64,000 nucleotides of DNA from Escherichia coli (GTDB lineage: Bacteria; Pseudomonadota; Gammaproteobacteria; Enterobacterales; Enterobacteriaceae). Positions 1 to 64,000 of this stretch are shown here, one piece after another. Positions within the stretch are counted from its first letter, which is position 1. Every line of letters starts with the position of its first letter. The DNA lies in assembly GCF_044647545.1 (NCBI RefSeq), contig NZ_CP172818.1; one strand, written 5' to 3'. The notes under the pieces are model-generated. The model did not search any database. It had not been told where the DNA came from and saw nothing but the letters and a program-made list of their open reading frames with translations. Made by a program: the position numbers and the translations under genes.

Positions 1-538
1 AAAAGTACGCATTATGGAAGGGCAACTGGTGTCGATGATTAATGAATTGCGCCAGGGAGAACTGGATTTCACCATCAATACCTATTATCAGGGACCCTAC
101 GACCACGAATTTACTTTTGAGAAATTACTGGAAAAGCAATTCGCGATCTTTTGCCGCCCGGGACATCCCGCCATTGGTGCCCGTTCGATCAAACAGTTAC
201 TGGACTACAGCTGGACAATGCCGACGCCACACGGCAGCTACTACAAACAGTTGAGTGAATTGCTTGACGATCAGGCGCAAACGCCACAGGTCGGCGTAGT
301 CTGCGAGACGTTCTCAGCCTGTATCAGTCTGGTGGCAAAAAGCGATTTTCTCAGCATACTACCTGAAGAAATGGGCTGCGATCCCTTGCACGGACAGGGG
401 CTGGTGATGTTGCCGGTTAGCGAAATTTTACCGAAAGCGGCCTATTATTTGATTCAGCGGCGTGATAGTCGCCAGACACCACTGACCGCGTCATTAATCA
501 CGCAATTCCGGCGAGAATGCGGCTATCTGCAAAGTTAA
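1..538 (+). CDS. abgR: LysR-family transcriptional regulator, C-terminal portion (5' end lies outside the window)
   Basis: ORF 14..538 continues in frame to the window edge; LysR effector-domain-like sequence; position upstream of smrA/dgcM as in K-12. Confidence 0.75.
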   Translation, partial: KVRIMEGQLVSMINELRQGELDFTINTYYQGPYDHEFTFEKLLEKQFAIFCRPGHPAIGARSIKQLLDYSWTMPTPHGSYYKQLSELLDDQAQTPQVGVVCETFSACISLVAKSDFLSILPEEMGCDPLHGQGLVMLPVSEILPKAAYYLIQRRDSRQTPLTASLITQFRRECGYLQS

Positions 539-867
539 AACTGCATAAAAAAATAGAGTCTGTCGACATCCGCCAGACTCTACAGTACACACAGCAGTGC
601 ATCCGCGTCTTAAATCCGGCATGGTCTCCTCTGCGCCGGTGACTGTGTTATAACGGTTTTAACCTTTAGTTGCCAATTTTCTTCAGTGACAGATTTCACG
701 AAAATATAAGTTACATTATTAATATCGTGAATGAATAATCATGCATAAGCATTTTGCTTAAAATATCGGCAACATTTGGAACTTATTACTGGAAATTTGG
801 GTAATACGTTGTTGGACCAGCCCGGTCTGGTTATCATATCGCGCTCTTAATTGCGGGAGGATGTAAC

Positions 868-1431
868 ATGAACCTTGACGACAAATCGCTGTTTCTTGAC
901 GCCATGGAAGATGTCCAGCCGCTGAAACGTGCTACAGATGTCCACTGGCATCCAACGCGTAACCAACGTGCGCCGCAGCGTATCGACACGCTGCAACTTG
1001 ATAATTTCCTCACCACTGGATTTCTCGACATCATCCCGCTAACTCAGCCGCTGGAGTTTCGGCGGGAAGGGTTGCAACATGGGGTGCTGGATAAGCTGCG
1101 CAGTGGTAAATACCCGCAACAGGCGAGCCTGAATCTTTTGCGCCAGCCGGTGGAAGAGTGCCGCAAAATGGTGTTCAGTTTCATTCAACAAGCCCTGGCG
1201 GATGGTTTGCGTAATGTGCTGATTATTCATGGTAAAGGGCGGGAAGATAAATCGCATGCCAATATTGTCCGCAGCTATGTGGCGCGCTGGTTGACCGAAT
1301 TTGATGATGTCCAGGCATATTGTACCGCGCTACCGCATCATGGCGGCAGCGGGGCGTGTTACGTCGCACTACGTAAAACGGCACAGGCAAAGCAAGAAAA
1401 CTGGGAGCGCCACGCTAAGCGCAGTCGTTGA
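868..1431 (+). CDS. smrA: Smr-domain DNA endonuclease
   Basis: 187-aa ORF, Smr-like C-terminal region (LIIHGKG...); matches recalled YdaL/SmrA. Confidence 0.85.
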   Translation: MNLDDKSLFLDAMEDVQPLKRATDVHWHPTRNQRAPQRIDTLQLDNFLTTGFLDIIPLTQPLEFRREGLQHGVLDKLRSGKYPQQASLNLLRQPVEECRKMVFSFIQQALADGLRNVLIIHGKGREDKSHANIVRSYVARWLTEFDDVQAYCTALPHHGGSGACYVALRKTAQAKQENWERHAKRSR

Positions 1432-1451
1432 TCTCGAGACGCATCCGCGGC

Positions 1452-2684
1452 TTATGCCGCCAGCACGCGGTTGCGTCCATCATTTTTCGCCCGATACAAA
1501 GCATCATCAACGCGTTTAAACAGCTCATCGATGCTTTCATTTCCTTCGTGATGCGCCACACCAATGCTGACGGTAAAGCGTGGTAAGCCCGAAATACTCA
1601 CTTTTGCCACGCTTACGCGGATAGTTTCAGCCAGCGAAAGCGCGGTATCCAGTGGGGTTCTTGGTAGCAATAAGACAAACTCTTCGCCTCCCCAACGAAA
1701 CACCAAATCGCCTTTGCGAGCGCAACTTTCGAGGGTGCGGGCGAGGGCGCATAACACCTCATCACCTTTAGAATGCCCATAGAGATCGTTAATGTGTTTA
1801 AAACGATCGGTGTCGATGAGCAATAAGCTGTAATCCTGAGCGATGGCGAGGTGCTGCATTTGGCCAGGCTCGGTAATGTGATAAAACTGTCGCCGATTCA
1901 GTAATCCGGTCATCGCGTCATGGTGGGCAGCATGTTCCAGCTGCTCCTCCAGCCGTTTTTGCTCAGTAATATCATGCACAATACATAACATGAGCTTGTC
2001 GCCATAAATTTCAATCGGCCCAGCATAGGTCTGCACATGACGAGTCGAACCATCCGCCAATTTATGAACAAAATTCAAAGGCTTATGGCCACCGGGTAAA
2101 TGCGAAATTTCATGCATGATAGGCATGACGCGTCGCCCGAGCATATTTATTTCCCAGGTATGTTTCTGGCACATCGTTTCATGGTTATAACCATAGAAAT
2201 TGAGCGCGGCGAGGTTAGCATCAACGATTTGGCCATCTCGTGAGGGGTCAATCAACAACATTGGTGCAGAGTTAGTCAGAAAAAAGCGCGCATAAAAACC
2301 TTGTTTTTTGCGCTGATAATTTGCCGAGCGACTGGCTTTTAAACCCAGCGTTGCCGGCGCTTCGATACCTTCGAAAATAATCACCGGTTCTGTTTCTGTC
2401 AGCTCTCGCAAAACAAGCCGACAGCTTAATGCTGTTTCCTCTTCTTTACGTTGAACGGTGAGGATTTCGATAATATCGTGTTGGTTTTGCAGATCGGAGA
2501 GGTATTTCGGCAGTTCTTTTTGTGAGGAGACGGAATAGGGACCGGTTCGTAGCTGACTAAACGTGAGGTCTTGCATCAACAGTCGCGCCGCGCTGTTGGC
2601 ATAAATTAACTGTTCCTCAAAGGGCGAAACGATCCAGACAGGACTGGTGAGTAAGTCCAGGGTATTGAAGTTGTGCGTAATCAT
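1452..2684 (-). CDS. dgcM: Diguanylate cyclase with PAS domains
   Basis: ORF 1452..2744; GGEEF motif (RWGGEEF) visible; likely start at internal ATG (MITHNF) giving ~410 aa. Confidence 0.85.
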   Translation of the reverse strand: MITHNFNTLDLLTSPVWIVSPFEEQLIYANSAARLLMQDLTFSQLRTGPYSVSSQKELPKYLSDLQNQHDIIEILTVQRKEEETALSCRLVLRELTETEPVIIFEGIEAPATLGLKASRSANYQRKKQGFYARFFLTNSAPMLLIDPSRDGQIVDANLAALNFYGYNHETMCQKHTWEINMLGRRVMPIMHEISHLPGGHKPLNFVHKLADGSTRHVQTYAGPIEIYGDKLMLCIVHDITEQKRLEEQLEHAAHHDAMTGLLNRRQFYHITEPGQMQHLAIAQDYSLLLIDTDRFKHINDLYGHSKGDEVLCALARTLESCARKGDLVFRWGGEEFVLLLPRTPLDTALSLAETIRVSVAKVSISGLPRFTVSIGVAHHEGNESIDELFKRVDDALYRAKNDGRNRVLAA

Positions 2685-2917
2685 TGAGATCCCGTTATTT
2701 TTATCAATTTTTGTTGCTATCCGATCGCAAAAAAGCCACGTCATATGATCAGATAATTCTGATAATGATAGACGCTATTTAACACTTCACACGGTTTGTA
2801 TACGGAAAAGCATTTTGCTTTTTGTATTCAATTTAGACAGAATTTTATTAATCATTTCAGGGTAATGGGGTGATGAGATGTTGCGTAACAGGGCCAGAAG
2901 GCTAGACTACAAAATAA

Positions 2918-3922
<1,005 letters not shown>

Positions 3923-4111
3923 CAAAAGCAATTTCTCCGGGATTCTGTATACAAAAACGCCGTAAAGTTTGAGCGAAGTCAATAAACTCCCTACCTATTC
4001 AGGGCAATATCTCTCTCGCAGGTGAATGCAACGTCAAGCGATGGGCGTTGCGCTCCATATTGTCTTACTTCCTTTTTTGAATTACTGCATAGCACAATTG
4101 ATTCGTACGAC

Positions 4112-4139
4112 GCCGACTTTGATGAGTCGGCTTTTTTTT
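4112..4139 (+). terminator. Rho-independent terminator-like hairpin with T-run
   Basis: gccgactttgatgagtcggc followed by tttttttt. Confidence 0.5.
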
Positions 4140-4196
4140 GCCTGTTATTTATCAGCGTCTACCCTTTAAGAGTCCACCCAATGACCGGAGGGAAAT

Positions 4197-4370
4197 ATGA
4201 CGACACTTATTTATTTGCAAATTCCTGTCCCTGAACCGATTCCTGGCGATCCTGTTCCAGTACCAGATCCGATCCCTCGCCCGCAACCCATGCCTGACCC
4301 ACCACCCGATGAAGAACCGATTAAATTGTCGCATCGTGAGCGTAGATCTGCGAGGATACGCGCCTGCTAA
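4197..4370 (+). CDS. Candidate small proline-rich protein (57 aa), below the ORF-track size cutoff
   Basis: ATG preceded by ggaggg; translation MTTLIYLQIPVPEPIPGDPVPVPDPIPRPQPMPDPPPDEEPIKLSHRERRSARIRAC; immediately upstream of dbpA. Confidence 0.35.
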   Translation: MTTLIYLQIPVPEPIPGDPVPVPDPIPRPQPMPDPPPDEEPIKLSHRERRSARIRAC

Positions 4371-4399
4371 CTTTGCGTCGATGACCACGAGAATAGATT

Positions 4400-5773
4400 G
4401 TGACCGCTTTTTCTACCCTGAATGTTTTGCCTCCCGCCCAACTCACGAACCTTAATGAGTTGGGTTATTTAACTATGACGCCGGTGCAGGCTGCCGCGCT
4501 TCCGGCGATCCTTGCCGGAAAAGATGTTCGCGTGCAGGCGAAAACCGGCAGCGGCAAAACGGCGGCTTTTGGCCTCGGCTTGTTACAGCAAATTGATGCG
4601 TCGCTATTTCAAACCCAGGCTTTAGTGCTGTGTCCTACGCGTGAACTGGCGGATCAGGTGGCAGGTGAATTGCGTCGGCTGGCGCGTTTTCTGCCAAATA
4701 CCAAAATTTTGACGTTGTGCGGTGGTCAACCGTTCGGTATGCAGCGTGATTCGTTGCAACATGCGCCGCATATTATCGTGGCAACGCCGGGCCGTTTGCT
4801 GGATCACTTGCAAAAAGGCACGGTATCACTGGATGCGCTGAATACTTTGGTGATGGATGAGGCCGACCGCATGCTGGATATGGGATTTAGCGATGCCATT
4901 GATGATGTCATCCGTTTTGCGCCTGCATCTCGACAGACGCTTCTGTTTTCGGCAACCTGGCCGGAAGCCATCGCCGCAATCAGCGGAAGAGTGCAGCGCG
5001 ATCCTTTAGCGATTGAAATTGACTCAACAGATGCTCTGCCACCTATTGAACAACAATTTTATGAGACATCCAGCAAAGGCAAAATTCCGTTGTTGCAACG
5101 GTTATTAAGTTTGCATCAGCCATCCTCTTGCGTGGTGTTTTGCAATACCAAAAAAGATTGCCAGGCTGTCTGCGACGCGCTGAATGAAGTAGAGCAAAGT
5201 GCATTGTCGTTACACGGCGATCTGGAGCAACGTGATCGCGATCAGACCCTGGTACGTTTTGCTAACGGTAGCGCCCGTGTACTGGTTGCGACTGATGTTG
5301 CTGCGCGTGGTCTGGATATTAAATCGCTTGAGCTGGTGGTGAACTTTGAGCTGGCGTGGGACCCTGAAGTTCATGTACATCGCATCGGCCGTACAGCGCG
5401 TGCAGGAAATAGCGGTCTGGCGATCAGTTTCTGTGCCCCGGAAGAAGCACAGCGGGCCAATATCATTTCTGACATGTTGCAGATAAAACTTAACTGGCAA
5501 ACGCCGCCAGTTAATAGTTCCATTGTGCCGCTGGAAGCAGAAATGGCAACGTTATGTATCGATGGCGGGAAAAAAGCCAAAATGCGCCCGGGTGATGTAT
5601 TAGGTGCGCTGACAGGAGACATCGGGCTTGATGGCGCAGATATTGGCAAAATCGCCGTGCATCCGGCGCATGTCTATGTCGCGGTGCGTCAGGCTGTTGC
5701 TCATAAAGCATGGAAACAGTTACAGGGCGGGAAGATTAAAGGAAAAACGTGCCGGGTGCGGTTATTAAAATAA
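4400..5773 (+). CDS. dbpA: DEAD-box ATP-dependent RNA helicase DbpA
   Basis: 457 aa; GTG start; Walker A AKTGSGKT, DEAD box (VMDEAD), SAT motif. Confidence 0.92.
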   Translation: MTAFSTLNVLPPAQLTNLNELGYLTMTPVQAAALPAILAGKDVRVQAKTGSGKTAAFGLGLLQQIDASLFQTQALVLCPTRELADQVAGELRRLARFLPNTKILTLCGGQPFGMQRDSLQHAPHIIVATPGRLLDHLQKGTVSLDALNTLVMDEADRMLDMGFSDAIDDVIRFAPASRQTLLFSATWPEAIAAISGRVQRDPLAIEIDSTDALPPIEQQFYETSSKGKIPLLQRLLSLHQPSSCVVFCNTKKDCQAVCDALNEVEQSALSLHGDLEQRDRDQTLVRFANGSARVLVATDVAARGLDIKSLELVVNFELAWDPEVHVHRIGRTARAGNSGLAISFCAPEEAQRANIISDMLQIKLNWQTPPVNSSIVPLEAEMATLCIDGGKKAKMRPGDVLGALTGDIGLDGADIGKIAVHPAHVYVAVRQAVAHKAWKQLQGGKIKGKTCRVRLLK

Positions 5774-5817
5774 TGAAATGTTGAATTGCCGGGTGCAAGA
5801 GTAAACATCTTATTCGG

Positions 5818-5895
5818 GATTGCCGGATGCGACGCTGGCCGCGTCTTCTCCGGCCTCCATAAGAGTAGCCCGATAAGCTTGCGCATCGGGCGCTA
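5818..5895. repeat. REP/BIME-like extragenic palindromic element
   Basis: gccggatgcgacgctggccgcgtcttctccggcc-type palindromes between convergent dbpA and ttcA. Confidence 0.45.
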
Positions 5896-5901
5896 TCCGG
5901 G

Positions 5902-6837
5902 TTATTTCACTTCAACCACATTCAGTCGTAACTCATCCAACTGATTTTCATCTTCTTCAGGCTGCCAACCCGCCGGTTGTAGAGGGATCTCTTCGCGATC
6001 AAACGCCAGATCACCCCCGTTAACCACTTCAGAACCGTGGGTAATGCCTTTGAAATCGAACAGGTTGGTATCGCACAGATGCGACGGCACCACATTCTGC
6101 ATCGCGCTGAACATCGTCTCGATACGCCCCGGATAACGTTTATCCCAGTCACGCAACATGTCAGCAATCACCTGACGTTGCAGGTTAGGCTGTGAACCGC
6201 ACAGGTTGCACGGAATAATCGGGAACGCTTTTGCATCGGCAAAGCGCTGAATATCTTTCTCGCGGCAGTAGGCCAGCGGACGAATAACGATATGTTTGCC
6301 ATCATCGCTCATCAGTTTCGGAGGCATACCTTTCATCTTGCCGCCGTAGAACATATTTAAGAACAACGTTTGCAGGATATCGTCACGATGGTGACCCAGC
6401 GCGATCTTCGTCGCTCCCAGTTCCGTTGCGGTACGGTAAAGAATTCCGCGACGAAGACGAGAACACAGTGAGCAAGTGGTTTTGCCCTCCGGAATCTTCT
6501 CTTTCACGATACCGTAAGTGTTCTCTTCCACAATCTTGTACTCAACGCCCAGTTTTTCAAGATACTCGGGCAGAACGTGTTCCGGGAAGCCCGGTTGTTT
6601 TTGATCGAGGTTGACAGCCACCAGCGAAAAATTGATTGGCGCGCTTTGCTGCAAATTGCGCAGAATCTCCAGCATGGTATAGCTGTCTTTACCCCCTGAG
6701 AGGCAAACCATGATGCGATCGCCTTCTTCAATCATATTGAAGTCAGCAATGGCTTCGCCCACATTACGACGCAGACGTTTTTGTAATTTGTTCAGGTTGT
6801 ATTGTTCTTTCTTACTAATTTCTTGATTTTCTTGCAT
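5902..6837 (-). CDS. ttcA: tRNA 2-thiocytidine biosynthesis protein TtcA (5' end formed by the prophage junction)
   Basis: 311 aa; PP-loop SGGKDS and CxxC motifs; first ~16 codons lie in the att repeat. Confidence 0.9.
6788..6830. repeat. Prophage attachment-site core repeat, integrase-proximal copy
   Basis: 43-bp exact direct repeat ttgttcaggttgtattgttctttcttactaatttcttgatttt, also at 29887..29929. Confidence 0.75.
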
Positions 6838-6888
6838 TATTTCAGTTCTCTGGTACTAAATGGGGCAAATTGGGGGCAAACTTTGCAA

Positions 6889-8119
6889 CTACGATAACCG
6901 CGCATTCAACATGGCTATCTGTTCGTCGTTCATGTCATCAATCCACATACCGTAAATTTCATACACCATCTGCGCAGTTTCATGCCCCATTTGGCTGGCT
7001 ATAAATGCCGGGTTCGCTCCTGCCGTCAACAGCCAGCAGGCAAAAGTATGCCGCGTATGGTACGGATTACGGCGGCGAATACCAGCACGTTTTACTGCTG
7101 CATTCCACCTTGCCCCCAAACTGCTTACCGAGTAATAAGGTTTTTGTTTTCCGTTACACACCCTGGGCATGAAAACAAAATGCAGTTTTTGCTTTTCGGT
7201 TCTGCATACTGCCGATAATAAAAGGTGACGACTTTTGCGATGATGCCCGGTCAGTTTGTATTGCTCCTTCAGTGCTTCAAGAGCAGGCTGCAGTAGTGTT
7301 ACTGTTCGGATCCCGGCATTTGTTTTTGGGGGACCGAACATATCGAGCCCTCGTCAGGTTTCTTCTGACATTCACTATTCCCTTTTCGAGATCCACATCC
7401 TCCCACGCCAGAGCTGCCAGTTCCCCGTGACGAAGTCCTGAGTAAACGGCAAAGTTCCACAAGTTCTCGCTATCTCCTTTTTCACTTTCCATTAATGCAT
7501 TGAATTCTGTTTTAGATAACGGATCAGGCTTTATTCTGTTCGCTGTAATTTTTTTACTCCTTCAAATGGTTTGGTTGATATAAATCCGACTGATACGCAA
7601 AACGCAACAGCGAACAGAGCAAGGCAATATCGTATCAACTGTGCGCACGGTTCTTCCTTTTTTGTTGGATCTTGGATTATCCAGGTAAAGCGTTTCTCCA
7701 TGCAGCAGTTCATTCCGGTAGTTTAAGATATCGCTATAACGAATATGTGATATCGGGGTACTTTCACAAATTATTATTCTGAGTGTTTTTAATTGTGATT
7801 TCGTTTTCTTCATTGTGTTTGTTGTTAACTCTGTCTCTTTAATTTTTGTCCAGATATCACAAAGCTCTCCGAACGTTTTTATGACTCTCGTTGTCACCAT
7901 TTTTGCCCCAGTGCTGGACTGGGGAAAACGTCTTAAATACTCAAATTCACCGGAGTTTATTTCATGAACTATCAGCGCTCTTAAATTTCCGGCCTTTTTA
8001 ATATTACTGTTTGTAATCTCCCAGCCTTTTAATGTTTCCCGACATCGTTTTCCTCGAAACATGAACCAGATGCGAATGTATCTACCTCTAATCTCGACAC
8101 CTGTTGGTAATTTAGACAT
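6889..8119 (-). pseudogene. intR: Tyrosine integrase, frame-disrupted in this sequence
   Basis: Integrase-like translation split over ORFs 6889..7341, 7277..7492, 7531..7713 and 7562..8119 in different frames. Confidence 0.75.
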
Positions 8120-8120
8120 A

Positions 8121-8336
8121 TCATGAGTCTTTGATAAACTGATTTATCTTTGGATAGTTGTACCAGATAATCCCTCGTTTGCTGTCTGGCTTACCTAAAG
8201 GAGATACTCGTTTGAAGTGGAAGCCCTCCACCCAACAGTTCTGGCGGTATGCTTCAATTTGTCTGGCCCCCAGACCAGTGCGAAGCATCAGGCCGTATTC
8301 AACCATCCACTCTTCATTAAAGATTACTTGTGCCAT
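8121..8336 (-). CDS. xisR: Excisionase-like protein
   Basis: 71-aa ORF ([10 protein letters not shown]...) immediately upstream of integrase, overlapping arrangement. Confidence 0.8.
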
Positions 8337-8414
8337 CGCATCACCTCTGGCAGGCGCCAATGTTAGACTGAAATTGACGCCCGATGTTGATTATTAATAA
8401 TCAGCTATGAAGTT

Positions 8415-8624
8415 TTAATTTGAATACAATGCAATTCTCGAGGACTGAAGTTTCTCGCAATTAAAATTTATCAGTTTTACTTTCTGCTCTCTGGAAACGC
8501 CTGCTTCTTTTTTACCTGAGAGCATTTTTTCGCATTCTGATTTCGTTAGTTTAGATTTTGAATATCTTGTCCAGTTAGTAGGAGTGCCACCTTCCTTTTC
8601 AATAGTGGCGGTAATTTTATACAT
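8415..8624 (-). CDS. ydaC: Rac prophage small protein YdaC
   Basis: ORF 8415..8696; likely start at internal ATG (MYKITATIEKEGG). Confidence 0.65.
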   Translation of the reverse strand: MYKITATIEKEGGTPTNWTRYSKSKLTKSECEKMLSGKKEAGVSREQKVKLINFNCEKLQSSRIALYSN

Positions 8625-8811
8625 GAACACCTCCATTATTATTTCCAGTGGTTCGTTTATTCCATCTTTCGAGTGCTTCTTTTTCACTTCCACCATAACC
8701 GGTTCGGGATTCGCATCCGTTACACTTCGCTCGGTAATATCCTGAAATGGCTTTCACCGTTACTGATGGACAACCACAAAATGGACATGGTTTAACATTG
8801 TCATATCTCAT
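8617..8811 (-). CDS. ralR: Restriction alleviation protein / type I toxin RalR
   Basis: 64-aa Cys-rich product (MRYDNVKPCPFCGCPS...CNGCES) within ORF 8617..8850. Confidence 0.85.
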   Translation of the reverse strand: MRYDNVKPCPFCGCPSVTVKAISGYYRAKCNGCESRTGYGGSEKEALERWNKRTTGNNNGGVHV

Positions 8812-8867
8812 AATTTTTCTCATAAAAAATATTTCAAGTTGGCGGTGCATTACACCGCCAGGCTGAA

Positions 8868-9677
8868 TTATTCCTCTGAATTATCGATTACACTGTATTC
8901 CCCGGTTAATACAGAGGAATCTGCAGGATCGATTGTCAGTGGTTCCTTTTCATCCATTGATACTGCACGCTGGATCTCAATTGATACGGGCAAATATTTG
9001 AACAGGCGACGAATAGCCGTTTTCTTTGCCATTTCTTCCCAGTGAGTTACCCACGGCCCGTTATTACCAGCTTTACTCAGGCTGCGCACCAGCTCAATCT
9101 GTTTGCGCGTCATAACTTCAAACTGAGTACCTCCGTCTTTCAGTCTTGCGACAGCATAGACGTGGGTAACCGGGGCATCTTCGTTTTCTCCCGGGCGGTG
9201 TATTAACTTTTCATCAAGGCCAAATTCGAAGCTAAACTCGTCACCTTCACGGACAACACGGGCTGACAGGCTGGCGATTTGACCAGAACGGCGAGCCAGA
9301 TCAATCATGCCGCGATAGCCAATGATTAGCTGAACGTTCTTTTTACCGCTCTTTTCGTTTTTATTACCAAAAGGCAGTAAATATGCATGACCGAGGGCGC
9401 TACCTGGCTCAAGTCCGAGCTGTGAACACTGTACGATCGCACTGACAAAACTCATAGTGTCACAGTTTCCTAACGCCGGAACTTTACGAATTTCTGTGGT
9501 GGCGATACGGATCATACGTTCAGCCGTCATATGGCGTGGAAGAGCTGCTGCCAGTTGCTCTTTCATTGATGGCTGGTTAATAAAACTAATCACGTCGCTA
9601 TTTTTAACTGCTGCTGGTGCACGGTTTCCCTGAGTTTTTTGCAGATCGGCTTTTGCGATTGGTGGTTGCTTAGTCAT
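8868..9677 (-). CDS. recT: Recombinase RecT (single-strand annealing protein)
   Basis: ORF 8868..9734; recalled RecT N-terminus [12 protein letters not shown] at internal ATG. Confidence 0.9.
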
Positions 9678-12312
9678 TTGCATATTCCTTAGCCCAGCGG
9701 GGCAGTGATAATGTCTTAATAGCTGGCCATTCATCGGTATTCAGGCAGTCAGACAGGGTTCGCAGATTGCGGTGATATTCCTGTTGACCTGCCAGTTTTG
9801 CTTCTTCGCCCATCATGAAAATTTCAACCGGATAACGTCCGCATTCAATAGTTGTGCTGGCAACCAGAAAAACGAAAGTTGGCTGCACTCCAAACTGTGC
9901 TTCATAACCGTCACTGTAGAATGCATCCTGAACGTGATAGCGGTAGTCGTAATAAGCGGTTTTGAATCGTTGAATATCCGCCGTAGTTTTCACGTCCATG
10001 ATCCAGTGAAATTCAGGGATAATTTTGTCCGGACGGCACCGACACAAAATTCCTGTTTCAGGATCTTCCCAGTAAATTGATGATTCAGCGTGTCCGGCGC
10101 TTTCAACAAGCCATTGCCCCAGCGGCAAAGCCATAACGCTTTGATACATGAGTTCAATTTTCCGGCCTTCTTCCGCAGTGATAACCGTTTTTCCTGTGCT
10201 TGCGCATTCCATCAGAAACGCTTTCTCTTCTTCTTTTCCGGCGTTTGTACGGCGGTTAAATTCAGGTGCTACGATAAAGCGGTTACTGAATTCTTCCGGT
10301 TCAAGTACCCGGCAGTGGAAAGCAGTTCCTAAATCGAGCGTTTTTGTCTTTGTGGTGTCCACGGGGGCATTTTTACGCCACAAATATAGTGCCGGAGTAT
10401 CAGCAATGTCATCGAGCTGAGACTTACTGATACCGGGACCCGCGTGGTAATTCTCATTCGAAATTCCGTAATAAATACCTGGCTCTATGTCTTCTACGAT
10501 TAAGGGATCTGACGCCTCGCCAGTTTCACTATCGCTGGCATGATGCTGATTGCTGCCAGTGTTCTCCTTGTGCTGATGCGCAGTGCCTTCCATTTCCTCC
10601 AGATCATTTTTCTGAACTTCAGGCTGATTCTCTCCATCGAATATTTCCTGGTATGTTGCGTCACCCATCACCGCACCACAATCAGGGCAGTTGCCGCCAC
10701 CGCTCTGACCGCAGGCGGTGCAGATCTTTTCCGGTTCCTGTTGCACTACTGGTTCAGGTTGTTTCGTTTCTGGCTCGTTTTGTTGCGTATTTGGGCTGTT
10801 TTGTTCCGCTTTCTGGTCGTTCTGTTCCGTTTCTTGCTGGTTCTGGTTCACAGAATCGCGGGTCTGGATCCCCTTAATCCATTTCGGATCATTCGGGTCG
10901 CTAATCCCTTCAACAAATTCACCACGTGATACTGCAAGCAGTTCATCGTCATCGACAGGATTTTTTGATGGAATGTTTTTCCGGGCTTCATGGAGTTCTG
11001 CCCGCAGTTCCTGATATTTCGCATCAACAGAATTTACCTGTGACTGAGCATCCAGCGGCTGCGTGTCCTGATGATGTTCAGTTGCGTCCGGTTCCATTGT
11101 TTCAGCCTCTCCCTGTTCAACTGCCGTTGTTCCAGATGGTTGCGGTTTTTCTTCATCATCCTGTTTTCCTTCTTCTGTTACTCGCTGCGGCATCGGGGCA
11201 GAGGAGCGACCGCAGGCAATATCCACGATTTCCGGATCAGGGTTGGCATGATCGGTTTCAGTCAGTACTTTGTTCAGATATTCAGTGACGTGCGCGGGGA
11301 TGACCTCGATCCCAATTGGTGCTTCTTTTACGGACGCAACCACGATGGCGCGGGAATAATCCAGCCCGCCAGGCATGGTGATGAATTTGTCGCGGAAAAC
11401 AGAAAAGGGCGGTTTATTTTCAGCGATAATTTCCTCAATGCGTTTAGCGTGTGCCGGATGAAGGTTATAGATGTCCAGATCCATTGAACGGGCCAGTACG
11501 CCAGTGGCTACGTCGCGCGCCAGTGACGTCAGATCGTGTACGAAACCTTCGCCGCGATCGGTGAGGTTTCCGCCGCCAGCATTAGCACCGGAAGCCGTGC
11601 GAGTGATGTGTGAAACACGATTACCCTTCATCCACTCTTTTGTCAGCAGTCCTCGATCGGTGTAGTCAGCGTTCAGGTATGCTTCGAAAAAAGCAGTTAT
11701 CAGTCCCAGGTTTGAATTACCAGGATTAGGGAAAACTTTGTCAGTGTCACGAACCAGTTTGTGGAGTTCGCGAATTTCCAGCGGGTCGAGCAGGCTGGTT
11801 TTGTGGGAAACAGCCAGGGCAGTAACAGCCGGTAGTTCTTCAGCCCGAGCAATGTGTAATGCCTGGAGTCCGTCGCGTGAAACGTGCGTTACCGGTTTTT
11901 CGCTGCCGTGTTGAGCAAGCCAACGAATGGGCAGTTCCTGGCCAGAAATTGGGAGTAGCATATTCTCCTCAATCTCAGTCATGTCTTCGCCGTTGACGTT
12001 GGTATTGCCTTGATAGTGAGCGTTGTCTGGTGCTGCTCCCGGTTTTAGTTCCCATGTCATGGAGTCTTTGCTGAGTTGATAGCGTTCACTCCAGGTAAAA
12101 TCGATCTCACCTTCAGCGGGCAGGTCATTAACGACAGGAAAATTCGTGGCAACAGCTTTAAAATAGCTGCTCAGTTTTTTACCTGACTTAACGATCAGGT
12201 AGTCCAGAGTGGCACAGGTCGATTCAAAATCGTTGCTTGCCCACAGGACGACGTCAGGTTCACCGGATGATTTTTTCGCTTTCCGTAACAGGAAGAGTGG
12301 TTTTGTGCTCAT
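9670..12312 (-). CDS. recE: Exonuclease VIII RecE
   Basis: 880-aa ORF ending ...[11 protein letters not shown]; low-complexity acidic/Gln-rich middle region; overlaps recT start. Confidence 0.9.
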
Positions 12313-12413
12313 TGTTTTTTAACCTCAACTCAGATTAAAATTCGTTTTGTTCAGTGAATGATCTTGCCGGATACACACTGTTCATAGCCTGCGCCATACG
12401 CAGGCTATTTCTT

Positions 12414-12689
12414 TCAGATTTCACCTTTTAATTTCATTGCAATTAGAGTTGCCAGAAATTCGGCTTTTTTTTCTGCGGGCAGATTCTTTCCGATATGCAC
12501 CAGGCACATTTTTTTGACACCTTCATCAAGTGTTTTTACGTTGCCTGATGGACCATCGATATCAACCACAGTGAATGGGGTTTCTTTATTTTCTGTTTTA
12601 ATTACGTAGCCAATGCGCTTTCCTTCCAGATTCACCTCGTGAACAATGTCATCGGTAGTTACAACAGTGGCTTCATAATTGGTAATCAT
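12414..12689 (-). CDS. racC: Rac prophage protein RacC
   Basis: 91-aa product (MITNYEATVV...) within ORF 12414..12737. Confidence 0.8.
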   Translation of the reverse strand: MITNYEATVVTTDDIVHEVNLEGKRIGYVIKTENKETPFTVVDIDGPSGNVKTLDEGVKKMCLVHIGKNLPAEKKAEFLATLIAMKLKGEI

Positions 12690-12763
12690 GTTTTTCTCCT
12701 TAATTAAGGTTGAGCGAATACCTGCCATTTCTGGCATAAATTCAGTTTCGAATAGTCAATTAA

Positions 12764-12934
12764 TTAAAGTTCATGTGCCATCTGGTCTTTTTCGGCACAA
12801 GCTTCACTGCAATATTTTCTCGGTTCGTCTTTTGATAAAATCCCGTGCATGAAGTGAAGCATTCTTTCAATAGCTTTGCTTTCTTCAACGTCTTTTTTGC
12901 AAAGGTGGTAAGCACATTTTATTTTCTTAGTCAT
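12764..12934 (-). CDS. ydaE: Small Cys-rich zinc-ribbon-like protein (56 aa)
   Basis: Hand translation [56 protein letters not shown]; start overlaps kilR stop (TGATGA); not in ORF track (<60 aa). Confidence 0.7.
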   Translation of the reverse strand: MTKKIKCAYHLCKKDVEESKAIERMLHFMHGILSKDEPRKYCSEACAEKDQMAHEL

Positions 12935-13155
12935 CACCATGACTCCGCCTTTACAGGTAAACCATCACGACCGAGGAAGACTTTAATCATGCGGTCAGTA
13001 ATGAATGTTTTTGTGGTCAGGTTACGAATATATAGTTTTCGCTTTTTAATATTGTTTGCCGAGGCAATATATGTCCGGCCTTCATGAAGAACATAATCGC
13101 CAGGAGTCACACACTGACGTGGTATTTCATCAGTTCCGAAGTGATGTGCAATCAT
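12934..13155 (-). CDS. kilR: Cell division inhibitor KilR (FtsZ inhibitor)
   Basis: 73-aa product ([14 protein letters not shown]...) within ORF 12934..13167. Confidence 0.85.
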
Positions 13156-13596
13156 AATTATCTCCATTTTTACAAATGAACTTTGTTGATGCGGTGTCTG
13201 GTGCCTCCAGGTGACTGCAACCAGTTAACAATTACAGTCGGCTTTCCCACCCAAACCAATAAGGACTAACATGACTTTTAACTGTGCCACGTGCGCTTAG
13301 CCGCATTCACCGCATCACAAAATTCACTTTAAAAAGGGCGGACATCAGCCGAACTTCAAGAAAAAAACTGATGCCGCCAGGACTACACACAGCAATGTCG
13401 TTATTTACAACCGGAGGCGCACTCCCACCATTTAAATTTAACAGACAAGACCGACTCTTTATGGATATCGGAAATGCGCCTTCGTGTTGTGCCCGGTTTT
13501 ATTTCACCACCTCCGGGCTTCGGTGGTCTCGGCTATACCCCTACAGCGAGAGCTTGTGTTAACATTTCAATACCCTTACAGTTGAGAGTTATTGAT

Positions 13597-14085
13597 ATGT
13601 TGGATGTATTTACTCCATTGTTGAAACTTTTTGCTAACGAGCCACTCGAAAGACTTATGTATACGATTATCATTTTTGGTCTCACTCTCTGGCTGATACC
13701 GAAAGAGTTTACTGTCGCATTCAATGCTTATACTGAAATACCTTGGCTCTTTCAGATTATCGTTTTTGCCTTTTCTTTCGTGGTCGCCATTTCCTTCTCA
13801 AGATTGCGAGCACATATTCAAAAGCATTATTCATTACTACCAGAGCAACGAGTATTGCTTCGTTTATCTGAGAAAGAAATCGCTGTATTTAAAGATTTCC
13901 TTAAAACAGGAAATCTTATTATCACTTCTCCTTGCCGTAACCCGGTTATGAAAAAATTAGAACGGAAGGGCATCATTCAACATCAGAGTGATAGCGCAAA
14001 CTGTTCTTATTATCTCGTCACCGAAAAATACTCCCATTTTATGAAGTTATTCTGGAACAGCAGGAGTAGACGTTTTAATCGTTAG
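13597..14085 (+). CDS. sieB: Superinfection exclusion protein SieB
   Basis: 162-aa membrane protein from internal ATG (MLDVFTPLLK...) of ORF 13474..14085. Confidence 0.85.
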   Translation: MLDVFTPLLKLFANEPLERLMYTIIIFGLTLWLIPKEFTVAFNAYTEIPWLFQIIVFAFSFVVAISFSRLRAHIQKHYSLLPEQRVLLRLSEKEIAVFKDFLKTGNLIITSPCRNPVMKKLERKGIIQHQSDSANCSYYLVTEKYSHFMKLFWNSRSRRFNR

Positions 14086-14237
14086 CTTACTGTGTGCTTC
14101 TCCAACCATCGGCGCGCACCAGTTTCGGTTTTAAATGTTTTGCTTTTGGTATACGTCATGGCAGTGAACGTTCCATCCTGGTTGGGGAACACGCCGCACA
14201 CCAGGGATTCGTTGTTGCCGAGGTCGATTTTTTGCAT
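14082..14237 (-). CDS. ydaF: Small prophage protein (51 aa)
   Basis: Hand translation MQKIDLGNNESLVCGVFPNQDGTFTAMTYTKSKTFKTETGARRWLEKHTVS; stop overlaps sieB stop convergently. Confidence 0.55.
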   Translation of the reverse strand: MQKIDLGNNESLVCGVFPNQDGTFTAMTYTKSKTFKTETGARRWLEKHTVS

Positions 14238-14247
14238 TTTGCGAATC

Positions 14248-14382
14248 TCACATCTTGTTGCTACGTATAGCGACTTCTGCCTGCCAGAGATCCCAGTCGT
14301 TGCTGCGTAAAGCCTGCACAGCCTGGTTGTAAGTGATACCGCAACAATCCATCAAATACTGAACTACTTCGTAATGCACCAT
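14248..14382 (-). CDS. ydaG: Small prophage protein (44 aa)
   Basis: Hand translation MVHYEVVQYLMDCCGITYNQAVQALRSNDWDLWQAEVAIRSNKM. Confidence 0.55.
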   Translation of the reverse strand: MVHYEVVQYLMDCCGITYNQAVQALRSNDWDLWQAEVAIRSNKM

Positions 14383-14572
14383 CTTATCTCTCCCCTTAAC
14401 GCCGGGTGGCGGAACTAACTGCTGCACTGCAAAATTTGAATCCCGCCGTCATGTTCATACGCCTCGGGCTGGCTACTTAACCCCTTACCACTGCCTGGTA
14501 ACTCGAAGTATTGCCCGGCGTTCTGTGGGGCGGGGTGGGTGGTATGCTGGAACTATAGGTAATGCCTAATTG

Positions 14573-14596
14573 ATTGTCAATAGGCTATGCCTAATG
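14573..14596. promoter_or_regulatory. Operator-like 24-bp element distal to racR, inverted copy of 15219..15242
   Basis: attgtcaataggctatgcctaatg; 23/24 identical to reverse complement of 15219..15242; surrounded by extra GCCTAAT motifs. Confidence 0.4.
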
Positions 14597-14690
14597 TTTT
14601 GAGCGTAACCTAATAGGTGATGGCGACAGCAGAAAGTGATGGGGGGGTTAAATAACGGAATCCAGGAGTTTTCCGTCAGACCATATAAGT

Positions 14691-15167
14691 TTAAGTTCCA
14701 GTTTTTGTGATGTTCTGGCTTTTCCGTTCAGATTCAAGAGCTTTCAGATACTTACCCACTTTCATTTCCATCGCTGCTATGTAGGCGCGAACATCGTGGT
14801 CAACCCAATCTGGTTCTGTAGCATTTCCAGATAACAGGAAAGCTACAATCGCTCTTATTTCATCAGAGGCTGCTTGATAAAGGTTGTTTATATCTAAAAG
14901 TTCACTTTTTGTATCTGAATTGGTGGGGGTTGGTATGGGGTATTCGTTAAGCCCCCAATGCTCTGGACCAACAACATCAGAAAAGAAACGCCATAATTCT
15001 GGAAGTTTATCTTTACTTATAGAGCCTTTCTTAATCCAGTCATAAATTGATGGTGGTTGGACTTTAAAGTGGCGTGCGACCTCCGCCTTTGATTTGACGG
15101 ATCCCGATGCGATTTTTTTGTTAATGGCCTGCTCTATCGCTCGGCCTAAGTCTTTACCACTAAGCAT
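14691..15167 (-). CDS. racR: Prophage repressor RacR (CI-like)
   Basis: 158-aa ORF with N-terminal HTH-like region; divergent from ydaS. Confidence 0.9.
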   Translation of the reverse strand: MLSGKDLGRAIEQAINKKIASGSVKSKAEVARHFKVQPPSIYDWIKKGSISKDKLPELWRFFSDVVGPEHWGLNEYPIPTPTNSDTKSELLDINNLYQAASDEIRAIVAFLLSGNATEPDWVDHDVRAYIAAMEMKVGKYLKALESERKSQNITKTGT

Positions 15168-15218
15168 TGCTTAATATTCTCCTATGCGCATTACATTAGG
15201 CAATCCCTACCCTTACTG

Positions 15219-15242
15219 CATTAGGCACAGCCTATTGACAAT
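15219..15242. promoter_or_regulatory. Operator-like element in racR-ydaS divergent promoter region
   Basis: cattaggcacagcctattgacaat plus nearby palindrome ttaggcgtcgcctaa (15247..15261). Confidence 0.45.
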
Positions 15243-15290
15243 TGCGTTAGGCGTCGCCTAATATTTCTGTGTGTTTTTGGAGTTCATTCG

Positions 15291-15587
15291 ATGAAAAAAG
15301 AGAACTATTCATTCAAGCAAGCTTGTGCTGTTGTCGGTGGGCAATCAGCAATGGCTAGGCTTTTAGGTGTATCACCTCCAAGCGTAAATCAATGGATCAA
15401 AGGGGTACGTCAATTGCCTGCCGAGAGATGTCCAGCAATTGAACGTGCAACAAGAGGTGAGGTTCTGTGCGAAGAACTTCGTCCTGATATTGACTGGTCA
15501 TATTTACGACGTTCGGCATGTTGTTCGCAGAATATGTCAGTGAAGCAACTAAATGACAGTAACAAATCCTCATTTGATCATACCTGA
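15291..15587 (+). CDS. ydaS: Cro-like HTH protein YdaS
   Basis: 98 aa; HTH (QACAVVGGQSAMARLLGVSPPSVNQW). Confidence 0.88.
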   Translation: MKKENYSFKQACAVVGGQSAMARLLGVSPPSVNQWIKGVRQLPAERCPAIERATRGEVLCEELRPDIDWSYLRRSACCSQNMSVKQLNDSNKSSFDHT

Positions 15588-15609
15588 AACATCAAGAGGC
15601 AAATGATTC

Positions 15610-16032
15610 ATGAAAATCAAGCATGAGCACATCGAATCAGTGTTGTTTGCCCTAGCAGCCGAAAAAGGGCAGGCATGGGTAGCCAATGCAATTACTGAAG
15701 AATATCTGCGCCAGGGGGGCGGCGAATTGCCCCTGGTTCCAGGCAAGGACTGGAACAATCAGCAGAATATCTATCACCGTTGGTTGAAAGGTGAAACGAA
15801 AACGCAAAGAGAAAAAATTCAGAAGCTGATCCCAGCAATTCTGGCAATCCTTCCGCGCGAGCTGCGTCACCGACTCTGCATCTTCGATACCCTGGAACGC
15901 CGTGCATTACTGGCGGCGCAGGAAGCGTTAAGTACGGCAATTGATGCGCATGATGATGCAGTCCAAGCCGTTTACCGGAAAGCGCATTTCAGCGGCGGCG
16001 GTTCTTCCGACGATTCTGTCATTGTTCATTAA
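15610..16032 (+). CDS. ydaT: Rac prophage protein YdaT
   Basis: 140-aa ORF immediately downstream of ydaS. Confidence 0.88.
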   Translation: MKIKHEHIESVLFALAAEKGQAWVANAITEEYLRQGGGELPLVPGKDWNNQQNIYHRWLKGETKTQREKIQKLIPAILAILPRELRHRLCIFDTLERRALLAAQEALSTAIDAHDDAVQAVYRKAHFSGGGSSDDSVIVH

Positions 16033-16044
16033 GCAAAAGTTTCC

Positions 16045-16902
16045 ATGCTGTTTGTGCTTATTCTAAGCCACCGGGCAGCATCATACGGGGCAATTATGGC
16101 CGCATTACCATACATGCAACTGTACATAGCTGATTACCTGGCTGACACCATGCATTTGTCAGCAGAGGAGCATGGTGCGTATTTGTTGCTGATGTTCAAT
16201 TACTGGCAAACAGGAAAGCCAATACCTAAAAACAGGCTGGCAAAAATTGCCCGTCTGACTAACGAGCGATGGGCTGATGTTGAACCATCCTTGCAGGAGT
16301 TTTTTTGCGATAACGGCGAGGAATGGGTGCATCTTCGGATTGAGGAAGATCTGGCATCAGTCAGGGAAAAATTAACCAAAAAATCAGCCGCAGGAAAAGC
16401 ATCTGTTCAGGCCAGAAGAAGCAGAAAGGAAGCAGATGTTCAAACAAAACAAGAGAGAAATTTAACAGGTGTTCAAACAGATGTTGAAGTGGTGTTTGAA
16501 CATGATGTCAACACAAAGGCAACTAATAAAGATACAGATAAAGATCTAAAAACAGATCCCCCCCTAAATCCCCCCCGGGGGAATCGAGGTGTCAAAAAGT
16601 TTGACCCTCTGGATATTACTTTGCCGAACTGGATTTCTGTCTCGCTTTGGCGTGAGTGGGTTGAATTTCGCCAGGCATTGCGAAAACCGATTCGAACGGA
16701 GCAGGGCGCTAACGGGGCGATACGGGAGCTGGAAAAATTCCGCCAGCAGGGTTTTTCACCTGAGCAGGTGATTCGACACAGCATCGCCAATGAATACCAG
16801 GGCTTGTTCGCGCCGAAAGGTGTTCGACCTGAGACGTTACTCCGACAGGTTAACACCGTCTCGTTACCGGATAGTGCGATCCCGCCAGGCTTCAGGGGGT
16901 AA
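16045..16902 (+). CDS. ydaU: Replication initiation protein (lambda O-like role), YdaU
   Basis: 285 aa; internal iteron-like repeats and AT-rich segment in mid-gene. Confidence 0.8.
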   Translation: MLFVLILSHRAASYGAIMAALPYMQLYIADYLADTMHLSAEEHGAYLLLMFNYWQTGKPIPKNRLAKIARLTNERWADVEPSLQEFFCDNGEEWVHLRIEEDLASVREKLTKKSAAGKASVQARRSRKEADVQTKQERNLTGVQTDVEVVFEHDVNTKATNKDTDKDLKTDPPLNPPRGNRGVKKFDPLDITLPNWISVSLWREWVEFRQALRKPIRTEQGANGAIRELEKFRQQGFSPEQVIRHSIANEYQGLFAPKGVRPETLLRQVNTVSLPDSAIPPGFRG

Positions 16903-16908
16903 CTGACC

Positions 16909-17655
16909 ATGAAAAATATTGCGACAGGCGATGTTCTTGAACGTATCCGCAGACTGGCCCCGTCACATGTAACCGCGCCATTCAAGACGGTAGCGGAGTG
17001 GCGCGAGTGGCAACTTTCCGAAGGCCAGAAACGTTGTGAGGAGATCAACCGTCAGAATCGTCAGTTGCGGGTGGAAAAAATTCTGAATCGCTCTGGCATC
17101 CAGCCATTGCACCGCAAATGCTCGTTTTCGAATTACCAGGTGCAGAACGAAGGGCAGCGATACGCGTTGAGTCAGGCGAAATCCATCGCTGATGAACTGA
17201 TGACCGGGTGTACAAATTTTGCGTTCAGCGGAAAACCTGGTACCGGGAAGAACCACTTAGCGGCAGCTATCGGGAATCGCCTGCTGAAAGACGGTCAGAC
17301 AGTGATTGTGGTTACCGTGGCTGATGTTATGAGTGCCCTGCACGCCAGCTATGACGATGGGCAGTCAGGCGAAAAATTTTTGCGGGAACTGTGCGAAGTG
17401 GATCTGCTGGTTCTTGATGAAATTGGCATTCAGCGCGAGACGAAAAACGAGCAGGTGGTACTGCACCAGATTGTTGATCGCCGGACAGCGTCGATGCGCA
17501 GCGTGGGGATGCTGACAAACCTGAACTATGAGGCCATGAAAACATTGCTCGGCGAGCGGATTATGGATCGCATGACCATGAACGGCGGGCGATGGGTGAA
17601 TTTTAACTGGGAGAGCTGGCGTCCGAATGTCGTCCAGCCAGGAATTGCGAAGTAA
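16909..17655 (+). CDS. ydaV: DnaC-like helicase loader YdaV
   Basis: 248 aa; Walker [16 protein letters not shown], Walker B LLVLDEIG. Confidence 0.88.
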
Positions 17656-17677
17656 TTTTTACCGGGAGAAAAATTTA

Positions 17678-18199
17678 ATGGAGACTGTTTTTGACGCACT
17701 GAAAGCAATGGGAAAAGCCACATCCATAGAACTTGCTGCGCGACTTGATATCAGTCGTGAAGAAGTGCTGAACGAACTATGGGAACTGAAAAAGGCTGGT
17801 TTTGTTGATAAAAGCGCGTACACCTGGCGTGTGGCTGATAACAATGTTCAGCAGGAACAGCCAGCGCAGGCAGAACTGCCGGAAGAAATCACCACAGCAA
17901 CAGTAGCGAAAATCTCAGAGTGCGATTTAACCGCGACGATTGAACAACGAGGACCACAAACGGCTGATGAGCTGGCTACATTGTTTGGTACCACATCACG
18001 CAAAGTGGCTTCAACGCTGGCAATGGCAATCAGCAAAGGTCGTCTGATTCGCGTAAATCAGGGCGGTAAATTTCGTTACTGCATACCGGGCGATAATTTA
18101 CCAGCAGAGCCGAAAGCAGCATCGGTATCTCCGCTCTGGTTATCTGCATCATCGTCTGCCTGTCATGGGCTGTTAATCATTACCGTGATAACGCCATGA
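17678..18199 (+). CDS. ydaW: Putative winged-helix DNA-binding protein YdaW (possibly remnant)
   Basis: ATG with gggag SD at 17678; 3' end overlaps Rz-like frame. Confidence 0.5.
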
Positions 18200-18570
18200 C
18201 CTACAAAGAGCAGCGCGATAAAAAAGTCAGTGAGCTGAAGCAGGCGACTGCCACCATTACTGACATGCAGCAGCGCCAGCGTACTGCTGATGCACTTGAT
18301 GCTAAATACACGAAGGAGTTAGCTGATGCGAAAGCTGAAAATGATGCTCTGCGTGATGATGTTGCCGCTGGTCGTCGTCGGTTGCACATCAAAGCAGTCT
18401 GTCAGTCAGTGCGTGAAGCCACCACCGCCTCCGGCGTGGATAATGCAGCCTCCCCCCGACTGGCAGACACCGCTGAACGGGATTATTTCACCCTCCGGGA
18501 ACGACTGGTAATGATGCAGGCCCAACTTGAAGGTGCTCAGCAATACATAACCGAGCAGTGTTTAAAGTAA
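18100..18570 (+). pseudogene. rzpR: Rz-like i-spanin remnant (no ATG at the lambda-Rz-equivalent N-terminus)
   Basis: Frame encoding ...[36 protein letters not shown]... resembles lambda Rz; ORF track lists only 18196..18570. Confidence 0.65.
18326..18511 (+). CDS. rzoR: Rz1-like o-spanin lipoprotein, embedded in rzpR in +1 frame
   Basis: 61 aa; lipobox LVVVGC; proline-rich ([15 protein letters not shown]). Confidence 0.7.
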
Positions 18571-18707
18571 AATCTTAACTACAATATGATTCATTTTGAT
18601 GATTGTTTCATAAGGAACAGTGAAGTAAGATCTAAGAGGAGTTAAATTTTATACAGTATAATCATAATATTGCAGCAAGGTGGTTATAATTGAAAGAATA
18701 TTTAGAT

Positions 18708-20165
18708 ATGAATACATCTCATGTAAGAGTTGTTACTCATATGTGTGGGTTCCTGGTTTGGCTCTATAGTCTTTCAATGTTGCCACCAATGGTTGTAGCA
18801 TTGTTTTATAAAGAAAAAAGCCTGTTTGTTTTCTTTATAACTTTCGTTATATTTTTTTGCATTGGTGGCGGAGCGTGGTATACAACTAAGAAATCTGGCA
18901 TTCAATTACGTACCCGTGATGGGTTTATTATAATTGTAATGTTTTGGATTTTGTTTTCTGTTATTAGTGCATTCCCTTTATGGATTGACTCAGAACTTAA
19001 TTTAACGTTCATTGATGCTCTGTTTGAAGGGGTTTCTGGAATAACAACAACAGGAGCAACTGTAATTGATGATGTTAGTTCATTACCTCGGGCATATTTG
19101 TACTATCGGTCACAGTTAAATTTTATAGGTGGTTTAGGAGTTATTGTTCTGGCGGTTGCTGTATTGCCATTATTGGGTATTGGTGGTGCAAAGCTTTATC
19201 AGTCAGAAATGCCGGGGCCATTTAAGGATGACAAACTCACTCCCCGCCTGGCCGATACGTCACGGACACTGTGGATAACTTATTCTTTATTAGGTATTGC
19301 TTGTATTGTCTGTTATAGACTTGCAGGAATGCCTTTGTTTGATGCTATTTGTCACGGGATTTCCACAGTTTCGCTTGGTGGTTTCTCAACTCATAGCGAG
19401 AGTATCGGATATTTTAATAACTATTTGGTTGAGCTGGTGGCTGGTTCTTTTTCCCTGCTATCGGCTTTCAACTTCACTCTTTGGTATATTGTTATTAGCA
19501 GGAAAACGATAAAACCTTTAATCAGAGATATTGAACTTCGTTTCTTTCTGTTAATAGCCTTAGGGGTGATCATTGTTACCTCTTTCCAGGTCTGGCATAT
19601 AGGTATGTATGACTTGCATGGAAGTTTTATTCATTCGTTTTTTCTTGCCAGCTCCATGCTCACTGATAATGGTTTAGCTACGCAGGATTATGCAAGTTGG
19701 CCCACGCACACGATAGTGTTTTTGCTGTTGTCAAGTTTCTTTGGGGGATGTATAGGTTCAACTTGTGGTGGAATTAAGTCACTTCGATTTCTTATACTTT
19801 TCAAACAAAGCAAACACGAGATAAATCAGCTTTCTCATCCCAGAGCGTTGTTGAGTGTAAATGTAGGAGGGAAGATAGTTACAGATCGTGTAATGAGGTC
19901 TGTATGGAGTTTCTTTTTTCTTTATACTCTCTTCACGGTGTTTTTTATACTGGTGTTAAATGGTATGGGATATGATTTTCTTACATCATTTGCAACAGTG
20001 GCTGCATGTATTAATAATATGGGATTAGGTTTTGGGGCTACTGCATCGTCATTCGGAGTGCTTAATGACATTGCAAAATGCTTAATGTGCATAGCTATGA
20101 TTCTTGGTCGCCTTGAAATTTATCCTGTTATTATATTGTTTTCAGGTTTTTTTTGGCGCTCCTAA
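18708..20165 (+). CDS. trkG: Potassium uptake protein TrkG (TrkH paralog)
   Basis: 485 aa from internal ATG (MNTSHVRV); multi-pass membrane protein; AT-rich. Confidence 0.9.
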   Translation: MNTSHVRVVTHMCGFLVWLYSLSMLPPMVVALFYKEKSLFVFFITFVIFFCIGGGAWYTTKKSGIQLRTRDGFIIIVMFWILFSVISAFPLWIDSELNLTFIDALFEGVSGITTTGATVIDDVSSLPRAYLYYRSQLNFIGGLGVIVLAVAVLPLLGIGGAKLYQSEMPGPFKDDKLTPRLADTSRTLWITYSLLGIACIVCYRLAGMPLFDAICHGISTVSLGGFSTHSESIGYFNNYLVELVAGSFSLLSAFNFTLWYIVISRKTIKPLIRDIELRFFLLIALGVIIVTSFQVWHIGMYDLHGSFIHSFFLASSMLTDNGLATQDYASWPTHTIVFLLLSSFFGGCIGSTCGGIKSLRFLILFKQSKHEINQLSHPRALLSVNVGGKIVTDRVMRSVWSFFFLYTLFTVFFILVLNGMGYDFLTSFATVAACINNMGLGFGATASSFGVLNDIAKCLMCIAMILGRLEIYPVIILFSGFFWRS

Positions 20166-20302
20166 TATATGGCTGATTTATAATTGTGAGTTTAATATTA
20201 TGTTGACTCACTCATTGATCCAATACCTAACTTTACCAGCAACACCTCCGTCCCCAGTAGCACTGGCTGCTGGGGTGCGTTTTATTCATAAAGCAAGGCT
20301 GT

Positions 20303-20566
20303 ATGAGCGAGAAATTAAAGATAGTCTATCGCCCATTACAAGAATTGTCACCGTATGCGCACAACGCCAGGACGCACAGTACTGAGCAGGTGGCACAACT
20401 GGTAGAAAGTATTAAGCAATTCGGCTGGACTAATCCGGTGCTGATTGACGAAAAGGGCGAAATTATTGCGGGTCACGGTCGTGTTATGGCGGCTGAAATG
20501 CTCAAAATGGATTCTGTTCCGGTCATTGTTCTGTCTGGCCTGACGGATGAGCAGAAGCAGCGATAA
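20303..20566 (+). CDS. ynaK: ParB-like nuclease-domain fragment protein YnaK
   Basis: 87 aa with ParB N-terminal-like motif (GHGRVMAA). Confidence 0.75.
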   Translation: MSEKLKIVYRPLQELSPYAHNARTHSTEQVAQLVESIKQFGWTNPVLIDEKGEIIAGHGRVMAAEMLKMDSVPVIVLSGLTDEQKQR

Positions 20567-20906
20567 CGATCAGTATCGCTCCCGTAATGCATTAATCCGT
20601 CGCCACATTGAGAAAATGGATGCCAGTTTGCACGTCGGAACGAAGGAGTTTGATATTTCAAAGGTTTCCGAGGTGGATTCTGTTGATGATTTACTCATTG
20701 ATAATGCCGCTCGTTATCTGCTGAAAGACTGGAAAGGGGTTGGTGAACTGGTTAATGGTGTTGAGGTTGCACTGGAATATACGGCAGAACGAGGGATCGC
20801 GCTGCTTAAGCAGAATCCAGAGTTGTACTGGCAGATCCTTGCAGAAGCAGCCAGCATCGCCCAGGGTAAAGAGCAGCAGAAGCAGGATACGATAAAAAAG
20901 CCATAG
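20547..20906 (+). pseudogene. ydaY: Prophage gene remnant YdaY
   Basis: 119-aa ORF overlapping ynaK end; no recognisable complete domain. Confidence 0.5.
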
Positions 20907-20980
20907 CTGCCCAGCGGTGGTTATCGGAGTTCGGGGGAGAAAGGGGGGAAAAGGCAAGATGGAAGCGAGAAAAACTCAGG

Positions 20981-21214
20981 TTGCCACCGATACCGGAACC
21001 AGAAATAGACCCGGTGCTTAAGGAGTTGTTGTACGCCTATTCGGTAATATCCCGTGCCCGACGTTATGCTGGAATGGCTGGGGTGCCTTTGCCTTTATCT
21101 CTGACAGAGATAAATGAATATTTAGCCACTCATCCGGTATTGATTGAGCGCGATGAATTTGAAGCAGTGATCTTTGCACTGGATGACCAGTATTTTCAGG
21201 AGCAGTGTGTGTAG
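20981..21214 (+). CDS. Phage-related small ORF, possible tail-assembly fragment (uncertain)
   Basis: 77-aa ORF immediately upstream of tape-measure fragment. Confidence 0.3.
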   Translation: MPPIPEPEIDPVLKELLYAYSVISRARRYAGMAGVPLPLSLTEINEYLATHPVLIERDEFEAVIFALDDQYFQEQCV

Positions 21215-21379
21215 TTGTTAATTACGTACACTCTGTTACAGAGATGTGATGGTGTCTTTAATTAAATCGATGATGCTCCTGGAGAAAAGCATTGCGTGGC
21301 CTCGTAATCGCTATATCTACTATTATGTCGCCTGAAACCCACTTCGCGGTGGGTTTTTTGTTGTCAGGAGTTTTAATAA

Positions 21380-22408
21380 ATGGCAGAGCAAACCTCGCGT
21401 CTCGCAATAATTATTGATAGCACTGGAGCGAAAAATAATGCTGACAATCTGACCTCCTCATTAGTCAAAATGACGCAGGCTGGGGAAACTGCTGCAAATA
21501 GCGCAGGGAAAGTGACTAAGGCAACAGAAGATGAGAAGAACGCGCTCGCAAAATTAAAAGCAGCTATTGATCCAGTTGGTGCCGCAATTGATACTGTCGG
21601 TCGACGCTATTCTGAATTAAAGAAATTTTTCGATAAAGGGCTTATTGATAAAGAAGAATATGAATTTCTTGTCCGTAAACTTAATGAAACCACAGAGGAA
21701 TTGAGCGGGGTTGCGCAAGCGCAGAGAGAAGCCGAGAAGGCCGGAAAACTTGCTGCCGCTCAGCAGGAAGCGCAGGCTCAGGCCTTTCAAAGAATGCTGG
21801 ACAAGATCGACCCTCTGGCTGCGGCGCTAAGAAATCTTGAACAACAGCATGATGAACTTAATGCTGCGTTTGCATCCGGGAAAATAAATGGTTCTCAGTT
21901 TGAGAATTATAGCCGAAAAATACAGGAAACACGGCGAGAGCTTACCGGAGAGGCTCAGGCAGAGCGAGAAGCAGCAAAAGCGCATGATGAACAGGTTGTT
22001 GCTTTGCAACGTCTGATTGCTCAACTTGATCCTGTCGGAACTGCTTTTAATCGTCTGGTAGAACAACAGAAACAGCTCAATGAAGCAAAAGCTAAGGGGA
22101 TGCTTTCTCCTGAAATGTATGAGGAGCTTTCTGGAAAACTTCGTGCTATGCGGAGTGAGCTTGAGGTTACTCAATCACAATTAAGCAAAACCGGAATGTC
22201 GGCAAAACAAACGGCTTTTGCTATGCGCATGTTGCCTGCACAAATGACGGATATTGTTGTTGGGTTGTCCACTGGTCAGTCGCCATTTATGGTGTTAATG
22301 CAGCAGGGCGGCCATTCAGCTATGCAGGAGACAAGAATCGCCAGCTTACCCGTTACAGCGATACCCGCTGGCATGAAGATTCAGTGCGTAACCGCTGGTT
22401 CAGCATGA
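21380..22408 (+). pseudogene. tmpR: Tail tape-measure protein, N-terminal fragment
   Basis: 342-aa coiled-coil-rich ORF typical of tape-measure N-termini; far too short for a full TMP. Confidence 0.7.
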
Positions 22409-22524
22409 TGGCGGGGCCATCTGTACGCGTGAATGAATGGTTCAGTGCTTATGCGATGGCGGGTGTGGCTTACAGCCGTGTTTCGACGTTCTCCGGGGAT
22501 TATCTCCGCGTAACTGACAACAAG
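22407..22524 (+). pseudogene. lomR: Lom-family outer membrane protein, internal fragment upstream of IS5
   Basis: Frame MAGPSVRVNEWFSAYAMAGVAYSRVSTFSGDYLRVTDNK runs into IS5 left end. Confidence 0.5.
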
Positions 22525-23720
<1,196 letters not shown>

Positions 23721-23910
23721 CAAGGGGAAAACGCACGATGTGCTGACCGGAAGTGATGACGATCGCCACAGCAACACGTCTCTGGCGTGGGGAGCTGGCG
23801 TGCAGTTTAACCCGACCGAATCCGTGGCCATTGACATTGCTTATGAAGGCTCCGGCAGTGGCGACTGGCGCACTGACGGTTTCATCGTGGGTGTCGGTTA
23901 TAAATTCTGA
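23721..23910 (+). pseudogene. lomR: Lom-family outer membrane protein, C-terminal fragment
   Basis: Ends with OMP beta-barrel signature ...GFIVGVGYKF; resumes after IS5. Confidence 0.7.
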
Positions 23911-23974
23911 TTAGCCAGGTAACACAGTGTTATGACAGCCCGCCGGTTCAGGCGGGCTTTTTTGTGGAGTGGAT

Positions 23975-26900
23975 ATGGCAGCAGTAAAAATCTCAGGTGT
24001 GCTGAAAGATGGTGCGGGAAAACCAATACAGAACTGCACTATTCAACTGAGGGCAAAGCGTAACAGCACCACGGTACTGGTGAACACGGTGGCCTCTGAA
24101 AATCCGGATGAAGCCGGGCGTTACAGCATGGATGTTGAGTATGGCCAGTACAGCGTCACCCTGCTGGTTGAAGGTTTTCCGCCTTCACATGCCGGAACCA
24201 TTACCGTCTATGAAGGTTCCAGACCAGGTACGCTGAATGATTTTCTCGGTGCCATGACGGAAGATGATGTCATGCCGGAGGCATTGCGTCGTTTTGAGGC
24301 AATGGTGGAAGAAGCGGCACGCAACGCGTCCGCGGTGGCACAGAACACGGCAGCCGCGAAGAAGTCAGCCAGTGATGCCAGCACATCAGCCCGTGAGGCG
24401 GCAACCCATGCGGCTGATGCTGCGGACTCAGCACGCGCAGCCAGCACGTCAGCCGGACAGGCCGCGTCGTCGGCTCAGTCAGCGTCTTCCAGCGCAGGAA
24501 CGGCATCAACAAAGGCCACTGAAGCATCAAAAAGTGCTGCCGCTGCAGAGTCCTCAAAAAGCGCGGCGGCCACCAGTGCCGGTGCGGCGAAAACGTCAGA
24601 AACGAATGCTTCAGCGTCACTACAATCAGCAGCCACATCTGCATCCACCGCGACCACGAAGGCATCAGAAGCTGCGACCTCGGCCCGGGATGCGGCGGCC
24701 TCAAAAGAAGCGGCAAAATCATCAGAAACGAACGCATCATCAAGCGCCAGTAGTGCAGCTTCCTCGGCAACGGCGGCAGGAAATTCCGCGAAGGCGGCAA
24801 AAACGTCCGAGACGAACGCCAGGTCTTCTGAAACGGCAGCGGGACAGAGCGCCTCGGCTGCGGCAGGCTCAAAAACAGCGGCTGCGTCGTCTGCCAGTGC
24901 AGCGTCAACAAGTGCCGGGCAGGCCTCAGCCAGTGCCACCGCCGCCGGAAAATCGGCAGAAAGCGCCGCATCGTCTGCTTCAACAGCCACAACGAAGGCT
25001 GGCGAAGCCACTGAACAGGCCAGCGCAGCAGCGAGGTCTGCTTCCGCAGCGAAGACATCCGAAACGAACGCGAAAGCGTCGGAAACAAGCGCAGAATCCT
25101 CAAAAACGGCTGCCGCATCGTCAGCCAGTTCGGCGGCGTCATCGGCATCATCGGCGTCTGCTTCAAAAGATGAGGCGACCAGACAAGCGTCAGCAGCGAA
25201 GAGCAGCGCCACGACGGCATCCACGAAGGCGACAGAGGCTGCTGGCAGTGCGACGGCGGCAGCTCAGAGCAAAAGTACGGCGGAATCCGCGGCAACGCGC
25301 GCCGAGACAGCAGCTAAACGGGCAGAGGATATTGCATCCGCCGTGGCGCTTGAGGATGCAAGTACGACGAAAAAGGGGATAGTACAGCTCAGCAGTGCGA
25401 CCAACAGTACGTCTGAAACGCTGGCGGCAACGCCAAAGGCAGTAAAATCAGCCTATGACAATGCAGAGAAACGTCTGCAGAAAGACCAGAACGGCGCTGA
25501 TATACCCGATAAGGGATGCTTCCTGAACAACATTAACGCGGTCAGTAAAACAGACTTTGCTGATAAGCGTGGTATGCGTTATGTGCGGGTTAACGCTCCT
25601 GCAGGTGCAACATCTGGAAAATATTACCCTGTTGTTGTTATGCGTTCTGCTGGCTCAGTAAGCGAACTGGCATCAAGAGTCATTATCACCACGGCAACGC
25701 GAACCGCAGGCGATCCGATGAATAACTGCGAGTTTAACGGATTTGTTATGCCTGGTGGCTGGACTGACAGGGGGCGTTATGCTTATGGCATGTTCTGGCA
25801 ATATCAAAACAATGAACGAGCCATTCACTCAATAATGATGAGTAATAAGGGCGATGATTTGCGCTCTGTGTTCTATGTTGATGGCGCTGCTTTCCCTGTT
25901 TTTGCGTTTATTGAAGATGGCCTGTCAATATCCGCACCTGGTGCTGATCTCGTTGTTAATGATACGACCTATAAGTTTGGGGCAACAAATCCGGCGACTG
26001 AATGTATCGCGGCGGACGTTATCCTTGATTTTAAGAGTGGGCGTGGTTTTTATGAGTCTCATTCGTTAATCGTTAACGATAACTTGTCGTGCAAAAAACT
26101 TTTTGCCACAGACGAAATTGTAGCGCGTGGTGGTAATCAGATTCGAATGATAGGTGGGGAGTATGGTGCATTATGGCGTAATGATGGCGCTAAAACTTAC
26201 CTGCTGCTTACCAATCAAGGTGATGTTTATGGTGGCTGGAATACATTAAGACCGTTTGCTATTGATAACGCAACCGGCGAACTGGTTATTGGAACCAAAC
26301 TGTCCGCAAGTCTGAACGGTAATGCATTAACAGCAACAAAGCTGCAAACGCCAAGACGGGTTTCTGGTGTTGAGTTTGATGGTTCCAAAGATATTACTTT
26401 AACCGCCGCGCATGTGGCTGCTTTTGCCAGAAGGGCAACGGATACATATGCCGATGCGGATGGTGGCGTTCCATGGAATGCCGAATCTGGCGCTTACAAT
26501 GTCACCCGCTCTGGCGACAGCTATATTCTGGTTAACTTCTATACCGGAGTCGGAAGTTGCCGGACCCTGCAGATGAAGGCGCATTACAGAAATGGTGGTC
26601 TGTTCTACCGTTCTTCAAGAGACGGTTATGGTTTTGAGGAAGACTGGGCAGAAGTTTATACCTCGAAAAATCTTCCACCAGAAAGCTACCCAGTCGGCGC
26701 ACCAATCCCGTGGCCATCAGATACGCCACCTGCAGGTTATGCAATCATGCAGGGGCAGACGTTTGATAAGGCAGCATATCCGAAACTGGCTATTGCCTAT
26801 CCTTCTGGTGTTATTCCAGATATGCGCGGCTGGACAATCAAGGGCAAACCCGCCAGTGGTCGGGCCGTATTGTCTCAGGAACAGGATGGCATTAAATCGC

Positions 26901-27340
26901 ACACCCACAGTGCCAGCGCATCCAGTACGGATTTGGGTACGAAAACCACATCGTCGTTTGATTACGGTACTAAATCAACGAATAACACAGGTGCACATAC
27001 CCACAATGTATCTGGTACTGCAAATAGTGCTGGCGCACATACTCATACCGTTCCATTAAGGAGACCAAACAGTGGCGGTATGAATTTCGACTGGCTGGAT
27101 GGTTCATCAAGTGGCACGGTGGTGGGGAATGGAACTGTGCCTTCTTCTGGCGCACATACCCACTCAGTATCAGGTACCGCTACAAGTGCTGGGGCACATG
27201 CACACACTGTTGGTATTGGCGCTCATACGCACTCTGTTAAGATTGGTTCACATGGACACACCATCACCGTTAACGCTGCTGGTAACGCGGAAAACACCGT
27301 TAAAAACATCGCATTTAATTATATTGTGAGGCTTGCATAA
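23975..27340 (+). CDS. stfR: Side tail fiber protein
   Basis: ~1121 aa; Ala/Ser/Thr-rich repeats in the middle, HxH repeats near the C-terminus. Confidence 0.9.
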
Positions 27341-27915
27341 TGGCATTCAGAATGAGTGAACAATCACGTACCGTAAAAATTTATAACCTGCTGGCCGGAA
27401 CTAATGAGTTTATTGGTGAAGGTGACGCATATATTCCACCTCATACAGGGCTGCCAGCTAATTCTACAGATATCGCCCCACCGGAAATTCCTGCTGGCTT
27501 TGTGGCAGTTTTTAACAGTGAAAATGAATCGTGGAATATTGTTGAAGACCATCGTGGTAAAACGGTCTATGACGTGGCGTCGGGGGACGCATTGTTTATT
27601 TCTGAACTCGGACCGCTACCAGAGAATGTCACCTGGTTGTCGCCAGCAGGGGAGTATCAGAAGTGGGACGGCGTATCCTGGGTGAATGATGAGGAAGCAG
27701 AAAAACTGTTTCGGATACGGGAAGCGGAAGAAAGAAAAAGCAACCTGATGCAGGTAGCCAGTGAGCATATTGCGCCGCTTCAGGATGCTGCAGATCTGGA
27801 AATTGCAACGGAGGAAGAAACCCCGTTGCTGGAAGCATGGAAAAAGTATCGGGTATTGCTGAACCGTGTTGATACGTCAACTGCACAGGATATTGAATGG
27901 CCAGCACTGCCGTAG
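27340..27915 (+). CDS. tfaR: Tail fiber assembly protein
   Basis: 191-aa ORF start-overlapping stfR stop; Tfa-like. Confidence 0.85.
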
Positions 27916-28012
27916 GGTAAAACATATAAATTCTATAATTAGATGTATCTTTCCATTTACGGCAAGGAAGGGGGCTTGGAAGACGTAAAGCATCTCACAC
28001 CGAGATTATTTT

Positions 28013-28603
28013 TTATATGTCAGGTGTCTGAAGTTTTGCTTTGGCTCTTAAAATGGTTTGCCGCGAGGTTTTGAATTCCCGGGCAATGGCACTTATACTT
28101 ACACCTGACTTAATTCGTTCGAATACCACCTGTTTCTGTTCTTCATTTAACACAGGTGGTCGACCAAAACGTTTCCCTGCGCCGCGGGCTCTTACTATCC
28201 CGGAATGAGTGCGTTCAAGTAAAAGGTCTCGTTCAAATTCAGCGACTGCTGAAATTACTTGCATCATCATTTTTCCTGTTGGACTGGTCAGGTCAATGCC
28301 ACCCAATGCTAAGCAATGCACTCTGATACCTGTTTCGGTCAGTTGTTCCACTGTTTTCCTGATATCCATTGCATTACAACCAAGGCGATCCAGTTTTGTC
28401 ACAATCAATTGATCACCACATTTCAGGCGAGCAAGCAACCGGTTAAAACCAGGACGCTCACTGGTTGCTGCTGAGCCGCTAATGTGTTCTTCGATTATTT
28501 GCTGAGGTTTGATTTTAAAACCTGCACTTTCGATTTCCCGGCGTTGATTTTCGGTGGTCTGATCCAGCGTTGATATCCGACAGTAAGCAAAAATTCGAGA
28601 CAT
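28013..28603 (-). CDS. pinR: Serine recombinase / DNA invertase (Pin/Gin/Hin family)
   Basis: 196 aa; N-terminal catalytic Ser region (YCRISTLDQ); C-terminal HTH. Confidence 0.9.
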
Positions 28604-28919
28604 AGTGAGACTCTATACGAAATTGGTGTTCATATCATAATGCATCTCAGAAAATAATTATGATTATTTTTGTGCATATTTGTATGTACACGTTCGAAAA
28701 TAAACGAATGCGTATGCAACCCCGTAATTTTGGTGAGACCCAAAATCGATTTTGTGAAAAAAGGCTTTAACTCGGTTTGTTTTTCGAGTTCCGGGCGGAC
28801 TCAAGGAAGAAGAATAGTGTTGCGTGTTATTTTAACCAGATTTCAAGTTGTTTGGTCGTGGAAAAGTGGAGCAAAATGTTGTTAAAGTGGAAAAATGATA
28901 AAAAAGTAAGTTTATTATA

Positions 28920-29153
28920 TTACATTTTACCATTTAAATTTTGGTTGTCTTTAAGAACTGATATCGCTGTTTGTAATAATTCTTTGTTATCCAGCCATGA
29001 TTTTTTCTTTATGTTTCCTTCAATGTAATCAAGCAATGTTCTGGTATTGATAGGTCTTCCCTGTTTTGCTACTTCCACTACAGCATCCCCTAGGATAATT
29101 CTTACTTCAGGAAGCTGCGCAGGGAACCACTTTAGGGTGTCTTTTGATTTCAT
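28920..29153 (-). CDS. ynaE: Rac prophage protein YnaE (YdfK-like)
   Basis: 77-aa product from internal ATG (MKSKDTLKWF...) of ORF 28920..29258. Confidence 0.75.
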   Translation of the reverse strand: MKSKDTLKWFPAQLPEVRIILGDAVVEVAKQGRPINTRTLLDYIEGNIKKKSWLDNKELLQTAISVLKDNQNLNGKM

Positions 29154-29882
29154 GAAGATATTCCTTAAAATATTATTGATTTTCATTGCGATATTGTATG
29201 TCTGATTCAGGATATGTTGACTTATACATCGGTTTTGTCTGGTTATTGGATATGCCAATCCCTAATTTTATTAGAGCATGACTAAAAATGCTGAATATGA
29301 TAAGGAGCGAAGTGATTATCAGTATGCTGTTCATATAGCCTCGAATTAGTAATGTGTTATATATGATATAGTTGACAATTTTTATCCTGGGTGTTCTTAA
29401 AGTTCGTAGATAAACATTGTCGTTTCAGGTATACAGGAATGCTAACAGGTGGCGGCAAAAATCAGGCGGTTTATGGCGCAAGCTGAAGTGGCAACTGCAA
29501 ACTATCTTATGCAGAGACTCTACACGGATTGGGTTTAAAAGTATACATAGATAACAGTTTTTATCTGAAGAAGAAAAATATCAAGGTGATATAGCCTATA
29601 TGCCTTTGATGCGGAGGAATGAATGTGATGGGAGTGATGTATCTGAATAGTTGAAAAACCGCAGTCACGTCGTATGCAAGAACGTGCTGCGGTTGGTTTG
29701 ACTTTGATTGAGACGTTTTGGAATTTTTTTCGGTGGCAAAAATGGGGCAAAACGCTGCAAAAGGGGCAAAAAAGGGGCAAAAAAAGAGTGGATTATCGTA
29801 GCTTATTGTTGTCGCTGATGATATTTAACACATTGAAAAATAAGTAAAATACTTATGAGTCAGAGAGTTGTGATTTTTGCCC

Positions 29883-29936
29883 TTACTTGTTCAGGTTGTA
29901 TTGTTCTTTCTTACTAATTTCTTGATTTTGCGACAT
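29883..29936 (-). pseudogene. ttcC: Remnant of displaced original ttcA 5' end
   Basis: ATG at ~29936 reads [17 protein letters not shown] then stop at the att repeat boundary. Confidence 0.5.
29887..29929. repeat. Prophage attachment-site core repeat, distal copy
   Basis: Identical 43 bp to 6788..6830. Confidence 0.75.
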
Positions 29937-30111
29937 TTAAAAGCGACTCAATTCGTTATATGGCATCAGAAGAGTATGCGTCATGCCGGAACGCCCAGCA
30001 TAAGAAATCTGATATAAAAACTGTGGCGTGTATGGTACGGATTAGAGGGGAAAATGTCAGCACATTTGCGAAATGAATCAAAAAGCCCGCAGCAATGTGC
30101 GGGCGTTAGTG

Positions 30112-30627
<516 letters not shown>

Positions 30628-30686
30628 TTAGATCAAAGGAGGAAGAATAAGCAGAAAAAGCCCGCCATAACAGCGGGCAGGAGGAT

Positions 30687-31820
30687 TTAGAACTGATAAA
30701 CCAGACCTAAAGCGACAATATCATCGGTAGAGATGCCGTTGGCAGCGTAGAAGCTGTCATCTTCATCCAACAGGTTGATTTTATAGTCAACGTAGGTGGA
30801 CATATTTTTGTTGAAATAGTAAGTCGCGCCAACATCGGCGTATTTAACCAGATCTTTATCATCAACACCTGCCGGGTTGTCTGCACCACCGGCAGCGTGA
30901 AGGTCACGGCCTTTAGACATCAGGAAAGAGACTGCCGGACGCAGACCAAAATCAAACTGGTACTGTGCAGTAACTTCAAAGTTCTGGGTTTTGTTCGCAA
31001 CTGCATAATCGCTGTCGCCAAACGGGGTCATGTTACGCGTTTCTGAATACATGGTTGCCAGGTAAATATTGTTAGCATCGTATTTTAGCCCAGCAGTCCA
31101 CGCGTCTGCTTTATCACCACCTGCCGCAGTATGGTTAACCTGGTCATTGGTGCGGTCAGATGAGGTGTATGCCGCACCAGCGCTAAAGCCCATGCCTAAA
31201 TCATATGTTGTGGAAAGACCCCAGCCGTCACCGTTTTCATGGCGAACATCACGTCCGTTGTTGGTGCCTTCCTGACCATTACTGGCACCTTCGTTGTTAC
31301 CTTGATACTGCACCGCGAAGTTCAGACCATTTACCAGACCGAAGAAATCAGTATTACGATAAGTCGCGACGCCGTTGGCACGACCAGTCATAAAGTTGTC
31401 TGCATTGGTATAAGAGTCACCGCCAAATTCAGGCAGCATATCGGTCCAGCCTTCGATGTCGTACATTACGCCATAATTACGTCCGTAATCGAAAGAACCG
31501 TAATCTGCAAATTTCAGTCCGGCAAATGCCAGACGGGTCCATGACTGGTTTGTTGAAGATTCAGTGTTGTTTGCCTGAATATTGTATTCCCATTGACCGT
31601 AGCCAGTGAGTTGATCGTTAATTTGGGTTTCGCCTTTAAAACCCAGACGCGCATAGCTCTGGTCGCCATCTTTCGCTGAATTATCAGAAAAATAATGCAG
31701 GCCATCAACTTTGCCATACAGATCCAATTTGTTGCCGTCTTTATTATAAACTTCGGCTGCATGTGCAGCACCTGCGGCGAGCAGGGCAGGAATTAAAAGT
31801 GCCAGTACTTTGCTTTTCAT
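30687..31820 (-). CDS. ompN: Outer membrane porin N
   Basis: 377 aa; signal peptide; C-terminal ...YQF. Confidence 0.92.
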
Positions 31821-32047
31821 TGAATAAATCCTTTAGTTATTTTATTTGCCTTTTATCCCCATTTCGGGGAGTGAAAACATCCTAAAGGAGAAGTTCAGTT
31901 AGCCGATAAATATCATTTGTTACGCCTTAAGTAAAACCTTAATCAAATAATTCTACGGAAATGATAATAAGTTTGGTGAATATATTGTTGGCGACATATA
32001 CAAAATAAAAATTATACATTTAAATAGTGATGCGTTATTCTTCGCGG

Positions 32048-32152
32048 GTTATATGCCTTTATTGTCACAAAGATTATTTTCTGTTGGACCCTTGTTACTG
32101 TTTATCCAACAAATAATGAGACAAGCCCGAACAGTCGTCCGGGCTTTTTTTT
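32048..32152 (+). ncRNA. micC: MicC-like small regulatory RNA
   Basis: 5' gttatatgcctttattgtcaca matches recalled MicC seed; ends in hairpin cccgaacagtcgtccggg + T-run (32125..32150). Confidence 0.7.
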
Positions 32153-32180
32153 AGAATTGGATAATCCTTATCCAGAGCAT

Positions 32181-35100
32181 TTAATCGGTGTTGCTTTTTT
32201 CAGCTTTTCCGGCCATTTGTGCCAGGAAGTCATAGCGTTTTTGCAAATCAGCTGCAGCATCTTTCCATAACTGTTCTGCCACTTCTGGCTGCTGCGAATT
32301 CAGACGACGGAAACGCTGCTCGTGAAGTAACGTTTCTTCCAGTGCTTCTGACGGCGGGCGTGAATCCAGCGCCAGCGGTAGTTTGCCTTCATCGGCACGA
32401 CGAGGATCAAAGCGATATAACGGCCAGAAGCCGGTAGCAGTGAGTTGGCGCATCTGGTCGTGGCTGAGAGCCAGATCGTAACCATGCTCTTCACACGGGC
32501 TATAAGCAATGATCAGCGATGGTCCCGGATACGCTTCCGCTTCCTGAATCGCTTTCACCGTCTGGTTCAGCTGCGCGCCGAGAGAAATCTGCGCCACATA
32601 AACATGACCGTACATCATCATACTGACGCCAAGATCTTTACGCGCTTTACGTTTGCCGTGCTCGCCGAACTTAGTTACTGCACCCAGCGGTGTCGCTTTC
32701 GACGCCTGACCACCAGTGTTGGAATAGCATTGCGTATCCAGCACCAGAATATTGACGTTTTCCGTCAAACTCAATACATGATCCAGACCACCAAAGCCGA
32801 TATCGTAAGCCCAGCCGTCACCACCAATCAGCCAGATTGATTTTTCCACCAGAGCATCTGCGTCACGTAGCAGTTCATGTGCTTCGGCAACATCGTTGAG
32901 TTGCTGGCGTAAAGCTGCAACCTGTTCACGACGAATCTCTGGCGTAGCGTCTGATTTCAACGCAGTCAGTAATTCCGCCGGGATTTTATCGGCAAATTGA
33001 TCCAGCAGACGCAGCACGCGGACACGGTGTTGATCGACCGTCAGGCGGAAACCCAGGCCAAATTCGGCGTTATCTTCAAACAGCGAGTTCGCCCATGCCG
33101 GCCCGCGACCGTTGGCATCGGTAGTATACGGTGTAGAGGGCAGGTTACCGCCATAAATTGAAGAACATCCCGTAGCGTTAGCGATCAACATCCGGTCGCC
33201 ATACAGCTGAGTCAGCAATTTAATATACGGCGTCTCGCCACAACCGGAGCAAGCACCGGAATATTCAAACAGCGGTGTAATCAGCTGTGATGTACGAATA
33301 TCAATACGTTCCAGTTTGCTACGGTCGATTTCTGGCAGGTTGAGGAAGAAATCGTAATTGATTTTCTCTTCTTCGACATGTTCCAGCCGCGACATCATAT
33401 TGATGGCTTTAATCTCTGGATTCTGACGGTCTTTCGCCGGGCAAACTTCGACGCACAGGTTACAACCGGTGCAATCTTCCGGAGCCACCTGCAAGACATA
33501 TTTCTGCCCGCGCATATCACGCGATTTCACATCCAGCGAATGCAGGCTGGCAGGGGCGTTTTCCATCGCTTCAGGCGGTACCACTTTTGCGCGAATAGCT
33601 GAGTGTGGGCAAGCAGCGACGCAGTGGTTACATTGGGTACAGAGTTCCTCTTTCCAGATGGGGATCTCTTCGGCGATATTGCGTTTTTCCCAGCGCGTGG
33701 TGCCCATCGGCCAGGTGCCGTCTGGCGGCAGCGCCGAAACGGGGAGGGCATCACCAAGCCCGGCGAGCATCGCCGCGGTTACGGTTTTCACGAAATCAGG
33801 GGCGGCATCGGAAACCACTGGCGGTCGATTGGCGCTGTGCGGATTTACTGGTTGCAGCGGAACTTCTTCTACGGATTCACGTGCCAGCGCCAGAGCCTGC
33901 CAGTTGCGTTCCACCAGATCCTGACCTTTGCTACTGTAACTTTTGGCAATCGCACCCTGCAATTCTGCGAGGGCGCTATCGCCAGGCAGAATTTGCGTAA
34001 GATGGAAAAAAGCCATCTGCATGACGGTATTAATACGGGCCGCCAGGCCACATTCGCGGGCGATTTTCGCCGCGTTAATCACATAGAAGCGCGCTTTTTT
34101 CTGGTTTAACACGGCCTGAACTTCCTGCGGCAAGCGCGACCATACTTCATCTGCGCTGTACGGCGTGTTGAGCAGGAAAATGCCGCCAGGTTTTAAACGT
34201 TCAGCCATCTGATATTTATCGATAAACTGCAACTGGTGGCAGCCAACAAAATCAGCCTGGGGAATCAGATAAGCGGAACGAATCGGCTGCTCGCTCACGC
34301 GAAGGTGAGAAACCGTCAGGCCGCCCGCCTTTTTGGAGTCGTAAACAAAATAGCCCTGTGCGTACCACGGCGTGGAATTACCGATAATCTTGATATTGTT
34401 TTTGGTCGCGGAAACGCTGCCATCACTACCAAGGCCATAAAACAAGGCTTCAAGTTTCGCCGAGTTTGGCAGGGTGTTATCCGGCAACGGCAGTGACAGA
34501 TTGGTCACATCATCGTAAATACCAACCGTAAAGCGCGCTTTCGGTTTAGCCGCGTTGAGCTCGGCAAATACCGCCAGTACACAGTCCGGGCCAAATTCTT
34601 TGGATGAAAGACCATAGCGCCCACCAATGACACGGGGCAGGGTTTCGCGCTCACCATTATTAAAGGCTTCTGCCAGTGCGGTCATCACATCCAGATAGAG
34701 CGGTTCTGCCTGGGCACCGGGTTCTTTGGTTCTGTCCAGTACCGCCACGCTGCGTACGGATCCCGGCAGAGCTTGTAGCAAGTGTTTGGCGGAGAAGGGA
34801 CGGTACAGGCGAACTTTCAGCACGCCGACTTTTTCGCCACGGGTTAGCAGTTCATCAACCACTTCTTCACAGGTGCCAATGGCAGAGCCCATCAGGATAA
34901 TCACCCGTTCCGCTTGCGGATGCCCGTAATACTCAAACGGCTGATACTGACGACCTGTCGCGGCAGCGAAATCATTCATCGCCTGTTCAACATGGTCATA
35001 GACCGCGTTGTACCAGGGGTTGGTGGCTTCGCGAGACTGGAAATAAGTGTCAGGATTGGCGGACGTACCGCGGATCACCGGATGTTCCGGGTTGAGCGCC

Positions 35101-35705
35101 CGGGCGCGATGAGCATCAATTTCGGCCTGCGGCATGAGATCAAGAATAGTGTCATCGGCCAGCGGGACAATTTTATTGATTTCGTGGGACGTGCGGAAAC
35201 CATCAAAGAAATGAATAAATGGCACGCGGCTCTTCAGCGTTGCGATGTGCGAAATGAGAGCAAAGTCTTGCGCTTCCTGGACGTTAGCCGCACACAACAT
35301 CGCGCAACCCGTCTGGCGCACCGCCATAACGTCGGAATGATCGCCAAAAATAGAGAGTGCATGTGTGGCAACGGTACGTGCCGCTACATGCAGGACAAAT
35401 GGCGTCAGTTCGCCTGCCAGTTTGTACAGCGTCGGGATCATCAGCAGCAAACCCTGCGATGACGTAAACGATGTTGAAAGGGCACCCGTCTGCAAAGCGC
35501 CATGCACGGTAGCGATAGCACCCGCTTCCGACTGCATTTCAACCACGCGTGGTGTGTCTCCCCAAACGTTCTTCAAGCCGTTTCCGGCCCAGGCATCAGC
35601 CTGTTCTGCCATCGTGGAACTGGGGGTAATAGGGTAGATGGCGATAACTTCACTGGTGCGAAACGCCACCGAAGCAACCGCGCCATTACCGTCAATAGTA
35701 ATCAT
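32181..35705 (-). CDS. ydbK: Pyruvate:flavodoxin/ferredoxin oxidoreductase
   Basis: 1174 aa; two 4Fe-4S ferredoxin motifs (CTQCNHCVAACP, CTGCNLCVEVCP). Confidence 0.93.
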   Translation of the reverse strand: MITIDGNGAVASVAFRTSEVIAIYPITPSSTMAEQADAWAGNGLKNVWGDTPRVVEMQSEAGAIATVHGALQTGALSTSFTSSQGLLLMIPTLYKLAGELTPFVLHVAARTVATHALSIFGDHSDVMAVRQTGCAMLCAANVQEAQDFALISHIATLKSRVPFIHFFDGFRTSHEINKIVPLADDTILDLMPQAEIDAHRARALNPEHPVIRGTSANPDTYFQSREATNPWYNAVYDHVEQAMNDFAAATGRQYQPFEYYGHPQAERVIILMGSAIGTCEEVVDELLTRGEKVGVLKVRLYRPFSAKHLLQALPGSVRSVAVLDRTKEPGAQAEPLYLDVMTALAEAFNNGERETLPRVIGGRYGLSSKEFGPDCVLAVFAELNAAKPKARFTVGIYDDVTNLSLPLPDNTLPNSAKLEALFYGLGSDGSVSATKNNIKIIGNSTPWYAQGYFVYDSKKAGGLTVSHLRVSEQPIRSAYLIPQADFVGCHQLQFIDKYQMAERLKPGGIFLLNTPYSADEVWSRLPQEVQAVLNQKKARFYVINAAKIARECGLAARINTVMQMAFFHLTQILPGDSALAELQGAIAKSYSSKGQDLVERNWQALALARESVEEVPLQPVNPHSANRPPVVSDAAPDFVKTVTAAMLAGLGDALPVSALPPDGTWPMGTTRWEKRNIAEEIPIWKEELCTQCNHCVAACPHSAIRAKVVPPEAMENAPASLHSLDVKSRDMRGQKYVLQVAPEDCTGCNLCVEVCPAKDRQNPEIKAINMMSRLEHVEEEKINYDFFLNLPEIDRSKLERIDIRTSQLITPLFEYSGACSGCGETPYIKLLTQLYGDRMLIANATGCSSIYGGNLPSTPYTTDANGRGPAWANSLFEDNAEFGLGFRLTVDQHRVRVLRLLDQFADKIPAELLTALKSDATPEIRREQVAALRQQLNDVAEAHELLRDADALVEKSIWLIGGDGWAYDIGFGGLDHVLSLTENVNILVLDTQCYSNTGGQASKATPLGAVTKFGEHGKRKARKDLGVSMMMYGHVYVAQISLGAQLNQTVKAIQEAEAYPGPSLIIAYSPCEEHGYDLALSHDQMRQLTATGFWPLYRFDPRRADEGKLPLALDSRPPSEALEETLLHEQRFRRLNSQQPEVAEQLWKDAAADLQKRYDFLAQMAGKAEKSNTD

Positions 35706-35978
35706 ATGACACCCTTACATTGCGCAAATGAGGGGCGCACGAAATTGCTGCGCGCCCAGTAGTTATCTTTCAATTTTAGCAAATGGCTTTCTTCTGCATT
35801 TTCGCTTTTGTGTCCCCCATATCAGTGTAATGAATGTTTTGATCAAACAGAGGGCAAAAAAATAGCCATAAAAAAGTAAAAATGCGGGGCAACGCGCAGG
35901 ACAGCTCTCGACGCCGCCCTCTGTGCTGCCTATTATTTATGGCGGTGTCGTTTGGCTTGAAGATCAGAGGAAGAAAAG

Positions 35979-36245
35979 ATGCGAGCAGCGTTTTGGGTAG
36001 GGTGTGCCGCTTTATTATTGTCGGCGTGTAGTAGTGAACCTGTTCAGCAGGCGACTGCGGCGCACGTAGCGCCAGGTTTAAAAGCGTCGATGTCCAGTAG
36101 TGGAGAAGCAAATTGTGCAATGATCGGCGGTTCGCTTTCTGTTGCCCGTCAACTGGATGGTACGGCGATTGGGATGTGTGCATTACCCAACGGCAAACGC
36201 TGTAGCGAACAGTCACTTGCCGCCGGGAGCTGTGGCAGCTATTAA
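35979..36245 (+). CDS. ydbJ: Small lipoprotein YdbJ
   Basis: 88 aa; lipobox LLSAC. Confidence 0.8.
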   Translation: MRAAFWVGCAALLLSACSSEPVQQATAAHVAPGLKASMSSSGEANCAMIGGSLSVARQLDGTAIGMCALPNGKRCSEQSLAAGSCGSY

Positions 36246-36664
36246 TTCATTAAATCCGCCAGCTTATAAGTTAATGTCTGTTTCGCGGTCGCCAGCGTTA
36301 ACTGGTTCGCGGTCAGATCCACTTGTGCACCTTCTTTCAGCATTTCGCTAATGGTGTTATCGAGTTCATTAAGCTGTGGGTTGGCGCACATCATACGGGT
36401 CATTGCCAGTCCTTTGGCTGTCAGTTCACCATTAGACAGTTTGCCTTCACCGCTAAAGCGGTTACACATGCTGCCGGAAATCATCATTTTTTCACCAAAG
36501 CTGATTTCTGGCGGATTTTTATCGCTGGTCACGGGCTTACCGTTTACGCTTTCCAGCACAAAGCGATGATGCTGTAGCTGTTCTGGGGTTACAGCAATTT
36601 TGTCATTACTTACACATCCCGCCATCAGCAGGCTTAGCGCAACAAACGCGGCTACTTTCTTCAT
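36242..36664 (-). CDS. hslJ: Heat-shock lipoprotein HslJ
   Basis: 140 aa from internal ATG (MKKVAAF...); lipobox MAGC. Confidence 0.88.
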   Translation of the reverse strand: MKKVAAFVALSLLMAGCVSNDKIAVTPEQLQHHRFVLESVNGKPVTSDKNPPEISFGEKMMISGSMCNRFSGEGKLSNGELTAKGLAMTRMMCANPQLNELDNTISEMLKEGAQVDLTANQLTLATAKQTLTYKLADLMN

Positions 36665-36774
36665 TGTGGTTCTCAATTACAGTTTCTGACTCAGGGCTAT
36701 TTTAAGAATAGAGGATGAAAGGTCTTTGGGGATTATCTGAATAAGCTCCCCTGGAATGCAGGGGAGCGGCAAGA

Positions 36775-37764
36775 TTAAACCAGTTCGTTCGGGCAGGTTT
36801 CGCCTTTTTCCAGATTGCTTAAGTTTTGCAGCGTAGTCTGAGAAATACTGGTCAGAGCTTCTGCTGTCAGGAATGCCTGATGCCCGGTAAACAGCACGTT
36901 GTGGCAGGCAGACAGGCGACGGAATACGTCATCCTGAATTACGTCGTTGGATTTATCTTCAAAGAAAAGATCGCGTTCGTTCTCATACACGTCCATACCC
37001 AACGAACCAATTTTCTGATTTTTCAGCGCTTCAATTGCTGCCTGAGAATCAATCAATGCACCGCGACTGGTATTGACGATCATCACGCCATTTTTCATCT
37101 GTTCGAAGGCAGCTTCGTTCAACAGATGATAGTTTTCCGGTGTCAGCGGGCAGTGCAGAGAGATAACGTCTGATTCAGAGAACAGGGTTGGCAGATCGAC
37201 ATACTCCACACCGAGTTCCAGTGCCGCCGCACTTGGATACGGATCGAACGCCAGCAGACGCATACCAAAACCTTTCAGAATGCGCAGCATCGCCACACCG
37301 ATTTTGCCGGTACCGATAACGCCTGCCGTTTTGCCATACATAGTAAAGCCGGTCAGACCTTCCAGAGAGAAGTTGGCGTCACGGGTACGCTGATACGCGC
37401 GGTGAATACGGCGGTTCAGCGTCATCATCATACCGATGGCATGTTCAGCAACGGCTTCTGGATCATAGGCTGGAACACGGACTACTTTCAGCCCCAGTTC
37501 TTTTGCCGCGTCAAGGTCGACGTTATTGAAACCGGCACAGCGCAGGGCGATATATTTAACGCCGTGCTTTTTCAGCTCTTCCAGCACCGGGCGGCTGCCG
37601 TCATCGTTTACGAAAATACATACCGCTTCGCAGCCATTGGCAGTTTTAGCGGTTTTTTCCGTCAGCAGAAAGTCAAAAAATTCCAGCTCAAAGCCAAAGG
37701 ACTCGTTCACCTGTTGCAGGTACTTCTTGTCGTACTGTTTTGTGCTATAAACGGCGAGTTTCAT
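36775..37764 (-). CDS. ldhA: Fermentative D-lactate dehydrogenase
   Basis: 329 aa; NAD-binding GVIGTGKIG. Confidence 0.93.
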   Translation of the reverse strand: MKLAVYSTKQYDKKYLQQVNESFGFELEFFDFLLTEKTAKTANGCEAVCIFVNDDGSRPVLEELKKHGVKYIALRCAGFNNVDLDAAKELGLKVVRVPAYDPEAVAEHAIGMMMTLNRRIHRAYQRTRDANFSLEGLTGFTMYGKTAGVIGTGKIGVAMLRILKGFGMRLLAFDPYPSAAALELGVEYVDLPTLFSESDVISLHCPLTPENYHLLNEAAFEQMKNGVMIVNTSRGALIDSQAAIEALKNQKIGSLGMDVYENERDLFFEDKSNDVIQDDVFRRLSACHNVLFTGHQAFLTAEALTSISQTTLQNLSNLEKGETCPNELV

Positions 37765-37971
37765 AAGACTTTCTCCAGTGATGTTGAATCACATTTAAGC
37801 TACTAAAAATATTTTACAAAATTTCAAATATAATTGAAAGCTATGGCGATATTGAAAAATTCATCAACAACTATGCTTAGTGTAGGCGCAACCTTCAACT
37901 GAACGGTTAAACATGCCACAATACCCGTATTGAATGCTTAATTTTTCGCTAAATCAGGATATTAACTACCC

Positions 37972-40611
37972 ATGCTGGGTAAATATAAAGCCGTTCTCGC
38001 GCTGTTATTACTGATTATTCTTGTGCCGTTGACGCTGCTGATGACGCTCGGGCTGTGGGTTCCTACGCTGGCGGGCATCTGGCTACCGCTCGGGACACGT
38101 ATTGCATTAGATGAAAGCCCACGCATTACGCGTAAAGGTTTAATCATTCCCGATCTCCGTTATCTGGTGGGAGATTGTCAGCTTGCGCATATCACCAACG
38201 CCAGCCTTTCACATCCCAGCCGCTGGTTATTGAACGTCGGCACGGTAGAACTTGATTCTGCTTGTCTGGCGAAATTGCCGCAGACGGAGCAATCGCCAGC
38301 CGCTCCAAAAACCCTCGCGCAGTGGCAGGCCATGTTGCCTAACACCTGGATCAATATCGATAAACTGATTTTTTCTCCCTGGCAGGAATGGCAGGGAAAA
38401 CTCTCTCTCGCATTAACCTCCGATATCCAGCAACTGCGTTATCAGGGCGAAAAAGTTAAATTTCAAGGCCAGCTGAAAGGGCAACAACTTACAGTCAGCG
38501 AACTGGATGTCGTCGCGTTTGAAAATCAGCCGCCGGTTAAACTGGTGGGGGAATTTACTATGCCGCTCGTGCCGGATGGACTTCCGGTAAGTGGGCATGC
38601 TACTGCGACGTTAAACTTGCCGCAGGAACCGTCACTGGTGGATGCAGAGCTGGACTGGCAGGAAAATAGCGGGCAATTGATCGTGCTGGCACGGGATAAC
38701 GGCGATCCGTTGCTCGATTTGCCGTGGCAAATTACTCGTCAACAATTGACCGTAAGCGATGGTCGCTGGAGCTGGCCGTATGCAGGTTTTCCTTTGAGTG
38801 GCCGACTGGGTGTCAAAGTCGACAACTGGCAGGCAGGGCTCGAGAACGCTCTGGTCAGCGGACGACTGAGTGTGCTGACCCAGGGGCAAGCGGGTAAGGG
38901 CAACGCGGTGCTTAATTTTGGCCCTGGAAAATTAAGCATGGATAACAGCCAGCTGCCTATGCAGCTGACCGGTGAAGCGAAACAGGCGGATCTCATTTTA
39001 TACGCCCGCTTACCTGCGCAGCTAAGCGGAAGTCTGACTGACCCAACGCTGGCCTTTGAGCCAGGCGCGTTATTACGTTCGAAGGGAAGAGTCATCGATT
39101 CGCTGGACATCGATGAAATCCGCTGGCCTTTAGCGGGTGTAAAAGTCACCCAACGTGGTGTTGACGGACGTTTGCAGGCCATTTTGCAGGCGCATGAAAA
39201 TGAACTGGGCGATTTCGTGCTGCATATGGATGGACTGGCGAATGATTTTCTCCCTGACGCTGGCCGCTGGCAGTGGCGCTACTGGGGAAAAGGCAGTTTT
39301 ACACCGATGAATGCCACCTGGGATGTCGCAGGAAAGGGTGAGTGGCATGACAGCACGATTACGCTGACCGATCTCTCCACCGGTTTCGACCAGTTACAAT
39401 ACGGTACGATGACGGTTGAAAAGCCGCGACTAATTCTCGACAAGCCCGTCGTCTGGGTACGTGACGCACAGCATCCCTCCTTTAGCGGCGCGCTGTCACT
39501 GGACGCCGGGCAAACGCTGTTCACTGGCGGCAGTGTGTTACCGCCATCAACCTTAAAATTTAGCGTCGATGGACGCGATCCGACGTATTTCCTCTTTAAA
39601 GGCGATTTACATGCTGGTGAGATTGGCCCGGTTCGGGTAAATGGTCGCTGGGACGGTATTCGTCTGCGCGGTAACGCCTGGTGGCCTAAACAATCACTGA
39701 CCGTATTCCAGCCGCTGGTGCCACCCGACTGGAAGATGAACTTACGCGATGGCGAACTATATGCCCAGGTCGCATTTTCTGCTGCGCCTGAACAAGGATT
39801 CCGCGCGGGAGGGCACGGTGTGTTGAAAGGCGGTAGTGCCTGGATGCCAGATAATCAGGTTAACGGTGTCGATTTTGTCCTGCCTTTCCGTTTTGCCGAT
39901 GGAGCCTGGCATCTGGGGACTCGCGGCCCCGTTACGTTGCGAATTGCCGAAGTGATTAATCTGGTGACAGCGAAAAATATTACGGCTGATTTGCAAGGTC
40001 GTTATCCGTGGACTGAAGAAGAACCATTGCTGTTGACTGATGTTAGCGTTGATGTGTTAGGCGGTAACGTACTGATGAAACAATTACGTATGCCGCAACA
40101 TGACCCGGCGCTGTTGCGGCTGAATAATCTTTCCTCCAGCGAACTGGTTAGCGCCGTCAATCCGAAACAATTCGCCATGTCCGGGGCATTTAGTGGTGCA
40201 TTGCCGTTATGGCTAAACAACGAAAAATGGATAGTGAAAGATGGTTGGCTGGCAAATAGCGGGCCAATGACCTTGCGGCTGGATAAAGACACCGCAGATG
40301 CGGTGGTGAAAGACAATATGACTGCGGGTTCAGCAATTAACTGGTTGCGCTATATGGAAATTAGCCGTTCATCGACAAAAATTAATTTAGATAATCTCGG
40401 TTTATTAACCATGCAGGCCAACATTACAGGTACCAGTCGCGTTGATGGTAAAAGCGGTACGGTAAATCTTAATTACCATCATGAAGAGAATATTTTTACG
40501 CTGTGGCGCAGTTTACGCTTTGGCGATAATCTCCAGGCATGGTTGGAGCAGAACGCACGTCTGCCGGGAAATGACTGTCCGCAAGGAAAAGAGTGTGAGG
40601 AAAAACAATGA
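37972..40611 (+). CDS. ydbH: AsmA-like large envelope protein YdbH
   Basis: 879 aa; N-terminal TM helix. Confidence 0.9.
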   Translation: MLGKYKAVLALLLLIILVPLTLLMTLGLWVPTLAGIWLPLGTRIALDESPRITRKGLIIPDLRYLVGDCQLAHITNASLSHPSRWLLNVGTVELDSACLAKLPQTEQSPAAPKTLAQWQAMLPNTWINIDKLIFSPWQEWQGKLSLALTSDIQQLRYQGEKVKFQGQLKGQQLTVSELDVVAFENQPPVKLVGEFTMPLVPDGLPVSGHATATLNLPQEPSLVDAELDWQENSGQLIVLARDNGDPLLDLPWQITRQQLTVSDGRWSWPYAGFPLSGRLGVKVDNWQAGLENALVSGRLSVLTQGQAGKGNAVLNFGPGKLSMDNSQLPMQLTGEAKQADLILYARLPAQLSGSLTDPTLAFEPGALLRSKGRVIDSLDIDEIRWPLAGVKVTQRGVDGRLQAILQAHENELGDFVLHMDGLANDFLPDAGRWQWRYWGKGSFTPMNATWDVAGKGEWHDSTITLTDLSTGFDQLQYGTMTVEKPRLILDKPVVWVRDAQHPSFSGALSLDAGQTLFTGGSVLPPSTLKFSVDGRDPTYFLFKGDLHAGEIGPVRVNGRWDGIRLRGNAWWPKQSLTVFQPLVPPDWKMNLRDGELYAQVAFSAAPEQGFRAGGHGVLKGGSAWMPDNQVNGVDFVLPFRFADGAWHLGTRGPVTLRIAEVINLVTAKNITADLQGRYPWTEEEPLLLTDVSVDVLGGNVLMKQLRMPQHDPALLRLNNLSSSELVSAVNPKQFAMSGAFSGALPLWLNNEKWIVKDGWLANSGPMTLRLDKDTADAVVKDNMTAGSAINWLRYMEISRSSTKINLDNLGLLTMQANITGTSRVDGKSGTVNLNYHHEENIFTLWRSLRFGDNLQAWLEQNARLPGNDCPQGKECEEKQ

Positions 40612-40793
40612 AAATTTTACTGGCTGCGTTGACGTCATCTTTTATGCTGGTTGGCTGTACGCCTCGCATTGAAGTCGCTGCCCCTAAGGAACCGATCACT
40701 ATCAATATGAACGTTAAAATTGAGCATGAGATCATCATCAAGGCAGACAAAGATGTCGAAGAGCTGCTTGAAACTCGTAGCGATCTTTTCTGA
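40608..40793 (+). CDS. ynbE: Small lipoprotein YnbE
   Basis: 61 aa; lipobox LVGC; ATG overlaps ydbH stop (ATGA). Confidence 0.8.
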   Translation: MKILLAALTSSFMLVGCTPRIEVAAPKEPITINMNVKIEHEIIIKADKDVEELLETRSDLF

Positions 40794-40800
40794 GGCGATG

Positions 40801-41127
40801 ATGAAGAAAACATTACTTCTTTGTGCGTTTCTTGTTGGGCTGGTAAGCAGCAATGTAATGGCATTGACTCTGGATGAAGCCAGAACTCAGGGGCGGGTAG
40901 GTGAAACATTTTATGGTTATCTGGTTGCGCTGAAAACAGATGCTGAAACAGAGAAATTAGTAAACGACATTAATGCCGAACGTAAAGCGAGTTACCAACA
41001 ACTGGCAAAGCAAAATAATGTGTCGGTAGATGATATCGCGAAACTCGCCGGGCAAAAGCTCGTAGCTCGGGCCAAACCGGGGGAATATGTACAAGGGATA
41101 AACGGTAAATGGGTGCGAAAATTTTAA
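40801..41127 (+). CDS. ydbL: Periplasmic protein YdbL
   Basis: 108 aa with signal peptide (MKKTLLLCAFLVGLVSSNVMA). Confidence 0.8.
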   Translation: MKKTLLLCAFLVGLVSSNVMALTLDEARTQGRVGETFYGYLVALKTDAETEKLVNDINAERKASYQQLAKQNNVSVDDIAKLAGQKLVARAKPGEYVQGINGKWVRKF

Positions 41128-41297
41128 TAGCAAAACCGCACTATCGGGATAACGCTACAGGAGAAGGCGATTAATCTATTTTCCGGAAACAAGATGATTA
41201 TTCAAAAACTCCTGTCAAATTGCCTTTCGCCCTGAAAATGAATAGTCAAATATCTGTTTTAACTAATTAGCGTTGCTGTACATGCAACGCTAATTAG

Positions 41298-42203
41298 TTA
41301 GCGGAATTTACGTCGATACTCGCCTGGCGTCATCCCAAAGCGTTGCTTAAATACCGTTGAAAAATGACTCTGGTCGGAAAATCCCCAATGAAAGCCAATG
41401 CCTGCCAGTTTTTCATCATCTGCGGCATGGCGAATCGCATCTGCACAAAAATCGAGACGACGGTTACGGATATATTGCGCGACTACCAAACCTTTATCGG
41501 CAAACATTCGGTACAAACTACGTACTGACATACCTGTCTCTCCGGCTATCCACTCCGGGCGTAATATCTCTTCGCGAATATTATCGTCTATCAACGTAAC
41601 CACTTTTTGAAACTGACGTTCACGACGAGGTTGAACAGATTCCCGCTGATGAAGTACCGGGCGCAGCAGACACACCATCGCCTGTAGCGCAGCTTCACTT
41701 TCTGTTTCAGAAAGTGCCGGATTATTCATGCTCTCCTGTAACAGGCGATGACTGAGTTGCACCATGGGTAAGTCAGCGTCCAGTCTTTCTGCGCAGATAG
41801 GTTTTTGATGGGGAAAATATTGTTCCAGCAGAGTGCGTGGCAAAAGTAATGAAATCTGTTTAGAAGACTCCTGCCAGTAAAGCGAACAGGGGCGTGAGGC
41901 ATCGAGTAACGTAATATCGCCAGCGCCAATCTGCACCTGACGCTCATCCTGCTCCATTATTGCCTGACCACTAAGCTGAAAAACGGTGTAAAACCAGGCA
42001 TCGTCGCTGCCTTTTACTTCCTGCCAGGTGCGGGATAAATTCACCCCGCTGGTTGTCACGGTACTCAGCTTTAGTCCTTTGGCAAAATGCGTGTCCAGTA
42101 CACCCGTGTAACGCTCAGTCAGCAGGCGTCCGGTAAAATTTCCGCATACCTGATTGATTTGGGAAAGCCATTGCTGAAACTCATTATCCACTGCGGGGTT
42201 CAT
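41298..42203 (-). CDS. feaR: AraC-family activator FeaR
   Basis: 301 aa; C-terminal AraC HTH; divergent from feaB. Confidence 0.9.
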   Translation of the reverse strand: MNPAVDNEFQQWLSQINQVCGNFTGRLLTERYTGVLDTHFAKGLKLSTVTTSGVNLSRTWQEVKGSDDAWFYTVFQLSGQAIMEQDERQVQIGAGDITLLDASRPCSLYWQESSKQISLLLPRTLLEQYFPHQKPICAERLDADLPMVQLSHRLLQESMNNPALSETESEAALQAMVCLLRPVLHQRESVQPRRERQFQKVVTLIDDNIREEILRPEWIAGETGMSVRSLYRMFADKGLVVAQYIRNRRLDFCADAIRHAADDEKLAGIGFHWGFSDQSHFSTVFKQRFGMTPGEYRRKFR

Positions 42204-42435
42204 GGCACGTTTTCGCTCTGTGAAATGTATTTTTATTGTTGCATTTGTGTTGCAATAAACGAAGCTAATGAGCCTGACTATAGGAAATAAGTCTTGTCAG
42301 GCATAGAGACATAAGCGGTTATTGTCACGATTTGCGGAGCTTGTCACAGCTGACAAAGCGAATGTCACAGCGAAAAAAGTGACTTTTCTTGTCGCTGCGT
42401 ACACTGAAATCACACTGGGTAAATAATAAGGAAAA

Positions 42436-43932
42436 GTGATGACAGAGCCGCATGTAGCAGTATTAAGCCAGGTCCAACAGTTTCTCGATCGTCAACACGG
42501 TCTTTATATTGATGGTCGTCCTGGCCCCGCACAAAGTGAAAAACGGTTGGCGATCTTTGATCCGGCCACCGGGCAAGAAATTGCGTCTACTGCTGATGCC
42601 AACGAAGCGGATGTAGATAACGCAGTCATGTCTGCCTGGCGGGCCTTTGTCTCGCGTCGCTGGGCCGGGCGATTACCCGCAGAGCGTGAACGTATTCTGC
42701 TACGTTTTGCTGATCTGGTGGAGCAGCACAGTGAGGAGCTGGCGCAACTGGAAACCCTGGAGCAAGGCAAGTCAATTGCCATTTCCCGTGCTTTTGAAGT
42801 GGGCTGTACGCTGAACTGGATGCGTTATACCGCCGGGTTAACGACCAAAATCGCGGGTAAAACGCTGGACTTGTCGATTCCCTTACCCCAGGGGGCGCGT
42901 TATCAGGCCTGGACGCGTAAAGAGCCGGTTGGCGTAGTGGCGGGAATTGTGCCATGGAACTTTCCGTTGATGATTGGTATGTGGAAGGTGATGCCAGCAC
43001 TGGCAGCAGGCTGTTCAATCGTGATTAAGCCTTCGGAAACCACGCCACTGACGATGTTGCGCGTGGCGGAACTGGCCAGCGAGGCTGGTATCCCTGATGG
43101 CGTTTTTAATGTCGTCACCGGGTCAGGTGCTGTATGCGGCGCGGCCCTGACGTCACATCCTCATGTTGCGAAAATCAGTTTTACCGGTTCAACCGCGACG
43201 GGAAAAGGTATTGCCAGAACTGCTGCTGATCACTTAACGCGTGTAACGCTGGAACTGGGCGGTAAAAACCCGGCAATTGTATTAAAAGATGCTGATCCGC
43301 AATGGGTTATTGAAGGCTTGATGACCGGAAGCTTCCTGAATCAAGGGCAAGTATGCGCCGCCAGTTCGCGAATTTATATTGAAGCGCCGTTGTTTGACAC
43401 GCTGGTTAGTGGATTTGAGCAGGCGGTAAAATCGTTGCAAGTGGGACCGGGGATGTCACCTGTTGCACAGATTAACCCTTTGGTTTCTCGTGCGCACTGC
43501 GACAAAGTGTGTTCATTCCTCGACGATGCGCAGGCACAGCAAGCAGAGCTGATTCGCGGGTCGAATGGACCACCAGAGGTATTATGTTGCGCCAACGCTA
43601 GTGCGGTAAAATCCCGATGCTAAATTGCGCTTAACTCGTGAAGAGGTGTTTGGTCCGGTGGTAAACCTGGTGCGAGTAAGCGGTGGAAGAGGCGTTACAA
43701 CTGGCAAACGACACGGAATATGGCTTAACTGCCAGTGTCTGGACGCAAAATCTCTCCAGGCTCTGGAATATAGCGATCGCTTACAGGCAGGGACGGTGTG
43801 GGTAAACAGCCATACCTTGATTGACGCTAACTACCGTTTGGTGGGATGAAGCAGTCAGGAACGGGCCGTGATTTTGGCCCCGACTGGCTGGACGGTTGGT
43901 GTGAAACTAAGTCGGTGTGTGTACGGTATTAA
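42436..43932 (+). pseudogene. feaB: Phenylacetaldehyde dehydrogenase, 3' part frame-disrupted here
   Basis: Aldehyde dehydrogenase ORF stops at 43623 (395 aa); homologous sequence continues in another frame (43625..43849). Confidence 0.75.
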
Positions 43933-43952
43933 TATTGGTTCGCTAATTAAGT

Positions 43953-43979
43953 AAAAAACGGCACCTGGTGCCGTTTTTT
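43953..43979. terminator. Bidirectional rho-independent terminator between convergent feaB and tynA
   Basis: aaaaaacggcacctggtgccgtttttt (A-run, hairpin, T-run). Confidence 0.55.
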
Positions 43980-43991
43980 GTCTGAAAACAA

Positions 43992-46266
43992 TCACTTATC
44001 TTTCTTCAGCGCCCCTAGCGTTGGCGTTTCATAAAGAAGTTCCATGGTTTAAGCAGAGTATGTACCCATTCGGTCGGCATAATCGGCCACTCTTCAGCAC
44101 GGGCCACATGTGTGGTGCCGGTGGGTCATCCAGACAACGGCGTCGGTGTTGTCCAGCGACTCGTTATCTTTACTGTATTGTCCAAGACCGGTGTCATCAG
44201 TAGAACGGTTCAGGATATTTGCCTTCCGGGAAACGCTCGCCAGGATGATAACGCGTTACCCAGAAAGCTGCTTTGTCCATAAAGCTTAAACGATGATAGA
44301 TCCACTCATCCCAGGCGCCACTGGGCACCTTTTGCTACCGGGTGAGTACCGCCTGCATAAGGAATAATTTGATAGGAAACTGGATTGCCCATGCGGTTCT
44401 CTTTGTTGCGGGTTACTCAACAGACGAATCATGCCCCGGATCAAACTACGGCATCCTGTTCATTGCCGATGTTGTACTGATTAACTTGCATCAAGGTACT
44501 GGTGCGTCGGCCACCGGCAGTATTCGGTTTCCACTGGGTCCATCGCCACCAGGCTGTTATTCTCGCCATCTACATAAGGAATCGAGGCAGAAATTATCGA
44601 TCTGTTTGGTGTCAGTACCCACGATACTGTGATCGATAAGCGTGCCGTAGCGCGTGTCATCTTTCGCCGTCTCATCGTGCATGGTTTTCGCTTTAACACC
44701 TTTCACCGCTTCGATGCCCGTAGCACCGGCATCAATGCCAATAGTGCCGTTTTCATGGAAGATCCAGTCAAAATGTAGTCATAGTTACCCACTGTACTGA
44801 TCCAGCGCACCACTGACTCCCAGCATTCAGGTACTGACGTTGGGCTGGCCCATTTCCTGATGCTTATACTCCGGCCCGGCATAACGTTTCAAATACCGCG
44901 ATAGCGCGAGGATCTCCATCGGCACGCCAGTGTAGTCGGCGATGGTTTCATTAAGGAGCACTGCGTTAGACGGGGCATCTTTACCACGGCGAAATTGGTG
45001 AGGTTAGCGTGCCCATACCGTAGTCACCAGAGTCCAGATACGCTTTAAAGTACCAGCCAATATCCAGGATCACCGTAAGGCACAATAATGTCGCCGAGGA
45101 GAACCTTCGTGCATGACTTTGCGTTTGGTGCCGATATTGGTATATAGTCACGGTGGAGATCATAGGCCCGACGCGAGAGTTCATGCTGAGGTGAAAATCC
45201 CAGTTCCGCCAGTGAATAGTATCTCGCCAGTAATGGTGTAATTTTTACCTTCAGGCTCAATGATTTGCATAGGCTTGACTGCCGGAGCAACGCGGTCACG
45301 GCTATCAAATGGGCGTGCGGTCATTCACACGGAACTCCGGACCTTCTTCAATCTTAACGATTTTTTTCTGTTTCTGATCAACGACCGCCACCAGGTTTTC
45401 GATGGGATGTGCCCAGTAGTTCCATCGCCGACAGTCAAGATAGCTGATGACTTTGAGCAACCGGGCATCTTGTTTCAGGCCATCTTTACCATCGAAATAA
45501 CCTACGGTCAGCGGCGTGGTAATCACTTTTTTCGCATCAGTAATACCGCGTTTCTTCACGGCAGCGGCAAATTCTTCACTGTTGTTAATAATGTTCTGCA
45601 CACTGGCGAAATCATCCAGCAACACCATACCCGTGGCGTGTTTAATGGGTTCCAGGAGAGCAGTTTGTTGTTTTGCAGATCCACCACCGCTTCGATGATA
45701 TGTTTGCCGTCGAGCATAATGACGTCGGCTTTGCGCGGCTGGTCAACCGGTTTGTTTTCCAGCGCAAACGCCCAGACAGCTTCTTTATCTGGCGGTAGCA
45801 GGAGATCTCAGTAAAACAGGGTATTGGGTTTGAAGTCCCGCGGAAGCTTTAACAATTTCAACGGCCTGTTTAATTTCGTACCACAGTTCACGCATTAAGT
45901 GGGTGAGGGCGCTTTTATTACCTGAAAGGTTTGATCCAGACCGGACTGGAAAACATCGTTAATAAAGGTGTCGCAAAACCCAGGCCTTATTGTCTTTCAT
46001 ACGCTCCCGGCACTTGCAGTGCCAAGGTAGCCATTAACAATTGCTGTTTTGCGCACCAGGCTTCACTTTCACGTACGCGCCATCTTTAATCAGGGTAAAG
46101 ATCTGGGCGTAGTCGTCCCACTGCACATCGGCACCAAATTCTTTAAGCGTTTCATCCATTGGCACCATATGCGCTTCACCACCGTGGGCAAATACCGGCG
46201 CTTGCCAGGCGAAACTTAAGGCGACTGCCAACGCCAGGGTTGTTTTACGGGCAGAATCCGGAGAAA
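43992..46266 (-). pseudogene. tynA: Copper amine oxidase, heavily frame-disrupted here
   Basis: C-terminus GALKKDK at 43992; recognisable TynA-like fragments in ORFs 44481..44699, 44981..45184, 45305..45628, 46034..46315 in different frames. Confidence 0.7.
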
Positions 46267-46525
46267 GAGGGCTTCCAGTTATTAACCTCGTCAGATGTTG
46301 TGTTCTTGTTAGCAACCGCGCTCTGTGGGCGGTTTAGTCAGGTTCACATTATGAGTACTGATGCAAAGAAATCCTGCACCTCAGAGTTATTTGGCAGGTG
46401 TGCCCACTTTTTCATACAGTGGGTGCCCTGAAAATCAATGTACACATCATGCATAATGTGACAACGTCACAAAAGTTAGTGAAATGAAAAAGGGCAACTG
46501 TTCGGGCCGTTGCCCTTCATTCACC

Positions 46526-48563
46526 GATTAATCGACAAAATCACCATATCCTGGCCACCAGCGTCAGAATTGAATACAGCGCCACCGGGGTTTGATGCTG
46601 ATTGAATACCTCTACCGCCCATTCCACCACCTGTTGGTTTTTCTTCTGCGCTACGCTGTTTTTTCAGCGTCTTGCGCTTACAGGTGAGACGCACCTGGAT
46701 GGTATCGCCTGGCTTTACGGGTTCGATAAGCGCAAGTTTTCCAGCCCATAATTAGCAATGACCGGACCGACACCGGCATCGACAAACAGACCCGCAGAGC
46801 CGCAGAAAAAGCACAAAATACCCATGCACCACACGCTCACCGAAAATAGATTCGGCAGCAGCAGAATATTATCCATATGCGCATAGAAATAATCGCCGCT
46901 GAGGCAAGCAAAGTTAACAATATCGGCCTCTGTCATTGTGCGGCGGGAGTGGCAGGTATCCGCCTGGTTGTAGCTCCTCAAAATATTTGCGGAACGGATG
47001 AATACGATCTTCTTCGACTTTCGCACCACGCACCCACTGTTTACTGATAGCTGCAAGCATCGTCGGACTACCCTGAACAGCGGTTCGCTGCGTGTGATCC
47101 TTCACCCGCTCGTAAACCACCTAATTCTTCACCGCCTCCTGCGCGACCAGGCCCACCATGTAACAGTTGTGGCAGTCGGAGAGCCATGCCGGTGGATTCT
47201 TTTGCCGATTCCTCATTGAGGATCTGAATTCGCCCATGCGTACGTGCCGCGTCGGTAATAAACTGACGCGCAATTTGCGGATCAGCCGTCACCAGCGTTC
47301 CGCAAGGCTACCGCCGCCTGCACAAGCCAGTTGCAGAGCATGTCGCTGGTTTTGTGCTGGCATCAGCGTTGCGACAGGGCCAAAGGCTTCTGTTGCATGT
47401 ACCGCCGGTGTTTCATCCGGCTGCGGACAGTACAATAAGGTTGGCGGGAAAGAGCACCCGCAGCAGATAAATCCGCCTGACCACCGAGGCGAATCTCGCA
47501 TCCTGCAGCCAGCAATATGTTCACTTTTTCCTGCACATCGGCACGCTGCTCAGCATTTACCAGTGCGCCCATATTCACGCCTTCCTGAGCAGGATCACCG
47601 ACCACGACTTTCTGTAATCGCGCAACCAGGACGATTCACTGACAGCATTAACCAATGCCTGCGGCGCGATAATCCGCCGGATTGCCGTACATTTTTGCCC
47701 GGCTTTTGTGGTCATCTCACGCACAACTTCACGAATAAACAGCGCAAACTCCGAGTTAAATGCGGGTAACATCTTCGCCCAGTACGCAGCAGTTCAGGGA
47801 ATCAGCTTCCATAGTGAAGGGGATAGATTTGGCGACGATATTTGGCTGAACTCGCGGCGTCTCTGCAGGTCGCCGCTGACCCGTGAAAGTCACCACATCC
47901 TGGCTGTCCAGATAATCCAAAAGGTCGCCCGCACTACCGCAGATCAGACTAATTGCGCCTTCGGGAACAAGACCACTATCGACAATTGATTTCACCATCG
48001 CCTGAGTACGTTGGGCCGTCGCGGTAGCTGGTTTGATGATGGCTGGCATTCCGCCCAGCCACGTTGGTGCCAGCTTCCGGCGTTTTGCCACAGGGGAAGT
48101 TAAAGGCGTTAATATGCACTGCCACGCCTGAGCTTTGAGGTCAGTACATGGCGCGCGGCAAATCCACCTTCTTTCGATAAGGGGATCAATTCATCTTCCG
48201 GCCACAGCGTATCGTCGGCGGCTGCCCGGCTACCGAGGCTGGCGTAAGTAAATAACGTCCCAATGCCACCTTCAAATCAACCGAACTGTTGCCGCGTTGC
48301 GCCTGTTTGCGCAGAAAGACATAGAAGCGCTCTTTTTTCACTCAGCAGATGTTTAGCGACCGCTTTAAGCATCGCCGCACGTTCGATAAAGGTCATCACG
48401 CAGAAGCAGCCTTTTCAATGGCAAACTGCAACGGGCCACCGCCATATAGACCTTTCACTGGTCACTTCCCATAACGCCTCGCCGCTGATAGCGTGGTGAA
48501 TCAAACGGCTACCACCCCGCCAGACTGCCAGGTACCGGATAAGAAACTGGCTAACTGCTGCAT
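46526..48563 (-). pseudogene. paaZ: Bifunctional PaaZ, heavily frame-disrupted here
   Basis: N-terminus MQQLASFLSGTWQSG at ~48563; fragments spread over at least 7 short ORFs; terminator hairpin at ~46488..46516. Confidence 0.7.
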
Positions 48564-48796
48564 CGCTACTCTCCAGATGTTTCACATTTATGTTGCTAAT
48601 AGTTAAATTGCGAATCATAAAAAGCAAGGGTTCTTTTAACGAAATGTTAACTATGCAAATATGTATCACAACTGCGGAAAACATTAATGCACTGATAAAT
48701 AATGATTTATAAAAAATCGGGTGCGAAATCCGTCACAGTTCAAGCATACAAAATTTGTGATTTTAGTTAACCATTGTGTAACTTTCATAAACAATG

Positions 48797-48834
48797 TGAT
48801 TCGTGTTTTTAATTAATTCGCGAACTTGGAATCG
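48797..48834. promoter_or_regulatory. PaaX-operator-like inverted repeat in paaZ-paaA divergent promoter region
   Basis: TGATTC ... GAATCG half-sites ~26 nt apart. Confidence 0.35.
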
Positions 48835-48846
48835 TAAAGGTAATAA

Positions 48847-49773
48847 CATAACCCAAGAAGAACGCTTTGAGCAACGGATAGCCCAGGAAACGGCTATCGA
48901 GCCGCAGGACTGGATGCCAATAAGAAAGCACTGATCCGCCAGATTGGGCAGCATGCACACTGCAAATTGTGGTATGTTCCTGAAGGTAACTGGATCACTG
49001 GCGCACGACCTTTTGCAGCATAAAGCCATTCTGTTCGCCAAAGTCCAGGATGAAGCCGGTCATCGTCTGTATCTCTATAGCGCCGCCGAAACACTGGGCT
49101 GCACAGAGAAGACATCTACCAAAAAATGCTCAAACAACGATAAATATTCCTCCATCTTTAATTATCCGACATTGGTCTCCAGGGGCTGATATCGGCGTTA
49201 TCGGCTGGCTGGTGGAGTAGCAGCGATCGTCAATCAGGTGGCGTTATGTCGCACTTCTTATGGCCCGTATGCCAGAGCAATGGTGAAGATCTGCAAAGAA
49301 GAGAGTTTTTCACCAGCGTCAGGGGTTTGAAGCCTGCATGGCACTGGCGCAGGCGGCGAAGGACGCTCAAAAGCAGATGTTGCAAGACGCCATTAACCGT
49401 TTCTGGTGGCCAGCCTTAATGATGTTCGGGCCAAACGATGATAACTCGCCAAACAGCGCCAGAAGTACCGCCTGGAAAATCAAACGTTTCACCAACGACG
49501 AACTCGCCAGCGTTTCGTGGATAACACCATTCCACAGGTTGAAATGCTCGGTATGACCGTTCCTGACCCGGATCTGCATTTTGACACTGAAAGCGGTCAC
49601 TACCGCTTTGGTGGAAATCAACTGGCAGGAGTTTAACGAAGTAATTAACGGTCGCCGGAATTTGTAATCAGGAGAGGCTCGACGCCAAACGTAAAGCCTG
49701 GGAAGAAGGTACCTGGGTACGGGAAGCAGCGCTGGCCCATGCACAAAAACAACTTGCCCGTAAGGTCGCATAA
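48847..49773 (+). pseudogene. paaA: PaaA-like monooxygenase subunit, frame-disrupted, no ATG at expected start
   Basis: Frame begins ata-acc-caa (ITQEERFEQRIAQETAIEPQDW) then stops; later fragment in ORF 49338..49556. Confidence 0.65.
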
Positions 49774-49784
49774 GGAGATTCAAA

Positions 49785-50077
49785 ATGAGTAATGTTTATT
49801 GGCCGTTATACGAAGTTTACCCGTTCGTGGCAAACAGGGCTTATCACACCGCCATGTTGGCAGTTTTTACATGCTGCCGATGAGCGGATGGCACTGAAAA
49901 TGCCGGTGATTGTTACACCGTCGTAGCGAAGGATGTTCAATTTGGGTGGTGAAGGCGAGTGAAATTGTTGCCTCGCAACCGGAAGAACGCGGTGAATTTT
50001 TTGATCCGGCTGAAGCAAGGTCTATCGCCATCCAACGTTTTACACCATCCCTGATGGCATTCAACATGAGGTCGGAA
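49785..50077 (+). pseudogene. paaB: PaaB-like subunit, 3' end frame-disrupted
   Basis: MSNVYWPLYEV... start at 49785; later part in shifted frame (ORF 49910..50149). Confidence 0.6.
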
Positions 50078-50820
50078 ATGAATCAGTTAACGGCTTACAC
50101 CTTCGCCTGGGCGATAACTGCCTGGTGCTTCCAGCGGTTGGGTGAATAGTGCGGTCATGCACCGGAACTGGAAATCGATCTCGCACTGGCAAATATTGGA
50201 CTCGATTTATTAGGCCAGGCACGCAACTTCTTATCGTATGCCGCTGAATTAGCGGGAGAAGGCGATGAAGATACCCTGGCCTTCACCCCAACAAGCACCA
50301 GTTCAGCAACTTATTGTTGGTTGAACAGCCAAACGGCAATTTTGCCGACAACCGTCGCCAGTATTTCATCGATGCATGGCATGTGGCGCTCTTTACCATT
50401 CTGATGGAGAGCCGTGATCCGCGACTGGCGGCGATTTCTGCAAAGCGATTAAAGAAGCGCGTTATAGCCTGCGTTTTATTCGTGGCTGGCTGGAGCAACT
50501 GGGCAATGGTACTGACGTATACGGGCGAAAGAATGCCAGCAGGCCATCAACAAGTTGTGGCGTTTTACCGCCGAACTGTAGATGCCGACGAGATTGATAT
50601 TGCACTGAGTGAAGAGGGTATTGCGGTTGATCCACGCGCTTTTACGCGCAGCGTGGGAAGCCGAAGTTTTTGCCGGGATCAACGAAGCCACATTCAACGT
50701 ACCGCAGAGCAGGCGTATCGCACTGGCGGTAAAAAAGGACTGCATACCGAACACCTTGGACCCATGCTGGCAGAAATGCAGTTATTGTTTGAGCGTGTCT
50801 TGCCCGGTCAGCAATGGTAA
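50078..50820 (+). pseudogene. paaC: PaaC-like subunit, frame-disrupted
   Basis: MNQLTAY start at 50078; C-terminal part in ORF 50314..50820. Confidence 0.65.
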
Positions 50821-50834
50821 CAGAGGAGGTGGGT

Positions 50835-51325
50835 ATGCAACGTATCAGCCACCATTCCGCCGCCACAGGTTCATCCAGATATGGGCGCTACTGGGCGCGA
50901 TCCCGGACCGGAGATCCCGGTGCTGACCATTACCGATTTAGGCATGGTGCGTAATGTGACACAGATGGAAAGAATGGGTGATCGGCTTTACGCCGACTTA
51001 TTCCGGTTGTCCGGCAACGGAACGTTGATTGGCGCGATACGTGAGGCAATGACAACCCACGGGTTTACCCGTACGGTTGTGCTGCAACTCGACCCGGCAT
51101 GGACCACCGACTGGATGACCCCCGATGCCCGTGAGCGTCTGCGACGGTATGGCATTAGCCCGCCCGGCCGGAACAGTTGCCGGCCCATTTGCCGCCAGAA
51201 GTACGTTGCCCGCGCTGCGCCAGCGTCCATCCACACTTATCAGTGAATTTGGTTCCACGGCCTGCAAAGCATTGTACCGCTGCGATAGTTGCCACAAACC
51301 TTTCGATTATTTCAAATGTATTTGA
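50835..51325 (+). pseudogene. paaD: PaaD-like protein, frame-disrupted
   Basis: MQRISHH... start; fragments in ORFs 50881..51246 and 51125..51325 (ends ...FDYFKCI). Confidence 0.65.
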
Positions 51326-51332
51326 GGATGCC

Positions 51333-52406
51333 ATGACAACGTTTCATTCCTTAACAGTGGCAAAAGTGGGCCCGGAAACCCGTGATGCGGTGACCATTAC
51401 CTTTGCATGCAGCCTTTGCAGGAGGCGTATCACTTTCGCCCCGGTCAACATTTGACCTTAAAAGCCAGTCTTGATGGTGAAGAATTAGCCATTGTTCTCC
51501 ATTTGCCGCAGCTACCTGCCTGGCGAAATTAGTGTGGCGGTGAAAGCCATTGAAGGCGGACGTTTCTCCCGCTATGCCCGCGAACACATCCGCCAGGGTA
51601 TGACGCTGGAGGTCATGGTGCCGCAGGGGCATTTCGGCTATCAGCCACAGGCCGAACACCAGGGCCGCTATCTGGCTATTGCAGCAGGATCAGGTATTAC
51701 GCCAATGCTGGCGATTATCGCCACCACTTTCAAACCGAGCCTGAAAGTCAGTTCACCCTGATCTACGGTAACCGTACCAGCCAGAGCATGATGTTTCGCC
51801 AGGCACTGGCAGACCTGAAAGACAAATATCCTCAGCGTTTACAGTTGTTGTGCATTTTCAGTCAGGAAACCCTCGACAGCGATCTGCTTCACGGGCGTAT
51901 TGACGGTGAAAAATTACGTGGCTTGGGGCCTCGCTCATTGATTTTTCGTCTTTATGATGAGGCGTTTGCTTTGTGGTCCGGCGGCGATGATGGATGAGAC
52001 GGAAGCCGCCTTAAAAGCACTGGGAATGCCAGATAAAACCATTCATCTGGAGCGGTTTAATACGCCTGGCACGCGCGTCAAAGCGTCGCGTTAACGTGCA
52101 AAGTGACGGACAAAAGTGACTGTACGTCAGGATCGGCGGGATCGGGAAATCGTGCTTAATGCCGACGATGAAAGCATTCTCGATGCGGCATTGCGCCAGG
52201 GGGCTGATCTGCCCTATGCCTGCAAAGGCGGCGTCTGTGCGACCTGCAAATGCAAAGTGCTGCGTGGCGAAGTGGCGATGGAAACCAATTACAGTCTGGA
52301 ACCGGATGAACTGGCCGCAGGTTATGTGTTGAGTTGCCAGGCACTGCCGCTGACCAGCGATGTGGTGGTTGACTTTGACGCGAAGGGGATGGCATCAGCG
52401 AACTGA
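51333..52406 (+). pseudogene. paaE: PaaE-like reductase, frame-disrupted
   Basis: MTTFHSLTVAKV start at 51333; 2Fe-2S ferredoxin C-terminal fragment in ORF 52116..52406. Confidence 0.68.
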
Positions 52407-53172
52407 TCGTCAGCCGTCAGCAACAGGTGCTTGCTGCTGACCCTTAACCGTCCCGCCGCACGTAATGCGCTGAGAATAATGCCCTTCTGACGCAACTGGT
52501 AAATGAACTGGAAGCTGCGGCTACCGATAGCAGCATTTCGGTCTGTGTGATTACCGGTAATGCACGCTTTTTTGCCGCTGGGGCCGATCTCAACGAAATG
52601 GCAGAAAAAGATCTCGCGGCCACCTTAAACGATACACGTCCGCAGCTATGGGCGCGATTGCAGGCCTTTAATAAACCACTTATCGCAGCCGTCAATGGTT
52701 ACGCGCTTGGGGCGGGTTGCGAACTGGCATTGTTGTGCGATGTGGTGGTTGCCGGAGAGAACGCGCGTTTTGCGTTGCTTTTTACAGGAAATCACTCTCG
52801 GCATCATGCCAGGCGCAGGAGGAACGCAACGTTTAATCCGTAGTGTCGGTAAATCGTTAGCCAGCAAAAATGGTGCTGAGCGGAGAAAGTATCACCGCTC
52901 AGCAAGCACAGCAGGCCGGGCTGGTTAGCAACATCTTCCCCAGCGATTTAACCCTCGAATACGCCTTACAGCTGGCATCGAAAATGGCACGTCACTCGCC
53001 GCTGGCCTTACAAGCGGCAAAGCAAGCGCTGCGCCAGTCGCAGGAAGTGGCTTTGCAAGCCGGACTTGCCCAGGAGCGACAGTTATTCACCTTGCTGGCG
53101 GCAACAGAAGATCGTCATGAAGGCATCTCCGCTTTCTTACAAAAACGCACGCCCGACTTTAAAGGACGCTAA
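52389..53172 (+). pseudogene. paaF: PaaF-like enoyl-CoA hydratase, frame-disrupted
   Basis: Crotonase motifs split between ORFs 52547..52843 and 52870..53172. Confidence 0.68.
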
Positions 53173-53960
53173 TGATGGAATTCATCCTCAGTCATGTAGA
53201 AAAGGGCGTGATGACACTAACGCTCAACCGCCCGGAACGCCTGAACAGTTTTAATGATGAGATGCACGCACAACTGGCAGAGTGCCTGAAACAGGTCGAG
53301 CGCGACGACACTATCCGTTGCCTGTTACTTACAGGTGCCGGGCGCGGATTTTGTGCTGGTCAGGATCTTAACGATCGTAACGTTGATCCCACAGGCCCCG
53401 CACCGGATTTAGGGATGTCAGTTGAACGTTTCTATAACCCACTGGTACGTCGCCTGGCAAAACTGCCAAAACCGGTGATCTGTGCAGTCAATGGCGTGGC
53501 GGCAGGGGCAGGCGCAACACTGGCACTGGGGGGCGACATCGTTATTGCTGCCCGTTCAGCAAAATTCGTCATGGCGTTTAGTAAGTTAGGCTTAATACCC
53601 GATTGCGGTGGAACCTGGTTACTGCCACGCGTTGCCGGACGAGCGCGCGCCATGGGGCTGGCACTGCTGGGGAATCAACTGAGTGCTGAACAGGCGCACG
53701 AATGGGGGATGATCTGGCAGGTTGTTGATGATGAAACGCTGGCAGATACCGCGCAACAGCTGGCACGGCATCTGGCGACACAACCGACATTTGGTCTTGG
53801 ACTTATCAAGCAAGCGATAAATAGCGCTGAAACCAATACGCTCGATACGCAACTGGATCTGGAACGTGACTATCAGCGACTTGCCGGACGGAGCGCAGAT
53901 TATCGTGAAGGTGTCAGTGCGTTCCTGGCTAAACGCTCACCGCAGTTCACGGGGAAATAG
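53172..53960 (+). CDS. paaG: Crotonase-family isomerase PaaG
   Basis: 262-aa intact ORF; enoyl-CoA hydratase/isomerase fold. Confidence 0.9.
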   Translation: MMEFILSHVEKGVMTLTLNRPERLNSFNDEMHAQLAECLKQVERDDTIRCLLLTGAGRGFCAGQDLNDRNVDPTGPAPDLGMSVERFYNPLVRRLAKLPKPVICAVNGVAAGAGATLALGGDIVIAARSAKFVMAFSKLGLIPDCGGTWLLPRVAGRARAMGLALLGNQLSAEQAHEWGMIWQVVDDETLADTAQQLARHLATQPTFGLGLIKQAINSAETNTLDTQLDLERDYQRLAGRSADYREGVSAFLAKRSPQFTGK

Positions 53961-53961
53961 C

Positions 53962-55389
53962 ATGATGATAAATGTGCAAACTGTGGCAGTGATTGGGAGC
54001 GGCACCATGGGGGCAGGCATTGCTGAAGTTGCTGCCAGTCATGGACACCAGGTTTTACTGTATGACATTTCTGCTGAAGCGCTGACCCGCGCAATCGACG
54101 GGATACACGCGCGGCTAAATTCACGCGTGACGCGGGGAAAACTGACTGCTGAAACCTGTGAACGCACATTGAAACGCCTGATCCCGGTGACCGATATTCA
54201 CGCGCTGGCAGCTGCGGACCTGGTCATTGAAGCGGCGTCTGAACGTCTGGAAGTCAAAAAAGCGCTCTTTGCACAGCTGGCGGAAGTTTGCCCGCCACAA
54301 ACGCTATTGACCACTAACACTTCGTCAATCTCTATAACCGCGATTGCTGCGGAGATAAAAAATCCTGAACGTGTTGCGGGGCTGCATTTTTTTAACCCGG
54401 CACCGGTGATGAAGTTGGTGGAGGTGGTCAGTGGGCTGGCAACGGCGGCGGAAGTTGTTGAGCAGTTGTGTGAACTAACGTTGAGTTGGGGTAAGCAGCC
54501 TGTGCGCTGTCATTCGACTCCTGGATTTATCGTTAACCGTGTTGCGCGTCCTTATTATTCCGAGGCCTGGCGGGCACTGGAAGAGCAGGTTGCTGCACCA
54601 GAAGTGATTGACGCTGCACTTCGCGATGGCGCTGGTTTCCCGATGGGGCCGCTGGAATTAACCGATCTGATTGGTCAGGACGTCAATTTTGCTGTCACCT
54701 GTTCGGTGTTTAACGCTTTCTGGCAGGAGCGTCGTTTTTTACCTTCGCTGGTGCAACAGGAACTGGTGATTGGTGGACGGTTGGGCAAGAAAAGTGGGCT
54801 GGGCGTGTACGACTGGCGCGCGGAACGTGAGGCAGTTGTTGGCCTGGAAGCGGTAAGCGACAGTTTTAGCCCAATGAAAGTAGAAAAGAAAAGTGACGGT
54901 GTCACGGAAATTGACGATGTTTTATTGATTGAGACACAAGGCGAGACGGCACAGGCGCTGGCAATACGACTGGCACGCCCGGTGGTAGTGATCGATAAAA
55001 TGGCGGGCAAGGTGGTGACCATTGCTGCTGCAGCGGTGAACCCGGACTCAGCGACCCGCAAGGCCATTTATTACCTGCAACAGCAGGGCAAAACAGTGCT
55101 GCAAATTGCAGATTACCCAGGAATGCTGATTTGGCGAACGGTAGCAATGATCATCAATGAAGCCCTTGATGCGCTTCAAAAAGGCGTGGCCTCTGAACAG
55201 GATATCGATACCGCCATGCGTCTTGGGGTGAATTATCCATATGGCCCACTTGCCTGGGGAGCGCAACTTGGCTGGCAGCGAATATTAAGGCTCCTTGAAA
55301 ATCTACAGCATCACTATGGCGAAGAACGCTATCGCCCATGTTCATTGCTGCGCCAACGGGCGCTTCTGGAGAGCGGTTATGAGTCATAA
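53962..55389 (+). CDS. paaH: 3-hydroxyadipyl-CoA dehydrogenase PaaH
   Basis: 475 aa from internal ATG (MMINVQ); Rossmann motif VAVIGSGTMGAGIA. Confidence 0.9.
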   Translation: MMINVQTVAVIGSGTMGAGIAEVAASHGHQVLLYDISAEALTRAIDGIHARLNSRVTRGKLTAETCERTLKRLIPVTDIHALAAADLVIEAASERLEVKKALFAQLAEVCPPQTLLTTNTSSISITAIAAEIKNPERVAGLHFFNPAPVMKLVEVVSGLATAAEVVEQLCELTLSWGKQPVRCHSTPGFIVNRVARPYYSEAWRALEEQVAAPEVIDAALRDGAGFPMGPLELTDLIGQDVNFAVTCSVFNAFWQERRFLPSLVQQELVIGGRLGKKSGLGVYDWRAEREAVVGLEAVSDSFSPMKVEKKSDGVTEIDDVLLIETQGETAQALAIRLARPVVVIDKMAGKVVTIAAAAVNPDSATRKAIYYLQQQGKTVLQIADYPGMLIWRTVAMIINEALDALQKGVASEQDIDTAMRLGVNYPYGPLAWGAQLGWQRILRLLENLQHHYGEERYRPCSLLRQRALLESGYES

Positions 55390-55801
55390 GGCCTGGCAAA
55401 ATGCCCATGCAATGTATGAGAACGATGCCTGCGCCAAAGCGCTTGGCATCGACATTATCTCAATGGATGAAGGCTTTGCTGTAGTGACCATGACCGTCAC
55501 TGCACAAATGCTTAACGGTCATCAAAGTTGCCACGGCGGGCAGCTATTTTCACTGGCTGATACTGCCTTTGCCTACGCCTGCAATAGCCAGGGGCTGGCA
55601 GCCGTCGCTTCTGCCTGCACGATTGATTTTTTGCGTCCAGGCTTTGCCGGAGACACCTTAACTGCTACTGCGCAGGTACGTCATCAGGGCAAGCAAACCG
55701 GTGTTTACGACATCGAAATTGTTAACCAACAACAAAAAACGGTTGCGCTGTTTCGCGGTAAATCTCACCGCATCGGCGGCACCATTACAGGAGAAGCCTG
55801 A
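55379..55801 (+). CDS. paaI: Hotdog-fold thioesterase PaaI
   Basis: 140 aa from internal ATG (MSHKAWQ). Confidence 0.88.
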   Translation: MSHKAWQNAHAMYENDACAKALGIDIISMDEGFAVVTMTVTAQMLNGHQSCHGGQLFSLADTAFAYACNSQGLAAVASACTIDFLRPGFAGDTLTATAQVRHQGKQTGVYDIEIVNQQQKTVALFRGKSHRIGGTITGEA

Positions 55802-57006
55802 TGCGTGAAGCCTTTATTTGTGACGGAATTCGTACGCCAATTGGTCGCTACGGCGGGGCATTATCAAGTGTTCGGGCTGATGATCTGGCTGCTATCCCTT
55901 TGCGGGAACTGCTGGTGCGAAACCCGCGTCTCGATGCGGAGTGTATCGATGATGTGATCCTCGGCTGTGCTAATCAGGCGGGAGAAGATAACCGTAACGT
56001 AGCCCGGATGGCGACTTTACTGGCGGGGCTGCCGCAGAGTGTTTCCGGCACAACCATTAACCGCTTGTGTGGTTCCGGGCTGGACGCACTGGGGTTTGCC
56101 GCACGGGCGATTAAAGCGGGCGATGGCGATTTGCTGATCGCCGGTGGCGTGGAGTCAATGTCACGGGCACCGTTTGTTATGGGCAAGGCAGCCAGTGCAT
56201 TTTCTCGTCAGGCTGAGATGTTCGATACCACTATTGGCTGGCGATTTGTGAACCCGCTCATGGCTCAGCAATTTGGAACTGACAGCATGCCGGAAACGGC
56301 AGAGAATGTAGCTGAACTGTTAAAAATCTCACGAGAAGATCAAGATAGTTTTGCGCTACGCAGTCAGCAACGTACGGCAAAAGCGCAATCCTCAGGCATT
56401 CTGGCTGAGGAGATTGTTCCGGTTGTGTTGAAAAACAAGAAAGGTGTTGTAACAGAAATACAACATGATGAGCATCTGCGCCCGGAAACGACGCTGGAAC
56501 AGTTACGTGGGTTAAAAGCACCATTTCGTGCCAATGGGGTGATTACCGCAGGCAATGCTTCCGGGGTGAATGACGGAGCCGCTGCGTTGATTATTGCCAG
56601 TGAACAGATGGCAGCAGCGCAAGGACTGACACCGCGGGCGCGTATCGTAGCCATGGCAACCGCCGGGGTGGAACCGCGCCTGATGGGGCTTGGTCCGGTG
56701 CCTGCAACTCGCCGGGTGCTGGAACGCGCAGGGCTGAGTATTCACGATATGGACGTGATTGAACTGAACGAAGCGTTCGCGGCCCAGGCGTTGGGTGTAC
56801 TACGCGAATTGGGGCTGCCTGATGATGCCCCACATGTTAACCCCAACGGAGGCGCTATCGCCTTAGGCCATCCGTTGGGAATGAGTGGTGCCCGCCTGGC
56901 ACTGGCTGCCAGCCATGAGCTGCATCGGCGTAACGGTCGTTACGCATTGTGCACCATGTGCATCGGTGTCGGTCAGGGCATCGCCATGATTCTGGAGCGT
57001 GTTTGA
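55801..57006 (+). CDS. paaJ: Thiolase PaaJ
   Basis: 401 aa; thiolase active-site region [10 protein letters not shown]. Confidence 0.92.
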
Positions 57007-57032
57007 GCATATCAACCTGCGAGTACCCTACA

Positions 57033-58346
57033 ATGATAACCAATACAAAGCTTGACCCGATTGAAACCGCGTCTGTTGATGAGTTACAGGCGTTGCAAAC
57101 ACAGCGTCTGAAATGGACGCTCAAACACGCGTATGAAAATGTGCCGATGTATCGGCGCAAATTCGACGCAGCAGGCGTACATCCTGATGATTTCAGGGAA
57201 CTTTCAGACCTGCGTAAATTTCCCTGTACCACCAAACAGGATCTGCGCGACAACTATCCCTTTGACACCTTTGCCGTGCCAATGGAACAAGTGGTGCGCA
57301 TTCATGCTTCTTCGGGAACCACAGGTAAACCGACAGTTGTCGGCTATACGCAAAACGATATTGATAACTGGGCCAATATTGTAGCGCGTTCTTTGCGTGC
57401 GGCAGGGGGCTCGCCCAAAGACAAAATTCATGTTGCCTATGGTTACGGCCTGTTTACTGGTGGGCTGGGTGCGCACTATGGTGCCGAACGTCTGGGCGCT
57501 ACGGTGATCCCGATGTCTGGCGGGCAGACGGAAAAACAAGCGCAACTGATCCGTGATTTTCAACCAGATATGATCATGGTTACGCCATCTTATTGCCTTA
57601 ACCTGATTGAAGAGCTGGAGCGGCAGTTGGGCGGTGATGCCAGCGGTTGCTCGCTGCGGGTTGGAGTATTTGGTGCTGAGCCGTGGACACAGGCCATGCG
57701 TAAAGAGATTGAGCGTCGCCTGGGGATCACCGCACTGGATATTTATGGCCTGTCAGAAGTGATGGGGCCGGGGGTGGCGATGGAGTGTCTGGAAACTACC
57801 GACGGCCCAACCATTTGGGAAGATCATTTCTATCCTGAAATTGTTAATCCTCATGACGGCACACCGCTTGCCGATGGTGAACATGGCGAACTGTTATTCA
57901 CCACGCTGACCAAAGAAGCATTGCCGGTCATTCGTTACCGCACGCGTGATTTAACCCGACTGTTACCAGGAACGGCGCGGACTATGCGCCGCATGGATCG
58001 CATCAGCGGACGCAGCGATGACATGTTGATTATTCGCGGTGTAAATGTCTTTCCGTCACAACTGGAAGAAGAGATTGTCAAATTCGAACATTTATCGCCG
58101 CATTACCAACTGGAGGTGAACCGCCGGGGGCATCTTGATTCACTTTCTGTGAAAGTGGAGTTGAAAGAAAGTAGCCTGACATTGACGCATGAGCAGCGTT
58201 GCCAGGTATGCCACCAGCTGCGCCATCGGATTAAGTCGATGGTGGGGATCTCTACCGATGTGATGATCGTTAACTGTGGCAGTATCCCGCGTTCAGAAGG
58301 CAAGGCGTGTCGGGTGTTTGATCTGCGCAATATTGTTGGTGCCTGA
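57033..58346 (+). CDS. paaK: Phenylacetate-CoA ligase PaaK
   Basis: 437 aa from internal ATG (MITNTKLDP); AMP-binding motif SSGTTGKPT. Confidence 0.9.
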   Translation: MITNTKLDPIETASVDELQALQTQRLKWTLKHAYENVPMYRRKFDAAGVHPDDFRELSDLRKFPCTTKQDLRDNYPFDTFAVPMEQVVRIHASSGTTGKPTVVGYTQNDIDNWANIVARSLRAAGGSPKDKIHVAYGYGLFTGGLGAHYGAERLGATVIPMSGGQTEKQAQLIRDFQPDMIMVTPSYCLNLIEELERQLGGDASGCSLRVGVFGAEPWTQAMRKEIERRLGITALDIYGLSEVMGPGVAMECLETTDGPTIWEDHFYPEIVNPHDGTPLADGEHGELLFTTLTKEALPVIRYRTRDLTRLLPGTARTMRRMDRISGRSDDMLIIRGVNVFPSQLEEEIVKFEHLSPHYQLEVNRRGHLDSLSVKVELKESSLTLTHEQRCQVCHQLRHRIKSMVGISTDVMIVNCGSIPRSEGKACRVFDLRNIVGA

Positions 58347-58446
58347 CGTATCGTCTGGCCCTGGTGGGGTAAAGCGCCAGGGCCAGAAGTCGATACGACC
58401 TGTGCTATGATTCATAAATCACAACAATAACAACAGACTGAAGCGA

Positions 58447-64000: not shown

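Follow-up and report, generated by a model that had tools for sequence, protein, structure and literature searches.

The ydbH, ynbE and ydbL genes of this Escherichia coli locus very probably form one transcription unit that yields the YdbH-YnbE intermembrane bridge together with its modulator YdbL. They were analyzed within a stretch of 64,000 nucleotides from contig NZ_CP172818.1 (hereafter the window). [quoted passage not shown] The overlap of ydbH with ynbE, their coupling and the three-part machine are already published for E. coli, and the observation made in the window is correct but ordinary, adding nothing on these points beyond published work that cites the same ATGA. The features of the locus are the following:

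37765..37971, + strand: ldhA-ydbH divergent intergenic region, presumed location of the operon promoter
37972..40611, + strand: ydbH, 879 aa, AsmA-like protein of proposed intermembrane phospholipid transport, anchored by a hydrophobic N-terminus
40597..40600, + strand: GAGG Shine-Dalgarno (SD) motif for ynbE, within ydbH, 7 nt before the ATG
40608..40611, + strand: ATGA, 4-nt ydbH/ynbE overlap (ynbE ATG at 40608-40610), termination-reinitiation site
40608..40793, + strand: ynbE, 61 aa, outer-membrane lipoprotein whose C-terminal helix ends in ...DLF
40791..40795, + strand: UGAGG, ynbE stop fused with the ydbL SD (GAGG at 40792-40795; the ATG at 40801 follows after 5 nt)
40801..41127, + strand: ydbL, 108 aa, periplasmic chaperone-like modulator of YnbE (DUF1318)
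41260..41300, no strand assigned: perfect hairpin (stem 17 bp, loop 7 nt) between the convergent ydbL and feaR, candidate bidirectional transcript end

The identity of the three products was assessed by profile searches and by reading the translations. YdbH matched PF11739 over residues 14-862 with 970.5 bits (cut-off 26.3) and the NCBIfam equivalog NF007971 with 1399.6 bits (cut-off 824), which places it in this family over its full length. Its N-terminus, as read from the translation, is hydrophobic (AVLALLLLIILVPLTLLMTLGLWVPTLAGIWL); no solved structure of YdbH is on record, and the AsmA-like fold is a literature assignment. YnbE matched PF13617 with 59.3 bits (cut-off 25.8) and possesses a signal peptide (residues 1-16) and an L-V-G-C lipobox at 40647-40658 with the cysteine at position 17. 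In the translated MKILLAALTSSFM-LVGC-T segment, position +2 is Thr18 and not Asp, as in lipoproteins sorted to the outer membrane, and outer-membrane localisation of YnbE is itself a literature finding (PMC11126948). YdbL matched PF07027 with 108.7 bits (cut-off 27) and carries a signal peptide at residues 1-21, cleaved between VMA and L; its residues 22-108 match PDB 28oj_A, 'Probable chaperone-like protein YdbL' (E = 6e-52). The YdbL residues listed as important for YnbE binding or function (bioRxiv 10.64898/2026.03.16.712125) were all found in place by direct reading of the 108-aa translation (E35, Y40, N58, I79, K86, L87, R90, W104 and K107), and the O157:H7 allele, which is 71% identical, also retains I79, K86, L87 and R90. 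The RefSeq annotation of the identical DNA agrees with ydbH, ynbE and ydbL.

The ydbH-ynbE-ydbL genes of K-12 correspond to this very locus. Between K-12 and the window, YnbE is unchanged, YdbL shows 1 substitution (A55N) and YdbH shows 5; the ATGA and the SD are identical, the fragment from -99 to +30 differs by 1 nt and the spacer before ydbL by one base, that is, strain-level polymorphism only. In K-12, the inner-membrane anchored, AsmA-like YdbH and the outer-membrane lipoprotein YnbE constitute a functional intermembrane bridge, and their association was already tested by co-purification and cross-linking, with positive results (PMC11126948). The bridge is modulated by the periplasmic YdbL (PMC11126948; bioRxiv 10.64898/2026.03.16.712125). 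De'Ath et al. (2026) solved the structure of YdbL and reported that YdbL binds YnbE at its C-terminal helix, that excess YdbL is toxic and that the free protein is a DegP substrate (bioRxiv 10.64898/2026.03.16.712125). A preliminary description of the window had proposed an envelope machine made of the AsmA-like YdbH, a lipoprotein and a periplasmic partner, and the published work on the near-identical K-12 locus backs this proposal. Its suggestion of stoichiometric co-expression held in part: the published work supports the importance of the ratio and not a 1:1:1 value, YnbE forms multimers, and YdbL, harmful in excess, modulates the bridge without being indispensable (PMC11126948; bioRxiv 10.64898/2026.03.16.712125). 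'Stoichiometric' is better read here as 'ratio-controlled'.

Phospholipid flow via the YdbH-YnbE bridge, redundant with YhdP and TamB, has been proposed on indirect grounds. TamB-TamA (TAM) and YhdP resemble YdbH as inner-membrane anchored proteins with a repeating beta-groove that reach the outer membrane, and are redundant with it. Like YdbH, TamB requires an outer-membrane partner from its own operon; this partner is an Omp85 beta-barrel for TamB and a 45-residue lipoprotein for YdbH. In contrast to YdbH-YnbE, neither TamB-TamA nor YhdP has a YdbL-like modulator. [quoted passage not shown]

At the first junction, the 3' end of ydbH reads GAG GAA AAA CAA TGA, with the stop codon at 40609-40611. 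The overlap of the ynbE start with this stop, noted in the preliminary description, was confirmed at 40608-40611, and the same ATGA is explicitly named by Kumar, Davis and Ruiz in 2024 (PMC11126948). The two genes have the sequence pattern of a coupled pair: they run in the same direction with a -4-nt overlap, and the SD of ynbE lies within ydbH. Their translation in K-12 follows a strict termination-reinitiation coupling for which the intragenic SD is required (Huber et al. 2019, PMC6728339), and this coupling weakens as distance is inserted (Huber et al. 2023, PMC10666635). With the K-12 fragment from -99 to +30, reporter translation of ynbE needs ribosomes at the ydbH stop (PMC6728339, PMC10666635). 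Since ribosomes terminating at the ydbH UGA reinitiate at the overlapping AUG, ynbE is translated in K-12 only with ydbH translation. The hyfH/hyfI and astD/astB pairs of E. coli are similar to ydbH/ynbE in their -4-nt or -1-nt overlap, intragenic SD and upstream-dependent translation. Loss of the SD cuts reinitiation by 60-90% in other coupled pairs, whereas the SD is strictly essential for ydbH/ynbE (PMC6728339).

We also considered an unusual local RNA structure at this junction and rejected it. The fold of the -99 to +30 fragment was unexceptional (MFE -27.5 kcal/mol, z = +1.48), and because of this z-score the local structure proposed as a block on de novo initiation of ynbE is unsupported by the fold. 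As a bare sequence feature, tight spacing is common and unsurprising. In E. coli, 820 gene pairs of the same direction are spaced by -8 to +10 nt (PMC10666635), and the K-12 paa operon, which is collinear with the window, shows several 1-nt and 4-nt overlaps.

To describe conservation, the closest 80 loci of a genome-collection scan, all from Enterobacteriaceae, were retained and the junctions were scored in 79 sequences. The ydbH/ynbE junction was ATGA in 64/79, TAATG in 14/79 and a +2-nt gap in 1/79, and [AG]AGG was located at most 16 nt upstream of the ynbE start in 77 of the 79. ATGA was also found at this junction in Proteus, in Xenorhabdus and in three further distant loci (L089, L095 and L096). 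As judged from the 79 sequences, the spacing at ydbH-ynbE-ydbL is conserved far above chance expectation.

At the second junction, the ynbE stop TGA occupies 40791-40793 and the RefSeq ydbL ATG begins at 40801. The distance of 8 bp initially given for ydbL is accurate in that the ATG starts 8 positions past the last stop base; the spacer proper is 7 nt (40794-40800). TGAGG was present in every one of the 79 Enterobacteriaceae sequences, the ynbE stop being always TGA; its counterpart is TAAGG in Xenorhabdus and TGAGGAG in the distant locus L093. An alternative in-frame ydbL ATG at 40798, with a 4-nt spacer, occurs in 24/79 of these sequences and the +7 ATG in 74/79. The 108-aa form of YdbL agrees with the residue numbering of the literature and with PDB 28oj_A (residues 22-108).

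Translational coupling of ynbE and ydbL is a suggestion of the papers. The main alternative, which we consider a serious competitor somewhat short of an even chance, is that ydbL is uncoupled from ynbE and that, on the common mRNA, de novo initiation takes place at the GAGG-N5-AUG of ydbL, the YdbL level being set by SD strength and DegP proteolysis. The SD and its spacing are canonical, the consensus fold computed from 32 Enterobacteriaceae sequences predicts no pairing in the initiation region, and degradation of free YdbL by DegP fits a proteolytic setting of the level. E. coli pairs near +10 nt are described as 'more likely' initiated independently (PMC10666635), and distant lineages have 9-33 nt before ydbL, a drift in spacing which argues against ynbE/ydbL coupling. 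However, the ydbL SD begins inside an invariable TGA stop of ynbE in all 79 Enterobacteriaceae sequences, and a ribosome terminating on ynbE therefore necessarily covers the ydbL SD. A distance between -8 and +10 nt is also taken as a predictor of reinitiation (PMC10666635). Moreover, a C-terminal FLAG tag on ynbE reduced the apparent function of YdbL, for which the authors evoked a possible disturbance of coupling (PMC11126948).

An RNA structure hiding the ydbL start was evaluated separately. Base pairing is possible in E. coli between the ynbE segment AUCAUCAUC (Ile codons) and GAUGAUGA, located at the start of ydbL. This candidate was rejected on three grounds: its stability is no better than that of shuffled sequences (z = +0.68), CAU-AUC codons and other spacers occur in other genera, and the 32-sequence consensus fold leaves the site unpaired, with zero covariation.

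Returning to a single unit with a ratio-controlled output, the locus would operate as follows. Ribosomes ending ydbH at the UGA (40609-40611) would reinitiate at the AUG at 40608, aided by the GAGG 7 nt upstream. Translation of ydbL could then be tied to that of ynbE by reinitiation, or be fixed by a weak-to-moderate initiation site. YdbH would be anchored in the inner membrane and bear a repeating beta-groove. YnbE, lipidated at Cys17 and sorted to the outer membrane, would, probably in multimeric form, prolong this groove by beta-strand augmentation. YdbL would be exported through its Sec signal peptide, bind the YnbE C-terminal helix and limit runaway multimerisation of YnbE. [quoted passage not shown]

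Co-transcription of ydbH, ynbE and ydbL is stated in the published work (PMC11126948; bioRxiv 10.64898/2026.03.16.712125). On the + strand, the terminator scan detected no terminator-like site from ydbH to ydbL, either inside the genes or at their junctions, and the intergenic room is too small for signals. In the ldhA-ydbH region, the sigma-70 consensus scan gave no match; in Proteus and Xenorhabdus, too, ydbH is preceded by a divergent ldhA. Promoter-like matches were at chance level (4 observed against 4.6 expected from shuffles), and the promoter and terminator scan, with counts equal to those of shuffles, is thus uninformative. A promoter within ydbH, driving ynbE and ydbL independently of ydbH, has little to recommend it. 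One + strand promoter-like match does lie inside ydbH (40100-40128), but it scores 9 of 12 and such matches equal the shuffled expectation. Furthermore, reporters left ynbE untranslated without upstream translation, even if it were transcribed separately (PMC6728339), and co-transcription of all three is the view taken in the papers. We regard this possibility as very improbable.

Least probable of all is that the overlap and the short spacer reflect genome compaction or start/stop drift with no regulatory role, co-expression being due solely to shared transcription. Prokaryotic operons show overlaps of 4 nt and 1 nt more often than any other spacing, about 70% of the closely spaced E. coli pairs encode no known complex (PMC10666635) and the overlaps of the collinear K-12 paa operon are of the same kind, but reporter translation of ynbE was lost upon an early ydbH stop or SD removal (PMC6728339), which largely refutes this explanation, and dropped with added distance (PMC10666635), and the junctions are conserved over Enterobacteriaceae with ATGA recurring in distant loci.

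Downstream of ydbL, the hairpin at 41260-41300 dominates the centroid structure of the RNA fold (region z = -4.05). It lacks a U-tract and overlaps the feaR stop codon with its 3' arm. The terminator scan made no call on it and it matched no Rfam family; over 37600-41500, the search for known RNA families returned two chance-level matches only.

Distant loci were sampled one by one and are few, 11 in total, of which 5 have ydbL and 6 do not. In all 11, ynbE lies directly 3' of ydbH. The GC-rich L093 and L096 have the complete ydbH-ynbE-ydbL set and a YnbE ending in ...LF, with looser spacings than the window (+12/+11 nt for L093 and -4/+33 nt for L096). Where ydbL is present, in the 79 Enterobacteriaceae sequences and the 5 distant loci, the YnbE C-terminal helix ends in [L/I]F. 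By contrast, all six distant loci without ydbL show an unrelated charged sequence instead of this tail, and in one Enterobacter locus without ydbL the final Phe of YnbE is replaced by Leu. In 5 of the 6 distant loci without ydbL (Pasteurellaceae-type), a gene for a polytopic membrane protein of ~270 aa abuts or overlaps the ydbH start; the protein belongs to Pfam PF27206 'HI_1241', an uncharacterised family.

We tentatively propose, as a reading with a minority chance of being right, that ydbL is a lineage-variable accessory co-evolving with the YnbE tail, that HI_1241 may be an inner-membrane partner of the YdbH bridge and that UGAGG may act as a device for the YdbL:YnbE ratio. These comparative points have a modest weight. 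They offer a sequence-level rationale for keeping YdbL, harmful in excess, in ratio; the pattern of ydbL presence against the YnbE tail lets the interaction of YdbL with the YnbE tail be tested phylogenetically; and the Pasteurellaceae-type loci point to a candidate inner-membrane partner of YdbH. In all the distant homologues of YnbE, the cysteine is found in the same register.

Several complete E. coli chromosomes, on which the genes are annotated as ydbH, ynbE and ydbL, match the region 37800-41300 with 100% identity, and the region was found in 5409 of 5426 genomes. YdbH matched Pfam PF11739 (970 bits) and the NCBIfam equivalog NF007971 (1400 bits against a cut-off of 824), YnbE matched PF13617 (59 bits) and YdbL matched PF07027 (DUF1318, 109 bits). 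Compared to K-12 MG1655, we observed five residue differences in YdbH, none in YnbE and one in YdbL (A55N), and at the DNA level one base difference in -99 to +30 around the ATGA and one in the ynbE-ydbL spacer. YnbE carries the lipobox LVGC (Cys17, Thr at +2) and the YdbL signal peptide ends in VMA, followed by L. Residues 22-108 of YdbL are covered by a chain in the PDB (28oj_A, "Probable chaperone-like protein YdbL"); no solved structure was found for YdbH.

Features of the ydbH-ynbE-ydbL locus in the window
37972-40611, + strand: ydbH ORF, 879 aa, last codons GAA AAA CAA TGA (sequence and ORF listing)
40597-40600, + strand: GAGG, 7 nt before the ynbE ATG
40608-40611, + strand: ATGA common to the ydbH stop and the ynbE start (read from the sequence)
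40608-40793, + strand: ynbE ORF, 61 aa, ATG at 40608, TGA stop at 40791-40793
40746-40790, + strand: part of ynbE encoding the YnbE C-terminus
40792-40795, + strand: GAGG ahead of ydbL, beginning within the ynbE stop codon, 5 nt before the ATG at 40801
40801-41127, + strand: ydbL, 108 aa, RefSeq start at the second of two ATGs
41260-41300: mismatch-free 17-bp inverted repeat enclosing a 7-nt loop, between ydbL and the convergent feaR

The preliminary description had proposed that the ynbE start overlaps the ydbH stop as ATGA, which the window sequence bears out at 40608-40611, and that ydbL follows 8 bp after ynbE. The latter figure corresponds to a start 8 positions past the stop; the actual spacer is 7 nt, because RefSeq places the ydbL start at the second ATG (40801) in the sequence GGCG ATG ATG AAG that follows the ynbE TGA. 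For this same locus, both the overlap and its interpretation have been published before. ydbH/ynbE was among five native E. coli pairs chosen by Huber et al. (2019, PMC6728339), who, on halting ydbH translation early, observed "extremely low or undetectable" translation of ynbE, and found the Shine-Dalgarno (SD) motif "strictly essential for reinitiation". Added distance in this pair led to a steep drop in reinitiation, and pairs at -8 to +10 nt, of which E. coli has 820, were 4.5-fold enriched for complex subunits (30.4% vs 6.8%; Huber et al., 2023, PMC10666635). YdbH function needs YnbE, a protein that forms multimers and can be cross-linked to the C-terminal end of YdbH, and YdbL is dispensable, its excess being lethal in a yhdP tamB mutant; the same authors cited the ATGA overlap explicitly and raised ynbE-ydbL coupling as possible (Kumar, Davis and Ruiz, 2024, PMC11126948). 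YdbH function likewise needs YnbE in P. aeruginosa (PMC12447247). The YdbL structure has been solved and its binding mapped to the YnbE C-terminal helix, DegP degrades free YdbL, and the complex was described as of "unknown stoichiometry" (De'Ath et al., 2026, bioRxiv 10.64898/2026.03.16.712125). Taken together, the overlap is confirmed and its interpretation supported: of the suggested stoichiometric co-expression of a three-part machine, the coupling and the machine agree with published work, but "stoichiometric" exceeds the data.

To define the conservation of these junctions, species-representative genomes were scanned with a YdbH C-terminal alignment and the closest loci retained (at least 80, all Enterobacteriaceae); 79 sequences, the window plus 78 loci, possess all three genes. 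Of these 79 sequences, 64 have ATGA at the ydbH/ynbE junction and 14 have TAATG, and in one the two genes lie 2 nt apart; [AG]AGG stands at most 16 nt upstream of ynbE in 77. The ynbE stop and the next two bases read TGAGG in 79/79, and the ydbL ATG stood at +7 in 74, +10 in 4 and +8 in 1; a second ATG at +4, as in the window, was present in only 24. In eleven loci beyond Enterobacteriaceae, whose identity to the YdbH C-terminal query ranges between about 55% and about 26%, ynbE is always the gene immediately 3' of ydbH, the called distance being -17 to +19 nt. The ATGA junction is also present in Proteus, Xenorhabdus and three further loci (L089, L095, L096), and where ydbL exists beyond Enterobacteriaceae its spacer widens to 9-33 nt. 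On one metagenome contig (L082:399-1412), a single 337-aa ORF call (PF11739 + PF13617) spans the C-terminal part of YdbH together with YnbE, with ydbL 9 nt past it; the two are either truly fused in frame or joined through a frameshift or a fault in the assembly.

Since the fusion of stop codon and SD is invariant, the ribosome terminating on ynbE sits on the ydbL SD. This occupancy, as deduced from the junction sequences, would favour hand-over from ynbE, and ydbL is probably translated by reinitiation after ynbE. Initiation of ydbL independently of ynbE is a credible alternative, against which stands the coverage of its SD by the ribosome at the ynbE stop in all 79 sequences. A consensus fold gave no conserved RNA structure masking the ydbL start; a pairing of AUCAUCAUC with GAUGAUGA over this start was rejected, as it occurs in E. 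coli only. In the region, no Rfam family matched, promoter-like and terminator-like matches were at chance level only, and the scan placed no terminator on the + strand inside the three genes or in the gaps separating them.

YnbE ends in ...[L/I]F wherever ydbL is present (the 79 Enterobacteriaceae sequences, Proteus, Xenorhabdus and two distant loci, L093 and L096), which fits the published YdbL-YnbE helix interface. In place of this ending, the six distant loci without ydbL (L088, L090, L091, L092, L094, L095) have unrelated charged tails, and in an Enterobacter locus without ydbL YnbE ends in ...DLL (L080:4900-5088). No + strand ORF of at least 60 aa was found in the space after ynbE in five of the six; in L090 the sole such ORF starts about 250 nt past ynbE, opposite to the gene call there. 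Upstream of ydbH, 5/6 encode a polytopic membrane protein of about 270 aa (Pfam PF27206, "HI_1241") whose gene stops at a distance of -1 to +31 nt from the start of ydbH. Identity among the five proteins is only 22-56%; the relatives that have names are hypothetical proteins of Pasteurellaceae, and neither the window nor the 80 enterobacterial loci yielded a homologue. From these few loci, all outside the window, the operon may carry a lineage-variable accessory module, YdbL with the YnbE tail or HI_1241.

The ydbL gene shows strong dimorphism within E. coli: 493 genomes carry DNA 60-80% identical to the window and 145 carry intermediate mosaics (80-90%). The alleles compared with the window gene include L085:4008-4331 (O157:H7) and L086:4008-4331 (M00057). 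Protein identity between O157:H7 and the window is 71% for YdbL, 98% for YdbH and 90% for YnbE, and the YnbE-binding residues of YdbL are retained despite this divergence. The gene is at the margin of a recombining variable region. Downstream of ydbL, in a comparison of the window with loci L001, L097, L085 and L087, the window (41298-42203 onward) and K-12 carry feaR-feaB-tynA-paa, O157:H7 carries an autotransporter gene, and in FDAARGOS_497 and CFSAN061771 a deletion has left remnants of feaR and paaX joined to each other; in strain ET650, an IS1 insertion truncates ydbL. Neither strand of the hairpin at 41260-41300, which runs into the feaR stop codon, has a U-tract, and no Rfam family matches it; it is a candidate transcript end.

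Small indels relative to K-12 disrupt feaB in the window (42436-43935), where the ORF (42436-43623) encodes 395 aa vs 499 aa in K-12. The 14 gap positions cluster at nt 1135-1400 of K-12 feaB, which reflects either a pseudogene or locally poor sequence quality. Window 1-29733 is not collinear with FDAARGOS_497, matching only at 20555-22314 and 23721-24327; the counterpart in that strain holds a lambdoid-type prophage and sitABCD.

Follow-up and report, generated by a model that had tools for sequence, protein, structure and literature searches.

The repressor PaaX acts on three promoters, Pa, Pz and Px, until phenylacetyl-CoA releases it, and the sequence that it binds in E. coli is TGATTC(N27)GAATCA (PMC9493321), a motif which that review attributes to Kim et al. 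2004 and Ferrandez et al. 2000. On established knowledge PaaX sitting on the operator would, in a normal cell, block paaABCDEFGHIJK until phenylacetyl-CoA releases it. The first gene of that operon, paaA (b1388 in K-12; 1,2-phenylacetyl-CoA epoxidase subunit A; PDB 3PVR), is GTG-initiated in K-12. GTG starts about 14% of E. coli genes, and in reporter assays in E. coli AUA initiates with about 1-2% (0.02-3%) of the efficiency of AUG (bioRxiv 10.1101/063800).

The 64,000-nucleotide stretch of E. coli DNA considered here (the window) is collinear with K-12 through abgR, the Rac prophage, feaR-feaB-tynA, paaZ, paaA-K, paaXY and ydbA::IS2, with 97.8% identity to K-12 end to end and the differences very unevenly spread. 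A first-pass annotation had pointed to a PaaX-operator-like inverted repeat ahead of a paaA frame lacking an ATG, and had taken even the first gene of the operon to be untranslatable. Overall what it observed is confirmed and what it made of the observation is partly supported. Very probably the locus is an ordinary PaaX operator and paaA start, corrupted within a low-quality stretch of a K-12-templated, chimeric consensus.

The PaaX operator between paaZ and paaA

The left half-site TGATTC of the paaA (Pa) promoter lies at 48797-48802 on the plus strand, read directly from the sequence, present in a six-genome alignment and matching the published motif (PMC9493321). The right half-site GAATCG follows at 48829-48834, also on the plus strand, and is a 5/6 match to GAATCA that is the same in all E. 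coli references aligned. Between them the spacer (48803-48828, plus strand) is exactly 26 nt, as the first-pass annotation had given it approximately for this divergent region. From 48797 to 48850 the sequence reads TGATTC-GTGTTTTTAATTAATTCGCGAACTTG-GAATCG-TAAAGGTAATAAC-ATA, with ACC-CAA next, and the repeat region aligns base for base with annotated E. coli paaZ-paaA intergenic regions. The TGATTC/GAATCG repeat is more than chance; the pattern TGATTC-N24-30-GAATC occurs three times in the window with 0.28 expected, and three occurrences were reached in 0 of 100 shuffles.

The six-genome alignment was made up of three fetched references and three genomes from a spread ranking of the 3131 paa-bearing complete genomes, the latter three including two among the most divergent. 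Throughout it TGATTC, the 27-nt spacer length, GAATCG, the Shine-Dalgarno sequence AAAGGTGAT and the GTG start are all invariant. A K-12 91-mer over the operator region is matched at 100% identity by 1674 of the 3131 complete genomes that carry paa, and all 3131 match it at 95% or more; no complete E. coli genome among the 5426 examined exceeds 95.3% identity to the window's own 341-nt version of the locus. The cognate repressor gene is present and intact, the GntR-type paaX at 58447-59397 on the plus strand having one difference from K-12 and scoring as a TIGR02277 equivalog at 410.9 bits against a cut-off of 264.55. With both half-sites in place, the location at the promoter and an intact paaX, the operator architecture proposed for it is borne out, and by alignment the repeat is orthologous to the PaaX operator already described at the E. 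coli Pa promoter.

The departure from the published form lies in the spacing: every reference has a 27-nt spacer, the window one of 26 nt. What separates it from the references is one A>G, the loss of 1 nt and a change next to it (CACGAAAACTG > CGCGAACTTG), and the missing nucleotide is a private 1-nt deletion lying inside a much longer noisy block described below. Were the N26 spacing real, the half-sites, which lie three helical turns from each other, would be 1 nt out of phase, and PaaX would presumably bind less well.

On the paaZ (Pz) side a candidate PaaX site, put forward from sequence only, occurs at 48578-48617 as TGATTC-N28-GAAACA on the minus strand, and is untouched by noise. A further repeat of this half-site form, TGATTC-N24-GAATCA with perfect half-sites, each the reverse complement of the other, is found at 15604-15639, where ydaS and ydaT of the Rac prophage meet, and K-12 has it too; with its 24-nt spacer it may be a chance occurrence or a phage operator. 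When the intergenic region between paaZ and paaA was scanned with a simple sigma-70 model, no signal exceeded the shuffled expectation, and an Rfam scan of 43000-54000 gave no match.

The paaA start and reading frame

Just downstream of the operator the damaged Shine-Dalgarno sequence AAAGGTAAT stands at 48836-48844 (plus strand) where the aligned references have AAAGGTGAT, through a G>A at 48842, and by annotation and alignment the triplet at the native paaA GTG start position (48848-48850, plus strand) is ATA, through G>A at both 48848 and 48850. With a further change at 48845 this makes four G>A within 9 nt, turning AAAGGTGATGACGTG into AAAGGTAATAACATA, and in the six-genome alignment all four, together with the three spacer changes, are private to the window. 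The comparison with the 5' end of K-12 paaA that had been suggested as a check gives GTG for K-12 and ATA for the window. GTG is also the annotated paaA start in BS-04, PCN033, U1, XJ6.1 and RM9131, and an ATA start is absent from the six aligned genomes. The reported lack of an ATG is thus correct as to the letters, and is a red herring as an argument, because the native start is GTG; a paaA without an ATG is, on these alignments, normal, the gene never having one in the aligned E. coli genomes.

Onward from 48848 the frame runs ATA-ACC-CAA-GAA-GAA-CGC and translates as ITQEERFEQRIAQETAIEPQDWMP, which in the PDB 3PVR alignment is PaaA residues 1-24 with I for M, and then it breaks. At the orthologous start position there is no ATG, GTG or TTG, and the sole nearby in-frame ATG is the native Met23 codon at 48914-48916, two codons ahead of a frame-breaking 7-nt deletion. 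Within the operator, at 48803, there is also an in-frame GTG from which a spurious ORF of 43 aa starts, and this GTG is in the paaA frame only because of the 1-nt spacer deletion. The paaA remnant as a whole (48848-49773, plus strand) keeps about 94% DNA identity to annotated paaA, and so is recognisable by homology, and shows 34 substitutions and 18 frameshifting indel events relative to BS-04, the frame meeting its first stop at codon 29 out of 309; neither a canonical start behind a Shine-Dalgarno sequence nor an uninterrupted ORF of about 309 codons is found. Because of the change from GTG to ATA, the weakened Shine-Dalgarno sequence and the 18 frameshifting indels no PaaA can be made from the sequence as written. 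The verdict of untranslatability is upheld in this sense, although it holds only as a statement about an artefact.

That ATA might be a genuine non-canonical start from which the operon is expressed gains a little from the low but measurable AUA initiation in reporters cited above. The 7-nt deletion after codon 24, the stop at codon 29 and the 17 further frameshifts stand against it, as do the mutated Shine-Dalgarno sequence, the absence of an ATA start from all six aligned genomes (0/6) and the 3131 paa-bearing genomes, each of which differs from the K-12 91-mer at no more than about four positions. The sequence as written refutes it, and it can be given practically no probability. A 36-mer over the Shine-Dalgarno sequence and the ATA had 0 matches in GTDB species representatives and 0 in JGI metagenomes.

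A noisy block with K-12-identical flanks

The paaA defect is no biological oddity peculiar to the operon but one manifestation of non-evolutionary noise that runs through a block of 9.4 kb. The block (43573-52933, 9361 nt) takes in the 3' end of feaB, tynA, paaZ and paaA-paaF and carries a BS-04-like, non-K-12 haplotype, the first and last informative sites with BS-04-like non-K-12 alleles being 43935 and 52820, both inside it. Against BS-04, the closest E. coli, there are 250 substitutions with 105 inserted and 117 deleted bases, which is 5.0% of bases, and the split of substitutions to insertions to deletions is about 53:22:25. The indels come as 155 events, mostly of 1-2 nt, for an indel-event to substitution ratio of 0.62. 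Frameshifting indel events number 8 in the 3' end of feaB, 38 in tynA, 6 in paaB, 11 in paaC, 11 in paaD, 9 in paaE and 4 in paaF, and the paaZ remnant (46528-48563, minus strand) has 31 of them along with 55 substitutions and a stop at codon 21 of 681. Start codons are also lost in three of the nine block genes (feaB-paaF). Substitutions fall on codon positions 1, 2 and 3 in the numbers 72, 78 and 77 in the block, against 6, 2 and 39 in the flanks.

The changes in the block are clustered: their variance-to-mean ratio is 2.95, and simulated random placement never gave more than 1.21. They are also strongly strand-asymmetric: G>A occurs 58 times and C>T 11 times (p=8e-9), A>G 43 times and T>C 9 times (p=2e-6), and a plus-strand T is almost never changed. 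The same spectrum bias is seen over the minus-strand genes (tynA and paaZ) and over the plus-strand genes (paaA-F). The bias is therefore independent of gene orientation, and the process behind it acts on, or reads, one strand of the whole tract. Among 54 1-nt insertions, 33 repeat a base beside them (p=0.013), and among 1-nt deletions the figure is 30 of 63, which is not significant; this link to homopolymers is weak, and weaker than expected of classic nanopore consensus errors. The edges of the block are sharp and fall within feaB and paaF.

On either side the picture is quite different. The left flank (41509-43572) starts at the deletion junction of strain KN13-4 and, from 41470 onward, has 0 differences from K-12. 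The right flank (52934-59245), with the 3' end of paaF, paaG-K and most of paaX, likewise has 0 differences and its genes are intact. Altogether K-12 is matched without a difference over 41470-43572 and 52934-59313, some 2.1 kb and 6.4 kb.

It might be supposed that these are true old pseudogenes, in a lineage that lost phenylacetate and tyramine catabolism and in which tynA, paaZ and paaA-F, the paaA start included, decayed neutrally. Nine adjacent catabolic genes are indeed broken, and the paa cluster is dispensable; about 42% of complete E. coli genomes lack it. Yet about 5% of private change sits beside the difference-free K-12 flanks of 2.1 kb and 6.4 kb, and with 0 K-12 differences there the synonymous sites next door therefore show no age. 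Spontaneous mutation spectra of E. coli have an indel to substitution ratio of roughly 0.1, far below the 0.62 of the block. The strong strand asymmetry irrespective of gene orientation, the clustered multi-base changes, the edges within feaB and paaF with paaG-K perfect beyond, and the lack of any related sequence in the 5426 complete genomes, in GTDB representatives and in JGI metagenomes all weigh the same way. Neutral decay would show few indels, strand symmetry, no clustering and similarly aged neighbours, and a decayed pseudogene cluster would be shared by related genomes, none of which is seen for the block, so old pseudogenes are a very unlikely account of it.

Alternatively the block could be real DNA, a donor segment copied by a localised, single-strand, error-prone process (for example retro-transfer or a gap-repair tract) and recombined into the fea-paa locus. 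Such a process might leave sharp ends about 9.4 kb apart, a donor haplotype peculiar to the tract and a spectrum specific to a single strand, and if true this would be a form of localised hypermutation not described before in E. coli. No bacterial process is known to give about 5% of mixed substitutions and 1-2 nt indels over 9 kb, which counts against it, and one noisy sequencing read would give the same features; moreover the surroundings show independent signs of reference templating, and there are other small error patches at mapping junctions. We regard error-prone copying as extremely unlikely. Targeted deaminase mutagenesis was considered and rejected, the spectrum having transversions and indels and A<->G changes in both directions, and DGR-type adenine mutagenesis was rejected on the same features.

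Mosaic structure of the window and its probable origin

Outside the block the window is a mosaic of KN13-4-like and K-12-identical sequence. Identity to KN13-4 is 100% over 1-6800, 99.97% over 29734-35829 and 100% over 35629-41505, and 59246-59968 is about 100% KN13-4-like save for two 1-nt deletions. The segments that differ from K-12 by substitutions only, at 1.5-2% (1-7900 and 30000-41500), were considered as noise and rejected as such, their near-100% match to KN13-4 making them natural alleles. In KN13-4 itself a deletion has left remnants of feaR and paaX directly abutting, and the strain's homology to the window ends at 41508 and restarts at 59246. Between these two points the window is K-12-identical except for the noisy block, and the K-12-identical fill thus matches the feaR'-'paaX gap of KN13-4 to within a few bases. 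Identity to K-12 also extends over most of the Rac prophage and ydbA::IS2 regions.

Smaller patches of error lie near structural junctions, namely in intR, at the 3' end of paaY and at the ydbA/IS2 end. The first, at 6814-7754, is private noise. It is set apart from KN13-4 by 26 differences, several of them 1-nt deletions and one a 3-nt deletion, leaves the Rac integrase gene intR as two ORFs (150 and 185 aa) and places three substitutions in the first ttcA codons. At the 3' end of paaY single C residues are deleted at 59923 and 59956 relative to both KN13-4 and K-12, just before the KN13-4 homology ends, and the frameshift gives an ORF of 219 aa in place of the 196-aa PaaY. Immediately beside the IS2 terminal repeat (TGGATTTGCCCC...), at 62801-62820, 20 nt of ydbA are scrambled against K-12, with 4 substitutions and 5 inserted bases, as would be expected if reads from other IS2 copies had been forced onto the junction. 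A single-base deletion at 29242 breaks the small gene ynaM, near 29734 where the KN13-4-like sequence restarts.

Within Rac there are patches of another kind. A 450-nt patch at 10499-10948, in an otherwise K-12-identical recE, is 100% identical to other E. coli prophage exonuclease alleles and leaves the ORF open (880 aa against 866 aa), the hybrid RecE protein not being on record. The 3' end of stfR and tfaR (26725-27823) have other tail-fibre alleles, about 16% divergent from K-12, and the 5' region of stfR (23739-24322) has another tail-fibre allele with 98.5% identity to the KN13-4 prophage, the ORFs being intact in both places. These patches are natural alleles of other prophages. The exact sequences of the window-specific frameshifted PaaY, PaaF fragment and RecE variant are absent from 153 billion gene records.

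A synthetic or deliberately altered sequence, whether simulated decay or the output of a generative model, would also accommodate noise that is confined to patches and a corrupted sequence found in none of the collections searched. A uniform simulation, though, would neither spare T on one strand nor cluster the changes, and a generative origin leaves unexplained the filling of the KN13-4 gap with K-12 sequence to within a few bases at 41508 and 59246. We regard this origin as unlikely.

In the preferred account, that of a templated consensus, the sequenced strain would be a close relative of KN13-4, represented by its own sequence wherever reads existed, and the K-12 template would have been retained where the strain has no DNA, the window being K-12 over the feaR'-'paaX deletion and also across most of Rac and ydbA::IS2. 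The tract of about 9.4 kb would then derive from approximately single-read, single-strand coverage of another paa-bearing E. coli, with about 5% of errors of the raw-read kind. Its length, sharp ends, foreign haplotype, indel split and strand asymmetry could all arise because of such a single-read, single-strand origin, and the pattern of the sequence makes a single noisy read laid on a K-12 template the most likely source. The ATA codon and the N26 spacer are in consequence best read as presumptive base-calling or consensus errors and not as features of a living operon. Some observations sit less easily with a noisy, templated consensus: the tie of the 1-nt indels to homopolymers is weak, below that of classic nanopore consensus errors, neither it nor the sparing of plus-strand T was matched to a documented platform error profile with the tools applied, and the clean K-12-identical segments might conceivably have entered a B2 strain by natural import of K-12-like DNA.

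Operator, GTG start and operon all belong to textbook knowledge of E. coli, there is no new biology here and the biological weight of the locus is very small. Its practical value is as a data-quality flag for the window, in which 43573-52933, approximately 6814-7754, 59923-59956 and 62801-62820 should not be mined for pseudogenes or for start-codon or operator variants. Reports of broken paa, tynA or feaB genes in the window come down to the same trivial cause, no biological interpretation of the N26 spacing or the ATA codon is warranted, and the K-12-identical segments are probably not part of the sequenced organism.

Among known phenomena, artefacts of reference-guided consensus and gap filling resemble the window in several respects, with template-identical segments that complement the feaR'-'paaX deletion of KN13-4 within a few bases, a noisy tract of read length carrying a foreign haplotype and error patches at the IS and prophage junctions. 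The AUU-initiated infC and pcnB share with the window a near-cognate AUN triplet behind a Shine-Dalgarno sequence, but their AUU starts are conserved and their ORFs intact, whereas the ATA of the window is private and its ORF destroyed. Compared with the GTG-initiated paaA of K-12 the window has ATA, AAAGGTAAT for AAAGGTGAT and the 18 frameshifting indels, and yet its DNA is collinear and the first 24 codons agree except for codon 1. Likewise, set against the E. coli Pa operator of paaABCDEFGHIJK, the window differs in a spacer of 26 and not 27 nt and in two further private spacer changes, and agrees in the half-sites, in the orthologous position between paaZ and paaA and in the presence of the cognate paaX.
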